Below, one piece after another: positions 1-64,000 of a stretch of DNA of 64,000 nt. Origin of the DNA: a virus (taxonomy: Duplodnaviria > Caudoviricetes). The number at the start of each line of letters is the position of its first letter. Position 1 is the stretch's first letter. Below the pieces are notes generated by a model, which saw only the letters and a program-made list of their open reading frames with translations, made no database searches and was not told the origin of the DNA. The position numbers and the translations under genes were made by a program. The DNA lies in IMG/VR virus record IMGVR_UViG_3300032283_000551, positions 13,042 through 77,041 of that record; one strand, written 5' to 3'.

Positions 1-1305
1 GATCAAGCAACTGAGACTTTAACAACTGTCAATGTTAGAGCTAATACAGTAAATGCAGCCACGTATACAATCGGTTCAGATTTTATTGCTAATACTACAG
101 GCACATTTTTAACTGGGACTGTTAATGCTTCTGTAGTTTCTCTAGGAAGTAATTTTGTTGCTAATGGCACTGGTGTGTTTGTAGCTAATAGCGTAAATGC
201 CGCAATACTATCTGTCGGATCTAGTTTTGTTGCAAATTCAACTCGGGTTGTTATTGGATCTGGTGTTGGCCTTCAAGCTAATGGTGGTATAGGTACTGTA
301 GGACAAGTACTTCTTTCAAATGCTTCATCTGTTTATTGGGGTGATAGAGTCTCGTCTGTTGCCACTTCAAACGGTCTTACTGGTGGGACTATCACCACAA
401 CTGGTACTCTTTCGGTTCTTGCAAATAATGGCATTATTGCTAATACAACCGGCGTATTTGTAAATCCAGGTACTGGTGTCACTGTAAATGCTACCGGTGT
501 TCATATCGGTCAGCCTGTTGCTATTACTGATAGTGTTACATTCGACTCAATCAGCGCTACCGGTAACGTTGTTATTGGTAACAACGTTGTAGATAATATC
601 AGTTTCCTTGGCAGAGCCAATACTAACTTTAATCCAGCTGCGAATGTTACTTTTAATATCGGTACATTTGATCAGCGCTGGAATTATATTTACGCTGCAA
701 ACGTTCATAGCACTCGAGGTTACATTGAAGGTAATCTTGAGGTAGGCGGGGACCTTATTATTAGTGGTAATCTTGTAACAACAAATGTTAGTTCGGTTAG
801 TATTTCTGACCCTCTGATCTTTTTGGCTTCAAATAATACTATCGGCGATCTTGTGGACATTGGTTTTATCGGTGGATATAATGACGGTGCTACAGGAAGA
901 CATACAGGTGTTATAAGGCACGCTGCTACAGATGCTTATTATCTGTTCAAGAATTATACCCCAGACACAAATAATAATATTGTCGATATCAATCATGCTT
1001 CTTTCAAATTATCATCAGCATATCTGTATTTGAATTCGAGTGGTTTAGTAACAAATGCAACTACTGTAGCAATCACCGGTAACTCTACCGTAAACGTTGC
1101 AATTACGGCTAACTCGATTACAATTTCATCACCTCTTCAAGCAAATAGTGGTGGTACTGGTATAAGTACTGTAACAAATAACGCTATCCTGTTTGGTAAT
1201 TCTACTAACGGATTCAGTCAGTTGTCATTGGGAACTTCTGGATACGTATTGCAGTCAAATGGAACTGCACTGGTTTATGATATACTTGATGGCGGAACGT
1301 TCTAA
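1..1305 (+). CDS. Tail fibre / virion structural protein, 5'-truncated
   Basis: Frame is open from base 1 (track starts it at GTG 175). Asn/Thr/Gly-rich ~20-aa repeats (TVNAATYTIGSDFIANTTG, TVNASVVSLGSNFVANGTG), GQVL module, ends DGGTF as in many T4-like fibre proteins. Confidence 0.7.
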   Translation, partial: DQATETLTTVNVRANTVNAATYTIGSDFIANTTGTFLTGTVNASVVSLGSNFVANGTGVFVANSVNAAILSVGSSFVANSTRVVIGSGVGLQANGGIGTVGQVLLSNASSVYWGDRVSSVATSNGLTGGTITTTGTLSVLANNGIIANTTGVFVNPGTGVTVNATGVHIGQPVAITDSVTFDSISATGNVVIGNNVVDNISFLGRANTNFNPAANVTFNIGTFDQRWNYIYAANVHSTRGYIEGNLEVGGDLIISGNLVTTNVSSVSISDPLIFLASNNTIGDLVDIGFIGGYNDGATGRHTGVIRHAATDAYYLFKNYTPDTNNNIVDINHASFKLSSAYLYLNSSGLVTNATTVAITGNSTVNVAITANSITISSPLQANSGGTGISTVTNNAILFGNSTNGFSQLSLGTSGYVLQSNGTALVYDILDGGTF

Positions 1306-1320
1306 AGGAGAACTTTTATT

Positions 1321-1977
1321 ATGAGTGAAAATGATAACGATTTCTTTGTTGAAACATATATAAAGAAACAAGAGTCTCTTTTTCTTGAACAAATGCGTAG
1401 GCTACTACAGGCTGATACCAAGTCGACTGTATTAGAGATAGCTCTAAACGAGCGCAATGCAACTGTTTCGGAATTAGAAGAACAAGTAAGACAACTCAAT
1501 ACTGCTATTAGTCAGGCTGTTAATGGTTTGCAGTCGATTACTATTGAAAGAGATACTCTAAAGAAAAAACTTTTAGAGGCAGAAGAAAGAATTGAATATC
1601 TAACAGATTTTCAAAACAAATACAAAATTGTAGAAAATGAACTCGCTAATAAATCTGTAATAGTAGATAAGCTTAGTAATCAACTTCAAACATATCAACA
1701 AGATATGGATCATATAAGAAATAATTACAATAAAGTAAATGATGTTTATAAAACAGTAGAAAATGAACTCGCTAATAAATCTGTAATTGTTGAAAAACTT
1801 AGTACCAAAGTTGAAACATATCAAAAAGATATGGATCAGATAAAAGAAAATTATAATAAAGTAAGTGATGCATTAGAAGAAGCTAATGGTAAACTTTCAA
1901 AACTCAGCAATATTAAAAATAATAAAAAGAAATTAACGCCTACTAACTCAGAGTGGACTGATGGCAACCAAGTTTAA
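1321..1977 (+). CDS. Coiled-coil protein with internal 42-aa duplication
   Basis: AAGGAG RBS; E/K/L/Q-rich heptads; VENELANKSVIV occurs twice. Confidence 0.7.
   Translation: MSENDNDFFVETYIKKQESLFLEQMRRLLQADTKSTVLEIALNERNATVSELEEQVRQLNTAISQAVNGLQSITIERDTLKKKLLEAEERIEYLTDFQNKYKIVENELANKSVIVDKLSNQLQTYQQDMDHIRNNYNKVNDVYKTVENELANKSVIVEKLSTKVETYQKDMDQIKENYNKVSDALEEANGKLSKLSNIKNNKKKLTPTNSEWTDGNQV
1630..1881 (+). repeat. 126-nt tandem duplication inside the coiled-coil gene
   Basis: gtagaaaatgaactcgctaataaatctgtaat identical at 1630 and 1756. Confidence 0.9.
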
Positions 1978-2908
1978 GGTAAAAAGAAGTGTAATTAGTG
2001 GCGTAATACCCACAACCCTAGATCTTGATCTTGGTGAATTGGCTATCAACATAGCTGATAAGAAGGTATACACTTCTAATGGCAGTTCTGTATTTGAATT
2101 AAGTTCAAACGTATCTAATATTTCGATAACCGGTAATTTGACTTTCGGTACCGGGAGATTCGTTGCAAATGGTGGTCCAGGTATTGCCGGTCAAGTTCTT
2201 ACTAGCAATGGTAATACGGTTTATTGGGCGACCGCTACTGCACAAGCTTCGGTACAAATTAGCAGTATTGCTCCATCATCACCACCACCTAATGATGGAG
2301 ATCTTTGGTGGAATAGCACTACTCTAACTCTCTACATTTACAGAAATTTTCAATGGGTTGTTGCCATAGCAAATGGTGGATCCAATACTAATATTCAGTT
2401 CAATGATTCGTCTTTACTTGGTGGTTCTAATAACTTTACTTACAATAAGACAACAGGAACAATGTCTGTTGGTAATGTAACCATCAATTCAACTTCAATC
2501 AGCACTAACACCGCAAATATTGTTCTGGGTAATACATCTGTTATTGTTGCTAATGGTGGTTTTGGTTCAAATGGGCAGGTTCTTACCAGTAATGGTTCTG
2601 GTATGTTCTGGGGATTCGGTGGTGGTGGGCCATATGTAAGACTAACATCTAACACTACATTGACTCCATACAGATCATTTCTTGCTGATACCTCTAATGG
2701 ATCTGTTTATCTTACACTTCCGGCATCACCAAGTGAAGGGCAAAGATTATCAATTGCAGATGGTGGTGGTGATAAGATAATCAATCCTGCTGTAATTTTA
2801 AGAAATGGATCAACTATTGGTGGTAGCTCGAATGATTTATCATTTGATGTGCCTGATACAATTGCCGAATTTGTTTATACAGGAACCACTTGGAAAGTAT
2901 TTACATGA
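1961..2908 (+). CDS. Tail fibre-like structural protein
   Basis: N-terminal KRS...LGELAINIADKKVY module common in phage fibres; two ANG..G..GQVLTSNG..W modules; C-terminal ADTSNGSVYLTLPASP domain. Confidence 0.65.
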   Translation: MATKFKVKRSVISGVIPTTLDLDLGELAINIADKKVYTSNGSSVFELSSNVSNISITGNLTFGTGRFVANGGPGIAGQVLTSNGNTVYWATATAQASVQISSIAPSSPPPNDGDLWWNSTTLTLYIYRNFQWVVAIANGGSNTNIQFNDSSLLGGSNNFTYNKTTGTMSVGNVTINSTSISTNTANIVLGNTSVIVANGGFGSNGQVLTSNGSGMFWGFGGGGPYVRLTSNTTLTPYRSFLADTSNGSVYLTLPASPSEGQRLSIADGGGDKIINPAVILRNGSTIGGSSNDLSFDVPDTIAEFVYTGTTWKVFT

Positions 2909-3414
2909 CATCACCAAAAGTAGTATTATACAAAGGTAATAATGATATTAATGCATTGTATACCGGTAAGGTGGGAGAATTAACGTATAATACAAATCTT
3001 AATACGGTACATGTTCATGACGGTACTACGACGGGTGGTATTAAATTAGTAACTTTAAACCCAAATAATACGATTGTATCTACAAATTTGGTTATTGGTT
3101 CCACGATAACCACAAATAATATTACCACTAATATATTTACGGCTAATTCTGCAAATGTAAATTCATTGACAGGCGGTTCAATTAATGCTAATTCTGCAAA
3201 TGTAAATTCATTTACAGCTGGTTCAATTAATGCTAATTCTGCAAATGTAAATTCATTCACAGCTAATACGGTTAGTGCTAATTCAGTCTCTGGGAATACA
3301 GCAAATTTTACATCAGTCACTGTTAATAATGCGCCAACATCTAATACACAATTAGCAAATAAATTATATGTAGATAAAAAATTAAGATTGGCAATTGCCA
3401 TCTCTGGAGTTTAA
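2905..3414 (+). CDS. Fibre protein with Mtd_N-like N-terminal domain
   Basis: ATGA overlap with upstream stop; YTGKVGELTYNTNLNTVHVHDGTTTGG resembles the major tropism determinant N-terminal domain; 15-aa repeats follow. Confidence 0.6.
   Translation: MTSPKVVLYKGNNDINALYTGKVGELTYNTNLNTVHVHDGTTTGGIKLVTLNPNNTIVSTNLVIGSTITTNNITTNIFTANSANVNSLTGGSINANSANVNSFTAGSINANSANVNSFTANTVSANSVSGNTANFTSVTVNNAPTSNTQLANKLYVDKKLRLAIAISGV
3142..3276 (+). repeat. Three tandem 45-nt repeats (ANSANVNS.T.GSIN)
   Basis: gctaattctgcaaatgtaaattcatt at 3142, 3187 and 3232. Confidence 0.9.
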
Positions 3415-3416
3415 AA

Positions 3417-6281
3417 ATGTCAAAAAAATTGATCAGTAAGTATACATTTACACCTGGCATAGCAAATGTCGGTACAATCAAAGTGCCTGGTAAAGTTGCT
3501 TTGGAGCAATTTATTTTAATTACTAATTCTACAACGAATGATGTAATTTTTAATTTTCTAGAAATTGGTTTTGGTGCTTCTGTATCATATAATGCATCTG
3601 ATTCAACTACTTTTGCAAATGTTCTTAATGGTGTAACAACTCTTACATTGCAATTAAATACTTCTACTATGAATGCAGCTGATAAATTAAACATCATGGT
3701 TGATGATATTGATTTAAAAGTTAGACCATATGATTTCGGTACCGATGCTATTGAAAGAATGCGTGTAGCCAATCCACAATCACTTATTGATGCTGACTTT
3801 GAATATGGATTACAGCCAACAAAATGGATGGGACTTAATTTAATAAGAAATTATCCATCCATTTATGAAATACCAGGCGCAGATTTAACGGTTACTAGTA
3901 TTACAACCGATGGCGCAAATCCAAGTTTAATAACGATCAATACAACAGAAACTCATGGATTGACCACAAATAACCCAATTACTGTGCAAGGTTTGTTACG
4001 AATTAGTGGTTATAGTAGAGCACAAGGATCATTTATTCTTTTGGATGCTCCAACATCAACATCAATGAGATTTTATGCAAAGGGTGTCGTTGGGACGAAC
4101 GCAGAAAGTTTATTTTCAGATGGTGTAGTTGTTAGAAAAGGTGCGTTTTATACAGCATCGTCATTGAATGTTTCCTCGTTTACTACCAATCTTGCAACAC
4201 CGTCCATTATAACAGTAACAACGAGTACAAATCATGGATTATTTCCAGGTTCACCGATAACTGTTACTATTAGTTCGGCTGGTACGAATCACCAATTAGC
4301 CGCTGGTACTTTTTTTGTTGAACAAGTTATAAGCGCCACTTCATTCTCATATACTGCAAGATCAGGTGGTGCAGTAGCCACTAGTTTAACAGGTGCTTTA
4401 TATACAGTAGGTGATGGTTTCTTTATTCATAGATCATTTGATGGTGGTGTTTTGATGGGTACTGGAGCTCCAACTATAGGAGCTCATGCAATTCGTGCAA
4501 GTAAAAAATATTTTAGATACCAATCGGGAAAAGGTATATTCTTTAGCACAGGCACTATATTTAAACCTAACTATGATGTGCAGAGTGTAACGTCTACCGA
4601 CACCACAATTGGATCAACAATTACAATTACAACCGATGGCGTTGAGCATGGACTACAGATTAATTCCCAAGTGGAACTAGCTGGTATTTTAACAAGCGGC
4701 TATAATGGAACATATAATGTTGTTGGTGTTGATACTGATACGAGTTTTCAAGTATTGGCAACCTCAGTACTCGGTTCAACAACAGCATCTTTAGATTTAC
4801 GTCCAAGAGTTTACGTAAAAACTTGGCACGGTTCAAGTGTTAGAATAGGACCTCACGACGATCAGAATGGTATGTTTTGGGAATTTGATGGCATTAATCT
4901 TAATGCAGTAATTAGAAATTCAGTTTTACAAATAGCAGGAACTGCAGCTGCAACAGCCGATAGTAATGTTATAACTGGTACGAATACCAGATTTCAGGAT
5001 CAATTGAGAGTAGGTGATGAAATTGTTATTCGTGGTATGGTACATACAATTACAAATATAGCAAGCCAAACTAGTTTATCGGTTACACCTGATTTTAGAG
5101 GTGTATCAAACGTATCCGGTGTTAGAATTTGTCTTATTAGAGAAACAAAAACTTCTTCTTCTAATTTTAATTTAGATACATTAGATGGTAATGGTCCTTC
5201 AGGATTTGTTATTGATTTAAATAAAATGCAAATGATGGCAATCCAGTATTCCTGGTATGGCGCTGGATTTGTTGATTTTATGATAAGAGGACCAGACGGC
5301 AATTTTGTTACAGCGCACAGAGTAAAAAATAACAATGTTAATGATGAAGCTTTTATGCGTTCTGGTAACTTGCCTGTTAGGTATAGCGTCAGTAATGACG
5401 GCGCAAGAACACAGCTAACACAATCAATCAATGCTACAGCAACAAATTCCATTACTGTGGCTGATGCATCACGTTATCCTTCTAATGGTTCAATTTATAT
5501 CAATAATGAAATTATTAATTATACCGGTAAAGCAAATAATACAACATTGACTGGATTGACAAGAGCGGGCACCTTCAGTTTATTCACTGGTGGTAGTTCC
5601 AGAACATTTTCTGCAGGCAGTGCTAGTTCATATGTCGCAAATGATAGTGTATTTTTAACCGGTGTTACATGTTCTCCAACATTGAGTCATTGGGGTTCGG
5701 CATTAATTATGGATGGTAATTTCGATCAGGACCGTGGTTATATTTTTAATACACAAAGATTAAACGTTTCATTAACCACGACGTTCCAAACCGCTTTTAT
5801 GATTAGATTAAGTCCGAGTGTTTCTAATGGACTTGTTGGTGATCTTGGGATTAAAGATCTATTGAATAGAGCTCAACTTTTATTGAATGCCATAGAAGTC
5901 ACGGCTGCCACTTCAGCGCCTATCGTAATAGAAGGTATTTTGAATGCGGCTAACTATCCAACAAATCCTGCATCTGTTACATGGTTCAGTCTTTCACCAA
6001 CAGCAAGTTCAGGTCAGCCGAGTTTAACACAAATTGCAACGACATACACATTCAGTTCAGGTACTTTTGCATCGCCAGGCGAAACCATCTTTTCTTTTGT
6101 TGCCGGTGGTACTGATACAAAATCTCTTGATTTATCTGGACTAAAAGAACTAACATCAACGCCAATTGGTGGTAGAGGAACATTTCCAAATGGTCCGGAT
6201 GTATTAGCTATTAATGTTCGAACTATAACGGGTACTGCAAATGCTCATCTAGTATTACGATGGTCTGAAGCTCAGGCATAA
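3417..6281 (+). CDS. Large virion structural protein (cyanomyovirus-type)
   Basis: DAIERMRVANPQSLIDADFEYGLQPTKW motif and repeated ITVTTxxxHGL modules typical of T4-like structural proteins. Confidence 0.65.
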   Translation: MSKKLISKYTFTPGIANVGTIKVPGKVALEQFILITNSTTNDVIFNFLEIGFGASVSYNASDSTTFANVLNGVTTLTLQLNTSTMNAADKLNIMVDDIDLKVRPYDFGTDAIERMRVANPQSLIDADFEYGLQPTKWMGLNLIRNYPSIYEIPGADLTVTSITTDGANPSLITINTTETHGLTTNNPITVQGLLRISGYSRAQGSFILLDAPTSTSMRFYAKGVVGTNAESLFSDGVVVRKGAFYTASSLNVSSFTTNLATPSIITVTTSTNHGLFPGSPITVTISSAGTNHQLAAGTFFVEQVISATSFSYTARSGGAVATSLTGALYTVGDGFFIHRSFDGGVLMGTGAPTIGAHAIRASKKYFRYQSGKGIFFSTGTIFKPNYDVQSVTSTDTTIGSTITITTDGVEHGLQINSQVELAGILTSGYNGTYNVVGVDTDTSFQVLATSVLGSTTASLDLRPRVYVKTWHGSSVRIGPHDDQNGMFWEFDGINLNAVIRNSVLQIAGTAAATADSNVITGTNTRFQDQLRVGDEIVIRGMVHTITNIASQTSLSVTPDFRGVSNVSGVRICLIRETKTSSSNFNLDTLDGNGPSGFVIDLNKMQMMAIQYSWYGAGFVDFMIRGPDGNFVTAHRVKNNNVNDEAFMRSGNLPVRYSVSNDGARTQLTQSINATATNSITVADASRYPSNGSIYINNEIINYTGKANNTTLTGLTRAGTFSLFTGGSSRTFSAGSASSYVANDSVFLTGVTCSPTLSHWGSALIMDGNFDQDRGYIFNTQRLNVSLTTTFQTAFMIRLSPSVSNGLVGDLGIKDLLNRAQLLLNAIEVTAATSAPIVIEGILNAANYPTNPASVTWFSLSPTASSGQPSLTQIATTYTFSSGTFASPGETIFSFVAGGTDTKSLDLSGLKELTSTPIGGRGTFPNGPDVLAINVRTITGTANAHLVLRWSEAQA

Positions 6282-6315
6282 TAAATAGTAAAAACATAAG
6301 GTAACGGGAATCCCA

Positions 6316-7092
6316 ATGCTTAAACTCTCAAACTTAATTCAGACGACTGGCGCGATAACAGACGCAGCTGCACCGTCGCAGTTTGCAATGCATGCATTGA
6401 ATAGAGATTCTGAAGGTCTTCTTACATATACTAAAGTTCTCTGGGCTAATACCAGTGAAACAGTGGATATGACGAATGGTGATGGATTGGCATATAATGG
6501 TATTGAGGAATTTATTTCTGGCGTTAGTATTGGTAATACAGATTTCAATCTAACACGGGAATACGATTCTCAATCTGGCACTGGTGATTTACTAGCTAAC
6601 ACCTTTATAGTTAGATTTGTAACATCCGAAAGTAATTCTGCAATCAGAATTAACGGTGATACAGCTAACAATCCAGTACTTGAAATGTATAGAGGTTCCA
6701 CCTATAAATTTACAACAGATGATCCATCAACTTTGAATCATCCTATTTTTATTTCGACCACACCAAGTAGTGGTTCATATACAAATGAATATCTCAAAGG
6801 TGTGCAGTATTCTAGATCAGCATATGATGGCAACGGTTATATAACTGTAAATGCAAATGTTGCCACTTCAGATGCTTTGATTATTAATGTCCCAATGGAT
6901 GCACCAGATCAACTGTATTATGCTTCAGGACAAGATGCTAATTGCTATGGTATTCTGAAAATCACATCTGAATTAACGAATACAAAATATAGAAAATATG
7001 AACAAGTTAGATTTGATAATCTTCAACTATCATACTATATAAATAGCAATGGCTTCTTGGTAGCAAGATATGGTGCAGATTACTCATATTAA
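6316..7092 (+). CDS. Structural protein, hypothetical
   Basis: LNRDSEGLLTYTKV and LEMYRGSTYKF...HPIFIST...APDQLYY modules; position in structural module. Confidence 0.55.
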   Translation: MLKLSNLIQTTGAITDAAAPSQFAMHALNRDSEGLLTYTKVLWANTSETVDMTNGDGLAYNGIEEFISGVSIGNTDFNLTREYDSQSGTGDLLANTFIVRFVTSESNSAIRINGDTANNPVLEMYRGSTYKFTTDDPSTLNHPIFISTTPSSGSYTNEYLKGVQYSRSAYDGNGYITVNANVATSDALIINVPMDAPDQLYYASGQDANCYGILKITSELTNTKYRKYEQVRFDNLQLSYYINSNGFLVARYGADYSY

Positions 7093-7121
7093 ATAAAAAG
7101 AAGAATCAGGAGTAATAGTAT

Positions 7122-10100
7122 ATGGTCGATTTTGTATTAGGTAGATTGAAGTTTGTCTATAAAGGCAACTGGTCGACCTCTACTGCGTTTATTAAAGATG
7201 ACATCGTAACTTATGGTGGTCGTTCGTATGTCTGTGTGGCTAATCACACTTCAAATGCTTCTGCTTCAGGTGGTTTCTATACAGATTCTGCTAACTGGAA
7301 TCTTATTAATGATGGTGTAGCTAATCGTGGTGTGTGGTCGACCTCAACATACTATAAGATAAATGATATTGCTAAGTACGGAGGCAAAATTTACATTGCA
7401 ACAAGCGGTCACACATCAAACGCAACAGCTAATGGTGGCTTCTACTCTGATTCTTCGAACTGGCAACTACTGAATGATGGTGTTGAGAACAGAAGCACTT
7501 GGTCAACATCTTCTTACTATAAGATCAACGATATTGTAAAGTACGGTGGTAAGACCTATATCGCTACGTCTGGTCATACATCGAATGCTACTGCTAATGG
7601 CGGGTTTTATTCAGACTCAAGTAACTGGCAACTACTGAATGATGGTGTTGAGAACAGAAGCACTTGGTCAACTTCCACTTACTATAAGATTGGTGATGTT
7701 GTAAAGTATGGCGCTCGCACATACATCGCTATCACAGGTCATACATCTAGTGCGACTGCCGCAGGCGGTTTCTACACTAATATTGCTAACTGGTCTTTGC
7801 TCAACGATGGTATTGAGAATAAAGGTACTTGGGCAAGTGGCACCTACTATAAGATTAACGACATTGTCAAATGGGGCGCAGATCTCTACATTTGTAATAC
7901 TGGTCACACTGCTGGTACAAATTGGGTAGATACAGAAGCAAACTTCACACTTTTTGTTGGTGGTCTAGAATTTGAAAATACATGGATAAATTCAACCCTT
8001 TACCAACCAGGTGATGTTGTAAGATATGGTGGTTATCAATTTGTAGCTACAAACGAATCCACAAACGCTATTCCTACAAATACTTCTTTCTGGAGTGTAT
8101 TCTCAACAGGATTTTCTGTTCAGGGTGCATACAGTAATTCCACTCCTTATAAGCCAGGTGATGTCGTCCAGTTTGGTGGTTATGTTTATTCTGCTCGTGT
8201 AGACACTACAGGTATACTACCATCAAACACTACTAATTGGGATCTGGTAAGCTACGGTGCAAAGTGGAATGATAATTGGTCAAATACCACTACTTACTAT
8301 AAAGGTGATACCGTCAGATATGGCGGATCATCCTATATCTCAATAACGCATGCTAACGCAAATAATGAACCAGATCCAGGCAATACTTCTAACTGGAATT
8401 TGTTATCTCAGGGCGCTAACGCCACTATCAATCTGACTAATACAGGTGATATACTTTTCTTAAATACCGGTGGTTTAGACGGGGTTGCAATCGGCTCGAA
8501 CGGGTACGTTTTAACAACCAATACTTCAGGTCTTCCACAGTGGCAGAGTGGTGCATCAAATAATGTTTACTATGTAAGCACTGATGGTGTTGACGCTTCT
8601 GATGCCGGTAGATCTCTGATTAGACCATTCAGAACAATCAAGTATGCTACTCAGAATGTTCCAAACAATTCTGTTATTATGGTCAAGGCTGGTTCTTATC
8701 AAGAAATTCTACCTATCACAGTACAATCTGGTGTTTCTGTTATCGGTGATAGCCAAAGAACAGTTACAGTAACTCCAGCTGGTGGATACTCCGGTGCTGG
8801 TAACACTATGTGGTTGCTATCTAATGGTTCATTGATTAAGCAAATGACATTTACTGGTATGACTGGATTTATTCCCGGTGGTACCGCTGATGACATTACA
8901 ACCGCAACTATAGGTGGTGTATTCATCAGATTGAATCCCGCAAGTCCAATTACAACTAAAAGTCCTTATGTTGTAGAATGTTCTGCAATATCAACAGGCG
9001 GAACAGGTGTAATCGTCGACGGATCTGTGCATGCTTCCGGAAATCGAAGTATGCTTTTCCATGCTTATACTAACATCAATGATGGTGGTATTGGGTATTG
9101 GATAAGCAATAATGCCAGAGCTGAAACCGTTTCTTGCTTCACATACTTCTGTTATTTTGGTTTTGCCGCAACTGGTGGTGGCTTCATAAGAGGTCTAAAC
9201 AACAATAACTCTTACGGTAACTACGGTGCGGTATCTAGAGGCTTCGATGCTACCGAAACTGTTGTTACAGCTAGAGTGTCAGGCGAACAACTTCAGCTTA
9301 CCGCTAATTCGGCAATGACTTATACTGTTGGTGAAACAATCACTGGTGCCACTTCAGGCGCTACGGGAACAATCAATAATATTCAAGCAGCTGCCAACAA
9401 GTTATACTACTCGAGAACAAATGCTAACACTTTTGCCAATAGTGAAAGTATCGTAGGTGCTACTTCAGGTATTACCGGTATAGTCACGGGCAGTGGCGTT
9501 ACGGGACAGAAGGGATTTGTTGTAGTAGCAAATAACTTTACTGTTGATCCGACTTTGTTTTCTGGTAGAAGTATTGAATTCTCAGGAGATTCCAGTGCAT
9601 ACGTCGTTCAGACGGTAAGCGGTACTTATACCAATACTCAGAGCAAGATGATTTTTGTTCTTGCACAAGAAAAAACAACTGCATCGAGCAATAGCGCAAA
9701 CGTCGTATTCAGACAAAACTATTCACAGATTCGTTTAACCGGTCACGACTTCTTGGATATTGGTACTGGTAATACGGTAACTACAAATTATCCAAATGCG
9801 CCTGTCACAATGCCTTCACAAACAAATGAAGTTGTTGAAGGTCGTCCGGGTCGCGTTTACTACGTATCAACTGATCAAAATGGTAATTTCCGTGTTGGCG
9901 ATTACTTCCGAATTGAACAGGCTACAGGTAAAGCAACTCTTGATGCATCAGCGTTCAATCTTTCAGGTCTGTCAGAACTAAGACTTGGTTCGATTGGTGC
10001 CCAGCTCGGTGAATCAATTAATGAATTCTCGGCTGACGGTACTCTTGCTGGTAATTCGAATGTTGCAGTTCCAACCGAACAAGCCGTAAAGACGTATGTT

Positions 10101-10166
10101 GATACAAATGCAATAACACTAATAAATGGTGCTCAAATAATAGCATATATAAATCTACAGGTATAG
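7122..10166 (+). CDS. Tail fibre / structural protein with carbohydrate-binding-like repeats
   Basis: AGGAG RBS; tandem W...YK.NDIVKYGG.TY repeats, then beta-helix-like region; conserved C-terminal GHDFLDIGTG...VYYVSTDQNGNFRVG. Confidence 0.7.
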   Translation: MVDFVLGRLKFVYKGNWSTSTAFIKDDIVTYGGRSYVCVANHTSNASASGGFYTDSANWNLINDGVANRGVWSTSTYYKINDIAKYGGKIYIATSGHTSNATANGGFYSDSSNWQLLNDGVENRSTWSTSSYYKINDIVKYGGKTYIATSGHTSNATANGGFYSDSSNWQLLNDGVENRSTWSTSTYYKIGDVVKYGARTYIAITGHTSSATAAGGFYTNIANWSLLNDGIENKGTWASGTYYKINDIVKWGADLYICNTGHTAGTNWVDTEANFTLFVGGLEFENTWINSTLYQPGDVVRYGGYQFVATNESTNAIPTNTSFWSVFSTGFSVQGAYSNSTPYKPGDVVQFGGYVYSARVDTTGILPSNTTNWDLVSYGAKWNDNWSNTTTYYKGDTVRYGGSSYISITHANANNEPDPGNTSNWNLLSQGANATINLTNTGDILFLNTGGLDGVAIGSNGYVLTTNTSGLPQWQSGASNNVYYVSTDGVDASDAGRSLIRPFRTIKYATQNVPNNSVIMVKAGSYQEILPITVQSGVSVIGDSQRTVTVTPAGGYSGAGNTMWLLSNGSLIKQMTFTGMTGFIPGGTADDITTATIGGVFIRLNPASPITTKSPYVVECSAISTGGTGVIVDGSVHASGNRSMLFHAYTNINDGGIGYWISNNARAETVSCFTYFCYFGFAATGGGFIRGLNNNNSYGNYGAVSRGFDATETVVTARVSGEQLQLTANSAMTYTVGETITGATSGATGTINNIQAAANKLYYSRTNANTFANSESIVGATSGITGIVTGSGVTGQKGFVVVANNFTVDPTLFSGRSIEFSGDSSAYVVQTVSGTYTNTQSKMIFVLAQEKTTASSNSANVVFRQNYSQIRLTGHDFLDIGTGNTVTTNYPNAPVTMPSQTNEVVEGRPGRVYYVSTDQNGNFRVGDYFRIEQATGKATLDASAFNLSGLSELRLGSIGAQLGESINEFSADGTLAGNSNVAVPTEQAVKTYVDTNAITLINGAQIIAYINLQV
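7140..8420 (+). repeat. ~45-55-aa tandem repeats in the fibre gene
   Basis: 50-nt block aactggcaactactgaatgatggtgttgagaacagaagcacttggtcaac identical at 7458 and 7623 (165-nt period). Confidence 0.85.
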
Positions 10167-10177
10167 GAATTATTTAA

Positions 10178-13021
10178 ATGACAACAGCAAGATCAATTAT
10201 TCTTTCATCGGTTGCAAATACACTAACCACCGTCTATACAAATACGACTGGTAAGACAGCTGCATTGAAATCTATTAATATCAATGGTATTGGAAATCCT
10301 GAGACATTAACCACTACTACAGGTGGTGATGAATGGTTGTATTTCGGTACAAACATGGCACCATTGATTCCAACTAATTTTGGTGCCAGTGCTAATTATG
10401 GATATAGTGTACCAGTATCCGTTCAGCTATCTGCAGATAGACTGCTTTTAATTTGGCAGCCAGATTTTATGCATAATATTGGTCAGAATGATCTTCCAAC
10501 TACAGCTACTATTCATACGCAAATAGTTGAGTATACTGGAACAAAATATCGCGCAGGACCAATTGTTAATGTAAATCTTGGTAGTTTCATATCGAGTTAT
10601 ATTGATGCTGCAGGTAATACATTACATACCATTCCTGCCAGTGGATTGACTAATGGATCTTCTCCAAGTTTTAAAGCAATTGCATTATCTGCCACAAAAG
10701 TTGCATGCACTATTCGTTTTGGTAGTCTTTTTCAACTTTTCCGTTTGTCTATTGTTGGTAACTCTGTTGAAATAAGCAGTTTGACTAATCTAGATATTAC
10801 CACCTCTATGTTTGGCACTACTGCCCTTCATTATGATATAGCACCAGTAGCGAGTAGTACAAGTCAAATTACTGTTCTTGGTACAGACGGTACCACATGG
10901 AAAATGAGAGCATTTAACGTGCCTGATAGCGGTTCAATAACTGCTTTAGGTACAATGTTTGACACAACAATTGCGCATTCAACATATATGGGTGCTATAT
11001 CTGAGAACAACAAAACAGCCGTTGGTAATTTAACTTACTACACTGTTGCTTGCGCCACTGCAGCAACGACCGGCAGTATTAGACTTGTTTCATATGATAG
11101 CAGTACAAATACATTTACTAATGTTGGTGCAGCTGCAGCAATCACAGCTACTACCAATTGGCGATCAATTAAAGCAGAGTGTTTATCAGCTAATACGACA
11201 TCTAATGCCGTAGTTGTAACAAATGATCCAAGTAATACTTCGACTATCAATGTCTATAGACAAACTAGCACATCAGCTGCTTCAAATACAAATGCTGCCG
11301 GTACAACAAATACTGCAGTTGCTAATAGAACAATTTCATTCTCTTATAGATGGGGTGATTCAAGAGCAGTATTCTTCGGCGACAATAGTCTTTTTATGGT
11401 TGACAGTTCCGGTACATTTACAGATCTGATTTCTTCTACACTTGATAGTTCGGCAACTACAAACTATAGAAATCTTTGGTATAACTTCGAATCAAGACCG
11501 TTATATACGTTCTATGATCCAGGTACAATTCAGGCAGATCGTCCTTCACAATACTATTCCAGAACTGGTATGACATCAGTTACTAATCCTGGTATTAGAA
11601 CAACAACAGGTAATTATTTTCCCTGGGGTCATGAATATGGCAATCATTATGATTGGTCTGAAGTTGCTGGTTGTTGGATGGTCGCACAGTATGGCAAAAT
11701 TTATGCCATTAACACTGATGGCGTAATACTGGATGAAATTTCGTTGAATAATCTGTATCCAGATTTGACAACTAGTACGTATGCTTATGATATAAGAAAT
11801 CTTATAGTGCTTCCTTCCGGAAGACTATTGATGTGTCTTGCTCCGTATACGATGACATACCCAGTTTCAAATTATAGTGCTAGATATGCTGTTCAATGGA
11901 ATACCACTGCAGCAGCCGGATATGCTATTAGTACACAACCAATTCTAAATCCAAAAGACTTGAATAGAGCATCTGTCCAAACAACTCTATCTCTAAGTAC
12001 TTTTGGATGCTCAGCTCACTTAACTAGCAATGTTGATTTCAATGGTGAAGAACGTGCATATCTACTATGGCATAATGGAGCTGCATCACCAGCAACACAG
12101 ATTAGTCAGTATTTTGGTACCGGTTGGCAAACCACAACTGCTACTTCTTTCACTAATGCAGCTGCTGGAGCTTGGAATGTTGGTTATAATTCACCAGTAA
12201 AATTGATTCAAGATACTCCAGCAACAGCATTGTATCCACGTGGTCTTTGGCGTGTAGTTGGTTGTGATATCAGCACTCTTGTTGAAACTAGACGATTACG
12301 CGTAAGTGGACGCTGGGATATTTTATCACAGGCAAGTTCTTTAGCAACTACTGGCGGTGTTACACTGAATGCTGGTGGTTCAACATACAGTCGTTATGGT
12401 ATGGCAGCTAAGAGATACAAAAATATTGCTGTAGTTGCGACTCACAATGCTAATACTACGATAAGCACTCCTACGCATATTTGGTCTTCAATTGAAGGTA
12501 AATTGAATTCGCTTTATGGTTGGTACGCAGGATTATATACAACAGCCGTACCAACAACAAATTCTCAATATACATCACTAGCAGTAACAAGCCGTGGTTA
12601 TGCTGCAGCACATAATAGCACTGCTGGTGTTGTCAATGCGGTTTCAGTTGCTTATGTATTTGACAGCCTACAGACTATTACACCTAGAGTTACTTTTGCT
12701 AATACTTCAAACAGCGGATTCTACACTCTGAAGTCCACCGGTGATATTGTATTCCAAGTATATAATGCAGCTAATGCTACCAATTCGGCAGTAGATGCAG
12801 TATATTCAATTACTGGTAATAACGATATAGCTAAATTTACATTGGCATTGTTTGATGGAAGTAATACCTTCTTTATTGCTAATCAAACATTTTCAACAAG
12901 TAATGCTACCTATGTTCGAACCAATGATACTTACTTGCTCGCTAATAACGGCAGTATTAAGATAGCAACTGATAAAACTAATGCTCTTTCTGCTCTATTA
13001 ACAATTGTTGAAGAGGTATAA
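10178..13021 (+). CDS. Putative tail/receptor-binding structural protein
   Basis: 947 aa, Thr/Ser/Asn-rich and beta-rich; N- and C-terminal motifs (TTVYT...A.LKSINI; GSIK...LSALLTIVEE) bracket a variable insert. Confidence 0.5.
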   Translation: MTTARSIILSSVANTLTTVYTNTTGKTAALKSININGIGNPETLTTTTGGDEWLYFGTNMAPLIPTNFGASANYGYSVPVSVQLSADRLLLIWQPDFMHNIGQNDLPTTATIHTQIVEYTGTKYRAGPIVNVNLGSFISSYIDAAGNTLHTIPASGLTNGSSPSFKAIALSATKVACTIRFGSLFQLFRLSIVGNSVEISSLTNLDITTSMFGTTALHYDIAPVASSTSQITVLGTDGTTWKMRAFNVPDSGSITALGTMFDTTIAHSTYMGAISENNKTAVGNLTYYTVACATAATTGSIRLVSYDSSTNTFTNVGAAAAITATTNWRSIKAECLSANTTSNAVVVTNDPSNTSTINVYRQTSTSAASNTNAAGTTNTAVANRTISFSYRWGDSRAVFFGDNSLFMVDSSGTFTDLISSTLDSSATTNYRNLWYNFESRPLYTFYDPGTIQADRPSQYYSRTGMTSVTNPGIRTTTGNYFPWGHEYGNHYDWSEVAGCWMVAQYGKIYAINTDGVILDEISLNNLYPDLTTSTYAYDIRNLIVLPSGRLLMCLAPYTMTYPVSNYSARYAVQWNTTAAAGYAISTQPILNPKDLNRASVQTTLSLSTFGCSAHLTSNVDFNGEERAYLLWHNGAASPATQISQYFGTGWQTTTATSFTNAAAGAWNVGYNSPVKLIQDTPATALYPRGLWRVVGCDISTLVETRRLRVSGRWDILSQASSLATTGGVTLNAGGSTYSRYGMAAKRYKNIAVVATHNANTTISTPTHIWSSIEGKLNSLYGWYAGLYTTAVPTTNSQYTSLAVTSRGYAAAHNSTAGVVNAVSVAYVFDSLQTITPRVTFANTSNSGFYTLKSTGDIVFQVYNAANATNSAVDAVYSITGNNDIAKFTLALFDGSNTFFIANQTFSTSNATYVRTNDTYLLANNGSIKIATDKTNALSALLTIVEEV

Positions 13022-13022
13022 T

Positions 13023-13700
13023 ATGTTATTTAAAAGTCCATTAGCAACAGATTATACTGGTGTTCCTATTATTCCTTCGACAGCGACACCTAGAGCTGCT
13101 GTCGAATTTATACAAACTATAAACATTGTTGATTTTTCTGTTTTAAGTCCTCTAGTTGCATGGCAACCTACGAGCATTACAATTGATGCTCCTTCATGGG
13201 CTAATTTTGCTAGATACAAAAAAATTCAATTTTCAATAGGTTCTGTAGGTGGTAGTACTAATCCAATAATTACCAACTTACAAACAAGAAGAAACAATAC
13301 CAACTACATTGCATCAAAACAATATACCATAGAATCTATAACTAGTACTAGTGTATTAGTATACACTCAAACAAGCTCCGCTACTGCAGTGCCGCTACAT
13401 GTTGCTGTAGATTTTACTAGTAACTATATAAGACAAACTGATATCTTTATAACACAACTTGGTGGTTATTGTGAAACAATAATGGGGCGCCATAGCAGTA
13501 CTATGCCTACTAATTCTATAATAAGAACTACGTTTTCAATTTTGAACTCAAGTTCAAATTATATACCAGGTTATACTGAAACAGATACTATTGGAATACA
13601 ACTTAATACTGATAGCGGCACCTTTAGACCGCCTGAAACCGGCTCTATTCAAATATCAGATTATAGATTAGAATGTAACATTTACGGATGGTTGAGATAA
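13023..13700 (+). CDS. Hypothetical protein (fibre-associated)
   Basis: ATG 1 nt after upstream stop; no recognisable motif. Confidence 0.6.
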   Translation: MLFKSPLATDYTGVPIIPSTATPRAAVEFIQTINIVDFSVLSPLVAWQPTSITIDAPSWANFARYKKIQFSIGSVGGSTNPIITNLQTRRNNTNYIASKQYTIESITSTSVLVYTQTSSATAVPLHVAVDFTSNYIRQTDIFITQLGGYCETIMGRHSSTMPTNSIIRTTFSILNSSSNYIPGYTETDTIGIQLNTDSGTFRPPETGSIQISDYRLECNIYGWLR

Positions 13701-14047
13701 TGGAAATGACAGAAATGTATATTGTCGATAATGGTTTCTATCGTTTAATGACAGAGCAAGAAAAGCTCGAATATCTAAATGCTCAGGCTGAATCAGCAAT
13801 TGAATTATCACCATCTTCTATCTCAATGAGACAATTCAAATTGCAATTATTGTCAGATGGCGCCTTAGATGATGTTGAATCGTCAATATCAACTAATACA
13901 GCCGATGATGCAAGAAAAATTCAAATTGAATGGGAATATGAAACCGTTGTTGCAAGAGCAAGCGAATTGTTTACCTTTGTTACAACATCTCTTTCCTTCA
14001 ACGAAGAACAAGAAAATCAATTCCTGATTGCAGCAGGAAAACTATAA
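13700..14047 (+). CDS. Tail-fibre-associated small protein (assembly chaperone-like)
   Basis: TAATG overlap; SISMRQFKLQL...QIEWEY motif common downstream of phage fibre genes. Confidence 0.55.
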   Translation: MEMTEMYIVDNGFYRLMTEQEKLEYLNAQAESAIELSPSSISMRQFKLQLLSDGALDDVESSISTNTADDARKIQIEWEYETVVARASELFTFVTTSLSFNEEQENQFLIAAGKL

Positions 14048-14051
14048 CATT

Positions 14052-14585
14052 GTGACACTTCGTGATCTAATTAAACAAAAGCATGATCAAGCAGAAAATC
14101 ATGCTTTTGTTAAGACTCTTTTTGCCGGTAAACTCCCAACAAAAGTTTATGCAGAATTTCTTTATAATCAATTGTTCATATACAGAGCTCTTGAAGCAAC
14201 TGCTACAAATGCCGGAGCTCTAAACGATATTGAAGATATTAAAAGAGTAAAAAATATTGAAAAAGATCTTGAATTCTTCAATTACACAGATTTAAAAATT
14301 CACTCCTCAACATATCAATACATCAGTTACGTAACAGAAATAACTGATGTCAATAAACTAGTATCCCATATATATGTTAGGCATATGGGTGATATGTTTG
14401 GTGGCTCGATGATTAAGAAGGTTACATCCGGTCCTGGCAATATGTATGAATTTGAGAATAGAGTCGAACTCATACAGAAGCTTCGTTCAAAGTTATCACT
14501 AGACATGGCTGACGAAGCTAATATTGTTTTTGATTTTGCTATTAAATTATTTGAGGACTTAGCTAATGAGTATGATATTCAATAG
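14052..14585 (+). CDS. hemO: Heme oxygenase
   Basis: GTG start; proximal His in KHDQAENH; distal helix HIYVRHMGDMFGG. Confidence 0.9.
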   Translation: MTLRDLIKQKHDQAENHAFVKTLFAGKLPTKVYAEFLYNQLFIYRALEATATNAGALNDIEDIKRVKNIEKDLEFFNYTDLKIHSSTYQYISYVTEITDVNKLVSHIYVRHMGDMFGGSMIKKVTSGPGNMYEFENRVELIQKLRSKLSLDMADEANIVFDFAIKLFEDLANEYDIQ

Positions 14586-15225
14586 GCTCGTACGAGCATC
14601 AGACAATTTCCTGGATGTTCTAGCAAGAAAAGGAATTCCAGTTGAAGAAGATCATGACTTTGATTGGCCAAACTATGTTTTTAGATCCGGTTTATTTCGA
14701 CGTGCACATCTTGATGTCGTGGATGCAAGAGATACAAAAAAACTCTACATGATGCATCTGTGCATCTTCCCGCATACGAACGATCCTGGTCCAATATACG
14801 GATTTGATCTGATAGCAGGTCCAAGTAAAGTCACCGGCGCTTTCCATGACTTCTCGCCAGGTTATGACAAAAAACATTACATGCTAGATTGGTTTCATGA
14901 CAGAGTTGATGGCATGGAATGGTCTAAGAAAAGAGAACTACCTCAGTGGGCAAAGAACATTTTCTCGGGTAGTATGGTCGCTGCAGGTAATATCAATACA
15001 ATGGAAGAGCTTGACGAAGTGCTTTCATTAGCCAATCAAACTCTTTCTTATTATCTCAATAACATAGGTAACTTGTCTGATATTGATTCAACAGATGCAC
15101 AAAATTGGTACTGCCATAATCAAAGACAAAATCCACATACTCCAAAAGTGATGGAGTCTCTTGGATTTGATTCTGATATTGTTCAAAAATTTATATCTTC
15201 TTGTTTGTTCCCAACTGTTGAATAA
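14566..15225 (+). CDS. pcyX: Ferredoxin-dependent bilin reductase, PcyX-type (PcyA family)
   Basis: RRAHLD, MMHLCIFP, PIYGFD, AFHDFSP, NQRQNPHT motifs; Asp50 where PcyA has Glu, with His64 and Asp81 at the spacing recalled for PcyX. Confidence 0.8.
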   Translation: MSMIFNRLVRASDNFLDVLARKGIPVEEDHDFDWPNYVFRSGLFRRAHLDVVDARDTKKLYMMHLCIFPHTNDPGPIYGFDLIAGPSKVTGAFHDFSPGYDKKHYMLDWFHDRVDGMEWSKKRELPQWAKNIFSGSMVAAGNINTMEELDEVLSLANQTLSYYLNNIGNLSDIDSTDAQNWYCHNQRQNPHTPKVMESLGFDSDIVQKFISSCLFPTVE

Positions 15226-15226
15226 A

Positions 15227-15234
15227 TATAAATA
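15227..15234 (+). promoter_or_regulatory. T4-type late promoter
   Basis: TATAAATA upstream of fibre gene. Confidence 0.8.
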
Positions 15235-15265
15235 GAAAAAACAATCTCAAGGATAGGGAACTGAG

Positions 15266-17227
15266 ATGGCAAATAATAATTTCGTAGTAAAGAACGGGTT
15301 AACCGTCAACGGAAGCTTCACAGCCAATTCTACTGTAGTAAATGCATCTGCTATTACAGCGACTTCTGTCAATGCAGCGACTCTTAGTATTTCCGGTGTT
15401 TCTGTTGCAACTCTGATAACAAGTAATGCAACCACTGCTTACACCAACGCTATATCTTATGCTGATACTAAATCCAGTGCAGCATATACCAATGCGGTAT
15501 CGTTGGTAGGAGATGCAACAAATATTACAACCGGTACTCTACCAAATGCGAGACTTAGCTCGGCTATCGTCAATACATCAGGATCGTTTACTATAGGTGG
15601 ACTTATTAATTTTTCTAATGGTGTTACGTTTTCAAATACAATCACAGCTAATGGTTCTAATGGTACAGCCGGGCAAGTATTGACTTCTTCCGGTCCATCA
15701 GGGAACGTTTTTTGGTCATCGGCAGCGTCCGGCGTTAATACTGCTGCAACATTTAGTTGGACCAATGCGCATATATTCTCTAATACATTAACGGTAAATA
15801 ATTCGACACTGAGTGTTGGTAATACTACAACAAACACCTCAATTACGCTCGGAACAATTACATTAAGTAATGGTGCTGCTGTTTCAACGGTAAATGCAAC
15901 TGTTTATAGTGGAACTGCTAATAATGCAGCTGCATTGAGTGGTGTATCTTTAACAACCATTCAAGGCCAGATTACAGCCAATGCAGCAACTGCTTACTCG
16001 AATGCAGTAGCAAACGCAGCTGCTATATATAAAACTGCATCCGACTTAGCTACTAGCTCTGGTACCGCTTATTCTAATGCAATTGCGTATTCTGCTGTTG
16101 CAACAAATTTAAGCAGTGGTACCGTTCCAACTGCGCGGCTTGCCTCTGGCACCGCCAACAATACTACTTTTCTCCGTGGCGATCAAACGTGGGCAACAAC
16201 TGGTAGCGTAACTTCCGTAGCCACTGGAACTGGTCTCACCGGCGGACCTGTAACTGGTTCCGGCACAATATCATTAGCCACTGCCGGCGCTGGTGCTGCC
16301 ACTTATTCTAGTGGTGTATCAGCAATTACAGTTGATGCCTACGGTCGAGTAACTTCCGTTTCTGGTTCTGCCGGTTACGTGACTTCTTCCGGTGTGACTT
16401 CTGTTGCGACTGGAACCGGTCTTACCGGTGGAACTATCACCAGTACTGGTACGGTGTCATTAGCTACTGCCGGTGCTGGTGCTGCCACCTATTCTAGTGG
16501 TATTTCTTCGATTACTGTTGATGCTTATGGTCGAGTAACTTCTGTTACCGGTTCTGCTAGTTATACGCCTCTCAATAGTAGTGTGACTTTTAATGCTATA
16601 ACGGGTACGGGTCAAATTAAAGGTCTTTCATTAGTAACCACAGGTGGTGCTGTTTATTTGGCCAACGATTTACAAACGTATATGGCTTGGGACGGCACTA
16701 ACATTGTATTTAATAAAAAGACATTATGCACCAGTGATGTAGGCACCAATGGAAAATTTTTTGGATCGGGCGGCGGGGCTGCTGTACTTGCTGCCGGTTC
16801 TACTAACGTTCTCTACTTTTCATGGAATGGTTCAGATCTTGTATATGATATTAACAGCGGCGCCGTCTCGCGCGCTATATATTACTTTGGTGCGTCTGAT
16901 CAAAGACTAAAAACAAATATTTCCAATACAGATGTTAATTCATTATCAATTATTAATTCTATAGGTTTAAAGAAATTTGATTGGACGGATGAAGGATTAA
17001 AATATAATCTTTTACAAGAAAAAGATAAATCTGTAAAAATTGGTGTTATTGCACAAGAGCTCTCTCAGGTAATTCCCGAAGCCGTAATAAAAATTAAAAA
17101 TAAAGAAGAAGTTGAAACGCAGCTACTTAAAGGCGAAGCTATAATACCATATCTGATTGGTGCTATTCAAGAACAACAAAAACAAATTGCTGATTTACAA
17201 ACTCAAATCAATTTGTTAAAGAAATAA
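15266..17227 (+). CDS. Tail fibre with C-terminal intramolecular chaperone (peptidase S74)
   Basis: SDQRLKTNI...GVIAQEL...coiled coil at C-terminus; T4-like ANNNFVVKNGL N-terminus. Confidence 0.85.
   Translation: MANNNFVVKNGLTVNGSFTANSTVVNASAITATSVNAATLSISGVSVATLITSNATTAYTNAISYADTKSSAAYTNAVSLVGDATNITTGTLPNARLSSAIVNTSGSFTIGGLINFSNGVTFSNTITANGSNGTAGQVLTSSGPSGNVFWSSAASGVNTAATFSWTNAHIFSNTLTVNNSTLSVGNTTTNTSITLGTITLSNGAAVSTVNATVYSGTANNAAALSGVSLTTIQGQITANAATAYSNAVANAAAIYKTASDLATSSGTAYSNAIAYSAVATNLSSGTVPTARLASGTANNTTFLRGDQTWATTGSVTSVATGTGLTGGPVTGSGTISLATAGAGAATYSSGVSAITVDAYGRVTSVSGSAGYVTSSGVTSVATGTGLTGGTITSTGTVSLATAGAGAATYSSGISSITVDAYGRVTSVTGSASYTPLNSSVTFNAITGTGQIKGLSLVTTGGAVYLANDLQTYMAWDGTNIVFNKKTLCTSDVGTNGKFFGSGGGAAVLAAGSTNVLYFSWNGSDLVYDINSGAVSRAIYYFGASDQRLKTNISNTDVNSLSIINSIGLKKFDWTDEGLKYNLLQEKDKSVKIGVIAQELSQVIPEAVIKIKNKEEVETQLLKGEAIIPYLIGAIQEQQKQIADLQTQINLLKK
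16208..16565 (+). repeat. 62-aa (186-nt period) duplication in the fibre
   Basis: VTSVATGTGLTGG...SLATAGAGAATYSSG...ITVDAYGRVTSV twice, starting 16208 and 16394. Confidence 0.9.
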
Positions 17228-17242
17228 TATAGGACAACTCTT

Positions 17243-17983
17243 ATGGCAACACCTACAACAAAAGATCAGTTTAAAGAGTATTGCCTAAGAGCTCTTGGTA
17301 AACCTGTAATCGAAATCAATGTCGATGACGATCAAGTTGATGATCGTATTGATGATGCCTTAAAATATTACTGGGACTACCATTTTGATGGTTCTGAAAA
17401 AACTTATTACAAGTATCAGATTACAGATGCCGATAAAGCAAACAAATATATTACCATGCCGGAAAATATCATCGGTGCTGTTAATTTGTTCCCAATCGGT
17501 CAAGGCCTGAATACAAATAATTTATTCAATATTCGTTATCAGATTGCCTTGAATGATCTTTATACACTGACATCTGTATCCATGGTCCCATATTATATGG
17601 CTTTGACACATATTCAGTTTCTTGAACAAATGTTAGTTGGTCAACAACCAATTCGTTATAATAGAAACGTAAATCGTCTTCATATTGATATGGACTGGCA
17701 GATTATTAATACAGGTGATTTTATTGTCGTAGAGGCTTATCAAATTGTTGATCCTGCAACATATGTGGATGTGTGGAAAGATCGTTGGCTTATTCGTTAT
17801 GCCACATGTTTGATTAAACAACAATGGGGCGCAAATCTAACCAAGTTTGTTGGTATGACATTACCAGGTGGTATTAAGTTCAATGGTGAAAAGCTCTATA
17901 ATGATGCCACTTCTGAACGTGCTGAACTTGAAAAAGAAATGATTTATTCATATTCACTTCCTGTAACTGATATGATTGGTTGA
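17243..17983 (+). CDS. gp13: Neck protein gp13
   Basis: YCLRALGKPVIEINVDDDQVDDRIDDAL...WGANLTKF...LPGG. Confidence 0.95.
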   Translation: MATPTTKDQFKEYCLRALGKPVIEINVDDDQVDDRIDDALKYYWDYHFDGSEKTYYKYQITDADKANKYITMPENIIGAVNLFPIGQGLNTNNLFNIRYQIALNDLYTLTSVSMVPYYMALTHIQFLEQMLVGQQPIRYNRNVNRLHIDMDWQIINTGDFIVVEAYQIVDPATYVDVWKDRWLIRYATCLIKQQWGANLTKFVGMTLPGGIKFNGEKLYNDATSERAELEKEMIYSYSLPVTDMIG

Positions 17984-17997
17984 GAATATACCTTTTA

Positions 17998-18005
17998 TAT
18001 AAATA
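17998..18005 (+). promoter_or_regulatory. T4-type late promoter
   Basis: TATAAATA upstream of the endonuclease. Confidence 0.75.
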
Positions 18006-18032
18006 CATCCATGACAAACAAAGGAGAAAGTC

Positions 18033-18764
18033 ATGGAAAAATATGGATTTGTATATATCTGGTTTGATCGCAAACACAAACGCTATTATATCGGAGCTCA
18101 TTGGGGTAGAGAAGATGATGGCTATATTTGCTCTTCACCGTGGATGAAAAAAGCATATAAAAGAAGGCCTAATGATTTTAAAAGACGTATATTGGAACGA
18201 ATTTATACTAATAGAAAACAAACGTTTATTGCTGAAGAAAAATATCTTGATTTAATACGACAAGAAGAATTTGGTAAAAAATATTATAATCTACGAAATA
18301 TAAAAGGTCATTGGTCAACTGATGATGAAAAAATAAAATCTATTGCAGAAAAAATTTCAGCTACAGCAAAAAAGAATGCTCAGGATCCAATTTATAGAGC
18401 AAAATATCTTGAAGGATTAAAAACACGTGATACTAAAGCATCTAATCCAGATGTTTGTGAAAAAAGACGTAAATCAATGATAGGTAAAAATGCCGGAAAG
18501 ATTACAGCTAAAGATGAAAGCGATAATATTTTTCACACTACAAAAGATGATCCAAGATGGATTTCCGGTGAAATATGGGCAGCATCAAAAGGTGTTAAAC
18601 GTTCAGCCTTATCAGAAGATCATAAGATTAAAATAAAAGAAGCAGGTATTTTTAAAACAATAAATAGCAAAAGGATTTCTTGCATACATTGTGGTACTGA
18701 AGGAAACGCAGGTCAGATAGGAAGATATCACAATGATCGTTGTAAGAAAATTCAAATAGTTTAA
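18033..18764 (+). mobile_element. Free-standing GIY-YIG (Seg-like) homing endonuclease
   Basis: GFVYIW...RYYIGAH...GYICSS...FKRRILE...E...YYNL; C-terminal Cys/His zinc motif (CIHC...HNDRC); inserted between gp13 and gp14. Confidence 0.85.
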
Positions 18765-18780
18765 TAGAGGTTATACTAAA

Positions 18781-19356
18781 ATGCTTACATATAAAACATT
18801 CTGTGAAGCTTGGATTAATGGTATTGGTTCTAAAGGTATTAATGCTACCAAAGATAAAGCAGTTACATCTTCTACCAAATATGATTCACCTACAGATTAT
18901 GAACGAAATGCCAAAAAAGTTGGTGAGGTTGGTGGTTTAGAACTTCATTCATCCGAAACTGCTGGTGGTGGAATTAAACATTTTACCTGGCATCCAAAAG
19001 ATAAAAAAATTCACCATGTAGTTTATGCGGCTCAATCAACACCAATTCAAGGTGGCCATAGACTACAATTTCTAAGTGCTCATAGAAGATCATCATCTGA
19101 TGTTAATATGGGACATGTTTATAAGAAAATTTTACAGAACGGCAATCAAATGGTTGGCACAAGTCACTCACCTGGTGCTAAGAAAATGTGGGATCGTATG
19201 AGAAATGATCCTGATATTCATGTACATGGTGAACACCCGGATGGCACAAAACAAGAATTAAAACATGATGATGAAACACATGCAGCATATGGTGATAAAT
19301 CTAAAGAAGGTATACGAATTGGTAAAATGAAACTTGTAGCCGGCGCTAGAAAATAG
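18781..19356 (+). CDS. Putative internal head protein, His-rich
   Basis: N-terminus MLTYKTFCE resembles the T4 capsid-targeting sequence; 14 His in 191 aa. Confidence 0.55.
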   Translation: MLTYKTFCEAWINGIGSKGINATKDKAVTSSTKYDSPTDYERNAKKVGEVGGLELHSSETAGGGIKHFTWHPKDKKIHHVVYAAQSTPIQGGHRLQFLSAHRRSSSDVNMGHVYKKILQNGNQMVGTSHSPGAKKMWDRMRNDPDIHVHGEHPDGTKQELKHDDETHAAYGDKSKEGIRIGKMKLVAGARK

Positions 19357-19370
19357 GAGATGTAATTTAA

Positions 19371-20114
19371 GTGGCTACAAATTTCTATTTCCGCAACTAC
19401 GATTCATCTAATGAACAGAATCTCTATGAAGATCTAATCATAGAGTCAATTCGTATGTACGGGGAGGATATGTATTATATACCTCGTGTTATCACCAACT
19501 ACGATGGTCTTCTTGGCGAGGATGCATCCTCACAGTATAATCACGCAATTTTAGTAGAACTTTATATTAAATCCATCGATGGTTTTACTGGTGATGGTAA
19601 TTTTATGTCTAAGTTTGGTTTACAAATTAGAGACCAAGTTGTATTCAGTATAGCACAAAGAACTTTTAATCAAGAAGTTGCTATTGTAACAGATCAAATA
19701 AGACCTAATGAAGGTGATCTAATCTATTTCCCACTTAACCGCAAATGCTTTCAAATCAAGTTTGTTAATAAGTTTGAAATGTTCTATCAGTTTGGCGCAT
19801 TACAAACTTGGGAATTGACATGTGAATTGTTTGAATATAGCAATGAACAATTCAATACAGGAATTCCTGAAATTGATAATCTACAAACAAATTATTCTGT
19901 CAATATTCTTGATTATGCCATTATGGATGAGGAAGGTGTAAATCTAACCGATGAGGACAATAATTATCTAGTTGTTGAACAATATAACCCAGACGTTATT
20001 AATCCAGCATCACAGAATGATTTAATTCAAAATGGCTCAAATAATTTTCCTCTAGGATCAAATGATTTTATTGACTTTAGTGAAATAGATCCTTTTAGTG
20101 AAGGCACTCTGTAA
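19371..20114 (+). CDS. gp14: Neck/head-completion protein gp14
   Basis: EQNLYEDLIIESIRMYGEDMYYIPR...SKFGLQIRD...RPNEGDLIYFP. Confidence 0.95.
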   Translation: MATNFYFRNYDSSNEQNLYEDLIIESIRMYGEDMYYIPRVITNYDGLLGEDASSQYNHAILVELYIKSIDGFTGDGNFMSKFGLQIRDQVVFSIAQRTFNQEVAIVTDQIRPNEGDLIYFPLNRKCFQIKFVNKFEMFYQFGALQTWELTCELFEYSNEQFNTGIPEIDNLQTNYSVNILDYAIMDEEGVNLTDEDNNYLVVEQYNPDVINPASQNDLIQNGSNNFPLGSNDFIDFSEIDPFSEGTL

Positions 20115-20935
20115 TGTTCTCTACTACACCTTTTTACTTTTCATTAATTCGTAAGTATATTATACTATTCGGAACTTTGTTTAATAACATTCGTATCTCT
20201 AGAACAGATAAGGATGGCAATGTTACTATGATTGAGCGTGTGCCAATCACCTATGGACCAAAAGATAAAATGTTAGCCCGTGTAATTCAGGATCCAAATA
20301 TTGATCGACCAACGGCCACATATCCATTGCCTATGATGGCTTTTGAAATGACTAGTTTTGATTATGATGGAACAAGAAAACTACAGACAATCAATCGAAT
20401 TGCTGTAGTAAATCCTGATGATAAATCCAAGAATAAATATCAGTATAATCCAGTACCATATAATATTGGATTCCGTCTAAGTATTCTAGTAAAAAATGCC
20501 GAGGATGGCAATAAAATTGTAGAACAAATTCTACCGTATTTTACACCAGATTGGACAACTACTGTGCATCTTATTCCAGAGATGAATGTAACGATGGATA
20601 TTCCTGTTGTACTTAATAATATCAGTCTAGAAGATGTTTATGACGGTGAATTTGACAAACGTAGATCGTTAGTTTGGAATCTTGATTTTACGCTCAAGGG
20701 TTATATTTACGGACCAGTTAAATCTACTAAGATTATTAAATTTACAAATACCGAATTTTTTGTAGCTACCGGTGATAATATTCGAGAAGCTAATGCGGCC
20801 GCAGCATATGTACAAGTTCAACCAGGACTTACAGCAAATGGCAAACCAACATCAAATGCTAGTTTGTCGATACCAGTTGCAAATATTGTAGCTACTGACA
20901 CATTTGGATATGTGACTTCTATTACGGAACCTTAA
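20114..20935 (+). CDS. gp15: Tail terminator / sheath stabiliser gp15
   Basis: FGTLFNNI...VPITYGPKDKMLAR...LPMMAFEMTSFDYDGTRK...EQILPYFTP. Confidence 0.95.
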   Translation: MFSTTPFYFSLIRKYIILFGTLFNNIRISRTDKDGNVTMIERVPITYGPKDKMLARVIQDPNIDRPTATYPLPMMAFEMTSFDYDGTRKLQTINRIAVVNPDDKSKNKYQYNPVPYNIGFRLSILVKNAEDGNKIVEQILPYFTPDWTTTVHLIPEMNVTMDIPVVLNNISLEDVYDGEFDKRRSLVWNLDFTLKGYIYGPVKSTKIIKFTNTEFFVATGDNIREANAAAAYVQVQPGLTANGKPTSNASLSIPVANIVATDTFGYVTSITEP

Positions 20936-20936
20936 T

Positions 20937-21386
20937 ATGAATGATGATGACATTAATGATGATGATAACGAAAATCCAATTGATAGAGCTTTGAATTTAG
21001 GGCCAATTAATCAAACTTATGGTAAAACAATATCATCAATTATTAGCCAAGCACGTGATGATTCTGCTGATGAAGACTTTACATTTGCTAGAGCAAATAT
21101 CCGTGAGGTTATTGAAAATGGTACCGATGCCATATCCAAACTTACTATAATTGCTCAACAGTCACAGAATCCTAGGGCATATGAAGTATTAGCTAAATTG
21201 ATGGATACTGTTGCAAATGCCTCAAGAGAATTGCTTGAACTTCAGGAAAAGATCCGATCAATTGATAAATCAGACATACCTCGTGATGAAGAGGCAAAGA
21301 GTCAGGTCACCAACAATTTGTTTGTTGGCTCAACTCATGAATTACAAAAGATGATTGAAAATATGAGAAATAGATCTATTAAATAA
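20937..21386 (+). CDS. gp16: Terminase small subunit gp16
   Basis: DFTFARANI...PRAYEV...NNLFVGSTHELQK. Confidence 0.95.
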   Translation: MNDDDINDDDNENPIDRALNLGPINQTYGKTISSIISQARDDSADEDFTFARANIREVIENGTDAISKLTIIAQQSQNPRAYEVLAKLMDTVANASRELLELQEKIRSIDKSDIPRDEEAKSQVTNNLFVGSTHELQKMIENMRNRSIK

Positions 21387-21406
21387 TTCATATTATGTCA
21401 TAGACT

Positions 21407-21435
21407 ATTATAACACAGTACAAGAATGTTGTCAA
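21407..21435 (-). promoter_or_regulatory. Antisense sigma70-type promoter
   Basis: Minus strand reads GTTGACA-acattcttgtactgtgt(17)-TATAAT. Confidence 0.65.
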
Positions 21436-23111
21436 CAAAAATGAATACTAATGCAGAAATAATTCCAAATTTTAAAGCTTATATGGGCAATCCTAATTTA
21501 AAACGAGCAGGGATTGACGTAAATTGGACACCGACCATGATCGAAGAGATGGTCAAGTGTTCACAAGATGTTGTATATTTTGTTAGTAATTATATGAAGA
21601 TTGTCAACGTTGATAAAGGTTTAATTCCTTTTACACCGTATGATTATCAGATTGAAATGCTTAAAGCCATGGCCGAAAATCGCTATAATATTATGGCGAC
21701 CTCACGACAGGCTGGTAAATCTACCACAACATGTGCTTTTATTTTATGGTATATTCTTTTCAATAATGATAAAAACGTGGCTCTGCTTGCTAACAAAGCG
21801 GATACGGCACGTGAAATTCTAGGTAAAATTCAATTAGCGTATCAGCATCTTCCAAAATGGATGCAACATGGTATTCTTGAATGGAACAAAGGTTCGTTTG
21901 TTCTTGAAAATAATAGTAGAGTTCTTGCTACCGCCACATCAGCCGATAACATTCGTGGTTTCAGTATTAATCTTCTATTCATTGACGAAGCCGCATTCAT
22001 TGATAACTGGGATGAATTCTTTACCTCAGTTTATCCTACGATTTCATCTGGTAATACATCACAGGTTATTCTTGTTTCAACACCAAATGGTTTAAATCAC
22101 TTTTATGCCATTTGGCAAAATGCATTAGAAAATAAGAATAATTATAAACCTATTTTGGTGAAATGGGATAGAGTTCCGGGACGTGACGAAAAATGGAGAA
22201 AAGACACATTAGCGGGTATTAACTTTGATACTGAAAAGTTTGCACAGGAATTTGAAGTAGAATTTCAAGGATCATCTGGTACTCTTATTGCCGGTTGGAA
22301 GTTAAAAGAACTTGTTTATAAAACACCTCTTCATGCCAAGGATGGGTTGAAACTTTATGATTCGCCTGAAAAGAATAAACAATATGTTTGTGTGGCTGAC
22401 GTTTCGCGTGGTAAAGGTCTAGATTATTCGGCATTTAGTGTATTTGATATAAGTGCGATGCCATATAAACAAGTATGTGTTTTTAAAAGTAATATGATGA
22501 CCCCGATAGATTATGCCGATGTAATCCATAGGGTTTCCAAATCTTATAATAATGCCGGTATTCTTGTTGAAATTAATGATATTGGTGGGCAGGTAGCAGA
22601 TTCATTACATTTTGATTTTGAATATGATAATGTATTATCTACAACTGCCGGTGGTGGTAGATCGGGAAAACAAGTTACGTCAGGTTTTAGTGGTGGTAGT
22701 ACCGATAAAGGTGTTCGAACTACAAAAATTGTAAAACAAACCGGTTGTTCAATATTAAAACTTTTAATTGAAGGCAATCAGTTAATCATTAATGATCTAA
22801 GTACAATCAATGAATTATCAACTTTTTCCAAAAAAGGTAATACATATGAAGCAGAACCAGGTAAACATGATGACCTGGTAATGGGTCTTGTACTGTTTGC
22901 TTGGTTATCAGATCAACTTTATTTTAAAGAACTCACATCTATAAATACATTAGCAAATTTGCGTGAAAAAAATGACGACGAAGTTATGCAAGATCTTGCA
23001 CCGTTTGGTTTTATTCAAGATGGGACCGAGGAAAGAATCATTATCGAAGTTTCAGGTGATCGTTGGGTGGTCGTTGATACATATAATGAGCCAGAGAACA
23101 TTATTTTATAA
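21426..23111 (+). CDS. gp17: Terminase large subunit gp17
   Basis: YMGNPNLK, SRQAGKST Walker A, LLFIDE Walker B, ADVSRGKGLDYS, HDDLVM; start may be 21441. Confidence 0.97.
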   Translation: MLSTKMNTNAEIIPNFKAYMGNPNLKRAGIDVNWTPTMIEEMVKCSQDVVYFVSNYMKIVNVDKGLIPFTPYDYQIEMLKAMAENRYNIMATSRQAGKSTTTCAFILWYILFNNDKNVALLANKADTAREILGKIQLAYQHLPKWMQHGILEWNKGSFVLENNSRVLATATSADNIRGFSINLLFIDEAAFIDNWDEFFTSVYPTISSGNTSQVILVSTPNGLNHFYAIWQNALENKNNYKPILVKWDRVPGRDEKWRKDTLAGINFDTEKFAQEFEVEFQGSSGTLIAGWKLKELVYKTPLHAKDGLKLYDSPEKNKQYVCVADVSRGKGLDYSAFSVFDISAMPYKQVCVFKSNMMTPIDYADVIHRVSKSYNNAGILVEINDIGGQVADSLHFDFEYDNVLSTTAGGGRSGKQVTSGFSGGSTDKGVRTTKIVKQTGCSILKLLIEGNQLIINDLSTINELSTFSKKGNTYEAEPGKHDDLVMGLVLFAWLSDQLYFKELTSINTLANLREKNDDEVMQDLAPFGFIQDGTEERIIIEVSGDRWVVVDTYNEPENIIL

Positions 23112-23114
23112 ATA
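23107..23114 (+). promoter_or_regulatory. T4-type late promoter
   Basis: TATAAATA upstream of gp18. Confidence 0.85.
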
Positions 23115-23161
23115 AACATGAGTTTTGAAATACATTTTTTATAAAAAAAGGAGAGATAACT

Positions 23162-25273
23162 ATGGCATTTCAAGTAAGTCCAGGTGTAAATGTTACCGAG
23201 ATTGATCTTACAACGATCGTCCCTGGTGTTTCCACCACAACCGGTGCTATCGCAGGTGTTTTTAAGTGGGGTCCCGTAGGTGAACGCGTTTTAATCACCA
23301 ATGAAACAAATCTTGTTAATACATTTGGTAAGCCAAATGCTAATAACTTTGAAACATTTTTTACTGCTGCCAATTTCCTAGCATATAGTAGTGCATTATA
23401 TGTTGTTCGTGCAGCAAATACAACAAATTCAACTGCAACATCAGGTGCAATGAATGCCGTTGCTAATACAAATACAGTTACTGTTCTAAACAACGTAGTC
23501 AAGAACAGAAACGATTATCTGGCTATTCGTGACGGTAATACGTCTTCAAATGCTATGTATATTGCTAAATATCCTGGCGATCTTGGTAACAGTCTTCGTA
23601 TTTCTGTTTGCAGTAGTGTCAATGCATATAGTTCAAATTTAGCGCTTGTTGGAAACGTTACAAGTAATACTATTACCGGTTCATTTGCACTAAGTGTTGG
23701 ATCTAATACTGGCACATTCACATTCGTTTCTGATGGTGTTGTTAGTAATGCCAATACATATGCTAATACAATTGCTAATGCAATTACTGTGGGTGATTCG
23801 ATTACGGTTGGTAACACATCAATCGGCACACAAAATATGACAGTTAAAACAATTGGTTCTGTAACTGCAAACGCTTCTGTGGCTACATTTACTCTTGGTT
23901 TTGATTCATTATATAAACTATCAACAGATTATACTGCAAGCAATACCGTAAATGGTAATACAAGTGTTATTAATGTAACAAGATCTTGGCAGTTTGCAAA
24001 TCGTACGAATGGTGCACCTACAACTTCTTATTATGTTTCAAACTTTGGTAATTCAGCAGCTGTTGATACCTTACACGTAGTGGTAGTTGACCAAGATGGT
24101 CAATTCACTGGTGCACCTGGAGCTGTACTTGAAGTATACCAAAATCTATCACGTGCAACTGATGCAAAATCAGAAAATGGTGCTTCTCTTTACTATAAGA
24201 CAGTAATCAATGATACTTCTGCTTATGTATGGTGGGCAAATGACCGTTCAGGTGCACTATCAAATACAGCATTGAACATTACTTCATCAACAAATTCATC
24301 ACCTCTTACATTGGATTTTGCTGGTGGTACCGACGGATTCTCCGAAAGTACTATTCCTATGAGTTCTCTTGCAACAGCGTATGATCTGTTTAATTCTACT
24401 GAACAAGTTGATATTTCATTGGTTCTTCAAGGTAAGCCAACTGGTGGTTCTACCACTGTAAATGGTCAGACCGTTGCTAATTTCCAACTTGCTAACTATA
24501 TTATCCAAAATATTTGTGAAACACGTAAAGATTGTATCGCATTTATTTCACCGGATGATGCAACTGCTCGTTCAAACCCAGGCGCTGAGGCAACTTCAAT
24601 TGTTAATTGGTTTGGCGCTGTAGCTGATTCAACATACTATGTTTCAGATAGTTCATATAAGTACATGTATGACCGTTACAATGATGTATATCGTTATGTT
24701 CCACTCAATGGTGATATTGCCGGTCTATGTGCAAGAACAGAAACAACAAATGATGCTTGGTTTTCGCCAGCTGGATTCAATCGTGGTCAGATCAAGAATA
24801 TCGTAAAGCTGCGCTATAATCCAACACTACCTAACAGAGATCTCCTCTATAAAAACTCTGTAAATCCAATTGTAACATTCCCTGGTCAAGGTACTGTTCT
24901 ATTTGGTGATAAAACTGGTACCAAAAAGCCTTCCGCATTTGATCGCATTAACGTACGTCGTCTATTCATCACTCTTGAAAAAGCTATTTCTAATTCTTCA
25001 AGATTCTCATTGTTTGAATTTAACGATGAGTTTACAAGATCACAATTCAAAAATCTAGTTATTCCTTTTCTGCGTGACGTTCAAGCTCGACGTGGTATTA
25101 CAGACTTCCTTGTTGTTTGTGATGCTACAAATAATACACCTGAAAGAATTGATCGCAATGAATTCTGGGGTGATATTTACATCAAGCCAAATCGTTCAAT
25201 TAACTTCATTCAGTTGAACTTTGTTGCTGTTAGAACCGGTGTTCAATTCTCAACAATCGTTGGTCAATTCTAA
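23162..25273 (+). CDS. gp18: Tail sheath protein gp18
   Basis: SPGVNVTEIDLT...WFSPAGFNRGQI...DRINVRRLF...FEFNDEFTR. Confidence 0.97.
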   Translation: MAFQVSPGVNVTEIDLTTIVPGVSTTTGAIAGVFKWGPVGERVLITNETNLVNTFGKPNANNFETFFTAANFLAYSSALYVVRAANTTNSTATSGAMNAVANTNTVTVLNNVVKNRNDYLAIRDGNTSSNAMYIAKYPGDLGNSLRISVCSSVNAYSSNLALVGNVTSNTITGSFALSVGSNTGTFTFVSDGVVSNANTYANTIANAITVGDSITVGNTSIGTQNMTVKTIGSVTANASVATFTLGFDSLYKLSTDYTASNTVNGNTSVINVTRSWQFANRTNGAPTTSYYVSNFGNSAAVDTLHVVVVDQDGQFTGAPGAVLEVYQNLSRATDAKSENGASLYYKTVINDTSAYVWWANDRSGALSNTALNITSSTNSSPLTLDFAGGTDGFSESTIPMSSLATAYDLFNSTEQVDISLVLQGKPTGGSTTVNGQTVANFQLANYIIQNICETRKDCIAFISPDDATARSNPGAEATSIVNWFGAVADSTYYVSDSSYKYMYDRYNDVYRYVPLNGDIAGLCARTETTNDAWFSPAGFNRGQIKNIVKLRYNPTLPNRDLLYKNSVNPIVTFPGQGTVLFGDKTGTKKPSAFDRINVRRLFITLEKAISNSSRFSLFEFNDEFTRSQFKNLVIPFLRDVQARRGITDFLVVCDATNNTPERIDRNEFWGDIYIKPNRSINFIQLNFVAVRTGVQFSTIVGQF

Positions 25274-25298
25274 TAAATAAAGAATAGGAGTTAAATAA

Positions 25299-25889
25299 AT
25301 GGCATTCAATATTGAAGAATTTCGTAGTAAAGGCCTTACAGGGGGTGGTGCAAGACCATCCCTATTTGAGGTTGAAATTGTTGATTTTCCAATACAAGTA
25401 AATACAAATGTTTCAGAAAAATTTAAATTTACGTGTAGCGCTTCTGAAATACCTGCATCAACAATTGGGACAGTTGATGTTAGTTATTTTGGTCGTCAAA
25501 TTAAATTAGCAGGCGATCGTACATTTGCTGATTGGACTGTAACTATTCAAAATGATGAAGATTTTGCAATAAGAGCTATGTTTGAAGCCTGGTCAAACCA
25601 AATTAACCAATTGGTTGCTAATAAACAACTACCTTTTGAAGGATCAGTTCCTGGTAATAACGGTTATAAAGCCAGTGCTCTCGTAAGACAATATGGAAGA
25701 TCTGGCAAAGAAAACATTCTTAGAGAATATGAATTTGTTGGAATATTTCCAACAAGTATTGCAAATATGGCTCTTGATTGGGATGCAACAAATCGTATCC
25801 AAACATTTGACGTAACATTCTCATATGATTTTTGGATACCAACTTTACAAAACGGTATTAATATCACACCTGTTAATCCAGGATTTTAA
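25299..25889 (+). CDS. gp19: Tail tube protein gp19
   Basis: GGARPSLFEV...YFGRQIKLAGDRTFADWTVTI.NDEDF. Confidence 0.97.
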   Translation: MAFNIEEFRSKGLTGGGARPSLFEVEIVDFPIQVNTNVSEKFKFTCSASEIPASTIGTVDVSYFGRQIKLAGDRTFADWTVTIQNDEDFAIRAMFEAWSNQINQLVANKQLPFEGSVPGNNGYKASALVRQYGRSGKENILREYEFVGIFPTSIANMALDWDATNRIQTFDVTFSYDFWIPTLQNGINITPVNPGF

Positions 25890-25911
25890 TATATAATGAT
25901 GTAATGTTTAC

Positions 25912-25941
25912 TTTAGAGGGGGTTATTCCCCTCTAAATTTT
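25912..25941 (+). terminator. Hairpin/terminator between gp19 and gp20
   Basis: TTTAGAGGGG-GTTATT-CCCCTCTAAA (10 bp) followed by TTTT. Confidence 0.7.
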
Positions 25942-25951
25942 GGAAAATAAA

Positions 25952-27694
25952 ATGAAACTATTCGGCTTTGAATTTAAAAGAGATATTCCTGTAGATACAG
26001 CACCATCGTTTGCTCCTCTAGAGTCTGATGATGGTGCTGTTGTTGTTGCTGCTGGTGGTTCTTATGGTACATATATTGATCTTGATGGTACTGTAAGAAC
26101 TGAAGCCGAATTAGTCACTAAGTATAGAGAAATGTCACTGCAGCCAGAAATTGATGCTGCAGTAGATGAAATTGTCAATGAATCGATTGATATTGATGAA
26201 GAAACAATAGTTGATATTGATCTTGATGATATAGAAATATCCGATAAACTTAAAAAAGTTATCCGTGAAGAATTTCAAAATGTTCTTAGTCTATTAGATT
26301 TTAATAGAAGAGCATATGAAACATATCGTCGTTGGTATATTGATGGTAGACTTTATTATCACGTTGTAATCGATGAAACTGATACGAAAGCCGGTATTAA
26401 AGAACTTCGGTATGTTGATCCACGAAAGATCAGAAAAATTCGTGAAGTTGCTAAACGAAAAGTTCCAGGTGGTGATGGTGGTGTTGCAGTAATACCAAAA
26501 ACTCAAAATGAATATTTTATTTTTAATGACAAAGGTTTTAATTACGGTAATAAAGTTGTTGGACCTTCGACTACCGGTTTAAAGATTGCTAAAGATTCTA
26601 TTGTACATGTGATGTCTGGTTTGACGGATACACAAGGTACAATGGTTCTTTCATATATGCATAAAGCAATTAAGGCGTTAAATCAATTACGCACACTAGA
26701 AGACGCATTGGTCATTTATCGTCTTGCTCGTGCTCCAGAACGTCGTATTTGGTATATTGATGTCGGTAATCTGCCTAAGATGAAGGCAGAACAATATGTT
26801 CGCGATATTATGGTCAAGCACAAGAATCGTTTGATTTATGATGGTTCTACCGGTGAAGTTCGTGATGATAGAAAATTCATGACAATGCTTGAAGATTACT
26901 GGCTACCTCGTAGAGAAGGTGGTCGTGGTACTGAAGTCACTACACTTCCTGGCGGTCAAACTCTTGGTGAAATGGATGACGTTTTATATTTCCAAAAGAA
27001 ATTATATCAAACATTAAATGTACCAGTCAATCGTTTAAACTCTGATGCTTTATTCTCAATTGGCAGAGCAACAGAAGTTACAAGAGATGAAGTGAAGTTC
27101 TCCAAATTTATTACTCGTTTGCGTTCCAGATTTTCCACATTATTCACTCATGTATTGGAAAAACAATTAGTACTCAAACAAATCATGAGTATTGAAGATT
27201 GGGAACAAATTGAAACCAAAATTAAATATAAATTTGCTAAAGATAATTATTTTACAGAACTAAAAGATGCCGAAGTACTTCAAAATAGAACTCAGTTAAT
27301 GATGACTATGGAACAAGGTGGATTAATTGGTAAATATTATTCACATCAATGGACTCGTAGAAATATTCTGCAACAATCTGATGATGATATTGAAGAACAA
27401 GATAAAGAAATAAATATTGAGATTGAATCAGGCGATCCTCGTTGGATGAGTCCGGAACAGCAACAACAAGAAATGATGGATCAACAAAATCAACAAACCA
27501 TGATGGGTCAGCAACAATCTGATGGTGCTGCCGATACTGATGCTGGATCTTCAACTGATCCAGATAAAGCTGAAAAACTACGCCAAGCAGAATTGACTAT
27601 TAAGCAAATGAAAGAAAGGGGTGCTGATAACCGTTCTATTCAAGATGAATCTAAATATAAATCAGCTCTCCAAATTGTAGCAAGAAATAAATAG
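25952..27694 (+). CDS. gp20: Portal protein gp20
   Basis: KLFGFEF...WYIDGRLYYH...IYRLARAPERRIWYIDVGNLPK...EDYWLPRREGGRGTE. Confidence 0.98.
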   Translation: MKLFGFEFKRDIPVDTAPSFAPLESDDGAVVVAAGGSYGTYIDLDGTVRTEAELVTKYREMSLQPEIDAAVDEIVNESIDIDEETIVDIDLDDIEISDKLKKVIREEFQNVLSLLDFNRRAYETYRRWYIDGRLYYHVVIDETDTKAGIKELRYVDPRKIRKIREVAKRKVPGGDGGVAVIPKTQNEYFIFNDKGFNYGNKVVGPSTTGLKIAKDSIVHVMSGLTDTQGTMVLSYMHKAIKALNQLRTLEDALVIYRLARAPERRIWYIDVGNLPKMKAEQYVRDIMVKHKNRLIYDGSTGEVRDDRKFMTMLEDYWLPRREGGRGTEVTTLPGGQTLGEMDDVLYFQKKLYQTLNVPVNRLNSDALFSIGRATEVTRDEVKFSKFITRLRSRFSTLFTHVLEKQLVLKQIMSIEDWEQIETKIKYKFAKDNYFTELKDAEVLQNRTQLMMTMEQGGLIGKYYSHQWTRRNILQQSDDDIEEQDKEINIEIESGDPRWMSPEQQQQEMMDQQNQQTMMGQQQSDGAADTDAGSSTDPDKAEKLRQAELTIKQMKERGADNRSIQDESKYKSALQIVARNK

Positions 27695-27703
27695 GAGTGA
27701 ATA

Positions 27704-27934
27704 ATGACAGAGATTGAATATAGACTGGCGGATCTTATTAACTTTAGTTCTAGCCAAAAGCCTATTGAATTTGCAGATGCATTTAAGTCTATTATAACAG
27801 ATAGAATTTCATCAGCAATTGAAGCTCAAAAAGCCGATATTGCAAAATCAATATTTAATAATGATGGCCCTGAAGATGACGAAGATGATGAAGACTTTTT
27901 TGATGATGAAGACGATTTTGATTCAGAAGAGTAA
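27704..27934 (+). CDS. Prohead core protein, gp67-like
   Basis: Small, acidic C-terminal tail, directly after portal. Confidence 0.55.
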   Translation: MTEIEYRLADLINFSSSQKPIEFADAFKSIITDRISSAIEAQKADIAKSIFNNDGPEDDEDDEDFFDDEDDFDSEE

Positions 27935-27945
27935 GGAAAACCAAA

Positions 27946-28749
27946 ATGCCTAAGTTATTAAAAGATATTCTAAACGGCGTAAAGAAATCAAAGATAGTTC
28001 CAGGTTCTACTGGTTCAGATCCTGGTGTAGACTATGCTCCAAAAGCTCCAAACGAACAAGAGTTTGTAAAGAAGCATGAGCGTGAAAAACACGAAGATCG
28101 TGTTGGAAATGGTGACGACATTTATCAAGCCACTAATATTAAACATTCCCAAAACGATGAACCAAAGCATGGTTACAAGAAGCCACAAGATAAAAATGTA
28201 AATGAAGCCGCAAAGTGCAACATGACCGAGGAAGGTGTTTCTTGTCCAGTACATGAAATGGCCGATTGCTCTAAGGCGACAAAGACTCTTAGAGAAGTTG
28301 CTAAGAATCCATATGCTATTGGTATGGCAGTTGCTATGAAAAGTACAGGTGATAAACCACCTCTTGCAAAATCAACAATTGTAAAAGCACATGATATTGC
28401 TAAGTCAATTAAAAAGGAAGATCTAGCTGCTCCTCTACTTGGTGGTAAAGATGATGATGAATCTGCTGAAATGGCCAAGACACAACTTCGTGCACTTGCA
28501 AATAAAGCACTTCATCTTGCTATGCAGCTAGGTGATGAACAAGTAGTTGAACCATGGGTCCAAGCAAAGATTGCAGTAGCTAAGGATAACGTGACTGCAG
28601 TTCATGATTATATGGTCTATGGCGAACATTCAAAAAACAAAGAAAATGAACAAACTGCCCCATATGAAGGTGGTATCGATATGTCCGGCGCACCTAGAAA
28701 TTCATATCCGGATTTTTCAGCGGATGTAAATACAGGAAGAGTAGTTTAA
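27946..28749 (+). CDS. Prohead core-associated protein, hypothetical
   Basis: Between portal and protease; KNPYAIGMA...AHDIAKSI and LEPWVQAKI-like modules. Confidence 0.6.
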   Translation: MPKLLKDILNGVKKSKIVPGSTGSDPGVDYAPKAPNEQEFVKKHEREKHEDRVGNGDDIYQATNIKHSQNDEPKHGYKKPQDKNVNEAAKCNMTEEGVSCPVHEMADCSKATKTLREVAKNPYAIGMAVAMKSTGDKPPLAKSTIVKAHDIAKSIKKEDLAAPLLGGKDDDESAEMAKTQLRALANKALHLAMQLGDEQVVEPWVQAKIAVAKDNVTAVHDYMVYGEHSKNKENEQTAPYEGGIDMSGAPRNSYPDFSADVNTGRVV

Positions 28750-28991
28750 TGAATATTATCAAGCCAACATCTAGTCAAATTTCATTAACAACTGCCAATA
28801 CAATTAGCAATTCTCAAATTGTTTATATTAGTGCAACCGCAGCTGCTGTAATTACTGTAGCAAATAGTGGTGGTACTATTGGCACATTTACACTACCTGC
28901 AAACCAATATATCTGGGTTGCTAAAACTCCTTCTGATACAATTGCTGCTAACGTTGCAGTATTTGCTACAGCTGCGGCATATAGAGGGTAA
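28749..28991 (+). CDS. Small hypothetical protein
   Basis: TAATG overlap; 80-aa beta-rich protein before gp21. Confidence 0.6.
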   Translation: MNIIKPTSSQISLTTANTISNSQIVYISATAAAVITVANSGGTIGTFTLPANQYIWVAKTPSDTIAANVAVFATAAAYRG

Positions 28992-28992
28992 G

Positions 28993-29676
28993 ATGAAACT
29001 TATTACCGAACTAACAGAAGCAATTGATTTTGAAACTCAACTTGATGAAGCAACTGGTAGAAAGCAACATCATATTCACGGTCGCTTTCTTGTTGCTGAA
29101 GAACAAAATAAAAATGGCCGTGTATATCCAATGTCTGTATTGGAAAATGCAGTAAATAAATATAATGAAAGCCATATTAAAACAAATCGTGGTTACGGTG
29201 AATTAGGTCACCCTGCCGGTCCACAGATTAATTTAGATCGTGTATCCCATCTTATTGTTGAATTAAAGAGAGATGGTAAGAGTAATTATTTTATTGGTAA
29301 AGCAAAGTTGACTGATACTCCTATGGGTAACATTGCTAGAGGTCTTCTTGATTCTGGTGCTAATTTAGGTGTTTCTTCTCGTGGTATGGGAAGTCTTCAA
29401 TCAGAAAATGGGGTGATGATTGTACAACCTGATTTTCATCTTGCAACTGCAGCTGATATTGTAGCTGATCCATCTGCACCTAATGCTTTTGTAAAAGGTG
29501 TTATGGAAAATGTTGATTGGGTTTATGATGCGACTAATGATTCTTGGTATCAAGAGAAACTACATGAAACACGTAAACAATTAAGAACTATGCGTATGGA
29601 CGAAATTGAACATAATAAACTTGCTATTTTTGAAGGTTTCGTCAAGTCTTTATCGTCAAAAACAAATTTGTTATAA
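28993..29676 (+). CDS. gp21: Prohead protease gp21
   Basis: MKLITE...NKNGRVYP...GELGHP...GVSSRGMGS...DIVADPSAP; ATG 28993 follows AGAGG. Confidence 0.97.
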   Translation: MKLITELTEAIDFETQLDEATGRKQHHIHGRFLVAEEQNKNGRVYPMSVLENAVNKYNESHIKTNRGYGELGHPAGPQINLDRVSHLIVELKRDGKSNYFIGKAKLTDTPMGNIARGLLDSGANLGVSSRGMGSLQSENGVMIVQPDFHLATAADIVADPSAPNAFVKGVMENVDWVYDATNDSWYQEKLHETRKQLRTMRMDEIEHNKLAIFEGFVKSLSSKTNLL

Positions 29677-29679
29677 ATA
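29672..29679 (+). promoter_or_regulatory. T4-type late promoter
   Basis: TATAAATA upstream of gp22. Confidence 0.85.
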
Positions 29680-29710
29680 AAACAAATAGAATGTAAGGGA
29701 GACCTTTTTA

Positions 29711-30964
29711 ATGTCAACAGAAAATAACGATCAATTTGAAGAACTTGATGAAGGTAAGTGGGATTATCCTAAGAGTATGACCCAAACCAAAACGACTTCT
29801 GACGCGGGTTCTACCAACGCTGCGGATAATAGAGAAAGACGTAAAGCTTTTAGAAAGAAAATGAAAGCCATACAGCATAAAGAACTAATGAGTGGTAAGC
29901 AAAAGCAACCGGTTGAAGAATCAATTGCCTCAGAAACTTTGAAGGCAGATTCACGCTCTGATGATTCAAATCCAAAGTCAAAGATTGCAGCTATTAATGC
30001 GGTCATTGGTTCGATGAATGCTATGAGTAGTGATGAACTTACAAAGTGGTATACAAGTGCTATGGCTCTTATTGGTAAGGAAGCTTCTGCTCTACCAGGA
30101 TCAGCAAATTCAGATTCAAATAAAAGTTCATTGAATATGAAAGATTCAGCTGCTGTTGGTAGTGGTGGTGCATCTGCCGCCGATCCAATGCCAAAGTTAG
30201 ACCATAAAAATAATCCTCTTGCTTCGATGAAGGAAGATGTAGAAGAAATGTTTGTTGGTACAGACCTATCCGAAGAGTTCAAGGATAAGGCAACAACTCT
30301 ATTTGAAGCAGCAGTAAATGCACGTGCAACACTTGAAATTGCTCGTCTTGAAGAAGAATTTGAAACTGCATATGAAGAAAGACTTGAGGAAGAAGTTGCC
30401 TCAATTGTTGAAAATGTAGAAACTAATCTTGATACTTACCTAGATTATATTGTAGAAAAGTGGATGGAAGATAATCAAGTTGCTATTGAATCTTCTCTTC
30501 GCAATGAAATTATGGAAGAATTTATTGGTGGTCTAAAAGGCCTATTTGCTGAACATTACATCAATGTCCCTGAAGAAAAAATCGATGTAATTGAAGCTAT
30601 GGCACAAAAGATTGAAACTCTAGAAAATGCATTAAACGAATCTATCAATGATGCCAATGAGCTTAAATCAGTACTTGCTGAAGCTAAAATGTCATCATTG
30701 GTTGATGAATTGTCAGAAGGTTTAACAATGTCTCAAGCAGAGAAGTTTGCTGCTCTTGCTGAAGGTGTGAGCTTTGATGGCAATTTTAACTCTTACAAAT
30801 CAAAACTTGAAATGGTTAAAGAGACATATTTCTCAATGAAGCCAAAGACTTCAAATATTGAGGAAGAAACTTTTGAAAGTGATGATGAAAGTGTGAATAC
30901 CGTAAGTATGGATCCACATGTAAGTAATTATGTCCGTGCAATTGCTAGAACAACTAAGAAATAA
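29711..30964 (+). CDS. gp22: Prohead scaffold protein gp22
   Basis: LSEEFKDKATTLFEAAV...YLDYIVEKWMEDN..AIE. Confidence 0.95.
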   Translation: MSTENNDQFEELDEGKWDYPKSMTQTKTTSDAGSTNAADNRERRKAFRKKMKAIQHKELMSGKQKQPVEESIASETLKADSRSDDSNPKSKIAAINAVIGSMNAMSSDELTKWYTSAMALIGKEASALPGSANSDSNKSSLNMKDSAAVGSGGASAADPMPKLDHKNNPLASMKEDVEEMFVGTDLSEEFKDKATTLFEAAVNARATLEIARLEEEFETAYEERLEEEVASIVENVETNLDTYLDYIVEKWMEDNQVAIESSLRNEIMEEFIGGLKGLFAEHYINVPEEKIDVIEAMAQKIETLENALNESINDANELKSVLAEAKMSSLVDELSEGLTMSQAEKFAALAEGVSFDGNFNSYKSKLEMVKETYFSMKPKTSNIEEETFESDDESVNTVSMDPHVSNYVRAIARTTKK

Positions 30965-30969
30965 TTTTA

Positions 30970-30977
30970 TATAAATA
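30970..30977 (+). promoter_or_regulatory. T4-type late promoter
   Basis: TATAAATA upstream of gp23. Confidence 0.9.
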
Positions 30978-31006
30978 AACTAAACCTACAAAGAAAGGGA
31001 AATAAA

Positions 31007-32404
31007 ATGTTTTTACAAGAAGAAATTCAGAAGAAGTGGTCACCAATTCTTGACCATGCCGATCTTCCATCAATCAAGGACTCACACCGCCGTTCCGTAA
31101 CAGCTGTTGTTCTTGAAAATACAGAAAGAGCTCTCCGTGAAGCTTCATCTCATGGTCAATTCCAGACCCTGACTGAAACAGCTTCAACTGGTGCATTCAA
31201 TGCTATGGGTGCTTCTAGTTCAACTGCAGGCGCCGGTCCAATTGATACATTCGATCCAGTACTTATCTCACTGGTTCGTCGTTCAATGCCTAATCTAATT
31301 GCCTATGACATCTGCGGCACACAGCCAATGACTGGACCAACAGGCTTGATCTTTGCTATGCGCTCACGTTATGGTAACTCTGCTGCTCTTGGTAATACAT
31401 CTGCTGTTGGTAATACTAAGGCTGCCGGTGAAACATTCTATAACGAAGTTGATACCACATTCTCTTCTGTAACATCTGGTGCTAACTCATTTGGCCAGAA
31501 GTTCGTTGGTACAATCCCAGGTGATACTAATACTTCTATCATGTCTGCCGTTAACGGTTATAACACCGGTTCAGGCATGTCAACAGCTCAGGCTGAAGTA
31601 CTTGGTGCCGATGGCAACACTGCTTTTGCTCAAATGGGCTTCTCAATCGAAAAGGTCACCGTAACTGCTAAGTCACGTGCCCTCAAGGCTGAGTACACAA
31701 TGGAACTGGCTCAAGACCTTAAGGCTATCCATGGTCTCGATGCCGAAACTGAACTTGCTAACATTCTTGCCGCTGAAATCCTTGCCGAAATCAACCGTGA
31801 AGTTGTTCGCACAATCAACATCACTGCCGTAACCGGCGCACAAGACAATACAACAACTGCTGGTGTATTCGATCTTGACACCGATTCAAACGGCCGTTGG
31901 TCTGTTGAAAAGTTCAAGGGTCTTATGTTCCAACTAGAACGCGAAGCTAACTACATTGCTCGTACAACCCGCCGTGGTAAGGGCAACATTGTTATCTGCT
32001 CTTCAGATGTTGCTTCTGCTCTTCAAATGGCCGGTGTTCTTGACTACGCTCCTGCCCTGAACTCAAACAACTTGCAAGTTGACGATACAGGCAATACTTT
32101 TGCTGGTGTTCTCAATGGTCGCCTAAAGGTTTATATCGACCCATATGCTCTCGGTGGTAACTATCTGACCGTTGGTTATAAGGGTTCATCTGCCTTTGAT
32201 GCCGGTCTGTTCTATTGCCCATATGTTCCACTACAAATGGTAAGAGCTAATGATCAGTCAACATTCCAACCAAAGATTGGCTTCAAGACACGTTATGGTA
32301 TGGTTGCCAACCCATTCGCTCAAGGTGGTACTGTTGGTTCGGGCGCTCTGACATTCAATACTAACTTCTACTACCGTCGTGTGGTTGTTAACAACCTCAT
32401 GTAA
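31007..32404 (+). CDS. gp23: Major capsid protein gp23
   Basis: DPVLISLVRRSMPNLIAYDICG.QPMTGPTGLIFAMRSRY...AKSRALKAEYTMELAQDLKAIHGLDAE. Confidence 0.99.
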   Translation: MFLQEEIQKKWSPILDHADLPSIKDSHRRSVTAVVLENTERALREASSHGQFQTLTETASTGAFNAMGASSSTAGAGPIDTFDPVLISLVRRSMPNLIAYDICGTQPMTGPTGLIFAMRSRYGNSAALGNTSAVGNTKAAGETFYNEVDTTFSSVTSGANSFGQKFVGTIPGDTNTSIMSAVNGYNTGSGMSTAQAEVLGADGNTAFAQMGFSIEKVTVTAKSRALKAEYTMELAQDLKAIHGLDAETELANILAAEILAEINREVVRTINITAVTGAQDNTTTAGVFDLDTDSNGRWSVEKFKGLMFQLEREANYIARTTRRGKGNIVICSSDVASALQMAGVLDYAPALNSNNLQVDDTGNTFAGVLNGRLKVYIDPYALGGNYLTVGYKGSSAFDAGLFYCPYVPLQMVRANDQSTFQPKIGFKTRYGMVANPFAQGGTVGSGALTFNTNFYYRRVVVNNLM

Positions 32405-32435
32405 TAACGAGACTGGATCCAACCAGTCCAACTAG

Positions 32436-32462
32436 AAAAGGGAGCTTCGGCTCCCTTTTTTT
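32436..32462 (+). terminator. Rho-independent terminator
   Basis: GGGAGC-TTCG-GCTCCC then T7. Confidence 0.95.
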
Positions 32463-32499
32463 ATGTTTAATAAATAGATAGGTATTTTGGGAGTGTATT

Positions 32500-33021
32500 A
32501 TGACTGCAATTGATAATTCAATAGCCAATGGAAATTTTCTTTCACCGCTCAATTTTAAATTTCAATTGAAGCGTGCTCCACATATTAACTTTTTTATTCA
32601 GACAGTTAATATACCTGGGCTTTCATTACAAGCAATTGATGTAAATAATCCATTAATTCGCGTACCATATGCTGGCGATCACTTGATGTATGATGAACTT
32701 GATATTTCGTTTAGAGTCGATGAAGATCTTCAGAATTATATGGAAATGCATGAATGGATTCGCGCACATGGTAAACGTAGTTTTGAAGAATTTGCTGCAT
32801 TAAAAAATCAACCAAAATATTCAGGTGAAGGTTTATACTCTGATATTGTTCTGACGATTTTAAAAAGCAATAAAAATCCAAATTATAGCATAGTATTTCA
32901 AGATGCATTCCCTATTTCACTATCAGGCATTGATTTTAATACAACTTTAGAGGATGTTAATTATCTAGAAGCATCAGCAAAGTTTAGATATACTGCTTAC
33001 GATATTACTAAAGTCACCTAA
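32500..33021 (+). CDS. gp3: Tail completion / sheath stabiliser gp3
   Basis: NFLSPLNFKF...NIPG...GD.LMYDEL..F.VDEDL.NY.E.H.W. Confidence 0.85.
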   Translation: MTAIDNSIANGNFLSPLNFKFQLKRAPHINFFIQTVNIPGLSLQAIDVNNPLIRVPYAGDHLMYDELDISFRVDEDLQNYMEMHEWIRAHGKRSFEEFAALKNQPKYSGEGLYSDIVLTILKSNKNPNYSIVFQDAFPISLSGIDFNTTLEDVNYLEASAKFRYTAYDITKVT

Positions 33022-33044
33022 GTTATTAAAAAGAAATATTTTGG

Positions 33045-33073
33045 TTGACATCTTATTAAAAGTAAGATATATT
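33045..33073 (+). promoter_or_regulatory. Early/middle sigma70-type promoter
   Basis: TTTTGG-TTGACA-N17-TATATT upstream of uvsY. Confidence 0.8.
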
Positions 33074-33099
33074 ACTAGTAATAATTGATAGGTGTTGTT

Positions 33100-33534
33100 A
33101 TGAAATTTGAAGACATATTTGAAGAATGGAAAAAAGACAGTGACATTGATAGGACCGAATTGGGTCTAGAGAGTCTTAAAATCCCCAAACTTCACCATAA
33201 GTATTATACATATCTAGTTACCGAAAAAACAATACTAAGAAAACAAGAATCTCAATTTAAACAACTTAAACTTGCAAAGTATGAATTCTTTACACAAGGT
33301 CATACGGAAGAAACAAAGACTTTAGGGTGGGAATTACCACCTAGGGGTATAATATTAAAACCCGATATTCCAATGTATATAGAAGCTGATAAAGACATTG
33401 TAGAACTTTCACTAAAGATTGGCGGACAACAAGAAAAAGTTGAATTTTTAGAATCAATTATTAAGTCATTTCAGACAAGAGGCTACATCATAAAGAATGC
33501 TATTGATTTTGTGAAGTTTACAATGGGTGGATAA
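33100..33534 (+). CDS. uvsY: Recombination mediator UvsY
   Basis: W.KDSDID..ELG.ESLKIPKLH.KY...YIEAD.DI...RGY.IKNAIDF. Confidence 0.9.
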   Translation: MKFEDIFEEWKKDSDIDRTELGLESLKIPKLHHKYYTYLVTEKTILRKQESQFKQLKLAKYEFFTQGHTEETKTLGWELPPRGIILKPDIPMYIEADKDIVELSLKIGGQQEKVEFLESIIKSFQTRGYIIKNAIDFVKFTMGG

Positions 33535-34973
33535 TGGAAATAGTTACAATAAAATATTACGATGAAACTTATATCAAAGTAGATTGTGAACCATCTACAG
33601 CAATGGAAATATCAGAGTATTTCACGTTTGATGTTCCAGGCGCTAAGTTTAGTCCTGCATATAAGAACAGAGTCTGGGATGGCAAAATTAGATTATTCAA
33701 CCCCATGGCTTGTTTACTCTATGCAGGTCTCAAAGATCAACTTATAACTTTTTGTAATAGTAGACAATATACAATAGAATTTGATGGACCATTTGGTGAT
33801 ACCGAATTTTCATTATATGAAGCCAATCAATTTATAGAAAAACTACAAACCAAATACCCACCAAGAGAATATCAAGTCGAAGCATTTATGCATGCCGTAA
33901 GAAAACGTAGAGGTGTTTTATTATCACCTACCGGATCCGGCAAATCACTCATCATCTATATGCTTTCTTGTTTTTATAGATCAAAAACACTTATTATTGT
34001 CCCGACCACTTCACTTGTTCATCAGATGGCATCTGACTTTGAAGACTATGGATTACCTAAAGGAATGATCCATAAGATCATGTCTGGCCAGGAGAAACAA
34101 ACGGATCAGCCATTTGTAATTTCAACATGGCAATCAATTTTTAAATTACCTAAGCAATGGTTTCAACAGTTTGATGTAGTCATCGGTGATGAAGCACACT
34201 TATTTAAAGCTAAATCACTGACCTCAATATTAACAAAACTAAATCAATGTAAATATAGATTTGGTTTTACCGGTACACTTGATGGTACACAAACACATAA
34301 ATTAGTACTAGAAGGTTTATTTGGACCTGTTCGTAAGATCACTACAACTGCTGAACTTATGGAACAAAAACATCTAGCGGAATTGACTATTAAAGCTTTA
34401 GTACTTAAATATCCTGATGATATTAGAAAACTTATGACTGGCGCCGATTATCAAGCAGAAATGGATTTCCTGGTAAAACACACACCTAGAAATAAGTTTA
34501 TCAAAAATCTAGCATTATCACTTACTGGTAATACATTATTATTGTTCCAATATGTTGATAAACATGGTAAAGTATTATTTGATATGATTTCCCAAGAAGT
34601 TGTTGATCGTAAAGTATTTTTTATATCGGGATCCGTGGATGGAGAGAAACGTGAAGAGATTCGTAAGATTATTGAAACAGAAGAGAATGCTATTGTGGTT
34701 GCTAGCTATGGAACTAGCTCCACAGGTATCAACATTCGTAATTTGTCTAATGTTTTATTTGCTAGTCCTTCAAAATCTAGGGTAAGAAATCTGCAGTCTA
34801 TTGGTCGTGGTCTCCGTTTGTCTGATACAAAGTCTACCGCCACACTATATGATATTGCCGATGATTTATCGTGGAAAACCAAAAAGAATCATACAATACT
34901 TCACTTCATTGAACGTATTAGAATATACAATGAAGAGAAATTTAAATACAAAACCTACAATATAGACCTATAA
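33534..34973 (+). CDS. uvsW: DNA helicase UvsW
   Basis: WDGKIRLF, SPTGSGKS, GDEAH, TGTL, QSIGRGLR. Confidence 0.97.
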   Translation: MEIVTIKYYDETYIKVDCEPSTAMEISEYFTFDVPGAKFSPAYKNRVWDGKIRLFNPMACLLYAGLKDQLITFCNSRQYTIEFDGPFGDTEFSLYEANQFIEKLQTKYPPREYQVEAFMHAVRKRRGVLLSPTGSGKSLIIYMLSCFYRSKTLIIVPTTSLVHQMASDFEDYGLPKGMIHKIMSGQEKQTDQPFVISTWQSIFKLPKQWFQQFDVVIGDEAHLFKAKSLTSILTKLNQCKYRFGFTGTLDGTQTHKLVLEGLFGPVRKITTTAELMEQKHLAELTIKALVLKYPDDIRKLMTGADYQAEMDFLVKHTPRNKFIKNLALSLTGNTLLLFQYVDKHGKVLFDMISQEVVDRKVFFISGSVDGEKREEIRKIIETEENAIVVASYGTSSTGINIRNLSNVLFASPSKSRVRNLQSIGRGLRLSDTKSTATLYDIADDLSWKTKKNHTILHFIERIRIYNEEKFKYKTYNIDL

Positions 34974-34993
34974 TTATTGTTTCCTCACTACTG

Positions 34994-35023
34994 ATTATAT
35001 ACACATTTGAAAAAATGTCAACC
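34994..35023 (-). promoter_or_regulatory. Antisense sigma70-type promoter
   Basis: Minus strand reads TTTTGG-TTGACA-N16-TATAAT, same upstream motif as the sense early promoters. Confidence 0.6.
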
Positions 35024-35042
35024 AAAAAAATGGAGATATACC

Positions 35043-35612
35043 TTGGCACGTAATTATGTTAATAACCGTGATTTTTATGAAGCTATTAAAATGTATAAGG
35101 AAAAGATTGCTATTAATCCTGATACTAAAATTCCAGATTATATTGGTATGTGCATATTAAAGATTTGTGAGCGCTTGTCCACAAAACCAAATTTTATTGG
35201 TTATTCATTCCGTGATGAGATGATTGCTGATGGTGTTGAAAATTGTATTCATTCGGTTTTACTTTTTAATATCGAACGATCTGATAATCCGTTTGCTTAT
35301 TTTACACAAATTGCATGGAATGCATTCTTGCGCCGAATTGCTAAGGAAAAGAAAGAGCAATATATAAAGTATAAGAATATGCAAAATTCATTTCTCCAAA
35401 GTGATTATCTTGATGAATCTCTTTATGGTGATAGTGGTGGTGTTATCCATACAAAGAATAATGATGTTGCAAATGAAATTATTGGTTCTTTTGAAAAAAA
35501 GATGTTGACAAAACCTAAGAAAGTTGTTAAAATAGGTCTTGAAAAGTTCTGTGAAGGAGCACAAATGAATGGAAATGAAACACAAGTATCTAGTCCCACA
35601 ATCAGTAATTGA
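35043..35612 (+). CDS. gp55: Late transcription sigma factor gp55
   Basis: NYVNN..F...IPDYIG.C.LKI...LS.KPNFI.Y.FRDEMIADG.ENC...NPFAYFTQI; TTG start after GGAG. Confidence 0.95.
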   Translation: MARNYVNNRDFYEAIKMYKEKIAINPDTKIPDYIGMCILKICERLSTKPNFIGYSFRDEMIADGVENCIHSVLLFNIERSDNPFAYFTQIAWNAFLRRIAKEKKEQYIKYKNMQNSFLQSDYLDESLYGDSGGVIHTKNNDVANEIIGSFEKKMLTKPKKVVKIGLEKFCEGAQMNGNETQVSSPTISN

Positions 35613-35745
35613 TTGTGCTGAGGCTATGTTGAATGAAAAGAATTTAAATGTTCGTAGTACATATGAACAAAGACTTGAAGCCACACTTAAGTATTGTGAA
35701 AATGCTTTAAAACAAAATCAGCTCACACCTAAAAGAATGCGTTGA
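35569..35745 (+). CDS. Small hypothetical protein (58 aa)
   Basis: MEMKHKYLVPQSVIDCAE...; GGAG upstream; stop abuts gp47 ATG; overlaps gp55 3' end. Confidence 0.6.
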   Translation: MEMKHKYLVPQSVIDCAEAMLNEKNLNVRSTYEQRLEATLKYCENALKQNQLTPKRMR

Positions 35746-36813
35746 ATGAAAGTTGCTGTGATCGCTGACACTCATTGGGGTGTCAGAAATGATAATGTTG
35801 CATTTATGAATATGTCAAAGAATTTTCTTGATAACATATTCTTTCCTGAACTAGAAAAACAAAATATTAAAACTGTCATCCATTTAGGTGATTTAGTCGA
35901 TCGTCGCAAGCATATAAGTTATCTTACGGCGAGTCGACTTCGTGCTGATTTCCTTGAACCACTTGCAATTAAAGGTATTGAACTTATACCTATTGCCGGT
36001 AATCATGATGTATATTTTAAGAATACAAATCAAGTAAATGCTTTGACTGAATTGATTGAAGGTAAGTATGGAAATTGTAATAAACTCCATATTGATCCTT
36101 CAGAAATTATTCTTGATAATAAAAAGATCCTATTGCTTCCATGGATTTGCGCCGATAATCGTGAGCAGAGTATGCGAATGATTAAGGAATCCAAGGCACA
36201 ATATTGTATGGGTCATTTAGAACTTGCTGGTTTTGAAATGTATAAAGGGAGTATTAATACACATGGCGACGATCGTACAAACTTTGATAAATTTTCTCTC
36301 ACGCTGTCTGGCCATTATCACCATCGTTCTTTTGATGGCACCATTTGTTATACTGGTTCCCATGGTCAGTTTACTTGGTCTGATTACGGTGATGCTCGCG
36401 GCTTCCATATTTTGGATCTCGGAAAAAATGGATTAGAATTTATTAAAAATCCATATGAGATGTTTGGTAAGGTCTGGTATGATGATACCGATAAGGATCT
36501 TAACGAACTTTTAAATTATGATTTTAGTCAATTTACAAATAAGTTTGTAAAGCTAATTGTAACCAAGAAGAATAATCCATATTGGTTTGATTTGTTTTGT
36601 GAAAAGCTAGAAAAAGCAACCCCCATTGATTTTCAGATAGTCGAAGATCATAAGAATTTGATAATGGAAGATGAAAATATAATAAATGAAGCAGAATCTA
36701 CTATTGATATTTTCAAGCGTCACATCGATCAAATCGGGTCATCAAATGTTAATAAAAATAAGTTGACCAACGTCATAACCGATTTGTATACTCAAGCACT
36801 TTCAATCGAATAG
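35746..36813 (+). CDS. gp47: Recombination nuclease gp47 (Mre11/SbcD-like)
   Basis: DTHWG, HLGDLVD, GNHD, GHLE, SGHYH. Confidence 0.97.
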   Translation: MKVAVIADTHWGVRNDNVAFMNMSKNFLDNIFFPELEKQNIKTVIHLGDLVDRRKHISYLTASRLRADFLEPLAIKGIELIPIAGNHDVYFKNTNQVNALTELIEGKYGNCNKLHIDPSEIILDNKKILLLPWICADNREQSMRMIKESKAQYCMGHLELAGFEMYKGSINTHGDDRTNFDKFSLTLSGHYHHRSFDGTICYTGSHGQFTWSDYGDARGFHILDLGKNGLEFIKNPYEMFGKVWYDDTDKDLNELLNYDFSQFTNKFVKLIVTKKNNPYWFDLFCEKLEKATPIDFQIVEDHKNLIMEDENIINEAESTIDIFKRHIDQIGSSNVNKNKLTNVITDLYTQALSIE

Positions 36814-36820
36814 GATTACT

Positions 36821-38533
36821 ATGTCAATAGTATTTTCAAAACTTAGATGGAAGAATTTTCTTTCAACAGGTAATCAGTATACTGAAATTGATTTATCCAC
36901 TAGTGGAACAACTCTTATCGTTGGCCAAAATGGTGCTGGTAAATCAACCTGTCTTGATGCATTAACTTTTGCATTATTTGGTAAGCCATTTCGTAATATT
37001 AATAAGCCACAACTTATTAATTCAATTACAAAAAAGGATATGATTGTTGAGATTGAATTCAATATAGGTTCAAACTCATACAAGGTAATTCGAGGTGTCA
37101 AACCAACTGTATTTGAAGTATATTGCAATAATACACTTCTAAATCAGTCTGCTGAAATGCGTGATTATCAAGAAATACTTGAGAAACAAATTCTTCGTAT
37201 TAACTACAAGTCTTTTTGTCAAGTAGTTATTCTTGGTAGTGCTTCATTTGTTCCATTTATGCAATTGCCAGCTGGTCAGCGCAGAGGAATTATTGAAGAC
37301 CTTTTGGATCTTCAAGTATTCACTACCATGAATACTCTACTAAAAGAAAAGATTCAAACAAATAACGATGATATATTACAGAATAGTAATGACCAAAAGT
37401 TAGTCAAAGAAAAAATAAAGATGCTCAAAGGGCATCTACAAGATCTTCAGAATCGAAATGAGGAATTTGTAAAAAGAAAACAAGAACAACTAACTTCGAT
37501 TGAACATAGTATACTTTCATCATACAATCAACAAACTAAATTTATTGAGGAAGCTGGATTATCATTTTCTTATGCTATTGATGAAAAAACTAAGCTTTTT
37601 AAGAAGCTAAATCAATATGAACTACTTCTTATTCAAATGAGAGGTAAAATAGAAATTATATCAAAGGAGATTAAGTTTTTTAATAACTCAGATAATTGTC
37701 CGACATGTACACAACAAATTGACAAAACTTTTAGTTGTGATATAGTATCCACAAAGGAACAAGAAATATCAGAACTGAATGAAGGTATTTCAAAGTTATT
37801 AACTATTAAAGAATCTGTTGGAGAAAAATATAATAAAGTTTTATCTGATGAAGCAGAATATAAGAGATTAATGAATGAAGCTTCAAATGAAAAACTAAGT
37901 ATTAAAATTTTTACTCAACAAAAAGAACAAATAATCAATGAAATCAACAGTGTTGTTTCGGAGGTGAAAGAAACATCCGACTATAAAATTTCAGATTTGG
38001 AAGCAGAACTGACATCTTTGAGTGAAAAGTATAATGAACTTCAAGACGATAAGTTGACTCTAGGTGCTGCGTCTGTAATGCTTAAGGATGGTGGCATTAA
38101 GACCAAAATCATTAATCAATACATACCGATTATCAATAAGCTAATTAATAAGTACTTATCTGAATTTGATCTGTTCGTTGAATTTGAACTTGATGAACAA
38201 TTTAATGAAAAGATCAAGTCTAGATATAGAGATGAATTTAGTTATTCATCATTTAGTGAAGGTGAAAAGCAAAAGATTGATCTCGCTATTCTTTTTACAT
38301 GGAGAGCAGTTGCCAAACTTCGTAATTCATTGAATACTAACTTACTTATTCTTGATGAAATATTTGACTCGAGTCTTGATGGTAATGCCGCTGACGATCT
38401 TTTAAAGATTCTTCAGAATATAAGTCAGGATTCAAATATCTTTATTATTTCTCATAGAGAAAATCTCCATGACAAATTTGAGAATGTTATTAAATTTATA
38501 AAACATAAAAACTTTTCAAGGATTTCAGAATGA
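36821..38533 (+). CDS. gp46: Recombination ATPase gp46 (Rad50/SbcC-like)
   Basis: GQNGAGKS, CPTC zinc hook, FSEGEK, LILDEIFD. Confidence 0.97.
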   Translation: MSIVFSKLRWKNFLSTGNQYTEIDLSTSGTTLIVGQNGAGKSTCLDALTFALFGKPFRNINKPQLINSITKKDMIVEIEFNIGSNSYKVIRGVKPTVFEVYCNNTLLNQSAEMRDYQEILEKQILRINYKSFCQVVILGSASFVPFMQLPAGQRRGIIEDLLDLQVFTTMNTLLKEKIQTNNDDILQNSNDQKLVKEKIKMLKGHLQDLQNRNEEFVKRKQEQLTSIEHSILSSYNQQTKFIEEAGLSFSYAIDEKTKLFKKLNQYELLLIQMRGKIEIISKEIKFFNNSDNCPTCTQQIDKTFSCDIVSTKEQEISELNEGISKLLTIKESVGEKYNKVLSDEAEYKRLMNEASNEKLSIKIFTQQKEQIINEINSVVSEVKETSDYKISDLEAELTSLSEKYNELQDDKLTLGAASVMLKDGGIKTKIINQYIPIINKLINKYLSEFDLFVEFELDEQFNEKIKSRYRDEFSYSSFSEGEKQKIDLAILFTWRAVAKLRNSLNTNLLILDEIFDSSLDGNAADDLLKILQNISQDSNIFIISHRENLHDKFENVIKFIKHKNFSRISE

Positions 38534-39006
38534 AATTAGTTGATTATAAAGATCCTGTTTTAAAAGAAGTTTCAGAAAAGTTCGACTTTTCTAATCCACC
38601 TTTTGAACCTATTGAGTTTGCACAAGAACTTGTAAAATTTATGTATGATAACAATGGTATATGTGTAAGTGCACCACAAGTTGGTATACCATATAGGATA
38701 TTTGCTATGCGTGGACTACCTGAGAACTTTGTTTGTTATAATCCAAAGATTGTAATGCCAGGCGAAGAAGAAATTCGTATGGAAGAAATATCGTTGACAT
38801 ATCCGGGATTATGTGTTAAAATAAAAAGGCCAAGGCATTGCAAAGTTCGTTTTGCTACGCCCAATGGTGAAATTAGAACGGAAACATATACGGGTATGAC
38901 CGCTCGTGCATTTTTTCATTGTATGGATTTCCTTGACGGTGAAGTTTTCTATACAAAAGCAAATCCAATCCACCGTCAACAAGCTTTTAAGAAATGGAAA
39001 CGATGA
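38530..39006 (+). CDS. Peptide deformylase-like protein with degenerate catalytic motifs
   Basis: DPVL..., GICVSAPQVG (cf. GxGxAAxQ), EEISLTYPG (cf. EGCLS), ARAFFHCMDFLDG (cf. HExDHLxG). Confidence 0.8.
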   Translation: MKLVDYKDPVLKEVSEKFDFSNPPFEPIEFAQELVKFMYDNNGICVSAPQVGIPYRIFAMRGLPENFVCYNPKIVMPGEEEIRMEEISLTYPGLCVKIKRPRHCKVRFATPNGEIRTETYTGMTARAFFHCMDFLDGEVFYTKANPIHRQQAFKKWKR

Positions 39007-39542
39007 ATATTTTCTATCTGTCTACCGATGCACGCCAAGCGGCTCAATGGATGGTTGATAAACATGTTGTTAAAATGATTTTGGAATCGGCACAATTGCT
39101 GTCCACCGCACATCGTGTATTGGATGGTATTGAATCGGTTGGTAAATCACCAACTGGTCGTAAACAAAAGACCTGGACTCTTGGTGATGCTCGTGACTCT
39201 GTACTATATAAAGCTACCCATATTAATCACCCGTCTGCAATCTGGACTCGCAAGTCGGTTGAAAACTATAACTGGCTAGTAGATCATTTTTATGCACTTG
39301 GTGACGAATATACATATCGTTATGGTAAGACTCATAAATCTTTTACCGGTGATTTGGCTTATATGCTTCAGTCGCCGCCAAAGAACCTGACCGAATATGA
39401 TATGACAGTTATGCCATCTGCAATGGCCGATGAATTTGTTGTGGATGAAGATCCTATTATTAATTACCGTAATTACTACAAGATCGGGAAAGCAAGAATG
39501 CATTCCTGGAAAAACCGTCAACCACCTGAATGGATTATCTAA
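39003..39542 (+). CDS. Pyrimidine-dimer DNA glycosylase-like (DenV family)
   Basis: MNIFYL...DKHVVKMILESAQLLSTAH...LYKATHINHPS..W...YRNYY. Confidence 0.75.
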   Translation: MNIFYLSTDARQAAQWMVDKHVVKMILESAQLLSTAHRVLDGIESVGKSPTGRKQKTWTLGDARDSVLYKATHINHPSAIWTRKSVENYNWLVDHFYALGDEYTYRYGKTHKSFTGDLAYMLQSPPKNLTEYDMTVMPSAMADEFVVDEDPIINYRNYYKIGKARMHSWKNRQPPEWII

Positions 39543-39544
39543 AT

Positions 39545-39910
39545 ATGACATACGAAATTACAGAATCAGAAATTACCGTTATCCGTAATATTCAAGACAA
39601 GCTTTACGGACAAGCAAGTGCTATGGGTTGGCATGATAAGCCCCGTGAAATCGGGACTTTTATTGCTCTAGCTCATTCGGAACTTTCCGAAGCACTTGAA
39701 GGCGCTCGTAAGGATCTTATGGATGACCACTTGACAAATAGATCAATGCTTGAAGTGGAACTTGCTGATTGTATTATCCGCATTCTCGACATGGCTGGTC
39801 ATTATAAGTTGGATGTTGCAGGTGCTCTGGCAGAAAAGCATCAATATAATGCTAATCGTGCAGATCATAAGCGTGAAAATCGTGCCGCAGCTGGTGGTAA
39901 GAAATTCTAA
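39545..39910 (+). CDS. MazG-like nucleotide pyrophosphohydrolase
   Basis: IALAHSELSEALEG.RK...EVELADCIIRILD. Confidence 0.85.
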   Translation: MTYEITESEITVIRNIQDKLYGQASAMGWHDKPREIGTFIALAHSELSEALEGARKDLMDDHLTNRSMLEVELADCIIRILDMAGHYKLDVAGALAEKHQYNANRADHKRENRAAAGGKKF

Positions 39911-39932
39911 ATAACATTTGGGAGATAACCTA

Positions 39933-40241
39933 ATGACAATAGAAGTACGGGATACCTCCCAAGACTATGATGATATGGTTTCCTATAAAGCCAAAGAAAA
40001 TATTCGGACTGATTTGTCTGTATTCTTTGGTGAGGAAACCGATCAAAAGCCAATTGTTCCACCCAAGAAAATTGATCCAGATTTTCCTGAACAATGGCAA
40101 TCTTTATTTGTAAATTTTAGATCACATGATGATTTTGTCAAGTTCATGAAATTGATTGATGAAGTCCCATCACCTAAAACTAAAGATCTTATTTTTAAAG
40201 CAAATAAAGATAATGGTATTTTGAATTTTTTTGGAGATTAA
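39933..40241 (+). CDS. Small protein upstream of glycosyltransferase
   Basis: W.SLFVNFRSHDDFVKFMKLI...KTKDLIF motif, shared with next ORF. Confidence 0.6.
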   Translation: MTIEVRDTSQDYDDMVSYKAKENIRTDLSVFFGEETDQKPIVPPKKIDPDFPEQWQSLFVNFRSHDDFVKFMKLIDEVPSPKTKDLIFKANKDNGILNFFGD

Positions 40242-40242
40242 A

Positions 40243-40506
40243 ATGAATCTACATAAAACGATCGAAGATTTGGAAACGGATTGGCGAAATCCGTATGCAC
40301 AATGGTATGCAGCAGGTATGCCAGCATTTGTTACTAAAAATCTTGAGCCGTGGAAACAAATTTCAATTAAATTTCCTACCATGGAAGATCGTAAGAAATT
40401 TGCTGAAATCACCGGTTATTCTTTGACAGAAAAGACAAATGTTATTTGGTATCCCGATAAGGGCCGTGAGCGAAACAATATGAATAGAGTTATTGAAGAT
40501 GAGTAA
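40243..40506 (+). CDS. Small protein upstream of glycosyltransferase (paralogous motif)
   Basis: W.GMP.F...WKQISIKFPTMEDRKKFAEITG..LTEKT.VIWYP. Confidence 0.65.
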   Translation: MNLHKTIEDLETDWRNPYAQWYAAGMPAFVTKNLEPWKQISIKFPTMEDRKKFAEITGYSLTEKTNVIWYPDKGRERNNMNRVIEDE

Positions 40507-41437
40507 AGCAAGCCGTTATCCGATTTACATTATCAGTAAAGGTCGATGGGATTCTAGATATACTAGTAAAGCCCTAGAGCGTATGGGTGTTCCATATTAT
40601 ATTGCGGTTGAACCTCAAGAATATGATAATTATGCCGCTGTAATTGATCCAAAGAAAGTACTTACTTTACCTTTCAGTAATCATGGTAAAGGTTCAGGCC
40701 CTGCCCGTAACTGGTGCTGGGAACACTCACAAGCAAATGGATTTAAGCGTCACTGGCTTATGGATGATAATATCTATGAGTTTTGGCGCTTTCACCAGAA
40801 TAAGCGTTATCGTGTGGAGAAAGGTTCTGGTATCTTTAGAGCAACCGAAGATTTTGTGGATCGGTATGAAAATATTGCCCTAGCAGGTCTCCAATATAAG
40901 TTTTTCTGTGTGGATGATTATCCATACCCACCGTATATTCTTAACACTCGTATCATGTCATGTTTCTTAATTGACAATGATTGTCCACATAAGTGGCGTG
41001 GTCGCTATAATGAAGACGTTGATTTGTCCATCCGTGTTCTCAAGGAAGGCCTTTGCACCATGTTATTCTATGCTTTCCTTTGTGGTAAAGCAAGAACTGG
41101 TACTGTTAAGGGTGGTAATACATCGGAAGTTTATAATAACTATGCTGAAGATGCTTCATTAAAGAAGTCACAAATGCTTGTTGAGATGCATCCAGATGTA
41201 GTTACTCTTGACCAGCGCTACGGTCGAGTGCATCATCATGTCGACCTTAATGCTATTATTAATAAGAATGGTCAACCTGCTAGAGATAATCGACCAATCC
41301 TGAAAAAAGATGTTGACATTTTCAACAAAGTGGATAATTATGGTATGAGACTTATTCGTGAATGGGACACACCTGAAGCGTATGAAGATCTGGAATATTC
41401 CAGTGATGTATATCCACAAGGACGGAAAAATTATTAA
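40499..41437 (+). CDS. GREB1/TAGT-like GT-A glycosyltransferase
   Basis: YPIYIISKGR, YYIAVEPQEYDNY, ARNWCW, HWLMDDNI (DxD-like), WRGRYNEDVDLS. Confidence 0.8.
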   Translation: MSKASRYPIYIISKGRWDSRYTSKALERMGVPYYIAVEPQEYDNYAAVIDPKKVLTLPFSNHGKGSGPARNWCWEHSQANGFKRHWLMDDNIYEFWRFHQNKRYRVEKGSGIFRATEDFVDRYENIALAGLQYKFFCVDDYPYPPYILNTRIMSCFLIDNDCPHKWRGRYNEDVDLSIRVLKEGLCTMLFYAFLCGKARTGTVKGGNTSEVYNNYAEDASLKKSQMLVEMHPDVVTLDQRYGRVHHHVDLNAIINKNGQPARDNRPILKKDVDIFNKVDNYGMRLIREWDTPEAYEDLEYSSDVYPQGRKNY

Positions 41438-42396
41438 TGGCTAAAATTTTAATTACCGGTGGGGCAGGCTTCATCGGTTTTCATCTTGCGCAAAAACTTA
41501 TTAATAATGAAGATACCATTCATATTATTGATAATTTTAATGATTATTATGATGTCGAGTTGAAGCATGCTCGTGCAAAAATCCTATTTGATACTAACAA
41601 GGTTGAAATTTTTGGTCATGATCTGAACGACTCTAAGGTCTTACAGAAATATTTTATTACAAATAGGCCTGATATTGTAATCCATCTTGCTGCTCATGCT
41701 GGTGTCCGACATTCACTTGACCATACGATGGATTATATTCAAAATAATATTGTAGCGACTCAAAATCTTATCGCTATGTGTGAGATTTATGGTGTAAAGA
41801 AAGTAATTTATGCTTCAACTTCATGTGTTATGGCAGGTAATCCATTACCGTGGCGTGAAGATGTTGCAGTTGGTCATCAATTAAATCCATATGGATATAC
41901 CAAGCGCACAAATGAATGTCAGTTTATGACTTCTAAGATTCCAAATACTATTGGTCTTAGGTTCTTTACTGTTTATGGACCATACGGTCGACCCGACATG
42001 GCTCTATTTCAGTTTGCAAATGCGGCCGTCACTGGTGCACCAATCAATGTTTTTAACTATGGTGACATGAAGCGTGACTTTACCTATGTAGATGATATCA
42101 TCAATGGCATTATTATTGTTCTAGATCGCATTATATGTATTGACAAACCATTGGATGAGATATATAATATAGGGAGAGGTGAACAAATCCAACTTATGGA
42201 TTTTATCTCCGAGATCGAAACTAATTTTGATCGAATTATTACCAAGAATTTTGTCCCAAAGCACCCTGCCGATACATTGGAGACTTGGTCCGATACGACC
42301 AAGTTACAGGCTCTTGGATGGAAACCTTCGGTTTCTGTTCCTGAAGGTGTTGCAAAATTCTGTGAATGGTATAAATCATATTATGGGGTAAATTGA
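41437..42396 (+). CDS. NAD-dependent epimerase, UDP-glucuronate 4-epimerase-like
   Basis: GGAGFIG, HLAAHAGVRHS, YGYTK (YxxxK), LRFFTVYGPYGRPDMA, RDFTYVDD. Confidence 0.85.
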   Translation: MAKILITGGAGFIGFHLAQKLINNEDTIHIIDNFNDYYDVELKHARAKILFDTNKVEIFGHDLNDSKVLQKYFITNRPDIVIHLAAHAGVRHSLDHTMDYIQNNIVATQNLIAMCEIYGVKKVIYASTSCVMAGNPLPWREDVAVGHQLNPYGYTKRTNECQFMTSKIPNTIGLRFFTVYGPYGRPDMALFQFANAAVTGAPINVFNYGDMKRDFTYVDDIINGIIIVLDRIICIDKPLDEIYNIGRGEQIQLMDFISEIETNFDRIITKNFVPKHPADTLETWSDTTKLQALGWKPSVSVPEGVAKFCEWYKSYYGVN

Positions 42397-43254
42397 ATGA
42401 AAATTGCTATTATTGGACATGGATTTGTTGGAAAGGCCGTTGATTATGGCTTTCCCGATATTATGTGTGAAAAGTTTATTTTTGATCCACTGCTTAATAA
42501 CCCAGTCGAAAATATATCCTCAGTCGATAATATAGATTTTTCATTCGTCTGTGTCCCCACCCCTATGGGTATTAATGGCAGTATTGATTCTTCTATTATT
42601 GAAAATGTTTTGGCCGTATTAAAGAAAAATACAAGTGGAACAATTATCATTAAATCTACAATCACTCCTGATATTATCAGTAAAATTTTCCGAGGACCTC
42701 ACCGCGATCGAATTGTTTATAACCCGGAGTTTTTAACCGAAAAAAGTGCCAATGAGGATTTTGTAAATCCTTTCATGCATATTTTTGGTGGTAATCCGGA
42801 CTATACTAGTAAGGTTGAGGAATTATATAAGTATTATAGTCTTTGCAAGCCTTGTCCAGTATATCATATGTCTGCGGTGGATGCCAGTTTTGTCAAGTAT
42901 GGTGTTAATAGTTATCTGGCATCTAAGGTTCTTTGGTTTAATCAATTCTATGATATTGTTAATTCCGAGGGTGCAAATTTCGGTAAGGTAATCAGTGCTA
43001 TTACTGCTGATTCACGTGTGGGTAGATCACATACAACTGTCCCTGGCTTTGATGGAAAGAGAGGCTTTGGTGGTGCATGTTTCCCTAAAGACACCATGGC
43101 ATTCCTGAATTATTCTAAGAAGAATAAGCAAAATTTTTCTGTCCTGGAGACTGTTATTAGGGAAAATAATAACTATCGTAAGGGGTATGAAAAGGATACT
43201 AGGGAAATTGAACAGAATATTAATTTTGATATGGGAGTAACTAATGCCACCTGA
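42397..43254 (+). CDS. UDP-glucose 6-dehydrogenase-like, lacking C-terminal domain
   Basis: GHGFVG, FVCVPTP, IKSTI, YNPEFLTE, GFGGACFPKD (catalytic Cys); 285 aa. Confidence 0.85.
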   Translation: MKIAIIGHGFVGKAVDYGFPDIMCEKFIFDPLLNNPVENISSVDNIDFSFVCVPTPMGINGSIDSSIIENVLAVLKKNTSGTIIIKSTITPDIISKIFRGPHRDRIVYNPEFLTEKSANEDFVNPFMHIFGGNPDYTSKVEELYKYYSLCKPCPVYHMSAVDASFVKYGVNSYLASKVLWFNQFYDIVNSEGANFGKVISAITADSRVGRSHTTVPGFDGKRGFGGACFPKDTMAFLNYSKKNKQNFSVLETVIRENNNYRKGYEKDTREIEQNINFDMGVTNAT

Positions 43255-43534
43255 AAAATTTTTGTTTAAGTATAACGAAGGTCAAATACTAGACGAGCTA
43301 TATGCATATATAATGAAGACATATGGAAGTCATTACGGAGATAGAGTCCAAGCACAAGATCTGATAATTTCATCTGGTCACGCCGAAGGTTTCTATATTG
43401 GAAATGTTATTAAGTATGCTTCTCGCTATGGAAAAAAGAATGGTAAAAATAAAGATGATCTGATGAAGGTTCTTCACTATACTGTTCTTGCTCTAAATTA
43501 TCACTACATTGAAAATGAAAATAAGGAAAATTAA
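43244..43534 (+). CDS. DUF3310-like protein
   Basis: KTYGSHY...GHAEGFYIGNVIKY.SRYGKK.G....DL.K..HY. Confidence 0.7.
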   Translation: MPPEKFLFKYNEGQILDELYAYIMKTYGSHYGDRVQAQDLIISSGHAEGFYIGNVIKYASRYGKKNGKNKDDLMKVLHYTVLALNYHYIENENKEN

Positions 43535-43536
43535 TC

Positions 43537-44385
43537 ATGGAAATCTCGATTCAAATTGAAGAACTTCGTAAGCGTAAGATCTTTTTGGCAACCCCTATGT
43601 ATGGTGGTCAATGTGCAGGTATGTTTGCTAAGTCTGTTGCTGACTTGACATCTCTTTGTACATCTAATGGTATTGAACTACGTTCATATTTTTTGTTTAA
43701 TGAATCTCTTATCACTCGTGCACGCAATTATTGCGTAGATGAGTTTATGCGGTCCGATTGTACCCACATGATGTTTATTGACTCGGATATCGGATTTGAT
43801 CCTCGTGATGTTCTTGCAATGCTTGCACTCCAAAGTGATGATTCTGAATATGATGTTCTTGCAGGGCCTTATCCTAAGAAGTGCATCAGTTGGGAAAAGA
43901 TCAAGCTTGCTGTCGACAAGGGTATTGCTGACGAAGATCCCAATGTTCTTGAAAAGTTTGTTGGTGATTATGTTTTTAATCCAAAGGGCGGTGGTGGAAA
44001 CATCCGTATTGATATCCCGGTAGAAGTATCTGAAATTGGTACCGGATTTATGATGACTCGCCGTTCCGCTTTTGAAAAGTTTGAAAAGGCATTCCCTCAT
44101 TATAGTTATAAGCCAGATCATGTTCGCACTGAACAGTTTGATGGTTCTCGTGAAATCATGCAATACTTCCAGGCTGAAATTGATCCTGCCTCTAAGCGCT
44201 ATCTTTCGGAAGACTATTGGTTCTGTCAGAAACTTATTGAAATCGGTGGTAAGGTTTGGTATTGCCCATGGATGAAGCTCCAACACGTTGGTAGTTATAT
44301 CTTTGGTGGATCATTGATTGATCTAGCTTCTATCGGTGCACCTGCTACCGCTGACCCTGGTCTATTGAAGAAGACCAAGAAGTAA
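43537..44385 (+). CDS. GT-A-fold glycosyltransferase-like protein
   Basis: LATPMYGG, ESLITRARN, MFIDSDI, AGPYPKK, IGTGFM, YLSEDYWFC. Confidence 0.75.
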   Translation: MEISIQIEELRKRKIFLATPMYGGQCAGMFAKSVADLTSLCTSNGIELRSYFLFNESLITRARNYCVDEFMRSDCTHMMFIDSDIGFDPRDVLAMLALQSDDSEYDVLAGPYPKKCISWEKIKLAVDKGIADEDPNVLEKFVGDYVFNPKGGGGNIRIDIPVEVSEIGTGFMMTRRSAFEKFEKAFPHYSYKPDHVRTEQFDGSREIMQYFQAEIDPASKRYLSEDYWFCQKLIEIGGKVWYCPWMKLQHVGSYIFGGSLIDLASIGAPATADPGLLKKTKK

Positions 44386-44413
44386 TTTTTATATTTTATA
44401 ATGGAGAATGTGA

Positions 44414-45067
44414 ATGAAGATTAATAATAAGACCCTGAATATTCTTAAGAACTTTGCAACTATTAATCCCTCAATTATTGTAAAGCCTGGAAATATTCTA
44501 AAGACAATCTCCTCGAGCAAGACCATTCTTGCTCGGGCTGAGGTTCCCGATACATTTGAATACCCATTTGCAATTTACAATCTGTCTCAGTTTATTGGTT
44601 GTATTTCAATGTTTACGGATCCGGATCTTGACTTTGATGAAAGTTCTGTGACCATCAGCGATGGGAAGAATAAGATCGTATATCACTATGCTGATTCCTC
44701 GATCATTCTTGCGCCACCTGATAAAGATATTAATATTCCATCGGTTGATGCAGAATTTAAGATTTCAGCAACTGATATTCCTAGTGTTGCCAAGGCACTC
44801 AGTATTCTTGAACTTACTGAAATTGCATTTGTCGGCGATGGTGATAATATCCTTATTCAAGCTATTGACAGTAAAAACCCATCCTCAAATCAATATAGTG
44901 TAAAGGTTGGTGCTACCGATAAGGTTTTTAAGGCTATTTTCAAGCCTGATAATCTTAAGATGGTTCCTGATGACTATGTTGTCACACTTTCTTCTAAGGG
45001 CCTTTCAAAGTTTGTTGGTACTGAGGCTACATACTACGTAGCTATTGAGGCAACAAGCACTTTTTGA
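44414..45067 (+). CDS. gp45: Sliding clamp gp45
   Basis: TLNILKNFATINPSI..KPGN..KTIS...F.IYNLSQF. Confidence 0.95.
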   Translation: MKINNKTLNILKNFATINPSIIVKPGNILKTISSSKTILARAEVPDTFEYPFAIYNLSQFIGCISMFTDPDLDFDESSVTISDGKNKIVYHYADSSIILAPPDKDINIPSVDAEFKISATDIPSVAKALSILELTEIAFVGDGDNILIQAIDSKNPSSNQYSVKVGATDKVFKAIFKPDNLKMVPDDYVVTLSSKGLSKFVGTEATYYVAIEATSTF

Positions 45068-45096
45068 TTTACAATATAGTATTATTGGTGTATAAT
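45068..45096 (+). promoter_or_regulatory. Sigma70-type promoter for gp44
   Basis: TTTACA-N17-TATAAT. Confidence 0.7.
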
Positions 45097-45127
45097 AGGG
45101 TAGGGTGTATAACTCTACCCTTTTTTA
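45097..45127 (+). terminator. Terminator after gp45
   Basis: GGGTAGGG-TGTATAA-CTCTACCC then T7. Confidence 0.7.
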
Positions 45128-45142
45128 TGATGGAGAATTTAA

Positions 45143-46081
45143 ATGCTTGAGCAATTTTTGTGGGTGGAAAAGTATCGTCCAAAGAAGATTAGTGATACTA
45201 TTCTTCCGATCGAACTAAAGAAAACGTTTCAGCAATTTGTAGATCAAAAGAATATTCCAAATCTACTCCTCACCGGTTCGGCAGGTGTTGGTAAGACTAC
45301 CGTAGCTAAGGCCATGCTCGAAGAACTTGGTTGTGATTATATTGTCATTAACGGCTCGATGAATGGTAACATCGATACGCTTCGTAATGAAATCCAAAAC
45401 TTTGCTTCTACCGTATCGTTCGCTGGTGGTCGTAAATATGTAATTCTTGATGAGGCGGATTATCTAAATCCTAACTCTACACAACCTGCTCTCCGTAATT
45501 TTATGGAAGAGTTCAGTCGTAATTGTGGGTTTATTCTTACATGTAATTATAAGAATCGAATCATTGCACCTCTACATTCCAGATGTTCGGTCGTTGATTT
45601 TAGTATTCCTAAGGATTGTAAGCCCAAGTTGGCATCGCAATTCTTTAAGCGTGTAATTGGTATTCTTGATTCCGAAAAAATTTCATACGATCAAGCCGTT
45701 GTTGCAAATGTTATCCAAAAGCACTTTCCCGACTGGAGGCGTGTGCTTAATGAATTGCAGCGCTATAGTGCTATCGGTTCTATTGACTCAGGTATTCTGA
45801 CCAATTTCCAGGACCTATCAGTCAAGCAAATCTTTGATGCATGCAAGAAGAAGGATTTTGATGGAGTTCGGAAATGGGTTCATGATAATAGTGATCAAGA
45901 TCAGGTTGCCGTATTTCGTTCGGTCTACGAAAATTCATTTGAATATGTTTCAAAGAAGTCTATCCCTGAACTGATTGTTATTATTGCTGATTATCAATAC
46001 AAAGCGGCATTTGTGGTCAACCATGAAATTAATATGTTGGCATTCTTTGTAGAACTCATGATGCGTCTGGAGTGGCAATAA
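45143..46081 (+). CDS. gp44: Clamp loader large subunit gp44
   Basis: WVEKYRP, GSAGVGKTT, ILDEADYL, PLHSRC, FPDWRR. Confidence 0.97.
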   Translation: MLEQFLWVEKYRPKKISDTILPIELKKTFQQFVDQKNIPNLLLTGSAGVGKTTVAKAMLEELGCDYIVINGSMNGNIDTLRNEIQNFASTVSFAGGRKYVILDEADYLNPNSTQPALRNFMEEFSRNCGFILTCNYKNRIIAPLHSRCSVVDFSIPKDCKPKLASQFFKRVIGILDSEKISYDQAVVANVIQKHFPDWRRVLNELQRYSAIGSIDSGILTNFQDLSVKQIFDACKKKDFDGVRKWVHDNSDQDQVAVFRSVYENSFEYVSKKSIPELIVIIADYQYKAAFVVNHEINMLAFFVELMMRLEWQ

Positions 46082-46602
46082 TGGCTGTTAAGCCCAAGCG
46101 TGGTAAACAAGCCGAAAAGGTAGATCCTAATTCTATATCTACCATTTTCGGCAGGGTAGTGAAACACGAAGAGAAGGAAGAAAAGGGCGCCAACATTAAT
46201 CCATTTTCGTTTATCAACGATATTAATTTTGGTAAAGAATATATCTACAGCGATGAAACAAAGTCATCGTTTGAGCCCTATATCGTCACCAAGGCCATGT
46301 CTATCTTTCCAGACACTCTTTCTGATGCTATCTTTTTAAACTCAAATTTTCATCTCGATGAAAAGATGCAACATGACTACCTATTCTATAAGGTAGCCAA
46401 GCGCAAGAGATTCAAAAAGGATGCATGGTTTAAAAAGACAGAGGATGAAAAAAAGGAATTAAAAATCCTCAAGGATATTGGTAAAATCATTAATTATAAT
46501 CTAAATGAAACAAAACGATTCTGGAATATGCTTACAGAAGTACAAAGGAAAGACTTCCTGGAACAATATGTCTATCCAGACTCAAAGAATAAAACTAAAT
46601 AA
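46081..46602 (+). CDS. gp62: Clamp loader small subunit gp62
   Basis: NPFSFINDIN..K...FEPYIV.KA.S.FPDT...LN...L...MQ.DYL; position between gp44 and regA. Confidence 0.8.
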   Translation: MAVKPKRGKQAEKVDPNSISTIFGRVVKHEEKEEKGANINPFSFINDINFGKEYIYSDETKSSFEPYIVTKAMSIFPDTLSDAIFLNSNFHLDEKMQHDYLFYKVAKRKRFKKDAWFKKTEDEKKELKILKDIGKIINYNLNETKRFWNMLTEVQRKDFLEQYVYPDSKNKTK

Positions 46603-46634
46603 ATAAAGGAAAATAATAATGAGGTACTGCTGTT

Positions 46635-47033
46635 ATGTCTATAATGGAAACATTCCTGGAAGTGAAACTTGCTGAGGAAGAAGATTTCTTAAAAATTAAA
46701 GAAACTCTTACTCGTATTGGTATAGCTTCCCATAAAGAGAAGAAGCTATACCAATCTTGTCATATTTTGCATAATCGCGGTAGATATTTCATAGTTCATT
46801 TTAAAGAACTATTTCTACTTGATGGTAAAGAATCTGATTTTACTGAAGATGATATTGGTCGTCGTAATACCATAGCAAGTCTTGTAGAGCAGTGGGGTTT
46901 ATTCCGAATCGTTGACTATAAACGATTTGAGGAACCAAAAACACCTCTAAATAAGATTAAGGTTCTACCTTTTAAAGATAAAGATGAATGGACTCTTGTA
47001 TCCAAATATACGGTGGGCAAGAAAAAGCGATAA
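46635..47033 (+). CDS. regA: Translational repressor RegA
   Basis: DFLKIKETLTRIGIAS.KEKKLYQSCHILH.RG.YFIVHFKELF.LDG. Confidence 0.97.
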   Translation: MSIMETFLEVKLAEEEDFLKIKETLTRIGIASHKEKKLYQSCHILHNRGRYFIVHFKELFLLDGKESDFTEDDIGRRNTIASLVEQWGLFRIVDYKRFEEPKTPLNKIKVLPFKDKDEWTLVSKYTVGKKKR

Positions 47034-47047
47034 GGATATATTTTGTA

Positions 47048-47398
47048 ATGTTTAAGTGGTTATTTAAGCCTAAAGAAGTGAAAATTATTATACGCGATAG
47101 AGAACTTCAAAGACTAACAGATCTTCTATTCCCACCTCTCGAGCGAATTGAACGTGACGGTGATCTTTACCAGGTGGATTATTCAGTCGATATGAACCTG
47201 GATTCAGCACTTCAAGATCTTAAGGATGGTTCAAACGACAAAACCACCCAAGAGACCATCTCAAGGGTGTTGGATCGACTGATTGAAGCTAGAAAAATAC
47301 TAAATGCTTATCCGGTGTTAGATGAGAATACCAAGTTTCTCATCGTGGATAATCTACCTAACGAAAAAGAAAGAGAGATTAATCCTTCTCGGGACTAA
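47048..47398 (+). CDS. Hypothetical protein
   Basis: 116-aa ORF directly after regA. Confidence 0.65.
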   Translation: MFKWLFKPKEVKIIIRDRELQRLTDLLFPPLERIERDGDLYQVDYSVDMNLDSALQDLKDGSNDKTTQETISRVLDRLIEARKILNAYPVLDENTKFLIVDNLPNEKEREINPSRD

Positions 47399-47427
47399 CC
47401 TTCTCTTTACTTCGCTTATAAATCTTT

Positions 47428-47976
47428 TTAGACTCGACGACTCGTTTTCTGAACAAAGGTGTGTGCAGAGCCCGAGCAATTGGATTCCGCTTTTTGGGAA
47501 CCGGGCGCTTTTGCATAACTTTTCTCCTTCTTATGTTTATTAAAACCAAGATAAAGTTCTGATTCCATACCGTGAGCCTCAACCTCCCATGGCCAGGTGA
47601 AATAACCCCCATCATTTTTTGAGTGATGGATATTATGCCAGGAACACACAGAAGAGTCTCTTAGGTAATCTTTAAGTTGACCTAGCGCATATTGTTTCAC
47701 ATGGACCATCTCATGCGCTAGCGCCAGCAAAGTCCGTTTTTTACCCATATCACCATCAATGCGGATCGTAAACTCACGTGGTCGGATATTAATATCTTCC
47801 CACACACAATCCGCATCAATTTTATCTTTACGAACAAGTCCTTTCACAACCACAACTCGGATTTCGATATTCCTCAGCAGTCGTTTGCTCATCATGGTTT
47901 CCCCATAATGGACCAGCGACTCAAAGATCATATTCGGATCAACCTTTGACGGCCGATCAATGAGTGTGATATGCAT
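47428..47976 (-). CDS. Zincin metallopeptidase-like (SprT-like) protein
   Basis: LAHEMVHVKQY HExxH motif and PWEVEAH third-ligand Glu. Confidence 0.75.
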   Translation of the reverse strand: MHITLIDRPSKVDPNMIFESLVHYGETMMSKRLLRNIEIRVVVVKGLVRKDKIDADCVWEDINIRPREFTIRIDGDMGKKRTLLALAHEMVHVKQYALGQLKDYLRDSSVCSWHNIHHSKNDGGYFTWPWEVEAHGMESELYLGFNKHKKEKSYAKAPGSQKAESNCSGSAHTFVQKTSRRV

Positions 47977-48185
47977 TAAAACTTATTCTTAGAAATATGA
48001 TTCTTAGCATCCTTTTGAGTCTTAAAGTAAAGGATCGAACCATCACGGGCCCGGAGGTTATTTTGCATGGTGGAATCCCACACAAAGAATTCACGGGTCA
48101 ATGTGGATTCCATGACCTGGAAACGATTTTTGATCAGTTCCGAGACATAGTATCCTGGCAAGTTAATCTGAAGTATGACTGTCAT
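47976..48185 (-). CDS. Hypothetical protein
   Basis: GAGG RBS on minus strand; stop overlaps next start; downstream of a minus-strand promoter. Confidence 0.6.
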   Translation of the reverse strand: MTVILQINLPGYYVSELIKNRFQVMESTLTREFFVWDSTMQNNLRARDGSILYFKTQKDAKNHISKNKF

Positions 48186-48209
48186 ATATCTATCCTCAAT
48201 TTATAAGTT

Positions 48210-48238
48210 ATTATAACAAACTTTCGGGGTAAAGTCAA
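48210..48238 (-). promoter_or_regulatory. Early promoter for the minus-strand pair
   Basis: Minus strand TTGACT-N17-TATAAT. Confidence 0.75.
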
Positions 48239-48284
48239 CAAAAGTTTTGTTAACATTTTGTAATCCGATTCGACGATTTTTTGG

Positions 48285-48313
48285 TTGACATACCCCTCGA
48301 AATGGGATATATT
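48285..48313 (+). promoter_or_regulatory. Early promoter (divergent)
   Basis: TTTTGG-TTGACA-N17-TATATT. Confidence 0.8.
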
Positions 48314-48341
48314 ACATATATAAACAAGGGAATACCTAAAT

Positions 48342-48560
48342 ATGCTAACAGTCACTATCGATGTAGAACAAGCCGATAAAATTGTTATTTCACATTTGAC
48401 CAATACTGTTGGTGTTCTTATTGATATTATTGAGTTGAATAACAAGAATCCGAATGAAGACACCAATTCATATAATCAAGAATTGATGAATGAGATTCAA
48501 TCCATCAATAAAGTTATTGAATATTTTGGTGGAACTAAGGTTAAGGTACCTTTTAGCTAA
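48342..48560 (+). CDS. Hypothetical protein
   Basis: 72-aa ORF after promoter. Confidence 0.6.
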   Translation: MLTVTIDVEQADKIVISHLTNTVGVLIDIIELNNKNPNEDTNSYNQELMNEIQSINKVIEYFGGTKVKVPFS

Positions 48561-48568
48561 TAAGTTTT

Positions 48569-48653
48569 GCGGGCTTGGTGAAATGGTAGACACAAGAGAC
48601 TTAAAATCTCTCGGCTAAAAGCTGTACCGGTTCGAGTCCGGTAGCCCGCACCA
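48569..48653 (+). tRNA. tRNA-Leu(TAA)
   Basis: Cloverleaf, AGAGA-CTTAAAA-TCTCT, variable arm, CCA. Confidence 0.95.
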
Positions 48654-48696
48654 ACTACCTAAGATTAAAAATTACTAAATGTTAATACTTTTTTGG

Positions 48697-48725
48697 TTGA
48701 CAGACATTCAAATCTATGGTATAAT
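48697..48725 (+). promoter_or_regulatory. Early promoter for the tRNA array
   Basis: TTTTGG-TTGACA-N17-TATAAT. Confidence 0.85.
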
Positions 48726-48744
48726 CCACATATAAACAAATTGA

Positions 48745-48819
48745 GGATCCTTAGTTCAGCGGTAGAACACCGGACTTTTAATCCGTATGCCCTGGGTTCA
48801 AATCCCAGAGGATCCTCCA
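48745..48819 (+). tRNA. tRNA-Lys(TTT)
   Basis: Loop CTTTTAA, T-arm CTGGG-TTCAAAT-CCCAG, U73, CCA. Confidence 0.9.
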
Positions 48820-48852
48820 TTTGTTTGACCTTTATTATGAAAGATATATATT

Positions 48853-49032
48853 ATGTCGGAAGATTATAGGATTCAATTTTTGGATAATTCAGGTTGGCGT
48901 ACTTGTGTTACCTTTACTTCCCGAGCCGATGGTGCTATGGTAATGAGGGAAATGCAACAAGCCCAGGTGTATTATCCGGAATACCGAATTCGATGTGTTG
49001 ACCACAATGATCGACTGATTGATATGCTATAA
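48853..49032 (+). CDS. Small hypothetical protein (59 aa) inside the tRNA array
   Basis: MSEDYRIQFLDNSGWRT...RCVDHNDRLIDML; fills the spacer exactly. Confidence 0.55.
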   Translation: MSEDYRIQFLDNSGWRTCVTFTSRADGAMVMREMQQAQVYYPEYRIRCVDHNDRLIDML

Positions 49033-49035
49033 ATA
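49028..49035 (+). promoter_or_regulatory. Late promoter in tRNA array
   Basis: TATAAATA 7 nt before tRNA-Trp. Confidence 0.7.
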
Positions 49036-49042
49036 AGTCTGT

Positions 49043-49116
49043 GTCGGTGAAGTGTTATGGTAGCACGTAAGTCTCCAAAACTTGAGGCGAGGGTTCGACT
49101 CCTTCCACCGATGCCA
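49043..49116 (+). tRNA. tRNA-Trp(CCA)
   Basis: Loop CTCCAAA, G73, CCA. Confidence 0.95.
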
Positions 49117-49125
49117 ATAAGTTTA

Positions 49126-49203
49126 GGGCCAGTCTTCTAATTGGACTAGGAATCCAGATTTTCAATCTGTTCAATGCGGGTTCGAGTCCCGTCTGGCCTA
49201 CCA
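49126..49203 (+). tRNA. tRNA-Glu(TTC)
   Basis: Loop TTTTCAA, T-arm GCGGG-TTCGAGT-CCCGT, CCA. Confidence 0.9.
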
Positions 49204-49231
49204 AGTTTTCTGTTGTTTGACAATTTGAATG

Positions 49232-49239
49232 TATAAATA
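49232..49239 (+). promoter_or_regulatory. Late promoter consensus in tRNA array
   Basis: TATAAATA, but only 1 nt before tRNA-Lys(CTT), so it may serve the downstream tRNAs. Confidence 0.5.
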
Positions 49240-49240
49240 A

Positions 49241-49312
49241 GAACGGGTAGCTCAGAGGAAGAGCGGATGCCTCTTAAGCATCGGGTCGAGATTTCGAAAT
49301 TCTCCCTGTTCA
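49241..49312 (+). tRNA. tRNA-Lys(CTT), CCA not encoded
   Basis: GATGC-CTCTTAA-GCATC; acceptor GAACGGG/CCTGTTC. Confidence 0.85.
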
Positions 49313-49317
49313 TATTT

Positions 49318-49392
49318 GGATCCTTGGTCGAGTGGCTTAGGCAGAGGTCTGCAAAACCTTTTACAGTGGTTCAATTCCACTAGGATCCTCCA
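49318..49392 (+). tRNA. tRNA-Cys(GCA)
   Basis: Loop CTGCAAA, U73, CCA. Confidence 0.95.
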
Positions 49393-49398
49393 GAGTTT

Positions 49399-49473
49399 TG
49401 GTTAGTAGCTCAATGGTAGAGCAGGTGACTGTTAATCACCCGGTTACAGGTTCGAGTCCTGTCTAGCCAGCCA
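49399..49473 (+). tRNA. tRNA-Asn(GTT)
   Basis: GGTGA-CTGTTAA-TCACC, G73, CCA. Confidence 0.95.
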
Positions 49474-49596
49474 GGTCGCACAAAAACTGTTCCTATCCGG
49501 TTTTGTGCATTTTGTAGATAGGATACGCTCTTACTGTCTGGGGGTAAGAGAAGAGATAAACTTGCTATTGAAATCAATGGTGGGTTAGCCCAGACC
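49474..49596 (+). ncRNA. Candidate structured RNA with two pseudoknots
   Basis: GCACAAAA/TTTTGTGC with loop TCCTATC pairing GATAGGA; CTCTTAC/GTAAGAG with loop GTCTGGG pairing CCCAGAC. Confidence 0.6.
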
Positions 49597-49602
49597 AAAT
49601 TT

Positions 49603-49678
49603 GCTTCCTTAGCTCAGCTGGTAGAGCATTCGGTTGATAACCGAAAGGTCGATGGGTCGGGACCATCAGGAAGCACCA
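49603..49678 (+). tRNA. tRNA-Ile(GAT) with atypical T-loop
   Basis: TTCGG-TTGATAA-CCGAA; T-loop GTCGGGA; CCA. Confidence 0.85.
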
Positions 49679-49683
49679 AGTTT

Positions 49684-49758
49684 GCCGGATTAGCACAGCG
49701 GTAGTGCAATCGCCTTGTAAGCGATAGGTCGGGAGTTCAATCCTCTCATCCGGCACCA
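49684..49758 (+). tRNA. tRNA-Thr(TGT)
   Basis: ATCGC-CTTGTAA-GCGAT, CCA. Confidence 0.95.
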
Positions 49759-49764
49759 TATTTT

Positions 49765-49854
49765 GGACGTGACATCGGGTGATGACAAGGGCCTTATATT
49801 CCCTTTGCAGCTGATTACTGCTTGGATAGGATTCGAATTCCTACACGTCTACCA
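49765..49854 (+). tRNA. Non-canonical tRNA-like RNA (possible TAT anticodon, or tmRNA-TLD-like)
   Basis: Acceptor GGACGTG/CACGTCT-A-CCA, T-arm TAGGA-TTCGAAT-TCCTA, mini D-arm CATC-GGGT-GATG, AAGGG/CCCTT arm, extra GCAG/CTGC arm. Confidence 0.6.
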
Positions 49855-49857
49855 AAC

Positions 49858-49954
49858 TCAAAGACTACCAGGATTAAATGGGCTCTCCTGGTTCAAGATG
49901 ACTGCTAGTAAAACTGATAACCCCACCCATGGTTTGCAGGGCTCTGGTCTTTGA
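49858..49954 (+). ncRNA. Candidate structured RNA after the tRNA-like element
   Basis: Closing stem TCAAAGACT/GGTCTTTGA, hairpin ACCAGGA/TCCTGGT, possible ATGGG/CCCAT loop-loop pairing. Confidence 0.55.
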
Positions 49955-49962
49955 TACTTTTT

Positions 49963-50036
49963 GCGGGATTAGTATAATGGTATTATCACAGCCTTCCAAG
50001 CTGAGGACAGGGGTTCGATTCCCCTATCCCGCTCCA
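49963..50036 (+). tRNA. tRNA-Gly(TCC)
   Basis: Loop CTTCCAA, U73, CCA. Confidence 0.95.
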
Positions 50037-50042
50037 TTATTA

Positions 50043-50168
50043 AGTGTTAGACATGCGTAATGACCTACGGCTGGTCATCCCGGGAAACTGGGTTGCATCT
50101 TTGATTTGGGAAGAATCCGGATTCGACCCAAAATATCAATGATGTGGGTTCGAATCCCGCTAACACTT
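50043..50168 (+). ncRNA. tRNA-like RNA without an anticodon loop
   Basis: Acceptor AGTGTTA/TAACACT, canonical T-arm GTGGG-TTCGAAT-CCCGC, branched 5' domain and long bulged arm. Confidence 0.7.
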
Positions 50169-50179
50169 AACATTATTAT

Positions 50180-50252
50180 AGCAGAGAGGATTGGTATCCC
50201 ATCTAGGCTCATAACCTAGACCACGGTTGTTCGATTCAACCCTCTGTTACCA
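50180..50252 (+). tRNA. tRNA(CAT), Met/fMet-like, non-canonical D-arm
   Basis: AGCAGAG/CTCTGTT-A-CCA; GGAT-TGGT-ATCC; 6-bp stem TCTAGG-CTCATAA-CCTAGA. Confidence 0.75.
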
Positions 50253-50256
50253 CTAT

Positions 50257-50325
50257 GGCGCTAGAACAGGTGTTCCGGTCGATCTCATAAGTCGACTTGT
50301 GTTGGATCGTTACCAACTAGCGCCT
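50257..50325 (+). tRNA. tRNA(CAT), non-canonical D- and T-arms, no CCA (Met or Ile2)
   Basis: GGCGCTA/TAGCGCC; GAAC-AGGT-GTTC; 6-bp stem GTCGAT-CTCATAA-GTCGAC; T-loop ATCGTTA. Confidence 0.6.
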
Positions 50326-50333
50326 TATAAATA
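50326..50333 (+). promoter_or_regulatory. Late promoter in tRNA array
   Basis: TATAAATA upstream of tRNA-Ser(TGA). Confidence 0.7.
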
Positions 50334-50345
50334 AGTTACTAATAT

Positions 50346-50436
50346 GGATAGGTGGCCGAGTGGTTGAAGGCTCTAGTCTTGAAAACTAGCGAGGGTTAAG
50401 AGCCCTCCGTGGGTTCGAATCCCACCCTATCCTCCA
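50346..50436 (+). tRNA. tRNA-Ser(TGA)
   Basis: CTAGT-CTTGAAA-ACTAG, long variable arm, CCA. Confidence 0.95.
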
Positions 50437-50444
50437 GTTTATTT

Positions 50445-50534
50445 GGAATGGTGGCCGAGTGGTTTAAGGCTGCGGTTTACTAAACCGCCGAGGGTTTATC
50501 CCCTCCGTGGGTTCGAATCCCACCTATTCCTCCA
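50445..50534 (+). tRNA. tRNA-Ser(ACT)
   Basis: GCGGT-TTACTAA-ACCGC, long variable arm, scaffold near-identical to tRNA-Ser(TGA), CCA. Confidence 0.9.
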
Positions 50535-50557
50535 GTTTTATAAAAAGGATATAAAAC

Positions 50558-50722
50558 ATGTCTGGTTACTCTATTGATGTCTTTAAAAAAGCGGCATTTA
50601 ATCATGAACTAGATAATGTATTATCATCTGAAGAACTAAAACAAAAGTTAGGATCCAACCACACTATATTGGTTTCCTATCTTAAAGAACGTGTTAAAGA
50701 GATAGATAAACAATACAGTTAA
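50558..50722 (+). CDS. Small hypothetical protein (54 aa) inside the tRNA array
   Basis: AAGGA RBS; MSGYSIDVFKKAAFNHELD... Confidence 0.6.
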   Translation: MSGYSIDVFKKAAFNHELDNVLSSEELKQKLGSNHTILVSYLKERVKEIDKQYS

Positions 50723-50799
50723 CAGGGAATAGCTCAATCTGGTAGAGCGCTGCGTTTGGGACGCAAAGGTTGCAGGTTCGATTCCTGTTTCCCTGACCA
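50723..50799 (+). tRNA. tRNA-Pro(TGG)
   Basis: Loop TTTGGGA, C1-G72, A73, CCA. Confidence 0.95.
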
Positions 50800-50803
50800 T
50801 TTT

Positions 50804-50879
50804 GGGAGGTTAGCTCAGTTGGTAGAGCGTCACGTTTACACCGTGAATGTCATCGGTTCAAACCCGGTACCTCCTACCA
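50804..50879 (+). tRNA. tRNA-Val(TAC)
   Basis: TCACG-TTTACAC-CGTGA, CCA. Confidence 0.95.
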
Positions 50880-50886
50880 TTTTTAT

Positions 50887-50960
50887 TGCCTGATAGTTTA
50901 ACGGTAGAACGCCGGTTTTTGGTGCCGGCTGTGTTGGTTCAAATCCAGCTCGGGCATCCA
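50887..50960 (+). tRNA. tRNA-Gln(TTG)
   Basis: CCGGT-TTTTGGT-GCCGG, U1-A72, CCA. Confidence 0.92.
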
Positions 50961-50965
50961 TTTTA

Positions 50966-51041
50966 GCCACCTTGGTATAGCTGGTGCGTACATACGCCTG
51001 AAGAGCGTGGGGACTCTGTTCAATTCAGAGAGGTGGCACCA
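50966..51041 (+). tRNA. tRNA-Phe(GAA)
   Basis: TACGC-CTGAAGA-GCGTG, CCA. Confidence 0.92.
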
Positions 51042-51045
51042 TTTT

Positions 51046-51122
51046 GTTGCATTAGCTCAACTGGATAGAGCATCAGCCTACGAAGCTGAGGGTTAGGAGT
51101 TCAACTCTCTTATGCAACACCA
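51046..51122 (+). tRNA. tRNA-Arg(ACG)
   Basis: TCAGC-CTACGAA-GCTGA, CCA. Confidence 0.95.
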
Positions 51123-51127
51123 TTTAC

Positions 51128-51201
51128 GCGCGTGTGACGGAATTGGCATACGTACTGGTCTTAGAAACCAGGTTTTGGGGGTTCAAGTCCCTCCATGCGC
51201 A
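51128..51201 (+). tRNA. tRNA-Leu(TAG), short variable region, no CCA
   Basis: CTGGT-CTTAGAA-ACCAG; only GTTTT before the T-arm. Confidence 0.85.
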
Positions 51202-51208
51202 TTATTAC

Positions 51209-51284
51209 GGTGGTAGTAGCTCAAAGGCAGAGCGTTGGTTTGTGGAGCCAAATGTTGCGGTTTCAAGATCCGTCTATCACCCCA
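51209..51284 (+). tRNA. tRNA-His(GTG) with G-1:C73
   Basis: Loop TTGTGGA; G-GTGGTAG/CTATCAC-C-CCA. Confidence 0.9.
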
Positions 51285-51286
51285 AT

Positions 51287-51361
51287 GGGCTTCTAGTGCT
51301 AGCGGTAACACGTCGCCTTTGCACGGCGAAATTCGGGGTTCGACTCCCCGGAGGTCCACCA
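51287..51361 (+). tRNA. tRNA-Ala(TGC)
   Basis: G3.U70, loop TTTGCAC, CCA. Confidence 0.95.
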
Positions 51362-51366
51362 TTTTT

Positions 51367-51455
51367 GGGAGAGCTGCTCGGACGGCGGACGGGCACTGGT
51401 CTGTAAAACCAGCACTTAAGAAACGGAGTTGGTTCGAATCCATCCTCTCCCACCA
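51367..51455 (+). tRNA. tRNA-Tyr(GTA)
   Basis: CTGGT-CTGTAAA-ACCAG, variable arm, CCA. Confidence 0.92.
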
Positions 51456-51461
51456 CTTCAC

Positions 51462-51535
51462 GGCCGTATAGTTTAATGGTAGAACGTTTGCCTGTCTAGC
51501 AACTCGCCGGGGTTCGATTCCCCGTATGGTCGCCA
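51462..51535 (+). tRNA. tRNA-Asp(GTC)
   Basis: Loop CTGTCTA, G73, CCA. Confidence 0.92.
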
Positions 51536-51553
51536 TATTACAAAGAAACTAAT

Positions 51554-51703
51554 ATGATAAAAGATAAACATTTTTTAAAAGAATTTTGGGAATGGTTTGA
51601 TCTTCTTTCCCAACCAGAAAGAAAAAAATTTCTGGAATACCATTCGGATATGGCAGAAATTTTTTTCTATAATAAAATATACAGTAAAAAATACAATAAA
51701 TAA
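51554..51703 (+). CDS. Small hypothetical protein (49 aa)
   Basis: MIKDKHFLKEFWEWFD...DMAEIFFYNK. Confidence 0.6.
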   Translation: MIKDKHFLKEFWEWFDLLSQPERKKFLEYHSDMAEIFFYNKIYSKKYNK

Positions 51704-51739
51704 ACCCACTATCAACAACTTACAGTGAGGTTTCATGAA

Positions 51740-52102
51740 ATGGAGAAAGCAGTCCCGCCACTAGGGAAACATTTAATTCTTGATGTATGGGGTGAAGTCG
51801 GTTCACTTCCATATTGGAATATGGATGAAGCAGCAGAGTTATTAAAACAAGCTGCCATTCATGCAGGTGCCACCATCTTAACAGAACGATGGCATCATTT
51901 CGGATCCGGGCATGGTTATACCGGGGTTATTATCTTAGCTGAATCCCATATTTCAGTCCATACGTGGCCCGAGAAAGGATATGCTGGAATTGATGTTTTT
52001 ATGTGTGGTGACTGCGATCCGCGGACATCTCTTGATATGATTTTAGATTTTTATAAAGCAGAACGACATAATATAACATTTTTGATACGTGGTGAAGAAT
52101 AA
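51740..52102 (+). CDS. speD: S-adenosylmethionine decarboxylase proenzyme
   Basis: GKHLILD...G.TGVIILAESHISVHTWPE.GYA.IDVFMCG with E|SH autocleavage site. Confidence 0.95.
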   Translation: MEKAVPPLGKHLILDVWGEVGSLPYWNMDEAAELLKQAAIHAGATILTERWHHFGSGHGYTGVIILAESHISVHTWPEKGYAGIDVFMCGDCDPRTSLDMILDFYKAERHNITFLIRGEE

Positions 52103-52106
52103 AAGC

Positions 52107-52136
52107 AAAGGCAGGGCAAAAACCCTGCCTTTTTTT
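52107..52136 (+). terminator. Rho-independent terminator
   Basis: GGCAGGG-CAAAAA-CCCTGCC then T7. Confidence 0.9.
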
Positions 52137-52148
52137 ATGAGAAAATGG

Positions 52149-52177
52149 TTGACAAACCACCTAGAGTATGATATAAT
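52149..52177 (+). promoter_or_regulatory. Early promoter
   Basis: GG-TTGACA-N17-TATAAT. Confidence 0.85.
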
Positions 52178-52202
52178 ATACTGTGTTGGTAAGGAATTAA
52201 TC

Positions 52203-52550
52203 ATGCAATTACTAAAACCTCATATTAATAATATTGGTTCACATAAAAAGAAATTGAATGCCAAACAACTCAAGGCCAAGGCCGAACATGAGGCATGGTT
52301 GCTCAAGAATGGTGTTCACCTGAGTCAATTAAAACCACAAAAACGTGGTAAACTTAAGACTCTATTCTCTAAACCAATCGAAAAACTTTCAGACGGTAAT
52401 TTTACCGATCTTGGTAAGACTGGTATGAAGAAGGAAGAGAACAAGTATACTGGTGATAAGTTGGTTGGTATTGCTATTATGCATAAGAGTTGTCTCCAAC
52501 CTGTATTCAGTAAAGAATCCGCAAAAGATTCTGCACAAATGAGACGTTAA
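52203..52550 (+). CDS. Conserved T4-like hypothetical protein
   Basis: AAGGA RBS; K...YTGDKL.GIAIMHKSCLQPVFS. Confidence 0.7.
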   Translation: MQLLKPHINNIGSHKKKLNAKQLKAKAEHEAWLLKNGVHLSQLKPQKRGKLKTLFSKPIEKLSDGNFTDLGKTGMKKEENKYTGDKLVGIAIMHKSCLQPVFSKESAKDSAQMRR

Positions 52551-52607
52551 TAATAAAAAATATCGACTTTTTTGATATATAATATTATGATATGAAGGAG
52601 ATCATAC

Positions 52608-52802
52608 ATGGCTTTTACAACTGCTTATAAATGCACTTATAATGAAATTGAAAGAGACCGCACATCAAAGAATTTTGGTATGATGGTCGAGCGCTCTCAA
52701 CGCTTTTCATTCTTTAATGAGGCCGTTGATTTTGCTCGTAAGATTTCCAATACATCGGTCAGTATGGTTGGTCGTCCCATTATTGAAGAGGTGAAGCGAT
52801 GA
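52608..52802 (+). CDS. Hypothetical protein
   Basis: AAGGAG RBS; 64 aa. Confidence 0.7.
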   Translation: MAFTTAYKCTYNEIERDRTSKNFGMMVERSQRFSFFNEAVDFARKISNTSVSMVGRPIIEEVKR

Positions 52803-52900
52803 ACTATATTTCTAGGTTTAATGCAGAGAATCGACTTTGGGAACTTGGATATTTGATTGGCGCACATTTCTTTGTGATGTCACGATATCCAAATGTTTAA
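52799..52900 (+). CDS. Very small hypothetical protein (33 aa)
   Basis: GAGG RBS, ATGA overlap, stop overlaps next start. Confidence 0.45.
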   Translation: MNYISRFNAENRLWELGYLIGAHFFVMSRYPNV

Positions 52901-53120
52901 AACTATAGTTCTATTAACTAGTATGTTGGTGGTTACGGCTTGTGTTCCCGTAACCACTACTTATTATCCAAGTGCACCGATTGTTACCACCGAATATGTA
53001 GTACCGACATCATATTATTATAGTCAACGATACTACGGTTCATATTATCGTAATAATTATCACCGTAATCATAACCATAACAATTATCATCGACATCGAA
53101 ATTACCGATATTATCGTTGA
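52893..53120 (+). CDS. Putative lipoprotein with Tyr/His/Arg-rich tail
   Basis: Hydrophobic N-terminus with VTAC lipobox. Confidence 0.5.
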   Translation: MFKTIVLLTSMLVVTACVPVTTTYYPSAPIVTTEYVVPTSYYYSQRYYGSYYRNNYHRNHNHNNYHRHRNYRYYR

Positions 53121-53410
53121 GTTTGATTCTCTTGTGGTGGTGTATTAATAGTAGCTCTGGCATTCTCTAAAAACGTTCTAATAGCGTCAATACTATTCCT
53201 ACACTGCACGTTGTTTTGGTATAGCGTGACAATGAATCTCGCAACCTGCGTGTCTGTAAGGGTTGTTGTGTCAGGAAAAGTATCGACAATTTCACAATTG
53301 TACATACCCTCCTCAGGTGTTACTAAGACATTTTGAGTTGATCTTATCGTAAGGGATTGATTGCTACATCCAACCAGTAACAATAAGGATAAAATAAATA
53401 CATATCTCAT
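53111..53410 (-). CDS. Outer-membrane spanin (Rz1-like)
   Basis: LLVGC lipobox; LYQNNVQCRNSIDAIR; overlaps i-spanin end. Confidence 0.75.
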   Translation of the reverse strand: MRYVFILSLLLLVGCSNQSLTIRSTQNVLVTPEEGMYNCEIVDTFPDTTTLTDTQVARFIVTLYQNNVQCRNSIDAIRTFLENARATINTPPQENQTQR

Positions 53411-53772
53411 CTTGTATTACCTTGTCTAAGTTGTTCTATGGTTTGTCTTATAATGTCTGAAGCAGGTCTATCATTTGCTGCAGCCTGTGGTGAATTAATA
53501 AATTGATTGGTTGCTTCAATGCGTGTTTGTAAACTTCTATTTCTCTGTTCCAATTCACGAGCAATTGCTCTTTGACGATCAGAGATTTCCTGTTGTTGTC
53601 TTACAGATTCTTGTTGATCTTTTAATGTTTGTTCTAATTGTCGTTGATTCTGTTCAAGTATAACTTGTTGTTCAATACTGTGCTTCCATCCAAGATAGGC
53701 AGCACCAATTGAACCAGATACGACTAGAGCTAATACTAAATATATAGCAATTTTACTTAGACCAAAATCCAT
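53407..53772 (-). CDS. Inner-membrane spanin (Rz-like)
   Basis: N-terminal TM helix, then Q-rich coiled coil. Confidence 0.75.
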   Translation of the reverse strand: MDFGLSKIAIYLVLALVVSGSIGAAYLGWKHSIEQQVILEQNQRQLEQTLKDQQESVRQQQEISDRQRAIARELEQRNRSLQTRIEATNQFINSPQAAANDRPASDIIRQTIEQLRQGNTR

Positions 53773-53801
53773 TGTATTATAACCTTTCTAATGAGTATAA
53801 C

Positions 53802-54014
53802 ATGTCAGCATCTTTAAAAATTATCCCTGAAAAAGTTATCAAAGATTCAGCCAAATATTTATCGGATGAAGACCCTGATAATTCATTTATATATGCATTA
53901 AAAACGGGAAGAATCTATAAAAAGAATAATCTTTCTCCAATGTATATACTGGATTGTGATACGATGACTATATATGTTACTACAGAAGAACGAATGCAAA
54001 ATAAATTTCATTAG
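53802..54014 (+). CDS. Hypothetical protein
   Basis: 70-aa ORF (from ATG 53802) between spanins and hsp20. Confidence 0.55.
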   Translation: MSASLKIIPEKVIKDSAKYLSDEDPDNSFIYALKTGRIYKKNNLSPMYILDCDTMTIYVTTEERMQNKFH

Positions 54015-54017
54015 TTG

Positions 54018-54048
54018 TTGACTAATTGATCAATATGTGATATAAATA
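54018..54048 (+). promoter_or_regulatory. Composite early plus late promoter for hsp20
   Basis: TTGACT-N17-TATAAA, where the -10 is part of TATAAATA. Confidence 0.65.
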
Positions 54049-54112
54049 AACGTGTATAAACGCCTAATGGGTTTGTACATTATACAATCTTGCTTAATAA
54101 GGAGAAAAGCAA

Positions 54113-54601
54113 ATGGACTTTTGGAAAGTATACAATATCGATACAAGCAACTTTGATCGCTTTTTTGTAGGATCAGATAAGATTGCTAAGACTTTAAAGG
54201 CAAATGCCGATTGGCTAGCCAATAATGTAAGTCAAACATTTCCCCCTTTCAATCTAAAGAAGACAGAAGATAACAAGTATGTTATTGAAATGGCTGTAGC
54301 TGGTTTTGCCAAGCAAGACATTGAGATTACGCTTGAAGATAATAAGCTTGTAATCAAGGGTAATGCCCAAGCTGATTCTGAACCTAAGGATAATTATTTG
54401 CATATGGGAATTGCTGGTCGTGCATTTACACGCCAATTCACTCTTGCTGATAATGTCGTAATTCATAACGCACACCTAATGAACGGTATGCTCAAGGTTT
54501 GGCTTGAAAATATCATTCCAGAGGATAAAAAGCCAAAGAAGATTGAAATTGCGGATACACCTACTCCCGCTTCAGATACTAAAACATTCTTAAAGGAATA
54601 A
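54113..54601 (+). CDS. hsp20: Small heat-shock protein Hsp20
   Basis: FPPFNL...IEMAVAGF...YLHMGIAGRAFTRQFTLAD...A.L.NGML. Confidence 0.95.
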   Translation: MDFWKVYNIDTSNFDRFFVGSDKIAKTLKANADWLANNVSQTFPPFNLKKTEDNKYVIEMAVAGFAKQDIEITLEDNKLVIKGNAQADSEPKDNYLHMGIAGRAFTRQFTLADNVVIHNAHLMNGMLKVWLENIIPEDKKPKKIEIADTPTPASDTKTFLKE

Positions 54602-54604
54602 AAA

Positions 54605-54763
54605 ATGTTAAACACCTATAACTGGTTATGTGGTATTATGAATTTTTGGAGGGAAATGTCTGATCTTCAAAAAATGTCCGATCGTGATTTAAGAGATATC
54701 GGTCTAAATCGTACCGATGTCAATGCTATGGCGTGTGGGATGAAACGAGTTAGAGGTGTGTAA
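54605..54763 (+). CDS. DUF1127 (YjiS-like) small protein
   Basis: LQKMSDRDLRDIGLNRTDV motif; AAGGA RBS; 52 aa. Confidence 0.8.
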   Translation: MLNTYNWLCGIMNFWREMSDLQKMSDRDLRDIGLNRTDVNAMACGMKRVRGV

Positions 54764-54769
54764 TAAATA

Positions 54770-54793
54770 GGGAGGAGAAATCCTCCCTTTTTT
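54770..54793 (+). terminator. Rho-independent terminator
   Basis: GGGAGG-AGAAAT-CCTCCC then T-tract. Confidence 0.85.
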
Positions 54794-54810
54794 TATGGAA
54801 AGTCCACAAA

Positions 54811-55431
54811 ATGAAGCCAGTAACATCAGATCAATTGATAAGATTTTTTAATAGAACTGATAAAAGTATTGTGAATTCATATGTTGAACCTATGAATCGT
54901 ACTTTTAATAGATATATTATTGATACACCCAGACGTATATCCATGTTTTTGGCGCAAGTAAGTCATGAATCTGGTGGACTTACAGCAACTCAAGAAAATT
55001 TAAATTATAGTGCAGATCGACTTCTTGTAGTATTTCCAAAATATTTCAAAGATGTTGATGCTAATTCATATGCCAGAAATCCAGAAAAAATAGCAAATAA
55101 AGTATATGCTAATAGAATGGGTAATGGATCTGAATCCAGTGGTGATGGTTATCGTTACCGTGGCCGTGGGCTTATTCAACTTACCGGTAAAAATAATTAT
55201 GACCGATTTGCTAAAGGTATGATTATGCCTCTTGACAAAGCAGTTCAATATTTAACTACGCCAGAAGGTGCATGTATGTCTGCCGGTTGGTTCTGGGATA
55301 CAAATAATCTTAACCAACTAGCTGATGATGGTGATCTTGTAGGTTGCACCAGAAAAATTAATGGTGGTACAAATGGCTTGGAAGACCGCCAAAGTCAATA
55401 TGCAAAAGCACTAACTATATTTGGTGGTTGA
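54811..55431 (+). CDS. Endolysin, glycoside hydrolase family 19
   Basis: FLAQVSHESGG...ENLNYS...GDGYRYRGRGLIQLTGKNNY...INGG.NGL.DR. Confidence 0.92.
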   Translation: MKPVTSDQLIRFFNRTDKSIVNSYVEPMNRTFNRYIIDTPRRISMFLAQVSHESGGLTATQENLNYSADRLLVVFPKYFKDVDANSYARNPEKIANKVYANRMGNGSESSGDGYRYRGRGLIQLTGKNNYDRFAKGMIMPLDKAVQYLTTPEGACMSAGWFWDTNNLNQLADDGDLVGCTRKINGGTNGLEDRQSQYAKALTIFGG

Positions 55432-55456
55432 CATTCCTTGCTCCCTATGATAATAT
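55428..55456 (+). promoter_or_regulatory. Early/middle promoter for gp43
   Basis: GG-TTGACA-N17-TAATAT. Confidence 0.7.
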
Positions 55457-55480
55457 CAGAGGATATGAAGGAACTTTATA

Positions 55481-57991
55481 ATGGAATTCTATACTAATAT
55501 TTTTACGCGCGGTGATAGGGTTTATTATCGCGGTTATAGAAATAATGCTCGTATTACCGAGATTGTAAATTATAAGCCATATCTCTTTATTTCATCTCGT
55601 AAAGACAATAATACACAATATAAAACACTTGATGGGAAACCGGTTGATCGGATGAATTTTGATTCGATTACCGATGCCCGTGATTTCCTCAAGCAATACA
55701 GTGATGTTTCCAATATGGAAATTTATGGTTTTAACCAATTTGGGTACATGTTCATTTATGATAAATTTCGTGGTGAAATTAACTATGATACATCACTAAT
55801 TAACATTATCTCTCTTGATATTGAGACCGATTCATCGGGTGGATTTCCTGATATTGGTAAAGCCGATAAAGAAGTGACTGCCATCACCATCAGTAGAAAA
55901 GGTGAAAAGGTGGTATTTGGCATGTTTGATTACAAGCCAAAGGAGGATAATATCACTTATATTAAATGCAAAGATGAATGGCATCTACTAAATAATTTCC
56001 TTAGAGTTTGGCAGTCAGGTCGATTCTGTCCTGATGTGGTAACTGGTTGGAATATTGAGTTCTTTGATATTCCATATCTGGTCAATCGAATCAGAGGTGT
56101 TCTTGGTGAGCATGAAGCCAAGAAACTTTCACCATGGGGAATTCTTGATGAACGAACCGTGGAAATGCACGGCAATCAAAACCAAACATTCACACCAGCT
56201 GGAATTAATGTTCTAGATTATTTGAGTCTTTACAAAAAGTTCAAGTTTGAGCAACAGGAATCTTATAAATTGGATTCGATTGCCGAGAAGGAACTTGGTG
56301 AAAAGAAGGTGGATTATCGTGCTGAGGGTTATACCTCACTTAATGATCTTTATGAACGTAACTTCGAATTGTTTATTGATTATAACATCCATGACGTTAC
56401 ACTAATTGATAGACTTGAGGAAAAACTTAAGTTTATTGAACAAGTAGTTGCATTTGCATATGACGCAAAGGTGAACTATAGTGATACAATGACTACTGTT
56501 AAACCATGGGATGTTATTATTCATAACTATCTTATGGATCGTGCTATTGTGATCCCACAATTTAAGAAGGGAAAATTTGATGGCGGTCTTGTTGGCGGTC
56601 ACGTAAAAGATGTAAAGGTTGGGCTGAATGAATGGGTGGTTTCATTCGACCTGAACAGTCTATACCCACATCTGATTATGCAATATAATATCAGTCCTGA
56701 AACCAAGGTTGGTCGTGAACCATATTTCCCTAGCATTGATTCCATTTTGGATCAGTATGCTGTCATTGAAAATGATGGGCATGCATATACTGCCAATGGT
56801 GTAAAGTTCCATAAGAAAAAGCAGGGATTCCTACCTGCTTTGATGGAAAAGATGTACAATGATCGCACCGAATATAAAAAGCGTATGATCGAGGCCAAGA
56901 AACTACTTGAGGATACACCAAAGAATAAAGTCGAGGAAAGGCGCTTAATTGTTAACGATATTGCAAAATATCACAACCTGCAGCTTGCTAAAAAAATTCA
57001 ACTTAACTCAGCTTACGGCGCCCTTGGTAATGAATATTTCCGTTGGTTTGACTTTGATCTTGCCGAGGCTATTACCATGTCAGGTCAGTTGTCAATTCGT
57101 TGGATCGAACGAGACTTCAACGAGTATCTAAATAAACTATTAAAGACAACTAAAATTGATTATGTTATTGCTAGTGATACCGATTCGATCTATGTGAATA
57201 TGAAACCATTGGTTGATATGCTGGGTATTACTGACCGTGATAAAATAGTTGAGGCAGTTCACCAATTCTGTGAAACCAAGATTCAGAATATGATTAACAA
57301 GTCATATCAAAATCTTGCAGATTACATGTATGCTTACCAACAAAAGATGTTCATGAAGCGTGAAACAATTGCTAATAAAGCAATTTGGAAAGCTAAAAAG
57401 ATGTACATCTTGAATGCACTTGATATTGAAGGTGTTCGCTTTAGTGAACCACAATTAAAAATCCAGGGTATTGAGGCGGTTCGGTCATCAACACCTAAAG
57501 CATGTCGGACAAGTATTAAGGAAGCAATTAAGATCATCATGAATAAGGATGAACCATCACTTCATGAATATATTGCAAATTTTAAAACTAACTTTATGAA
57601 TATGCCTTTTGAGGATATCGCATTTCCCCGAGGAATGAAAGGTCTTGATGTTTATAAAGATAACAAGACCATATATTCAAAAGGCACTCCAATCCATGTT
57701 CGTGGTGCTCTTCTTTATAATAACTTTATTAGTAAAAATGGGTTGGGTGATGACTTTAAACTGATTGGTAATGGTGATAAAATTAAATTTGCATATCTTA
57801 AGTTACCAAATCATCTTCATGAAAATGTCATTTCAGTACCTGATGAATTACCCAAGGAATTAGGATTGGATAAGTATATTGACTATGACATTCAGCTACA
57901 GAAAAGTTTTATTGAACCAATCAAATCCATTCTAGAGACAATTGGATGGGAAGTAGAAAAAACAAGTACATTGGAGTCATTCTTTGGCTAA
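55481..57991 (+). CDS. gp43: Family B DNA polymerase gp43
   Basis: LDIETD exo I, GWNIEFFDIPY, SFDLNSLYPH, KIQLNSAYG, ASDTDS; single uninterrupted ORF. Confidence 0.99.
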   Translation: MEFYTNIFTRGDRVYYRGYRNNARITEIVNYKPYLFISSRKDNNTQYKTLDGKPVDRMNFDSITDARDFLKQYSDVSNMEIYGFNQFGYMFIYDKFRGEINYDTSLINIISLDIETDSSGGFPDIGKADKEVTAITISRKGEKVVFGMFDYKPKEDNITYIKCKDEWHLLNNFLRVWQSGRFCPDVVTGWNIEFFDIPYLVNRIRGVLGEHEAKKLSPWGILDERTVEMHGNQNQTFTPAGINVLDYLSLYKKFKFEQQESYKLDSIAEKELGEKKVDYRAEGYTSLNDLYERNFELFIDYNIHDVTLIDRLEEKLKFIEQVVAFAYDAKVNYSDTMTTVKPWDVIIHNYLMDRAIVIPQFKKGKFDGGLVGGHVKDVKVGLNEWVVSFDLNSLYPHLIMQYNISPETKVGREPYFPSIDSILDQYAVIENDGHAYTANGVKFHKKKQGFLPALMEKMYNDRTEYKKRMIEAKKLLEDTPKNKVEERRLIVNDIAKYHNLQLAKKIQLNSAYGALGNEYFRWFDFDLAEAITMSGQLSIRWIERDFNEYLNKLLKTTKIDYVIASDTDSIYVNMKPLVDMLGITDRDKIVEAVHQFCETKIQNMINKSYQNLADYMYAYQQKMFMKRETIANKAIWKAKKMYILNALDIEGVRFSEPQLKIQGIEAVRSSTPKACRTSIKEAIKIIMNKDEPSLHEYIANFKTNFMNMPFEDIAFPRGMKGLDVYKDNKTIYSKGTPIHVRGALLYNNFISKNGLGDDFKLIGNGDKIKFAYLKLPNHLHENVISVPDELPKELGLDKYIDYDIQLQKSFIEPIKSILETIGWEVEKTSTLESFFG

Positions 57992-58289
57992 ATTTGATCA
58001 AGGTGGTGGTTGTCCATGCGGTTTATATCGTGAATGTGAACCAAATTGTGAATATAAGGAAACAAAAATGAAAAATGATGATAATGATTTTGGCTTTACT
58101 TTTACGGACGAGGAAAGTTTTATAAAGTCTGATAATAGTAAATTGCTTGAACTTAGAGCAATGGTTATGCCGCTTCTTAATAATCTTAAGAAGAATCCTG
58201 ATAAGGATATTATCCAATGGCCAGGTAAAGATCGTGTAAAAAAGATAGATGCTTTCATTGAAATAATGGATAAGCTTATTAACCGATAA
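57984..58289 (+). CDS. Hypothetical protein
   Basis: DFGFTF..E...PLLNNL.KNP.KD.I.WP motif seen in T4-like phages; start may be 58068. Confidence 0.6.
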   Translation: MAKFDQGGGCPCGLYRECEPNCEYKETKMKNDDNDFGFTFTDEESFIKSDNSKLLELRAMVMPLLNNLKKNPDKDIIQWPGKDRVKKIDAFIEIMDKLINR

Positions 58290-58306
58290 TTTAAAGAGGT
58301 ATTATA

Positions 58307-59353
58307 ATGTCACTAAAAGACCGACTGATTAAGAATAGTACTATTGATTATACAGCTACTTTGACGGACTCAAAGATCTATGGCAAGAAAGATATGATTC
58401 CGACTCGGGTGCCAATGATTAACGTAGCACTTTCAGGTAGTATTGATGGCGGCTTGACCCCAGGCCTTACAGTGCTTGCCGCTCCATCCAAGCATTTTAA
58501 GACTGCATTTAGTCTTTTGATGGCTGCAGCATTTCTTAAATCAAACCCAGAAGGTATTATTCTATTTTATGATTCCGAGTTTGGTACTCCAGAATCATAT
58601 TTTACTTCGTTTGGTGTTCCACTTGACTCGGTAGTACATACACCCATCACCGATATTGAACAACTTAAGTTTGATGTAATGCAACAGCTCCAAGAACTTA
58701 AGCGTGATGATAAAGTCATGATTGTTATTGACTCTGTTGGTAATCTTGCTTCAAAGAAAGAAGTTGAAGATGCACTAAAGGGCAGTTCGGCTGCAGATAT
58801 GTCAAGAGCAAAGCAGCTCAAGTCATTGTTCCGCATGGTAACTCCTCACCTGACTCTAAAAGATATTCCAATGGTTGTCGTGAACCATGTTTACATGACA
58901 CAGGAAATGTATTCCAAAGCCGTTGTAAGTGGTGGTACCGGAATTTATTATTCTGCGGATAATATTTGGATCATTGGTCGCCAACAAGATAAAGATGATA
59001 AAGAACTACTTGGTTATCATTTTGTTATTAATATTGAAAAGTCACGTTATGTTAAGGAAAAGTCTAAGATCCCTATCACTGTAGGTTTTGATTCAGGTAT
59101 TAATAAGTGGTCTGGTCTATTGGACCTGGCGCTTGAAGGTAAGTATATTGTAAAACCAAAGCAGGGTTGGTATGCTCGAGTGGATCAAGAGACTGGTGAA
59201 ATTTCCGGAAAGAACTATAGAGCAGCAGATATCGTTGACAATGGTGACTTCTGGAAGACCATTCTCAGTGAAACTAATTTTGCAGAATGGATCAAAAATA
59301 AGTATGCATTGAGCAGTGGTGAAATTATGAAGAGAGATGATGACGATGAATAA
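58307..59353 (+). CDS. uvsX: RecA-like recombinase UvsX
   Basis: NVALSG...AAPSKHFKT...FYDSEFG...DSVGNLASKKE...VSGGTG. Confidence 0.97.
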   Translation: MSLKDRLIKNSTIDYTATLTDSKIYGKKDMIPTRVPMINVALSGSIDGGLTPGLTVLAAPSKHFKTAFSLLMAAAFLKSNPEGIILFYDSEFGTPESYFTSFGVPLDSVVHTPITDIEQLKFDVMQQLQELKRDDKVMIVIDSVGNLASKKEVEDALKGSSAADMSRAKQLKSLFRMVTPHLTLKDIPMVVVNHVYMTQEMYSKAVVSGGTGIYYSADNIWIIGRQQDKDDKELLGYHFVINIEKSRYVKEKSKIPITVGFDSGINKWSGLLDLALEGKYIVKPKQGWYARVDQETGEISGKNYRAADIVDNGDFWKTILSETNFAEWIKNKYALSSGEIMKRDDDDE

Positions 59354-59555
59354 AGTAGTATTGACCGAATATCATAGTGATGATAAAACTCTTAAGGCAG
59401 TCATACAAAAGGATAACAGTGGTTATGGTTATTATGTTGACTTATATCTAAATGGTGATATAATCAAGACTTGTGATGTTGTAAATCATTCACTTCAATA
59501 TGCCGAAGATTTGGCTTTAAATTATGTTGAAGGTATATTAAAAGTTAATTCTTAG
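59337..59555 (+). CDS. Hypothetical protein
   Basis: HSLQYAEDLA.NYV motif; between uvsX and gp41. Confidence 0.65.
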   Translation: MMTMNKVVLTEYHSDDKTLKAVIQKDNSGYGYYVDLYLNGDIIKTCDVVNHSLQYAEDLALNYVEGILKVNS

Positions 59556-59563
59556 GAGACTAC

Positions 59564-60967
59564 ATGGACTTCGAAAAGGTAATCTTTGGAAATCTTCTTG
59601 CAAGGGAGGAATATGGCCGAAAGGTCATTCCTTTCCTCAAGACTGATTATTTTCATGATGCTGCAGATCGTACTTTATTTGAACTTATCGAGGCTTATAC
59701 ACTAAAATATAACAGATTTCCCACCAAGGAAACTCTTTCAATTGATCTAAAAAATAAAACTGGACTAAATGGCGGTATATTCGAGTCATGTAATGAAACC
59801 ATCGGTGAACTTACACATGATGACAATACCGAATTGGATTGGCTTGTTGAGCGAACCGAAAAGTTCTGCCAAGAAAAAGCAATCTATAATGCAATTATGC
59901 AATCAATTCAGATCATTGATGATAAAGATACAAAGAACGACAAGGGTTCTATCCCAGCAATTCTAAGTGATGCTCTATCCGTAAACTTTGATACCAATAT
60001 TGGTCACAACTTCCTTGAGGATATTGAATCTCGTTTTGAATTCTATCATCGTAAGGAATTCCGTATTCCGTTTAACTTGGAATACTTCAATGAAATCACA
60101 AAGGGTGGTTTGCCTAGGAAGACTTTGAATATTATTCTGGCTGGTACTGGTGTTGGTAAGTCGCTATTCATGTGCCATTGTGCTGCCGGTAATCTACTTG
60201 ATGGCAAGAATGTTCTTTATATTACAATGGAAATGGCCGAGGAAAAGATTGCCGAACGTATTGATGCCAATCTTCTCGATGTGACAATTGATGACCTTAG
60301 TATTATGCCTAAGGAAGCATTTTTCAAGAAATTGGAGCGTGTTAAAACCAAGACCACTGGTCGACTTATTATTAAAGAATATCCAACATCAGGTGCCGGT
60401 TCTGCTAATTTTAGGCACCTAATTAATGAATTGAAGCTCAAGAAGAACTTCATGCCTGATATTATCTATATTGACTATCTGAATATTTGTGCATCAAGTA
60501 GGGTAAAGTACTCTGCTAATATGAATAGTTATACGTATATCAAGGCCATCGCAGAGGAACTTCGTGGTCTTGCAGTTGAATTTAATCTCCCAATTGTTTC
60601 CGCTACACAGACAACCAGAAGTGGCTATAATAATAGTGATGTTGAATTGAGTGATACCTCGGAATCATTTGCTCTACCTGCTACGGCTGACTTGATGTTT
60701 GCCTTGACTACATCCGAGGAACTTGAGAGTCTGGGTCAAATAATGGTCAAGCAATTGAAAAATCGTTATAATGATCTAGCAAAGAATAAACGGTTTGTCG
60801 TCGGTGTTGACAGAGCAAAGATGAAACTATATGATGTTGACCAATCGGCCCAGGATGGAATTCAAGATGATAAGCCACTAATGGATAAAACTGAATTTGG
60901 TGAACGTGACTCTGATTTCTTTAAAAAGAGATCAAAGTTTGGTAAGAGTTTTGATGGATTTGCATAA
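59564..60967 (+). CDS. gp41: Replicative helicase gp41
   Basis: LAGTGVGKS, YITMEMAE, IDYLNI, SATQTTR, SESFALP.TAD, KQLKNRY. Confidence 0.98.
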   Translation: MDFEKVIFGNLLAREEYGRKVIPFLKTDYFHDAADRTLFELIEAYTLKYNRFPTKETLSIDLKNKTGLNGGIFESCNETIGELTHDDNTELDWLVERTEKFCQEKAIYNAIMQSIQIIDDKDTKNDKGSIPAILSDALSVNFDTNIGHNFLEDIESRFEFYHRKEFRIPFNLEYFNEITKGGLPRKTLNIILAGTGVGKSLFMCHCAAGNLLDGKNVLYITMEMAEEKIAERIDANLLDVTIDDLSIMPKEAFFKKLERVKTKTTGRLIIKEYPTSGAGSANFRHLINELKLKKNFMPDIIYIDYLNICASSRVKYSANMNSYTYIKAIAEELRGLAVEFNLPIVSATQTTRSGYNNSDVELSDTSESFALPATADLMFALTTSEELESLGQIMVKQLKNRYNDLAKNKRFVVGVDRAKMKLYDVDQSAQDGIQDDKPLMDKTEFGERDSDFFKKRSKFGKSFDGFA

Positions 60968-61006
60968 AAATATTTTTTTATTTTTTTCTAAAATCGTGAT
61001 CTTGAG

Positions 61007-61014
61007 TATAAATA
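61007..61014 (+). promoter_or_regulatory. Late promoter driving a non-coding unit
   Basis: TATAAATA with no credible ORF before the next terminator. Confidence 0.8.
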
Positions 61015-61019
61015 ATATC

Positions 61020-61167
61020 ACTGAAGCGGCATTAGTTTGGCTTTTGTCAAGCAAGTGGCACAGTGACTAACAGAGAAGGAATAGCTAGGAATAACGGTGG
61101 GGTTCCGCCTAGCAATGCCGCATTCGCTATTCAAAAGGGTTGAGTCCGAAAGGCTCAACCCTTTTTT
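61020..61167 (+). ncRNA. Candidate late-transcribed structured ncRNA (~150 nt)
   Basis: Bounded by TATAAATA and terminator; GCGGCATT/AATGCCGC, GCTAGG/CCTAGC, TTGGC-TTTT-GTCAA. Confidence 0.65.
61133..61167 (+). terminator. Rho-independent terminator
   Basis: GGGTTGAG-T-CC-GAAA-GG-CTCAACCC then T6. Confidence 0.9.
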
Positions 61168-61169
61168 AT

Positions 61170-61177
61170 TATAAATA
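61170..61177 (+). promoter_or_regulatory. Late promoter
   Basis: TATAAATA upstream of 61215. Confidence 0.8.
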
Positions 61178-61214
61178 GATCAAATATTCATCCATCTCTA
61201 GAGGATTTGATCAT

Positions 61215-62342
61215 ATGGATTCGTTCAAGCATTATATAACCGAAGTTGCTTTACAAGCTTCTGGTCGTGAAGCCGCTAGACATACAGCAAAATATATTAC
61301 TCCATATATTGGCAAAGAAGGTACTCATACTATTGCATCAAAAGCACCAGGTTTAAATATAGGTGATAGTGTAACCATACATTCACATCACGTAGATGAT
61401 CAAGGTACTCATCATATAGTGGTATCAAAACCTGGGTCATCCGAAAAAATTACCATTCCTACTTCAAAAGTCCATAAAGTAGGGACAAAAATGGAAAATG
61501 AAGGTCATAAAGTAGAAACAAAATTCTTTGAAAGAATGAAAAGTAGAGGTTTAACACCCGAAGGTGCAGCTCCAGCTGGATCCACGGGTGGTTCGGATGT
61601 TACAGTAGTTAATAAAAGAAAAAGAACGACACATACCGGTAGAGATGTCAGTAGTAATGCAGAACAATATAACGGTGAAGTAAAAAAAGATACTGGTGCT
61701 GCTTTTGGTCAACTAACAATTGAACATGATCCTGATAAAGGTGGCTGGCATATTCCAGATAGGGCAAAAAAATTAAGACCTGGCTATGCGGATGCAATCG
61801 AAAAAGCAGGTCTCATAGAACATATGAATAAAAATGTGCCAGAACCAAATAAAGCCCCTACGACAGCAAGTGGTAGAGCACAAAATATTACAGCCCCACA
61901 CCCAGACTTAAAACCAGCAGAAGCTTATTTGGGTGATCATCATGTGGATTTTCTACACGTAGGTAGTCACGGTACTTATAGAGTTGGTGAAAATGATACG
62001 ACCGGTCATGGATTACCACGACTTACAGGTAAAGGTCTTTGGACTGCTCGTCAAAAAACATCGGATCCTTATAAAAGAACAATTCAGTTTCAACCTCACG
62101 GTAGTAGAGGATTAAATAAAAGTCATGTAAATCTTGATAATGATACACATCTTGATGAATTTGCAGAAACTTTGGGTCATGGTAAAGTTCCTAATACTAA
62201 AAATGAAACACCATCACCGACAAAAGAACAACCAAAGGTAGAACCAAAAGTTGCAGCAGTAAATTCAATATTACAAAATCGACAAAGAGTACGTAAACCA
62301 ATACTTGGTAAAAATACAATGGTGAAAAAAGGTTTACGATAA
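61215..62342 (+). CDS. Putative internal head protein, His-rich, possible PD-(D/E)xK-like domain
   Basis: MDSFKHYITE capsid-targeting-like N-terminus; GSDVTVV...GEVK; 24 His in 375 aa. Confidence 0.6.
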   Translation: MDSFKHYITEVALQASGREAARHTAKYITPYIGKEGTHTIASKAPGLNIGDSVTIHSHHVDDQGTHHIVVSKPGSSEKITIPTSKVHKVGTKMENEGHKVETKFFERMKSRGLTPEGAAPAGSTGGSDVTVVNKRKRTTHTGRDVSSNAEQYNGEVKKDTGAAFGQLTIEHDPDKGGWHIPDRAKKLRPGYADAIEKAGLIEHMNKNVPEPNKAPTTASGRAQNITAPHPDLKPAEAYLGDHHVDFLHVGSHGTYRVGENDTTGHGLPRLTGKGLWTARQKTSDPYKRTIQFQPHGSRGLNKSHVNLDNDTHLDEFAETLGHGKVPNTKNETPSPTKEQPKVEPKVAAVNSILQNRQRVRKPILGKNTMVKKGLR

Positions 62343-64000
62343 TGCTTAATTTTGTAAATTATCTTCACGAAGAAGCGGATAATCAAGGTAAACATTTAAA
62401 ACATCTTACACATGTCGAAGATCATGCAATTTATGGTGGCCACGAAGGTATTTCACAAGCAACTGAAGCACTAAATGCACTTCATAATCATCTTCTTGGT
62501 AAAAAATCTAATCATGCTTTTTCAGATAAAGCAGATGGTGCACCATCTATAGTTTATGGTAATCATCCTCAAACTGGTCAATTCTTTGTTGCATCAAAAT
62601 CAGCATTTAATAAAAACCCAAAGATTAATTATACAGAACAAGATATTGATAGAAATCATGGTCATGCACCAGGCCTTGCGCTTAAATTAAAAGAAGCATT
62701 AAAACATCTACCAAAAACTATGCCGGAATCCGGTGGTGTATATCAAGGGGATTTGATGTATGGTAAAGGTGATGTCAGTACAAAAGAAGGACATCATCAC
62801 TTTACACCAAATCTACTTACATATTCTGTTGATAAGAATAGCTCTGAGGGTCATAAAGTCAAAAATTCAAAACTCGGTATTGTAACACATACAGTATATA
62901 AAGGTAAAGGCGGCCTTGAAAATATGGCCGCCGAACCTTTATCTGCAAAAGAAAGAAAAACTTTTGCCGAGCATCCAGACGTAAACAATATTGATCCATC
63001 ACAAACTTCTGGTAAAGTAAATCCAAGAAATTATACTGGTGAAGAACAAGCAAAATTTCATATGCATATGGAAAATGCTAGAAAAGCATATTCTAAAGCA
63101 GCACCAGAAATGTATGACTCAATAAAAGGTCACGAGGCAACATTAGAACAACATATTAATGATCAAGTCCGAAAAGGTGGTGCACCTTCTGTTGAAGGTT
63201 ATACAAAATTTTTGACAGATAGAGCACAAAAAGAAATTGATAGTGTAAAAACAGAAAAGTCCAAACAACAGAAACATCAAGCACTAGCAAATAAATTAAA
63301 ACATATTTCAGATAATAGAAAACATTTTGAAAATTTATTAAAAATTCATGGTCATTTACAAAATGCAAAGAATGTTTTGCTTGGTGTTCATGATAAAAAT
63401 GGTCAAACCGAACGAAATCTTTTAGGTAAAACTTCTATTAATGGTAATCCAACCGCTGGTGAAGGTATTGTTGGTACCAATAAAGAAGGACATATGTTTA
63501 AATTTGTGAATAGAGGTGCGGGTGGATTTGCACAACAAAATTTAAGTGGTGGTAGATTCCAAAAAGTTACAGAAGAACAAGAAAAACGTGATGTAATCAC
63601 ATTTGGTCGTTTAAATCCACCAACTATTGGACACGAAAAATTAGTTAATCATGTTCAAAAACTTGCAAAAGATATACATGCTGATCATATAATTGTGATG
63701 TCAAATTCACAAGACAGTAAAAAAAATCCATTAACACCTGAACAAAAACTAAAACATGCTAAAAGAGCATTCCCAACGGCAAACTTAAAAATTGCCACTG
63801 CGGAACATCCAACTCTATTACACCATTTGTCTAAACTTCATAGTCAAGGTGTAACTCATCCGACAATCGTAGTTGGCCAAGATAGAGTTGAAGAATTTAA
63901 AAAACTAACCGGAAAATATAATGGTGTTTCCGCACGTCATGGTTACTATAACTTTAAACATATAAACATACAATCTGCAGGCCAACGAGATCCTGATGCT
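62342..64000 (+). CDS. Ligase-like (DUF6267-like) plus HIGH-family cytidylyltransferase-like fusion, 3'-truncated
   Basis: Frame checked open from ATG 62342 to window end; KADGAP, QGDLM, GEGIV, FKFVNR motifs, then TFGRLNPPTIGHEKL...KNPL...VVGQDRV..F. Confidence 0.8.
   Translation, partial: MLNFVNYLHEEADNQGKHLKHLTHVEDHAIYGGHEGISQATEALNALHNHLLGKKSNHAFSDKADGAPSIVYGNHPQTGQFFVASKSAFNKNPKINYTEQDIDRNHGHAPGLALKLKEALKHLPKTMPESGGVYQGDLMYGKGDVSTKEGHHHFTPNLLTYSVDKNSSEGHKVKNSKLGIVTHTVYKGKGGLENMAAEPLSAKERKTFAEHPDVNNIDPSQTSGKVNPRNYTGEEQAKFHMHMENARKAYSKAAPEMYDSIKGHEATLEQHINDQVRKGGAPSVEGYTKFLTDRAQKEIDSVKTEKSKQQKHQALANKLKHISDNRKHFENLLKIHGHLQNAKNVLLGVHDKNGQTERNLLGKTSINGNPTAGEGIVGTNKEGHMFKFVNRGAGGFAQQNLSGGRFQKVTEEQEKRDVITFGRLNPPTIGHEKLVNHVQKLAKDIHADHIIVMSNSQDSKKNPLTPEQKLKHAKRAFPTANLKIATAEHPTLLHHLSKLHSQGVTHPTIVVGQDRVEEFKKLTGKYNGVSARHGYYNFKHINIQSAGQRDPDA

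Follow-up and report, generated by a model that had tools for sequence, protein, structure and literature searches.

A putative DNA-glycosylation cassette with uronic-acid sugar genes between gp46 and gp45 of an uncultured freshwater T4-like phage

The 64,000-nucleotide stretch of IMG/VR record IMGVR_UViG_3300032283_000551 analyzed here (the window, in which all positions are numbered) comes from an uncultured freshwater T4-like phage and carries a cassette of sugar-related genes among its replication genes. A sequence-only reading of this DNA had described a run of uronic-acid sugar and glycosyltransferase genes between gp46 (36821-38533) and the gp45 sliding clamp gene (44414-45067; PF09116; phrog_223, E = 2e-72); profile matches and coordinates bore this out, and all genes that it named were found, all on the + strand. 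The interval contains a tightly packed run of genes for a MazG-like nucleotide pyrophosphatase (39530-39910; phrog_5658 pyrophosphatase, E = 1.6e-51), two small proteins designated s107 (39918-40241) and s91 (40231-40506), a TAGT-family glycosyltransferase (40493-41437), a UDP-glucuronate 4-epimerase-like SDR (41437-42396), a short UGDH-like protein ("mini-UGDH"; 42397-43254), a DUF3310 small protein (43244-43534), and p282, a predicted GT-A-fold glycosyltransferase (43537-44385). Neighboring genes overlap by 1-14 nt or are 0-28 nt apart, and base 41437 is common to the TAGT and SDR genes. Together with MazG, a dead-looking PDF gene and a DenV-like glycosylase gene separate gp46 from the cassette, and a terminator scan placed a terminator-like hairpin 3' of gp45 (45097-45121). 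As the TAGT is encoded in at least 192 contigs of IMG/VR and the loci examined (n = 80) keep the s107-s91-TAGT trio, this arrangement is not due to chance.

The TAGT protein matched the PF20691 profile over its full length (positions 1-205 of 205; 169.2 bits, cut-off 27.5; E = 1.5e-49) and also matched phrog_842, annotated as "beta-glucosyl-HMC-alpha-glucosyltransferase" (E = 4e-50); its start codon is probably the ATG at 40499. The translation contains R72, D90-D91-N92 and E174-D175 and fits the R...DD(D)...ED active-site motifs of phage GT-A/JGT enzymes, with the third Asp replaced by Asn. Across the 80 loci the TAGT is 70-99% conserved, with intact ORFs. Among relatives of this protein, the T6 TAGT-family enzyme attaches a further glucose to glucosyl-hmC, and 5hmC is glycosylated by phage GT-A/JGT-like enzymes (bioRxiv 10.1101/2023.12.21.572611). 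As the characterized microbial members of the family act on DNA, the strong PF20691 match favors a DNA target, and we predict that this JGT/GREB1-like GT-A protein is a DNA glycosyltransferase.

Both small proteins are associated with the TAGT. The s91 protein, which is a stand-alone domain here, matches the N-terminus of the Aeh1 TAGT (E = 8e-9); the same domain is fused N-terminally to TAGT in relatives and, in other phages, follows a ParB N-domain in a fusion, and a profile search with it recovered both the TAGT-fused and the ParB-N-fused forms. Single fused s91-TAGT ORFs (405-425 aa) occur at approx. 21 loci, while in three complete small phage genomes (G026, G030 and G036) a ParB-s91 gene adjoins the TAGT gene. 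An AF2 model of s91 (pLDDT 75) gave no fold match. Overall, we regard s91 as an accessory domain protein of the TAGT subfamily found here. The s107 protein, encoded in 66 of the 80 loci, has a core paralogous to s91 (the two align over a common core motif) and matches the N-terminal domain of the Aeh1 TAGT weakly. Its C-terminal tail, G(I/L)LxFFGD, is kept across 28 homologues, and its end (GILNFFGD) resembles that of gp43 of the same phage (STLESFFG). From this resemblance, s107 is likely a sliding-clamp adaptor, and we propose gp45 as the docking site for its tail.

We also examined the two sugar-nucleotide enzymes. The SDR (PF01370, E = 4.7e-47) was closest among solved structures to 5u4q (260 bits), followed by the B. 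cereus UDP-GlcA 4-epimerase 6zl6/6zla (160 bits) and MoeE5 (113 bits), while UDP-xylose synthase, a UDP-GlcA decarboxylase, scored just 77 bits. The protein thus resembles known 4-epimerases more than it does decarboxylases or dehydratases, but the depositors' label of 5u4q, dTDP-glucose dehydratase, conflicts with this placement. When aligned to 6zl6, the SDR keeps the equivalents of T126, Y149, K153, T178 and R185, with Cys in place of S128; in the B. cereus enzyme Thr178 and Arg185 bind the carboxylate (PMC12338863 for the role of Arg185). By these residues the SDR appears to be UDP-glucuronate 4-epimerase-like and would convert UDP-GlcA to UDP-GalA, in agreement with the route from UDP-Glc via UDP-GlcA to UDP-GalA proposed earlier.

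The earlier assignment of the next gene as a UDP-glucose dehydrogenase was upheld in part. The 285-aa protein consists of a shortened NAD domain (PF03721, profile positions 73-185 only) with the NAD motif GHGFVG (GxGxxG; residues 7-12) and a central domain (PF00984), and it keeps NPEFLTE, K/N and GGACFPKD, which are invariant in 18 homologues. These two are its sole Pfam domains; the C-terminal UDP-binding domain is absent, as the protein stops approx. 25 residues past the central domain and its alignment to 4a7p (446 aa) covers residues 81-305 of the latter. For this reason we class it as UGDH-like, not as a UGDH member, and it is a candidate for UDP-GlcA synthesis. This short form is stable, with a length of 275-311 aa kept in 42 loci at identities down to approx. 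40%, and it is widespread (at least 386 IMG/VR contigs). It adjoins an orthologous SDR in 57 of 76 loci, compared to 19 loci with a TAGT, so that most loci with the SDR-dehydrogenase pair have no TAGT. UGDH homologues are also carried by cyanophages such as S-SSM7, and the phage studied here has a second sugar cluster, of heptose type, with a GT-B.

The last gene before gp45, p282, had no Pfam match above threshold. Its AF2 model (pLDDT 83, pTM 0.83) retrieved 108 PDB matches in Foldseek at E <= 1e-3, those listed all being GT-A enzymes (e.g., STIV A197, E = 6e-8); a DSD motif (D82-S-D84) is invariant, and 22 of 28 homologues show weak Anp1/GT21/GT2 matches. By these data p282 has the GT-A fold of a glycosyltransferase. 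With at least 8000 homologues, p282 adjoins gp45 in relatives with quite different cassettes (e.g., the p282 of Stenotrophomonas phage DLP6 is 66% identical and syntenic, although DLP6 carries a TET/JBP cassette instead). It is therefore a clade-wide gene beside gp45 that is not specific to the uronic-acid cassette, and the suggestion that two glycosyltransferases of one pathway build a di-sugar finds no support. Directly upstream of p282, DUF3310 (PF11753, E = 2.5e-11; phrog_480, phrog_236) recurs, and the order DUF3310-p282-gp45 is kept in sister loci of the TET/JBP type; these two genes may be part of a second, clade-wide step, or unrelated. MazG lies upstream of s107 in part of the related loci only, and its membership in the cassette is uncertain; in L128 a MazG/PRA-PH gene precedes TET/JBP. 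It may act on the dNTP pool in the manner of a dCTPase, and, going by family annotation (nucleotide kinase-related in PHROGs for DUF3310), MazG and DUF3310 could represent the dCTPase and dNMP kinase of a T-even-type pathway.

The sequence-only reading had noted that no base hydroxymethylase or TET/JBP is encoded in the window, which holds, and had proposed a search of the rest of the genome. Profile searches with PF00303 (thymidylate-synthase-type) and PF12851 (TET/JBP) found neither in the source contig (G000, 77 kb) nor in G005, a near-identical phage that adds approx. 33 kb, so that approx. 110 kb of phage was covered. Neither family was found in the longest relatives, G001 (170 kb, 77% complete) and G006 (178 kb, 86% complete, two TAGTs), or in G002 and G004; these six genomes are all incomplete (28-86%). 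The three complete small genomes with a ParB-s91 gene also had neither. Furthermore, tblastn with two T4-like TET/JBP proteins gave no match in G000 or in any of the 80 TAGT loci, and neither a C5-methyltransferase (PF00145) nor a homologue of gp42 (dCMP hydroxymethylase) was found in the phage, whose sole thymidylate synthase type is ThyX. As PF00303 and PF12851 are absent even from the three complete genomes, the known acceptor-making step is missing, which suggests either that an unknown enzyme activates the base or that the transferase uses an acceptor of a new kind.

No late promoter was found in 30977-49028, and the cassette runs in the same direction as the replication genes; from these features we take it to be transcribed early or middle. 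A perfect sigma-70 consensus (TTGACA-17-TATAAT; 42140-42168, + strand) lies within the SDR gene. This 12/12 match, a consensus match only, is possibly an internal early promoter for the genes downstream.

The genomic contexts seen in other phages support DNA as the most likely target of glycosylation. In sister contigs the gp46-gp45 slot holds DNA-modification cassettes, i.e., TAGT, a sugar nucleotidyltransferase and TET/JBP in DLP6; dCMP deaminase, MazG, TET/JBP and TAGT in L128; and TET/JBP, ADDT and a P-loop DNA kinase in L105. The orthologous SDR and short dehydrogenase lie directly behind a T4 alpha-GT-family gene, with ThyA-like and dCMP deaminase genes, in 22 contigs (e.g., L147, 4114-10816), and the pair co-occurs with TET/JBP in C48C1 and L126. 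Vibrio phage Kuja represents an independent combination, with two s91-TAGT fusions, ThyA, a full UGDH and an SDR.

Among described systems, the metavirome "subclass II" clusters of Pyle et al. (bioRxiv 10.1101/2023.12.21.572611) also show a GT-A TAGT/JGT-like transferase adjoining an SDR epimerase, with gp45/clamp genes reported nearby. A phage GT-A and epimerase pair from that study produced hexuronic-acid-5hmC (433 amu) in E. coli; as this adduct is published and the glucuronolactone of phage SP-15 is known, the modification can not be called new, as had been supposed. However, those clusters obtain 5hmC from a neighboring C5-methyltransferase and 5mYOX (TET) and their UDP-GlcA from the host, whereas in the present phage neither an MT nor a 5mYOX or ThyS was found, a short dehydrogenase is phage-encoded, and the transferase has two small proteins as obligatory accessory neighbors. 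The T-even glucosyl-hmC system (T2/T6 beta-glucosyl-HMC-alpha-glucosyltransferase) shares the phrog_842/PF20691 family, the T4-like genome and the location in a replication/nucleotide-metabolism region, but T-evens have gp42 dCMP hydroxymethylase, gp56, gp1 and a UDP-glucose donor, whereas the present phage has ThyX only, no homologue of gp42 was found in it, and its donor pathway is predicted to be one for a uronic acid. The TET/JBP-TAGT cassettes of DLP6, L128 and L105 and phage T-dioxygenase pathways (PMC13229309) resemble the present one in the gp46-PDF...DUF3310-p282-gp45 slot that holds TAGT and sugar-nucleotide genes; in those cassettes the TAGT is small, scores low and lacks the s91 domain, and a TET/JBP dioxygenase accompanies it, whereas the TAGT of the window belongs to the high-scoring subfamily and is accompanied by s91 and s107 but by no dioxygenase. 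Bacillus phage SP-15 (glucuronolactone-phosphate and glucose on dihydroxypentyluracil) likewise encodes a UDP-glucose dehydrogenase and places a uronic acid on DNA; unlike here, it is an unrelated phage with a full-length UGDH, and teichoic-acid-like enzymes attach the uronate via a phosphodiester to a 5-substituted uracil. Compared to bacterial UGDH (4a7p, 1dli) and UDP-GlcA 4-epimerase (B. cereus UGAepi, 6zla), both phage enzymes keep their catalytic motifs, but the dehydrogenase lacks approx. 40 NAD-domain residues as well as the whole C-terminal domain.

Overall, the best-supported reading is that of a sugar-acid modification of DNA, and we think it probable, with considerable reservation, that this is an early/middle DNA-glycosylation cassette of a T4-like phage that puts a uronic acid on DNA. 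The short dehydrogenase would make UDP-glucuronate and the SDR would epimerize it to UDP-galacturonate; the TAGT, acting jointly with s91, would then transfer the uronic acid onto phage DNA. The polymerase-like tail of s107 probably tethers the TAGT to the gp45 clamp, which would lead to modification of newly replicated DNA, and we infer a bulky anionic base adduct that would block restriction and CRISPR nucleases. In addition to the TAGT match, this reading is favored by the slot contents in sister contigs, the 22 contigs with alpha-GT-family and ThyA-like genes, the combination in Kuja, the s91-TAGT fusions and gp43-like tail of s107, the hexuronic-acid-5hmC obtained in E. coli, the 4-epimerase signature of the SDR (including the Arg185 equivalent), and the promoter and orientation data. 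It is weakened by the missing acceptor-making enzyme and the dehydrogenase's missing UDP-binding domain, which also sharpen the earlier caveat, still standing, that capsid or host-surface glycosylation is possible.

Weakening it further, GREB1, in the TAGT clade, O-glycosylates a protein, ER-alpha, and some of the best fold matches to p282 are enzymes that glycosylate proteins (COLGALT1, ppGalNAc-Ts, POMGnT1, mimivirus R699). It is nevertheless unlikely that the transferases glycosylate protein (replisome, virion, or s107/s91 themselves) in the manner of GREB1 or collagen/mucin GT-A enzymes, even with no base-hydroxylating enzyme found in complete genomes with the TAGT module, as every characterized phage TAGT/JGT-like enzyme acts on DNA, both the slot and the SDR-dehydrogenase pair recur in association with TET/JBP, ThyA-like and alpha-GT genes, and the s91 domain is common to ParB-like DNA proteins; expression that is not late argues against virion decoration in particular.

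We give a low probability to the sugar genes being auxiliary metabolic genes that supply UDP-GalA and heptose for the LPS core or the capsule of the host, to exclude superinfecting phages or to keep progeny from sticking to debris, with the TAGT using another donor or having an unrelated role. The heptose-type cluster and GalA do fit LPS-core chemistry, which also weakens the DNA reading, as does the predominance, among the widespread SDR-dehydrogenase pairs, of those with no adjacent TAGT; the best solved SDR relative, 5u4q, is an enterobacterial enzyme, and the cyanophage UGDH homologues point the same way. On the other hand, pairs with no TAGT are usually coupled to DNA alpha-GT-family and ThyA-like genes, heptose and hexuronic acid are both documented as DNA adducts, and the cassette has no lipid-carrier, flippase or polymerase genes. 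Decay of the cassette, with the truncated dehydrogenase and split s91/TAGT as pseudogene-like leftovers of a TET/JBP or ThyA pathway, is highly improbable: the dehydrogenase is one domain short and s91 and TAGT form one ORF in some relatives, but the conserved length and intact catalytic motifs of the former, the conservation of intact TAGT ORFs, and the recurrence of split and fused forms across many lineages all argue against it.

Returning to DNA as the target, we tentatively propose, as a rather doubtful extension, that the s91 domain and TAGT constitute a clamp- or ParB-assisted DNA glycosyltransferase needing neither a thymidylate-synthase-type hydroxymethylase nor TET/JBP, which would glycosylate a canonical base directly or via an undescribed base-activating enzyme; here it would place an anionic uronic acid on replicating DNA, with a minimal UDP-glucose dehydrogenase working without a UDP-binding domain. 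The domain-less dehydrogenase and the clamp-tail adaptor offer simple, testable biochemical leads. The sugar coating of DNA determines to which restriction, CRISPR and type IV systems a phage is vulnerable, and makes sequencing and engineering more difficult. As judged by the contig counts for the TAGT and the short dehydrogenase, the cassette is common among environmental T4-like phages and, if our reading is true, much aquatic myophage DNA would carry acidic sugars.

The source phage is a divergent T4-like myophage; T4-like core genes (gp23, gp20-22, UvsY, UvsW, gp47/46, gp45/44/62, RegA, UvsX and gp41) were found, and its gp43 shows about 50% identity to cyanomyophage polymerases. The window lies in a 77-kb IMG/VR viral contig (G000) that is about 46% complete; this phage is also represented by contigs of 148-159 kb that encode an identical p282, and the sequence was extended beyond G000 by 6.4 kb upstream (locus L090) and by 33 kb downstream (G005, a near-identical phage). 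A megablast search against 50,697 phage genomes returned no near-identical records. The gene run that the sequence-only reading had described between gp46 and gp45 was confirmed; from gp46 onward the + strand carries a PDF-like gene (38530-39006), a DenV-like glycosylase (38994-39542), MazG (39530-39910), the small paralogous proteins s107 (39918-40241) and s91 (40231-40506), the transferase TAGT (40493-41437), an epimerase-like SDR (41437-42396), a short dehydrogenase (42397-43254), a DUF3310 protein (43244-43534), the GT-A-fold transferase p282 (43537-44385) and gp45 (44414-45067). All junctions from the PDF-like gene to gp45 are overlaps or gaps of 28 nt or less, and a terminator-like hairpin lies 3' of gp45. 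No match to the T4-type late promoter (TATAAATA) was found across 30977-49028; a sigma-70 consensus (TTGACA-17-TATAAT, 12/12 match) is present at 42140-42168, within the SDR gene and 229 nt 5' of the dehydrogenase start. The DenV-like pyrimidine-dimer DNA glycosylase matches PF03013 at threshold, and many relatives keep this gene between PDF and the cassette.

The identity of TAGT is unambiguous (PF20691, 169 bits; phrog_842), with the motifs R72, DD(N)90-92 and ED174-175 in place. The solved structures closest to the SDR are 5u4q, the B. cereus UDP-glucuronate 4-epimerase UGAepi (6zl6, 6zla) and MoeE5, with UDP-xylose synthase scoring far lower, and the UGAepi residues Thr126, Tyr149, Lys153, Thr178 and Arg185, the last of which holds the UDP-GalA carboxylate (PMC12338863), are all retained. 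The dehydrogenase, previously read as a UDP-glucose dehydrogenase with GGACFPKD, does carry this motif together with GxGxxG, NPEFLTE and the Lys/Asn pair, yet it ends shortly past the central domain and lacks the C-terminal UDP-binding domain as well as about 40 NAD-domain residues; we therefore label it only UGDH-like. As it is paired with the epimerase SDR in 57 of 76 loci, we infer from this constant pairing that it produces UDP-GlcA. p282 has a GT-A fold and an invariant DSD motif with no significant Pfam matches; together with DUF3310 it is a fixed neighbor of gp45 across cassette types, and both are candidate members of this pathway. An arabinosyl-5hoC or pentose pathway was rejected, as the SDR resembles 4-epimerases more closely than UDP-xylose synthase and the sugar route (UGDH plus SDR) differs from that of RB69, DLP3 and Thanatos, where arabinose-5-P isomerase, kinase and uridylyltransferase genes are used.

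The two small proteins, s107 and s91, are parts of the transferase system. They share a core motif, and s91 (E 8e-9) and, weakly, s107 match the same N-terminal extension of the long Aeromonas phage Aeh1 TAGT. Moreover, s91 and TAGT form a single ORF of 405-425 aa in about 21 related loci, and the s91 profile also matches the N-terminal parts of the PTm1 TAGT and of both TAGTs of Vibrio phage Kuja, as well as small ORFs adjoining TAGT in other lineages. Cultured phages with the s91-TAGT module include Aeromonas phages Aeh1, 65 and phiAS5, Vibrio phage Kuja and Tenacibaculum phage PTm1. A structural search with the AF2 model of s91 gave no match (best Z 2.1). Compared to s91, s107 has an extra conserved C-terminal tail, G(I/L)LxFFGD, which at the sequence level resembles the end of the phage's own gp43 polymerase (...STLESFFG). 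The C-terminal end of T4-type polymerases is a clamp-binding peptide. Together, s91 and s107 make up a two-part accessory system that probably connects TAGT with the clamp.

The s91 domain was found in 2736 clusters of a library with 1.84 billion representatives; of the best 150 clusters, 85 have s91 on its own, 11 have it fused to TAGT and 26 have it behind a ParB N-terminal domain. This last architecture fits the possibility that ParB proteins which activate 5mYOX have s91 as their C-terminal domain, but TET/JBP (PF12851) is encoded in none of the 26 contigs that have ParB-N plus s91 proteins, and a link of s91 to TET is thus not supported. These genes adjoin TAGT, rather than TET/JBP: a high-scoring TAGT is present in 9 of the 15 longer contigs, none of which has ThyA, and it directly adjoins the ParB-s91 gene wherever coordinates were worked out. 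The TAGT-carrying contigs include the essentially complete genomes G026, G030 and G036. In four small phage genomes of 28-61 kb (L235, L238, L239 and L246, i.e., G026, G029, G030 and G036; three of four 98-100% complete), a ParB-N-domain protein with a terminal s91 domain lies directly beside a high-scoring TAGT, and neither TET/JBP nor ThyA homologues turned up in these genomes.

The absence from the window of a base hydroxymethylase or TET/JBP was borne out by profile searches of G000. Searches for PF00303, PF12851, PF00145, PF13640 and PF13759 were performed on contigs G000-G006, including G005, which reaches 33 kb beyond the window end, G001 (170 kb, 77% complete) and G006 (178 kb, 86% complete, two TAGTs). 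The contigs G000, G001, G002, G004, G005 and G006, all incomplete, were negative for ThyA-family, TET/JBP and C5-methyltransferase genes, although the PF12851 profile misses some phage dioxygenases; the only finds were ThyX (in G001, G002, G005 and G006, but not in G000) and a P4H-like 2OG oxygenase 10 kb upstream in G001. In G005, ThyX (C1:33081-33665; PF02511, 144 bits) lies just past where G000 ends, and no other thymidylate-synthase-type gene was found in this lineage; in G006 it is about 5 kb from the dehydrogenase. Similarly, tblastn with the TET/JBP proteins of Stenotrophomonas phage DLP6 and Phage C48C1, and with the ThyA-like proteins of Kuja and L147, gave no matches in any TAGT locus, and three orphan ORFs near cassettes (L139:3333-4205, L149:5763-6701 and L149:7124-7633) had no PDB sequence match. 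As all three of the complete small genomes that carry ParB-s91 and TAGT lack both ThyA and TET/JBP, this TAGT subfamily seems to need these enzymes neither nearby nor perhaps at all.

In the 80 IMG/VR loci examined, s107-s91-TAGT forms the constant part of the gp46-gp45 interval, and the downstream sugar genes vary (orthologous SDR plus dehydrogenase; SDR alone; a further SDR of the Kuja type, the dehydrogenase being present or absent; frequently dCMP deaminase; or nothing). Recognized DNA-hypermodification sets occupy this slot in sister T4-like phages. DLP6 carries TAGT, sugar nucleotidyltransferase, TET/JBP, PDF and p282 before gp45; locus L128 has dCMP deaminase, MazG, TET/JBP, TAGT, DUF3310 and p282; and a T4-like contig (L105:9941-16511) has a post-replicative thymidine hypermodification set of TET/JBP, glutamine amidotransferase, GNAT, amino-acid:DNA transferase (PF18724) and P-loop nucleotide kinase 3. 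A 211-aa ORF, absent from the window, lies between DUF3310 and p282 in TET/JBP-type sister loci (L128:4877-5512, a VWA-domain protein, and L105:15876-16511).

When searched alone, the SDR and short dehydrogenase pair was found directly behind a T4 alpha-glucosyltransferase-family gene in 22 contigs, with a ThyA-like gene (about 230 aa) and dCMP deaminase upstream and ThyX also in the genomes; the pair co-occurs with TET/JBP in C48C1 and L126. As the pair accompanies both TAGT and the T4 alpha-GT family, the donor pathway supplies DNA transferases of two distinct families. Kuja, which belongs to an unrelated phage family, has two s91-TAGT fusions, ThyA, full-length UGDH and SDR. Overall, this genomic context points to DNA as the target. 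A sister T4-like operon just before UvsX and gp41 (L147:2631-11999) comprises Kdo8P/DAHP-synthase-like, cytidylyltransferase-like and ThyA-like genes, dCMP deaminase, two radical-SAM proteins, a T4 alpha-GT-family transferase, SDR, short dehydrogenase and a C5-methylase-like protein, and seems to encode an elaborate hypermodification pathway of the pre-replicative type. In C48C1, where SDR and short dehydrogenase adjoin primase, TET/JBP (472 aa) is followed by a 344-aa protein without assignment and UDP-galactopyranose mutase (L088:5584-9031; OQ984149.1 49583-53030); as no C5-methyltransferase was seen nearby, this TET/JBP may be a thymine dioxygenase.

The proposal that the modification is new did not hold, since uronic-acid DNA glycosylation is already known: Pyle et al. 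(bioRxiv 10.1101/2023.12.21.572611) combined phage GT-A (JGT/TAGT-like) enzymes and their partner epimerases in reconstitution experiments, the products being hexuronic-acid-modified 5hmC and adducts of heptose and of Kdo, and pointed to gp45/clamp genes and epimerase genes in the vicinity of these transferases. SP-15, which encodes UGDH, bears glucuronolactone in its DNA. The second glucosyltransferase of T6 is also a TAGT. The cassette's own features are the phage-encoded minimal dehydrogenase, the s91/s107 accessory system and the lack of a recognizable acceptor-making enzyme. A second sugar cluster lies 3' of the window end, between nrdAB and RNase H (L139:7098-12007, i.e., G005:C1:41497-46406), with AdoMet decarboxylase, cytidylyltransferase-like, TylF-type O-methyltransferase, SDR, GT-B glycosyltransferase, GHMP kinase and SIS (GmhA-like) isomerase genes; it looks like a heptose-nucleotide pathway, and heptosyl-5hmC from a CTP-transferase plus GT-B set was described by Pyle et al. 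(bioRxiv 10.1101/2023.12.21.572611). S-adenosylmethionine decarboxylase is also encoded in the window (51725-52102; PF02675, E 9e-28), the G005 copy (L139:7098-7481) being a second one.

The shortness of the dehydrogenase could be taken as a sign that the cassette is a decay product; as all 42 homologues fall within 275-311 aa with invariant catalytic residues, we regard decay as very improbable. That the transferases act on a protein acceptor is unlikely in our judgment, and that the sugar genes remodel the envelope is more doubtful still. We consider a co-replicative DNA glycosylation cassette the most likely reading and hold it with moderate confidence. The short dehydrogenase and SDR would make the sugar donor, UDP-GalA or UDP-GlcA, and s91 and s107 would join TAGT to the gp45 clamp, so that glycosylation would accompany replication.

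Follow-up and report, generated by a model that had tools for sequence, protein, structure and literature searches.

A conserved RNA of tandem H-type pseudoknots between tRNA genes of an uncultured T4-like phage

The DNA analyzed here is a 64,000-nucleotide stretch (the window) of a 77-kb IMG/VR record (IMGVR_UViG_3300032283_000551), estimated to be 46% complete, from an uncultured freshwater T4-like phage. The phage carries T4-type genes for terminase, sheath, major head protein, a UvsW-type helicase, clamp loader, DNA polymerase and a gp41-type helicase, and its head protein is 63–70% identical to those of Stenotrophomonas phage DLP6, the Sinorhizobium phiM12 group, Methylophilales phage Melnitz and cyanophages. 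Twenty-three tRNA genes occupy positions 48569–51535 on the + strand. A promoter-like site stands upstream of the tRNA run that bears the element described below (Table 1); no terminator-like site was found between this site and the element, and the first strong + strand terminator, whose hairpin is bidirectional, lies past the array at 52107–52132. A second 12/12 sigma-70 promoter-like site with a TG extension is present at 52149–52177, and the two sites bracket the tRNA array. The array also contains two further long gaps without a tRNA call, 49759–49962 (204 nt) and 50037–50179 (143 nt), the latter holding only a sub-threshold match to an Rfam tmRNA family (50116–50161, 18.8 bits against a gathering score of 47), and ARAGORN reports a tRNA-Ser with the unusual anticodon ACT at 50445–50534, adjoining tRNA-Ser(TGA).

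Between tRNA-Asn(GTT) and tRNA-Ile(GAT) the ARAGORN calls leave a spacer of 129 nt. An earlier reading of the sequence alone had proposed that an RNA element starts at the base after the tRNA-Asn CCA and fills the space between the two tRNAs, and the tRNA calls bear this out: tRNA-Asn ends in CCA at 49473 and tRNA-Ile runs from 49603, so that the element begins with the very next base and occupies the spacer, on the same strand as the tRNAs. Direct inspection of the sequence likewise recovered four perfect helices of 7–8 bp where that reading had placed them; the stem of the 5′ pseudoknot (PK1) joins GCACAAAA to TTTTGTGC by perfect Watson–Crick pairing. The third hairpin (P3) does exist, but it is larger than had been described, with 12 bp. 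In homologous loci the linker after CCA is 3–5 nt long and mainly A/U-rich. A coding role for the spacer was rejected because the sole open reading frame is a 62-codon minus-strand frame that overlaps tRNA-Asn, and because the length of P3 varies by non-multiples of three.

Table 1. Positions of the element, its parts and its neighbors in the window.
Feature	Position	Strand	Basis and remarks
Sigma-70-type promoter-like site, TTGACA-17 nt-TATAAT, TG-extended	48697..48725	+	12/12 match; upstream of element-bearing tRNA run
tRNA-Asn(GTT), encoded CCA	49399..49473	+	ARAGORN; Rfam tRNA 70.3 bits; 5′ neighbor of element
Linker GGUC, 4 nt, CCA to first helix	49474..49477	+	Sequence read
PK1 (5′ pseudoknot) hairpin	49478..49508	+	Stem 49478–85/49501–08; loop strand TCCTATC 49491–97
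PK1 3′ strand GATAGGA	49517..49523	+	Pairs with loop 49491–97, perfect
UACG, PK1-to-core joint, nearly invariant	49524..49527	+	Alignments A2, A4
Core hairpin S1	49528..49550	+	CTCTTAC 49528–34 with GTAAGAG 49544–50, perfect
S1 loop: U, then S2 5′ strand GTCTGGG, then G	U49535; G49536 to G49542; G49543	+	
Junction strand AAGAGAU(A), base of S1 to P3, invariant	49551..49558	+	Alignments A2, A4
P3 hairpin, 12 bp, loop AAAU	49559..49586	+	Stem 49559–70/49575–86; basal pairs A-U, R-U, C-G
AG, P3 to S2 3′ strand, invariant	49587..49588	+	Alignments
S2 3′ strand CCCAGAC and invariant C49596	49589..49596	+	49589–95 pairs with 49536–42
A/U-rich trailer AAAUUU ahead of next tRNA	49597..49602	+	Sequence read
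tRNA-Ile(GAT), 3′ neighbor	49603..49678	+	ARAGORN

The sequence-only reading had classed the element as an unannotated noncoding RNA, and no Rfam 15 family was matched in 49474–49602 at E values up to 10, nor at eight homologous loci at E values up to 5. Two further identities were considered and dismissed: ARAGORN found no tmRNA, one-piece or permuted, in the window and no Rfam tmRNA model matched 49474–49602, while the tandem direct repeats of a pseudoknot unit of about 34–45 nt that mark a type III antitoxin (ToxI-like) or a phage pseudo-ToxI are not seen, as the covariance model of the family (R1, see below) matches only once in the whole 77-kb record, the window included. Comparison of the fold with shuffled controls, a check that the earlier reading had called for, showed the arrangement to be rare. 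The nested minimum free energy is −38.9 kcal/mol (z = −2.89), at least four perfect helices of at least 7 bp arose in 0.06% of 5000 dinucleotide shuffles of the spacer, and at least two H-type pseudoknot arrangements, in which a hairpin loop pairs downstream, arose in 0.12% of 5000 such shuffles. A lone 7-bp loop-to-tail helix like that of PK1 was non-significant in the shuffle test (p about 0.15); since one such helix is not rare by itself, the case rests on covariation in homologues.

The first homologues were reached through the neighboring clamp-loader gene, which gave three spacers, each directly 3′ of tRNA-Asn(GTT) and each followed by a different tRNA. Three conserved blocks from the alignment of these spacers were made into scan patterns over public collections (four patterns on viral contigs, one on metagenome contigs and one on species genomes), and the matches were filtered with R1. 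Scans and model together yielded 83 loci with 51 unique sequences in phage contigs of lake and other metagenomes, counts from which divergent members are probably missing because discovery went by pattern. Matches at L107/L110, L150, L157, L159, L161, L163, L165, L173, L175 and L176 were discarded as false positives, being coding or without S1/S2 pairing. When 50,697 phage records were searched with the spacer by BLASTN, none matched, a result that says little since the method is too insensitive for an 80-nt core.

Covariation in related phages, on which the sequence-only reading had made its proposal depend, is evident: both pseudoknots and the third hairpin keep compensatory changes across dozens of homologues. 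In the first core alignment (41 unique sequences), 99.7% of the S1 and S2 pairs are standard, against 32–44% when the 3′ partners are slid, and 8 of the 14 pairs have changed on both sides; the model-based alignment (49 distinct rows) gave 98.5% against 29–41%. The covariation score of the latter is 0.436, compared with 0.185 in shuffles, none of 500 of which matched it, and over the core alignments the score is 0.44–0.52, compared with 0.19–0.20. S1 (7 bp) is 99.4% paired with five of its seven pairs changed on both sides, and its stem was predicted independently by RNAalifold, while S2 is 100% paired in 47–48 unique sequences, with 4–5 pair types at each of the three middle pairs of its seven. 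A P3 hairpin that leaves the following AG free was found in 37 of 38 distinct segments of 27–45 nt, and the L162 type shows a compensated change in which GUUAG becomes GAUAG and AAAC becomes AAUC. The strand is fixed by G-U pairs, which would be C-A mismatches on the other strand: G22–U35 is G-U in 38 of 48 sequences, and P3 of the window has four such pairs.

PK1 has no sequence in common with the core pseudoknot, and its form recurs in the subtypes with differing sequences: the loop of a hairpin is paired to the stretch immediately 5′ of UACG. Its loop helix is 96.4% paired in type A (8 sequences; 3/7 pairs changed on both sides) and the equivalent helix 94.4% paired in type B (4/8 changed), where 16 sequences keep 97% of the whole structure paired and 12 of the 22 pairs have changed on both sides. 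L091, L113, L147 and L129 retain the PK1 stem in a different sequence. An additional hairpin occurs in some subtypes, either 5′ or within loop 3, and in several loci without a neighboring tRNA PK1 could not be traced. Together, these data show that the spacer encodes a real, conserved RNA made of two tandem H-type pseudoknots, the 3′ one being the conserved core. The family is phage-only and about 125–160 nt long, with a core of 80 nt. The view that the spacer is functionless, a product of chance complementarity or the remnant of a decayed tRNA, could appeal to the fact that a lone loop-to-tail helix is not rare in one sequence and to decayed tRNAs in arrays, such as the L025 spacer; it retains next to no probability, refuted as it is by covariation of every helix in 47–51 unique sequences from unrelated contexts, and contradicted by invariant junction bases and the absence of a tRNA-model match.

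Conservation is concentrated in the 3′ half, which comprises UACG, the 7 bp of S1, a 9-nt loop of which 7 nt pair with the 3′ end, AAGAGAU, P3 and AG. At the junction some 25 bases do not vary; in the stems, changes accumulate in compensating pairs, and PK1 is kept in shape, not in sequence. The invariant set consists of UACG (nearly so, the exceptions being GAUG in L134 and UACA in L147), U24, G25, GGG-G-GU, AAGAGAU, the A-R-C/G-U-U base of P3, AG, CCC and the final C-C. Scans in which the 3′ block, the GGGGGU block or the AAGAGAU block was left free recovered the same members, with no variants except one compensated GAUAG, thus indicating that the invariance is no by-product of the search patterns. 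The geometry would be that of a classical H-type pseudoknot, with one U crossing the deep groove of the 7-bp S2, one G between the stems and an 8-nt purine-rich strand running along the minor groove of the 7-bp S1. By Pleij's rules both crossings are sterically sound, that of the 7-bp S2 by a 1-nt L1 and that of the 7-bp S1 by an 8-nt strand. Because only AG joins P3 to S2, P3 must project from the S1/S2 junction, so that the invariant bases cluster round a three-way junction.

The genomic neighborhood of the family is steady on one side only. tRNA-Asn(GTT) is the 5′ neighbor in 33 of the 36 unique loci with an upstream tRNA, whereas the 3′ neighbor changes (Val(TAC) in 16, Ile(GAT) in 13, and also Thr, Asp and Met), which suggests that tRNA-Asn and the element are passed on together, and perhaps also used together; a pairing or motif that would account for the link was not found. 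The element is present in only 3 of 80 related clamp-loader loci, eight of which carry tRNA-Asn without it, some with a remnant or another insert in its place, and it is absent from the five closest cultured phages. This sporadic occurrence means that it is dispensable, and no gene was found to co-occur with it across all contexts. In the related phages L024 (11808–11910) and L062 (15585–15655), tRNA-Asn is followed directly by a short stretch whose last bases are GGTTAGCCCAC or GGTTAGACCAC, and then by a Shine–Dalgarno (SD) sequence and genes for small Gly/Tyr-rich proteins with signal-peptide-like starts; this stretch could be what is left of the element, or else another kind of leader. In L025 (8563–8650) the spacer of 88 nt that follows tRNA-Asn resembles a decayed tRNA that ARAGORN does not call, with a T arm, GTGGGTTCGAGTCCCAT, and the paired strands ACTAATCG/CGATTAGT.

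We favor, with a probability of about one half, the explanation that the element is a stable RNA freed by tRNA processing, sealed at both ends and acting in trans by binding a partner. It would be transcribed together with the tRNAs from the promoter-like site at 48697–48725, and its 5′ end would be freed during 3′ processing of tRNA-Asn by cleavage in the short linker past CCA. RNase P, acting at the 5′ end of the next tRNA (tRNA-Ile in the window), would make the 3′ end, and exonucleases would then trim the A/U trailer back to the pseudoknot helix and the invariant CC. RNase T does not pass CC. With both ends buried in structure, such an RNA should be stable. Judged from sequence, release by tRNA processing would fit the anatomy of the array, where element and tRNAs appear to share one transcription unit and where, across array members, the element lies 0–5 nt past CCA and is followed by a trailer of 5–8 nt before the next tRNA. 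The invariant junction could then serve as a specific pocket that binds a protein, of the host or of the phage, or else a small ligand, with ties to tRNA or translation metabolism, and we propose with low confidence that the RNA may function in trans during infection through this junction. Counting against this reading are the loci without an upstream tRNA described next, the sporadic occurrence of the element, and a base invariance that is equally typical of ribozymes, riboswitch aptamers and protein-binding RNAs.

Eleven unique loci have no upstream tRNA. There the core lies among small same-strand ORFs with PHROG matches, in a phage-like context, and one of these loci is on a 92-kb contig binned with a Candidatus Angelobacter MAG. 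The presence of the core in phages without a tRNA nearby means that tRNA processing is not the sole route of biogenesis. In a soil group of four close members, on tRNA-less metagenome contigs, conservation begins at a promoter-like TTGCCT-17 nt-TTAAAT just upstream (read by eye from alignment A6) and stops exactly after the last invariant C, which marks a 3′ boundary. Two side features were noted in tRNA-less members. A conserved ORF of about 100 aa, which starts MAYWNFGYRN, has a Ser/Gly-rich tail and is without family assignment, lies 20–200 nt past the core in L131 (242–547), L149 (3057–3350) and L135 (− strand), and a second small hairpin of the form GTGTGG...CCACAC stands within 20–30 nt 3′ of the core in L126, L151, L142 and L158, which have no neighboring tRNA.

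These loci speak for a cis-acting role, in which the element would not be active as a free RNA but would work on its own transcript as an exonuclease block, a guide for RNase E or RNase P, a put-like antiterminator or a means of tuning translation. Besides its place in tRNA arrays, the core is found in other phages within 5′ leaders or between genes, the soil group combines an upstream promoter-like site with conservation that ends at the 3′ end of the core, and in L131 and the L162 type an SD and ATG follow 8–10 nt past the core, an arrangement that suits a cis role at least as well as a free RNA. The SD, however, lies outside both pseudoknot strands, no terminator or alternative pairing that could act as an expression platform was seen, the next gene in arrays is a tRNA of varying identity, and about 25 invariant unpaired bases far exceed the needs of a nuclease roadblock; we regard a purely cis-acting element as unlikely.

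A further, rather tentative proposal places an active site or a ligand pocket at the invariant three-way pseudoknot junction, which would belong either to a new class of small ribozyme or to a released aptamer or sponge. A self-cleaving ribozyme that helps to cut the tRNA precursor has a precedent in theta ribozymes, a minimal HDV-like type that abuts phage tRNAs at their 3′ end (Kienbeck et al. 2024, PMC10879173). The likeness lies in a pseudoknotted RNA right after a phage tRNA and in the helix order, since S1a-S2a-S1b-P3-S2b equals HDV P1-P2-P1′-P4-P2′ once HDV P3/L3 is left out, and an invariant junction core is typical of small ribozymes. The sequence-only reading had already held that the strand order does not suit an HDV or theta fold, a judgment that the alignments uphold. 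There is no room for HDV P3/L3 and P1.1: a single G (49543) leads from the S2 5′ strand to the S1 3′ strand, and PK1 offers 3 nt (49498–500). At the junction from P3 to the S2 3′ strand, equivalent to HDV J4/2, the catalytic C of the first position is replaced by the invariant AG. Theta cleavage falls within ±5 nt of the tRNA 3′ end, and 95% of theta-linked tRNAs lack an encoded CCA (PMC10879173), whereas here the core starts 54 nt past CCA in the window and 50–230 nt past the tRNA end elsewhere, behind a variable domain, and the tRNAs encode CCA. Theta ribozymes also belong to gut phages, the present family to lake and soil phages. Identity with HDV or theta ribozymes is thus ruled out by the missing P3/L3 and P1.1, the AG junction, the distant core, the encoded CCA and the lack of a match to the Rfam HDV family. 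A new ribozyme class is in our view improbable, given that no known class is recognized by Rfam or by the defining HDV features and that RNase P and RNase E already explain both ends.

About as improbable is a small-molecule aptamer at the S1/S2/P3 junction that would act as a riboswitch before an ORF and as a sponge when freed from an array. In topology the core resembles the preQ1-II riboswitch, an H-type pseudoknot that stacks its two stems, runs a strand rich in purines alongside stem 1 and embeds a hairpin in loop 3; in both, this additional hairpin immediately precedes the 3′ strand of the pseudoknot. Neither the junction nor the purine-rich crossing strand varies in the family, and some members stand 8–10 nt ahead of an SD. 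Here, in contrast to preQ1-II, no Rfam family matches, the SD is unsequestered and most members precede a tRNA rather than an ORF. The known pseudoknot riboswitches (preQ1-I/II/III, SAM-II/V, fluoride, guanidine-III and others) were rejected on the absence of an Rfam match and of a terminator and on the position of the SD, 8–10 nt beyond S2. An expression platform is lacking, and the downstream genes are mutually unrelated (tRNAs, a 70-aa ORF and the ORF starting MAYWNFGYRN). We know of no small-molecule RNA sponge. If the aptamer version were true, phages would release an RNA from tRNA precursors to sponge a host metabolite or an immune signaling nucleotide.

The core might instead be a tRNA-like structure of the TYMV type, with S1 and S2 as a mimic of acceptor and T arm that ends in CCA and is seen by tRNA enzymes, an idea we consider very improbable. 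In most members the S2 3′ strand is followed by C-A and so reads ...C-C-A, and in L134 a tRNA-like sequence, reduced to its 5′ half, precedes the core. The first C of this CCA is, however, paired (G-C in 47 of 47), which leaves only a CA overhang without a discriminator base, and although most rows have A next to CC, several have U or G there. The stack has 14–15 layers (7+1+7) rather than 12, P3 exits from its middle and not from its end, and the Rfam Tymo_tRNA-like and tRNA models find no match at the element. The L134 locus (442–562, − strand) has GAUG in place of UACG and no 5′ pseudoknot, and its tRNA-like part consists of the acceptor strand, D arm and anticodon arm with CCA. A weak tRNA-model hit of 21 bits at this locus, which would make the core part of a tRNA, was rejected because it takes one strand of P3 as the partner of the tRNA-like 5′ strand; since P3 is intact there, L134 is read as a fusion of the core with a truncated tRNA.

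For fifty years the T4 tRNA cluster has been known to contain stable RNAs whose function is unknown. The T4 annotation gives species 1 and 2 as rnaC (139 nt) and rnaD (119 nt), and the present element, as a stable RNA released from an array, would resemble them as a small structured RNA within or after tRNA genes, on the tRNA strand of a T4-type phage and presumably excised by tRNA-processing enzymes. In contrast to the H-type pseudoknots described here, a tRNA-type T arm is part of rnaC, and the last bases of rnaD are CCA. A search of T4 68000–76000 with R1, filters off, gave at best 9.6 bits (E 0.18), and 8.4 bits (E 0.44) at rnaC/rnaD. Homology to rnaC/rnaD was therefore rejected: the setting is common to both, whereas sequence and fold are not.

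The proposed formation of the 3′ end also has a parallel. In MALAT1 and MEN-beta, the 3′ end is made by RNase P at a downstream tRNA-like mascRNA and is protected in a triple helix. The likeness concerns the inferred step only, an RNase P-made 3′ end tucked into a higher-order helix nearby; those RNAs are eukaryotic, use a U-A-U triple helix with an A-rich tail rather than an H-type pseudoknot, and have no sequence relation to the element.

GOLLD and ROOL are large phage RNAs of unknown function that are often found near tRNA islands (PMC12286853). Like GOLLD, the present RNA is phage-encoded, lies beside tRNAs and joins a conserved 3′ region to a variable 5′ region; unlike GOLLD and ROOL, it shows no sign of oligomer formation, and it is five to six times smaller. 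The Rfam models of GOLLD, ROOL and manA find no match at the element or at the eight homologous loci.

As a kind, structured passenger RNAs in phage tRNA islands are known from T4 species 1/2, GOLLD, ROOL and theta ribozymes (PMC12286853, PMC10879173). The family itself, its tandem H-type architecture and its invariant core appear undescribed, although about 8,500 unnamed candidate RNAs from IMG/VR (PMC10690425) may list the motif; a literal search for the invariant blocks in the research literature returned primers only. With a core of 80 nt, an unambiguous, covariation-backed pseudoknot and about 25 invariant bases, the RNA is of a size that suits in-line probing, crystallography and screens for ribozyme activity or ligands. 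The near-fixed link to tRNA-Asn and the occurrence in phages without neighboring tRNAs provide two natural contexts in which to study how a passenger RNA functions. GOLLD, ROOL and theta ribozymes mark phage tRNA islands as a reservoir of unusual RNAs, to which the present family adds a small and tractable case.

Follow-up and report, generated by a model that had tools for sequence, protein, structure and literature searches.

The window analysed here, a stretch of 64,000 nucleotides, is part of a 77-kb T4-like phage contig (GC 36%) in which genes for the sliding clamp, the clamp loader, RegA and the gp43 polymerase flank a tRNA region, with the tRNA array lying between the regA/clamp-loader genes and the gp43 DNA polymerase gene. 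ARAGORN finds 23 tRNAs in the array and Rfam 21. The canonical genes, 23 in number, serve 19 amino acids, mostly with one U34 tRNA per codon box, and the only absentees from this set are Met and a reader of AUA, a codon used 14.1 times per 1000 codons over the whole contig. The same array holds three compact tRNA-like genes with the anticodons UAU, CAU and CAU (cand1, cand2 and cand3), which would be of just the kinds needed, and the question is whether they are the missing tRNAs and what their unusual shape could mean. With them the set is complete at 26 tRNAs, and the spacers between them and adjoining tRNAs are 4-7 nt, like those of a polycistronic tRNA array. We regard them as real, conserved tRNAs of a non-canonical compact design that are probably functional.

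A canonical tRNA has two connector bases (8 and 9), a D loop of 7-11 nt and a 5-bp anticodon stem. The three genes keep the canonical 7-bp acceptor, 5-bp T stem and 7-nt T loop, and on direct reading their anticodon loops are canonical as well (7 nt, C32 U33 ... A37); the core departs from the canonical one in all three respects, with a connector of 1 or 0 base between acceptor and D stems, a D loop reduced to a 4-nt tetraloop that retains the GG, and an anticodon stem of 6 bp (Table 1). The first-pass annotation had described a shared 4-bp D stem with an NGGU tetraloop and a 6-bp anticodon stem, and the letters match this exactly, coordinates included. The single connecting A that it described for cand1 and cand2 is present there; in cand3 the A, which it noted as able to pair, is paired (A7-U66, a G-C pair in the homologue L285), so that there is no connector base. 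The two-nucleotide linker between D and anticodon stems is found in all three, but in cand3 its C and G pair with variable-loop bases according to RNAalifold on eight homologues, and because of these two pairs the anticodon helix of cand3 reaches 8 pairs, with a bulge. With an anticodon stem closed by a C.U mismatch, an A53-U61 pair and a linker that cannot pair, cand1 is a weaker member of its type, and its three copies (window, L001 and L003) are all identical, hence no variation reveals selection on this allele. CCA is encoded in cand1 and cand2 and not in cand3, whose U73 is unusual for Met; genes of the cand3 type with CCA occur in L006, L011 and L290.

Table 1. Positions of the tRNA array, the three compact genes and their parts (window coordinates), and of compact genes in cultured-phage records.
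Feature	Position	Strand	Structure or letters	Basis
tRNA array	48569..51535	+		ARAGORN, Rfam
cand1, type A, compact tRNA-Ile(UAU)	49765..49854	+	GGACGTG / A / CATC-GGGT-GATG / AC / AAGGGC-CTTATAT-TCCCTT / 21-nt variable arm / TAGGA-TTCGAAT-TCCTA / CACGTCT / A-CCA	sequence; ARAGORN -ps80; model R1, 72.2 bits
cand1 acceptor	49765-71/49844-50	+	G1.U72	sequence
cand1 connector	49772	+	A	sequence
cand1 D hairpin	49773-84	+	GGGT loop	sequence
cand1 linker	49785-86	+	AC	sequence
cand1 anticodon arm	49787-49805	+	anticodon TAT 49795-97	sequence
cand1 variable arm	49806-26	+		sequence
cand1 variable-arm hairpin	49807..49821	+	GCAG / CTGATTA / CTGC; GAU (49813-15)	relatives, covariation
cand1 T arm	49827-43	+		sequence
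cand1 3' end	49851-54	+	A73 + CCA	sequence
cand2, type B, compact initiator-like tRNA(CAU)	50180..50252	+	AGCAGAG / A / GGAT-TGGT-ATCC / CA / TCTAGG-CTCATAA-CCTAGA / CCAC / T arm / CTCTGTT / A-CCA; A1-U72	ARAGORN default; homologues
cand2 connector	50187	+	A	sequence
cand2 D hairpin	50188-99	+	TGGT loop	sequence
cand2 linker	50200-01	+	CA	sequence
cand2 anticodon arm	50202-20	+	anticodon CAT 50210-12	
cand2 variable loop		+	CCAC	
cand2 T arm	50225-41	+		
cand2 3' end		+	A73 + CCA	
cand3, type C, compact tRNA(CAU)	50257..50325	+	GGCGCTA / GAAC-AGGT-GTTC / CG / GTCGAT-CTCATAA-GTCGAC / TTGT / GTTGG-ATCGTTA-CCAAC / TAGCGCC / T; 7-bp acceptor without connector	ARAGORN -mt; homologues; RNAalifold
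cand3 D hairpin	50264-75	+	AGGT loop	
cand3 linker	50276-77	+	CG	
cand3 anticodon arm	50278-96	+	anticodon CAT 50286-88	
cand3 variable loop		+	TTGT	
cand3 T arm	50301-17	+	T loop ATCGTTA	
cand3 3' end		+	U73	
DAC15 (L373)	MT074136.1, about 6383-6455			
S-SRM01 (L280)	MW015081.1, 32944-			
S-SKS1 (L282)	HQ633071.1, about 178520-178610			

That standard tools would score such genes low or miss them had been foreseen, and it was borne out. By default ARAGORN finds one of the three (cand2, with the anticodon at position 31), while cand1 needs -ps80 to appear and cand3 needs the mitochondrial mode, each with the same coordinates as in Table 1. The Rfam model RF00005 (gathering threshold 29 bits) finds none of them in 701 bases, even with E<=10 allowed, and gives the 21 neighbouring array tRNAs 50-72 bits; weak Rfam matches nearby to tmRNA_permuted, mir-301 and LOOT were rejected as noise. 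Minimum free energy folding of single sequences yields a cloverleaf for cand1 and cand2 and another fold for cand3, for which RNAalifold on the eight homologues gives a cloverleaf with the added pairs 20:43 and 21:42. Model R1, by which cand1 was scored, was made from 42 other type A members.

Conservation was judged from 160 related loci (1.83 Mb) for which the polymerase and clamp loader, and not tRNAs, served as anchors. In a strict scan of these, a match had to have an acceptor of 7 bp, a connector of 0-1 nt and a D stem of 4 bp with an NGGN loop, followed by 2 nt, an anticodon stem of 6 bp with a U33 loop, and a T arm of 5 bp. There were 14 matches, 12 of them distinct and every one CAU or UAU, against 0.3-3 in shuffles, and in the same protein-anchored loci 12 of the 28 distinct CAU/UAU tRNAs are compact against none of 315 others (Fisher p = 7e-15), where the shuffle and Fisher figures both overstate independence because many of the sequences are related. 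The link to the AUN box proposed from the three genes is thus strong among the related loci, but it does not extend to all arrays, since other phage arrays include compact tRNAs for Ala, Arg and His.

The compact genes form three lineages. Type A is an Ile(UAU) tRNA that has G1.U72, A73 and a long arm. In type B the CAU anticodon goes with an AGCAGRG acceptor whose 1:72 pair is weak or mismatched, and in type C with a GGCGCYA acceptor, no connector and U73. Viral contigs were searched for type A with a pattern whose sole fixed parts were the TGGT loop, the loops of the anticodon and T arms and the 3' end, and more than 120 places were found, with 74 distinct well-formed genes. Types B and C were counted separately for covariation. 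The filters demanded pairing and so inflate the proportion of paired cells, which is 99.5% in type A (42 genes of equal length), 97% in type B (five distinct homologues) and 100% in type C (eight distinct homologues). The variety of pair types is unaffected by this, and both-sided changes are seen in 25 of 27 pairs, in 10 pairs and in 7 pairs, respectively. None of 500 shuffles of type A reaches the observed pairing, slid registers come nowhere near it, and the covarying pairs include three of the four in the D stem and all six in the anticodon stem. Among 19 compact CAU cores the D stem has seven different sequences and covariation is seen at every anticodon-stem pair, as it is at the sixth, outermost pair among relatives generally, and T loops switch from T54/A58 to A54/T58 with both bases changing together. 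In type C the pair 20:43 is always C-G and 21:42 is GC, AU, GU or UA, with a one-base bulge before them. Judged by eye, linker/variable-loop pairs are possible in seven of nine independent compact CAU lineages; in type A the linker can pair with the CU 3' of the extra hairpin (89% pairable, with no double change), and in type B such pairing is not possible.

The helices have accordingly been kept through compensatory changes in relatives, which bears out the earlier suggestion of a structure conserved without sequence identity. A lack of compensatory D-stem changes in homologues had been named beforehand as the sign of a mistaken structure, and D-stem double changes are in fact present. This also bears on the idea that the three are decaying pseudogenes of ordinary tRNAs, for which one could point to the absence of cand2 from the nearest relatives (L001 and L003), the mismatch and A53-U61 of cand1 and the CCA that cand3 has lost relative to L290. 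With helices that are 97-100% paired over homologues with many double changes, and a short D arm kept in more than 100 distinct sequences, we regard decay as highly improbable. The class to which cand1-3 belong is real and selected, and not a result of chance or decay.

The layout had been likened to that of mammalian mitochondrial tRNA-Ser(UCN), a "type I" mt-tRNA whose compact-core features, like those of tRNA-Pyl, are defined in PMC7609411. The likeness covers the lone connector base, the small size of the D loop, the 6 bp of the anticodon stem and the G18G19/T-loop motif, which is retained there as well as in the phage tRNAs, but it stops at the variable region, where the mitochondrial tRNA has 3 nt, cand2 and cand3 have 4 nt and cand1 has an arm of 21 nt; the crAss-like DAC15 does have 3 nt. 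The phage tRNAs differ further in having a D loop of only 4 nt and a D stem set off from the anticodon stem by two bases, and in anticodons, host and origin, with no sign of common descent. In tRNA-Pyl (M. barkeri, D. hafniense and M. alvus) the connector is likewise of 0-1 base, the D loop of 4-5 nt and the anticodon stem of 6 bp, and the M. alvus form, without connector and with a 4-nt D loop, is in this respect like cand3. However, tRNA-Pyl is without G18G19 and the T-loop motif and has a 3-nt variable loop, a CUA anticodon and a dedicated synthetase, whereas the phage compact tRNAs keep GG and TTCGA and have CAU or UAU. Our default assumption, given the different anticodons and hosts, is that the likeness to both systems is a matter of convergence.

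For cand1 there is partial prior art in the allo-tRNA(UAU), which is abundant in Acidobacteria and has five-stem-junction folds (Mukai 2017, PMC5389517). Both have UAU, a long variable arm, a tetraloop D stem and a longer anticodon stem, but the acceptor/T branch that defines allo-tRNAs is 8/4 or 9/3, with G73/U73 for Ser identity, and cand1 and its relatives have 7/5 and A73. The combination of long arm and tetraloop D arm concerns cand1 only, as cand2 and cand3 have no long arm. An 8/4 reading of the cand1 relatives was ruled out, as the eighth pair would be A.G in Terriglobia copies and the 7/5 branch covaries; the latter shows 100% pairing in type A, with covariation in both helices.

The variable arm of cand1 displays in its 7-nt loop GAU, the anticodon of the major tRNA-Ile. 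A central GAT is found in all 74 distinct type A relatives, although the retrieval pattern left it unspecified, and the arm as a whole is a 4-5-bp stem, of which all five pairs covary, with a 7-nt loop (consensus CAGATTA), usually followed by 5 nt. Forms of Ile(UAU) with a normal D arm also bear the GAU arm. Some acidobacterial (Terriglobia) copies have in the loop GAC, a Val anticodon, in place of GAU. Decoding by this loop is unlikely as it has neither U33 nor purine 37, and no intramolecular partner for it was found by eye in the anticodon loop or the T loop. In the text of Mukai 2017 that was consulted (PMC5389517) the GAU loop goes unmentioned. The IleRS of E. coli is ~360-fold poorer on UAU than on LAU (lysidine-AU) (PMC3575796), and this weakness makes a GAU on an arm of anticodon-arm reach an attractive, if putative, explanation: the loop may provide the IleRS determinant that is missing from the UAU anticodon. 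The Mycoplasma mobile tRNA-Ile(UAU) reads AUA without a modified C, as cand1 would, but it is an ordinary class I tRNA whose IleRS has an Arg accepting U34 (PMC3575796), unlike cand1 with its compact core and GAU-displaying extra arm. Charging by LeuRS, SerRS or TyrRS via the long arm, in analogy with the nematode nev-tRNA, was considered and is unlikely. A73 speaks against Ser, Tyr requires the anticodon GUA, which cand1 does not have, and the Leu D-loop elements are absent as well.

The compact genes were first taken for a phage tRNA class, and they do occur in many phages, but the UAU type is also present in Ruegeria and Acidobacteriota genomes. Type A adjoins tRNA-Arg(UCU) in Ruegeria chromosomes and is found in other Alphaproteobacteria too; cand1-type genes occur in Terriglobia genomes, and a 21-gene tRNA array on a 1.09-Mb acidobacterial contig (L297:1571-4396) includes a compact Ile(UAU). 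Short-query searches retrieved compact tRNAs from the cultured phages DAC15 (crAss-like, Bacteroides), cr85_1, S-SKS1 and S-SRM01 (both Synechococcus) and Phosso (Sinorhizobium), and in the records of DAC15, S-SRM01 and S-SKS1 these compact tRNA(CAU) or tRNA-Ile(UAU) genes are unannotated (Table 1). A blastn search of the 1.1-kb region against cultured phages returned only ordinary Ser/Thr tRNAs, and the compact CAU tRNA of the L348 type had no match among cultured phages. A literature search, which was not exhaustive, gave no description of phage compact-D-arm CAU tRNAs or of the GAU loop. In one array (L225:4600-11076) the 5' half is short in six tRNAs, Ala (G3.U70), Ile-UAU, Met, Arg-CCU, Glu and Arg-ACG, so the compact design can spread through much of a tRNA set; the array also holds a tRNA with a CUA anticodon, and a compact His occurs in another phage array. 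Three close relatives of this phage (L289, L286 and L291) have an Ile(UAU) with a normal D arm in the slot of cand1. An odd type of Met tRNA, in which the connector is a single base, the D loop has 9 nt and base 26 is missing from between the D stem and the anticodon stem, was seen at L033:402-476, L077:1513-1587 and L294:3667-3741, and often adjoins type B.

As to function, there is a good likelihood that the three are working phage tRNAs, where cand1 would read AUA as Ile, cand2 would be an initiator-like CAU tRNA and cand3 a second CAU tRNA, most likely an elongator Met. Types B and C share with canonical tRNA-fMet and tRNA-Met the CUCAUAA anticodon loop and the 7/5 branch, and cand2 and cand3 differ from them in D arm, connectors and anticodon-stem length. 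Type B may further resemble tRNA-fMet in its weak 1:72 and its R11:Y24, with C1xA72 in relatives, but just two of the pairs at the base of its anticodon stem are G:C, and these CAU tRNAs are below the Rfam threshold. The three G:C pairs of bacterial initiators are absent both from cand2 (A-U, G-C, G-C) and from cand3, where the series ends in U.G. The 1:72 pair is A-U in cand2, AxC in L295 and CxA in the crAss-like cr85_1, where the gene is annotated as tRNA-Met; crAss-like relatives of type B end in C1xA72 or U1-A72, and the compact CAU tRNAs of jumbo phages combine C1xA72 with GGG/CCC. We read type B as initiator-like because of this weak or mismatched pair and because it recurs beside a second CAU tRNA (window, L006, L290 and L294).

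Type C lies near an Ile(UAU) gene in most loci (window, L001, L003, L285 and L289), where a second AUA reader would be redundant, and it is on this ground that we read it as elongator Met. The CAU anticodon of cand3, and its G1-C72 pair, which is not that of an initiator, would also suit a tRNA-Ile2 that is lysidinylated by the host TilS and reads AUA, not Met, and L006 and L011 have type C without a UAU tRNA within the stretch covered. We nevertheless consider this identity unlikely, as it would leave the phage with a superfluous AUA reader and without Met. The determinants of E. coli TilS are C4:G69 and C5:G68, and they are half present in cand3, which has G4:C69 and C5:G68.

It could also be argued that the three do not decode at all and are look-alikes that serve as toxin or enzyme decoys or as processing signals. 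They score below every standard tRNA model, a clearly non-tRNA, tRNA-shaped RNA is present in the same array at 50037-50179, and six acidobacterial allo-tRNA(UAU) were inactive as Ser suppressors in E. coli (Mukai 2017, PMC5389517), although that assay saw Ser insertion only. Their canonical anticodon loops, with an anticodon that is invariant per type, the initiator hallmarks in relatives, and the fact that exactly the gaps of an otherwise complete set are filled make this very unlikely in our opinion.

Other elements of the array deserve a description of their own. The RNA at 50037-50179 is very stable (z = -5.2), with an 11-bp terminal stem, a canonical T arm and a branched core without anticodon loop; relative to L290 it forms an insertion, with ATTAT repeats on its flanks, that separates tRNA-Gly from cand2. 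It could be a mobile element of tRNA-like form or correspond to the stable RNAs found in the tRNA cluster of T4. The spacer element of 108 nt that lies between cand1 and tRNA-Gly (49855-49962) is near-identical in L001 and missing in L003 and L289, where the flanking tRNAs are closer, and its fold is no better than that of shuffles (z = -0.6). A tRNA-Ser with the rare anticodon ACU (50445-50534), kept in L003:726-815, is a near copy of the adjoining tRNA-Ser(UGA), and L001 has GCU in its stead. In L001 (4650-5500), a 99%-identical relative, about 0.75 kb with an ORF splits tRNA-Ser(UGA) just 3' of the anticodon and looks like an intron with a homing-endonuclease-like gene.

Why working tRNAs should have such a core is a question of the origin of the shape. 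One explanation, compatible with their being working tRNAs and to us possible but doubtful, is that it is an escape, making the phage's own Met and Ile tRNAs poor substrates for tRNA nucleases, toxins and modification enzymes of the host (or of phages) and leaving them usable in translation. The shape recurs in unrelated phages (T4-like, crAss-like, jumbo and cyanophage) and in several tRNA lineages, and normal and compact versions swap in one slot, which suggests repeated selection. On the other hand, the UAU type also resides in bacterial chromosomes, and VapC and AtaT/ItaT, the toxins named in the first-pass annotation, have their targets in the anticodon loop or at the aminoacyl end, neither of which is altered in cand1-3; we know of no nuclease or toxin that recognises Met or Ile tRNAs by their D loop. 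No observation points specifically to escape from these toxins or to a decoy role.

Structurally, the compact core could still make sense for translation. The GG would still dock on the T loop, and the extra pairs of the anticodon helix would take the place of stacking layers that went with the D loop, so that the distance from anticodon to elbow, and hence the L shape, would be preserved. An anticodon helix of 6-8 pairs would lie directly under the 4-bp D hairpin with the GG within reach of the T loop, a logic as in mt-tRNA-Ser(UCN) and tRNA-Pyl. Such a design would be tolerated mainly where the synthetase reads the anticodon or acceptor and not the D arm, as with MetRS, IleRS and, for the compact Ala, AlaRS, and this would account for an AUN bias that is strong, not absolute. 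Going further, we hypothesize, with considerable reservation, that the core is a repeatedly evolved, orthogonalised chassis, hidden from D-arm-reading enzymes and defences of the host and still charged by anticodon-reading synthetases, to which, in the AUA reader, a GAU decoy arm would be added that recruits host IleRS to a UAU tRNA which this enzyme would otherwise refuse. It is conceivable, at the same low confidence, that this minimal core would have the GG elbow contact only, with the layers of the D loop swapped for anticodon-helix pairs.

Compact genes are missed or under-called by default tools, and the tRNA sets of phages therefore falsely appear to be without Met or AUA readers. A tRNA-Pyl-like core with Met and Ile identities on bacterial machinery would test what translation needs of a tRNA core, and could offer engineered tRNAs a new chassis. 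Should charging be served by the shape or the GAU arm, or should either of them help in escape from defence, this would be a new layer of the conflict between phage and host over tRNA.

Follow-up and report, generated by a model that had tools for sequence, protein, structure and literature searches.

A structured RNA family with late-type gene signals downstream of the gp41 helicase gene of uncultured T4-like phages

Described RNAs of phages and the locus downstream of gp41

To our knowledge, T4-type phages are among the best-studied of all viruses, and they make small stable RNAs for which we know of no role. In T4, the species 1 and 2 RNAs (rnaC and rnaD) are processed from a tRNA precursor and are encoded at the end of the tRNA cluster. 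Phage phi29 encodes the pRNA, which is about 120 nt long, has a multi-helix junction closed by the pairing of its 5′ and 3′ ends and forms rings via complementary loops; we know of no T4-type packaging motor that uses RNA. In lambdoid phages, short RNAs such as lambda 6S RNA and StxS (PMC7547250) are transcribed from a late promoter to a nearby terminator, upstream of late genes, and are by-products of Q-dependent antitermination whose promoter is common with the late operon. Comparative genomics of phages and metagenomes has added a number of orphan structured RNA motifs (Weinberg et al. 2010, PMC2864571), and a bulk prediction on IMG/VR has yielded 8,495 unnamed RNA candidates (Fremin et al. 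2023, PMC10690425).

How does the locus described here compare with these systems? In a window of 64,000 nucleotides, by which we mean the whole stretch of DNA that was analysed, a structured-RNA unit occupies positions 61007-61167 of the + strand and consists of a TATAAATA box, some 100 nt of GC-rich body sequence and, at the 3′ end, a strong intrinsic terminator. Like rnaC and rnaD, this RNA is small, stable-looking, free of open reading frames (ORFs) and encoded by a T4-type phage; however, it lies beside gp41 with its own late box and terminator, 9.5 kb from the tRNA array of the window. ARAGORN called 23 tRNAs, all at 48.5-51.5 kb, and no tRNA or tmRNA at 61 kb, and the conserved UGGGGUU loop of the RNA falls, by inspection, outside the T-loop and anticodon-loop consensus. 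The general architecture resembles that of pRNA, but no loop complementary to UGGGGUU is present, the loops of the other two hairpins are variable, and no sequence or model match links the phi29 pRNA to the family. The short length, the late-type promoter, the nearby terminator and the position upstream of late genes recall the lambdoid RNAs; in contrast to those, the late genes here are served by a separate promoter, and a multi-helix fold is conserved in the body. With the orphan motifs, the RNA has in common that it is known from sequence alone, is backed by covariation, comes from phages and aquatic habitats and has no assigned function. None of the orphan motifs with an Rfam 15 entry, among them manA and wcaG of T4-like cyanophages, matches it; the family may be one of the 8,495 unnamed candidates of 2023 (PMC10690425). 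What distinguishes it from the orphan motifs is that a whole gene (promoter, body and terminator) and a fixed place after gp41 are defined.

Layout and common fold of the RNA

The gp41-type helicase gene of the window ends at 60967 and is followed by 39 AT-rich bases up to the TATAAATA box (61007-61014), which, by analogy with T4, would serve as a late promoter of the gp55 type. The probable transcription start is the A at 61020, the sixth base past the box; an A after a pyrimidine occurs at the same spacing in most family members. The RNA body has a GC content of 0.48, compared with 0.25-0.37 in the flanks, and the + strand of the unit has a folding energy of -57.8 kcal/mol (z = -5.1 relative to dinucleotide shuffles). 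In the minimum free energy (MFE) fold, the 5′ strand of the closing helix P1 (61023-61033; GAAG followed by CGGCATT, with GCGGCATT at 61026-61033) pairs with a 3′ strand (61114-61125) made up of AATGCCGC (61114-61121), a bulged A61122 and TTC, and covariation supports this pairing. Hairpin P2 (61036-61051, containing TTGGC-TTTT-GTCAA), which rests on the MFE fold and on a comparison of members, has six pairs and a UUUU loop. Next come the conserved junction strand J2/3 (61054-61060), AGUGGCA in the window and AGNGGCA in the family consensus; the P3 region (61061-61077), for which the MFE fold gives no convincing hairpin in the window copy; and the conserved junction strand J3/4 (61078-61083, GGAAUA), followed by G61084 as the first base of P4. 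The P4/P5 arm (61084-61113) consists of P4 (GCTAGG, 61084-61089, with CCTAGC, 61108-61113), an A-rich bulge (AATAA, 61090-61094), P5 (61095-61097 with 61105-61107) and the invariant 7-nt loop L5, UGGGGUU (61098-61104). The intrinsic terminator (61133-61167) has a 14-pair stem and a T run, and a separate TATAAATA late box at 61170-61177, which belongs to the next gene (61215-62342), forms the 3′ boundary of the unit; all of these features lie on the + strand. A preliminary description of this DNA had drawn attention to the box at 61007, the terminator, the second box and the GC content above that of the flanks, and its coordinates were correct throughout.

All 13 copies of TATAAATA in the window, from 7038 to 61170, lie on the + strand, a bias that fits late-promoter use. 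Their number is not above the expectation from shuffled sequence (8.75).

Judged by sequence comparison, the RNA is a member of a widespread, phage-only family of uncultured T4-like phages. A homologous element was found downstream of gp41 in eight of the closest gp41-neighbour loci from IMG/VR, and a pattern of two conserved blocks, in which GGAAT and GGTGGGGTTCC were held fixed, matched at least 120 IMG/VR stretches. Among the matches listed, there were 129 pattern matches, 96 of them with at least five of the six flanking P4 pairs, and these 96 represent 75 distinct sequences, in all of which P4 is paired at 6/6. Three more divergent members (L007, L070 and L072) were recovered without the pattern, so that the RNA plan is present in at least 78 distinct uncultured T4-like contigs, with E-values of 1e-26 to 1e-4 under the covariance model R1. 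Because GGAAT and GGTGGGGTTCC were fixed in the scan, their invariance rests on L007, L070, L072 and the gp41-neighbour seeds.

The common plan runs from the late box through the 5′ strand of P1, P2, AGNGGCA, P3 and GGAAUAG to the six pairs of P4, an A-rich bulge of 4-5 nt and the three pairs of P5 capped by UGGGGUU. The return strands of P4 and P1 are 0-1 nt apart, and a short linker leads to the terminator. P1, which begins 6-8 nt past the late box, comprises 8-14 pairs between the 5′ and 3′ ends of the body. In the alignment of 78 sequences, which was fitted to the covariance model, 93.2% of the cells are paired (64.7% after shuffling), and double changes occur in 18 of 19 pairs. The covariation score amounts to 0.79, compared with 0.24 in shuffled alignments (none of 500 reached 0.79) and 0.07-0.18 when the partners were slid by 1-3 columns. 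P4 and P5, moreover, were predicted unaided by RNAalifold on a plain MAFFT alignment, and both are 100% paired in the 78 sequences. The first P5 pair, which is the top mutual-information pair, occurs in all four Watson-Crick types (CG 33, AU 25, UA 18 and GC 2); L007 and L072 differ in the remaining two P5 pairs as well, with the loop still UGGGGUU. In P1, double compensatory changes were seen in all ten modelled pairs, with 87% of cells paired. The pairing of GCGGCATT with AATGCCGC and of GCTAGG with CCTAGC around an AATAA bulge, which the preliminary description had read from the window alone, thus covaries across the 78 relatives far beyond chance.

The two remaining hairpins are more variable. 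P2 and P3 were analysed by script and are not part of the covariance model, as their variable stems defeat the column placement of MAFFT. P2, the TTGGC-TTTT-GTCAA hairpin of the preliminary description, takes the form of 53 distinct stems in 76 members, and at least five contiguous pairs are formed in 88% of members compared with 28% of shuffles. P3 is a short variable hairpin in most members and is degenerate in the sub-lineage of the window; one P3 pair appears in the mutual-information scan. The 11 strongest column pairs of that scan are all modelled helix pairs, and it revealed no covarying partner of UGGGGUU in the family and no pseudoknot or tertiary pair. Three further pairings suggested earlier gained no support from comparison. 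First, TTAGT/ACTAA is present in the sequence but gains no comparative support from the scan. Second, a possible pseudoknot, TCACTG/CAGTGA, has an uncompensated mismatch in L202, the closest relative that differs, and gives no mutual-information signal. Third, the alternative pairing GAATAGC/GCTATTC is broken by a 5-nt insertion in L202 and is likewise without a mutual-information signal.

About 20 bases, in AGNGGCA, GGAAUAG and UGGGGUU, are invariant. In an alignment that was not chosen on the motif, the GGC of J2/3 is invariant and the flanking A and G are nearly so; in the members found without a motif query, J3/4 reads GGAAAAG (L070 and L007) or GGAAUAG (L072). The helices contain 89 G-U pairs and 14 A-C mismatches, an excess which indicates that the structure belongs to the RNA of the + strand and not to the DNA. 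We also considered a small protein gene and rejected it: the spacer between the invariant blocks is 12, 13, 14, 15 or 17 nt, so that single-nucleotide indels shift the frame and no reading frame is kept, and no frame is open in most members.

Two structural variants were observed. In one sub-lineage (L005:4657-4786, L150, L176 and L194), the late box and P1 are separated by an additional 5′ hairpin. In another, a hairpin replaces the A-rich bulge and the unit is inverted relative to gp41 (L070:4913-5047 and L072:4442-4583, both on the - strand).

Independence of the unit and distribution of the family

In 76 of the 78 members, a NNTAAATA box precedes P1, with 3-29 nt (mode 7) from the end of the box to the first pair; it reads TATAAATA in 52, ACTAAATA in 15 and takes other forms in 9. 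Under a strict rule, 74 of 76 members have a terminator after the RNA, and the hairpin of the remaining two is followed by a shorter T run; the mean energy of the terminator stem is -16.8 kcal/mol. A second late box lies within 45 nt past the terminator in 53 of 74 members, and most of those without one belong to a single sub-lineage with a sigma-70-like promoter and small genes at this place. In L070 and L072, the inverted unit is convergent with the gp41 operon and has retained its own TATAAATA and terminator. The RNA unit is therefore independent of its neighbours, and there is good support for the earlier proposal of a late RNA with a gene to itself: the box in 76 of 78 members, a terminator in every member that could be judged and the retention of both in the inverted units.

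In L092, L096, L100, L118, L131, L163 and others, TTTACA, 17 nt and TATAAT follow the RNA terminator and precede ORFs of about 80-110 aa. The sigma-70-like promoter and small ORFs downstream place what would be a late RNA gene between early-looking genes.

The position of the unit is nearly constant. Among the matches listed, gp41 lies upstream of the RNA in nearly every locus with enough flank (66 loci), and 67 loci have an ORF of about 67 aa (phrog_29065) in the interval from gp41 to the RNA. This ORF is absent from the window, both at 60968-61006 (compare L002:4404-4607) and in the rest of the 77-kb contig. The RNA itself is not found in every relative. A model search found one copy in the 99%-complete relative G003 and none in the 98%-complete relative G001, and in L001, the relative with the most similar gp41, the RNA is missing and the small ORF leads directly to the terminator and the next late box. 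From this pattern of presence and absence, we deduced that the RNA is a single-copy accessory cassette.

The search of Rfam proposed in the preliminary description was run against Rfam 15 (4227 models, at permissive E-values up to 10), and the RNA matched no family. Chance matches fell on the terminator part only (STnc390, 17 bits against a threshold of 50), and nine further family members gave no recurring match. Searched with the covariance model, the whole genomes of five cultured T4-like phages (T4, Syn9, Melnitz-2, DLP_6 and HTVC008M) lack the RNA; the best R1 score in T4 has an E-value of 0.78 and is not at rnaC or rnaD. Searches of the GenBank phages by blastn with four family members (the window copy and three from other subfamilies) and with the 56-nt core of the window copy yielded no real match. 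In 185,579 bacterial and archaeal species genomes, the strict pattern gave ten matches, one of which is a true copy. Across these searches, the RNA was restricted to uncultured T4-like phages. The searchable literature contained no description of the RNA family and no paper mentioning DUF6267, a domain encoded by one of the genes downstream of the RNA. What the preliminary description had asked of related contigs, namely the same element after gp41 and covariation, was found in both respects, and the conservation extends beyond the terminator to the fold of 78 members.

The true copy among the bacterial genomes (L202:1051-1164, - strand) is on a 1.7-kb contig in a Pseudobdellovibrionaceae MAG. 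It is near-identical to the RNA of the window, with promoter and terminator kept, and L202 is more likely to be a phage contig placed in the wrong bin than the carrier of a bacterial gene.

Neighbouring genes and possible modes of action

What might such a unit do? We consider it probable that it is an autonomous gene for a stable, structured, trans-acting late non-coding RNA of about 145 nt. On this proposal, the late (gp55-type) apparatus would start about 6 nt past TATAAATA and end at the RNA's own intrinsic terminator. The ends of the body pair as the long closing helix P1, which carries the junction, P2, P3 and the bulged P4/P5 arm, and P1 and the terminator hairpin would protect the RNA ends. 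The invariant junction and loop would then form a recognition surface, working in trans late in infection, and a phage or host protein might bind this surface, with the RNA serving as a scaffold, decoy or cofactor. Protein binding is the most likely mode of action in our estimation, although we put it forward tentatively; we prefer it because proteins commonly bind RNA hairpins that have a bulge and an invariant loop. As to Hfq-type sRNAs, considered from the side of the RNA alone, the terminator and U tail are present, the 5′ end is within P1, and the conserved single strands are in the junction and the 7-nt loop. Early or middle transcripts that read through from the gp41 operon would also end in the RNA body, as a 3′ tail, so that expression need not be confined to late infection.

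The family provides a sharply defined case: its gene is complete and bears late-type signals, its fold is well supported and about 20 of its bases do not vary. Uncultured T4-like phages of aquatic origin have retained it in at least 78 distinct contigs, and close relatives can do without it. The defined fold, the invariant bases and the dispensability make the RNA a tractable target for synthesis, for probing and for use as bait for partner proteins, and natural pairs of genomes with and without it exist for comparison.

The genes downstream of the RNA, which lie on the same strand in 76 of 78 members, vary and belong to several unrelated families. Two are frequent: a HAD/PNK-like phosphatase gene (phrog_415, E = 3e-9), often immediately 3′ of the RNA, and DUF6267. 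Of the 37 loci with 3 kb or more of flank, 27 encode DUF6267 on the same strand no further than 4.5 kb downstream. When modelled (pLDDT 88), the DUF6267 domain matches RNA ligases best (5cot, Z 9.0; REL1, 8.6; T4 Rnl2, 7.9; Trl1, 7.9; T4 Rnl1, 7.8), all of these Z-scores being moderate; Foldseek with the same model gave weak DNA-ligase matches only. A KYDG motif is invariant in 27 DUF6267 homologues. Many downstream genes (61215-62342 and 62342-64000 in the window, L005:5844-7055, L003:6094-6702 and those of other loci) encode N-termini of the form MxxFxxF[IL]xE, which we take to be like the capsid-targeting sequences of T4 internal proteins. Given the RNA-ligase folds, the KYDG motif and these N-termini, 'ligase-like' and 'internal-protein genes', the terms used for the neighbours in the preliminary description, are reasonable labels. 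A PDB sequence search with two proteins downstream of the RNA gave no match. The DUF6267 and HAD/PNK-like genes may form a capsid-packaged 'heal-and-seal' RNA-repair set.

These neighbours raise the possibility, put forward in the preliminary description for packaging and for the ligase-like protein, that the RNA is a partner, a substrate or a capsid cargo of the late DUF6267 or HAD/PNK-like phosphatase proteins, which would bind, repair or ligate it or take it along into the capsid; we regard this as unlikely. Their proximity, the RNA-ligase-like fold and the capsid-targeting-like N-termini all speak for it, and the rsr-yrlBA-rtcBA operon is a precedent for a non-coding RNA encoded beside RNA-repair genes. 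YrlA, a Y-RNA-like RNA encoded beside Rsr and RtcB genes, and the RNA described here, often beside RNA-repair-type enzymes, are both structured non-coding RNAs; however, no Y RNA or YrlA model of Rfam matches the family, ARAGORN called neither a tRNA nor a tmRNA here, and no Ro/Rsr gene came to light. The distribution of the genes tells against the partnership. Melnitz-2 has gp41, one gene and DUF6267 in this order and no RNA in its whole genome; G001 has DUF6267 and a phosphatase-like gene without the RNA; G003 has the RNA and DUF6267 without a phosphatase-like gene; and in loci of the L092 type, the RNA is followed by small early-type genes, with DUF6267 9 kb away. The association among gp41-neighbour loci (5/7 compared with 3/33) is confounded by shared descent. 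An obligate partnership was rejected, since each of the two genes is found both with and without the RNA. We likewise give little credence to the idea that the RNA is the nucleic-acid part of a late particle, formed with a capsid-targeted neighbour protein (e.g., DUF6267) and delivered to the next host, or that it is a new ribozyme or free-standing aptamer with the junction and UGGGGUU as its active site.

Could the RNA instead act in cis, as a riboswitch, an attenuator or a put-like antiterminator whose body responds to a ligand or alters RNA polymerase and thereby gates read-through of the terminator from 61007? Terminating riboswitch aptamers share with the family a P1 helix, an invariant junction and an intrinsic terminator a few bases on, and the order of promoter, P1-closed multi-helix junction, terminator about 8 nt further on and same-strand genes in 76 of 78 members is that of a riboswitch. 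The highly conserved junction bases and the covarying P1, P2 and P4/P5 are aptamer-like as well. We nevertheless consider a cis-acting leader improbable. No antiterminator was detected in 75 members: the 3′ part of the fold pairs with the 5′ arm of the terminator at -7.62 kcal/mol, compared with -7.65 kcal/mol after shuffling (p = 0.84). The next gene mostly has its own promoter, whether the second late box (53/74) or, in most of the others, the sigma-70-like one; the unrelated families downstream do not make up a coherent regulated set; and the units of L070 and L072 are turned against the gp41 operon. The RNA thus seems to exert no cis control over a neighbouring gene.

A role as a 3′-end element of the gp41 operon, protecting or processing its early or middle mRNA with the late box being incidental, seems highly improbable to us. 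The RNA does always lie just past gp41 or the ORF of about 67 aa after it (66-67 loci, among the matches listed), and the same position of the terminator in L001, right after the ORF, suggests that the RNA reuses the terminator of the gp41 operon. Nonetheless, the late box near P1 is kept in 76 of 78 members, a stabilizer would need no invariant junction or loop, the inverted copies of L070 and L072 cannot belong to the gp41 transcript, and the window retains the RNA though the small ORF has been lost. As for a self-acting RNA, either a new self-cleaving ribozyme or a free-standing small-molecule aptamer, its chances are very slight: invariant bases do cluster in junction strands and one loop amid freely covarying helices, as in such cores, but the cores of protein-binding RNAs show this pattern just as typically, none of the ribozyme and riboswitch models of Rfam 15 matched even at E-values up to 10, and the mutual-information scan detected no tertiary covariation.

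A trans-acting, probably protein-bound RNA thus remains our preferred reading, and the site past the helicase operon emerges as a hot spot for the insertion of RNA genes and of variable, apparently capsid-targeted proteins. In the window, DUF6267 is fused to a cytidylyltransferase-like domain.
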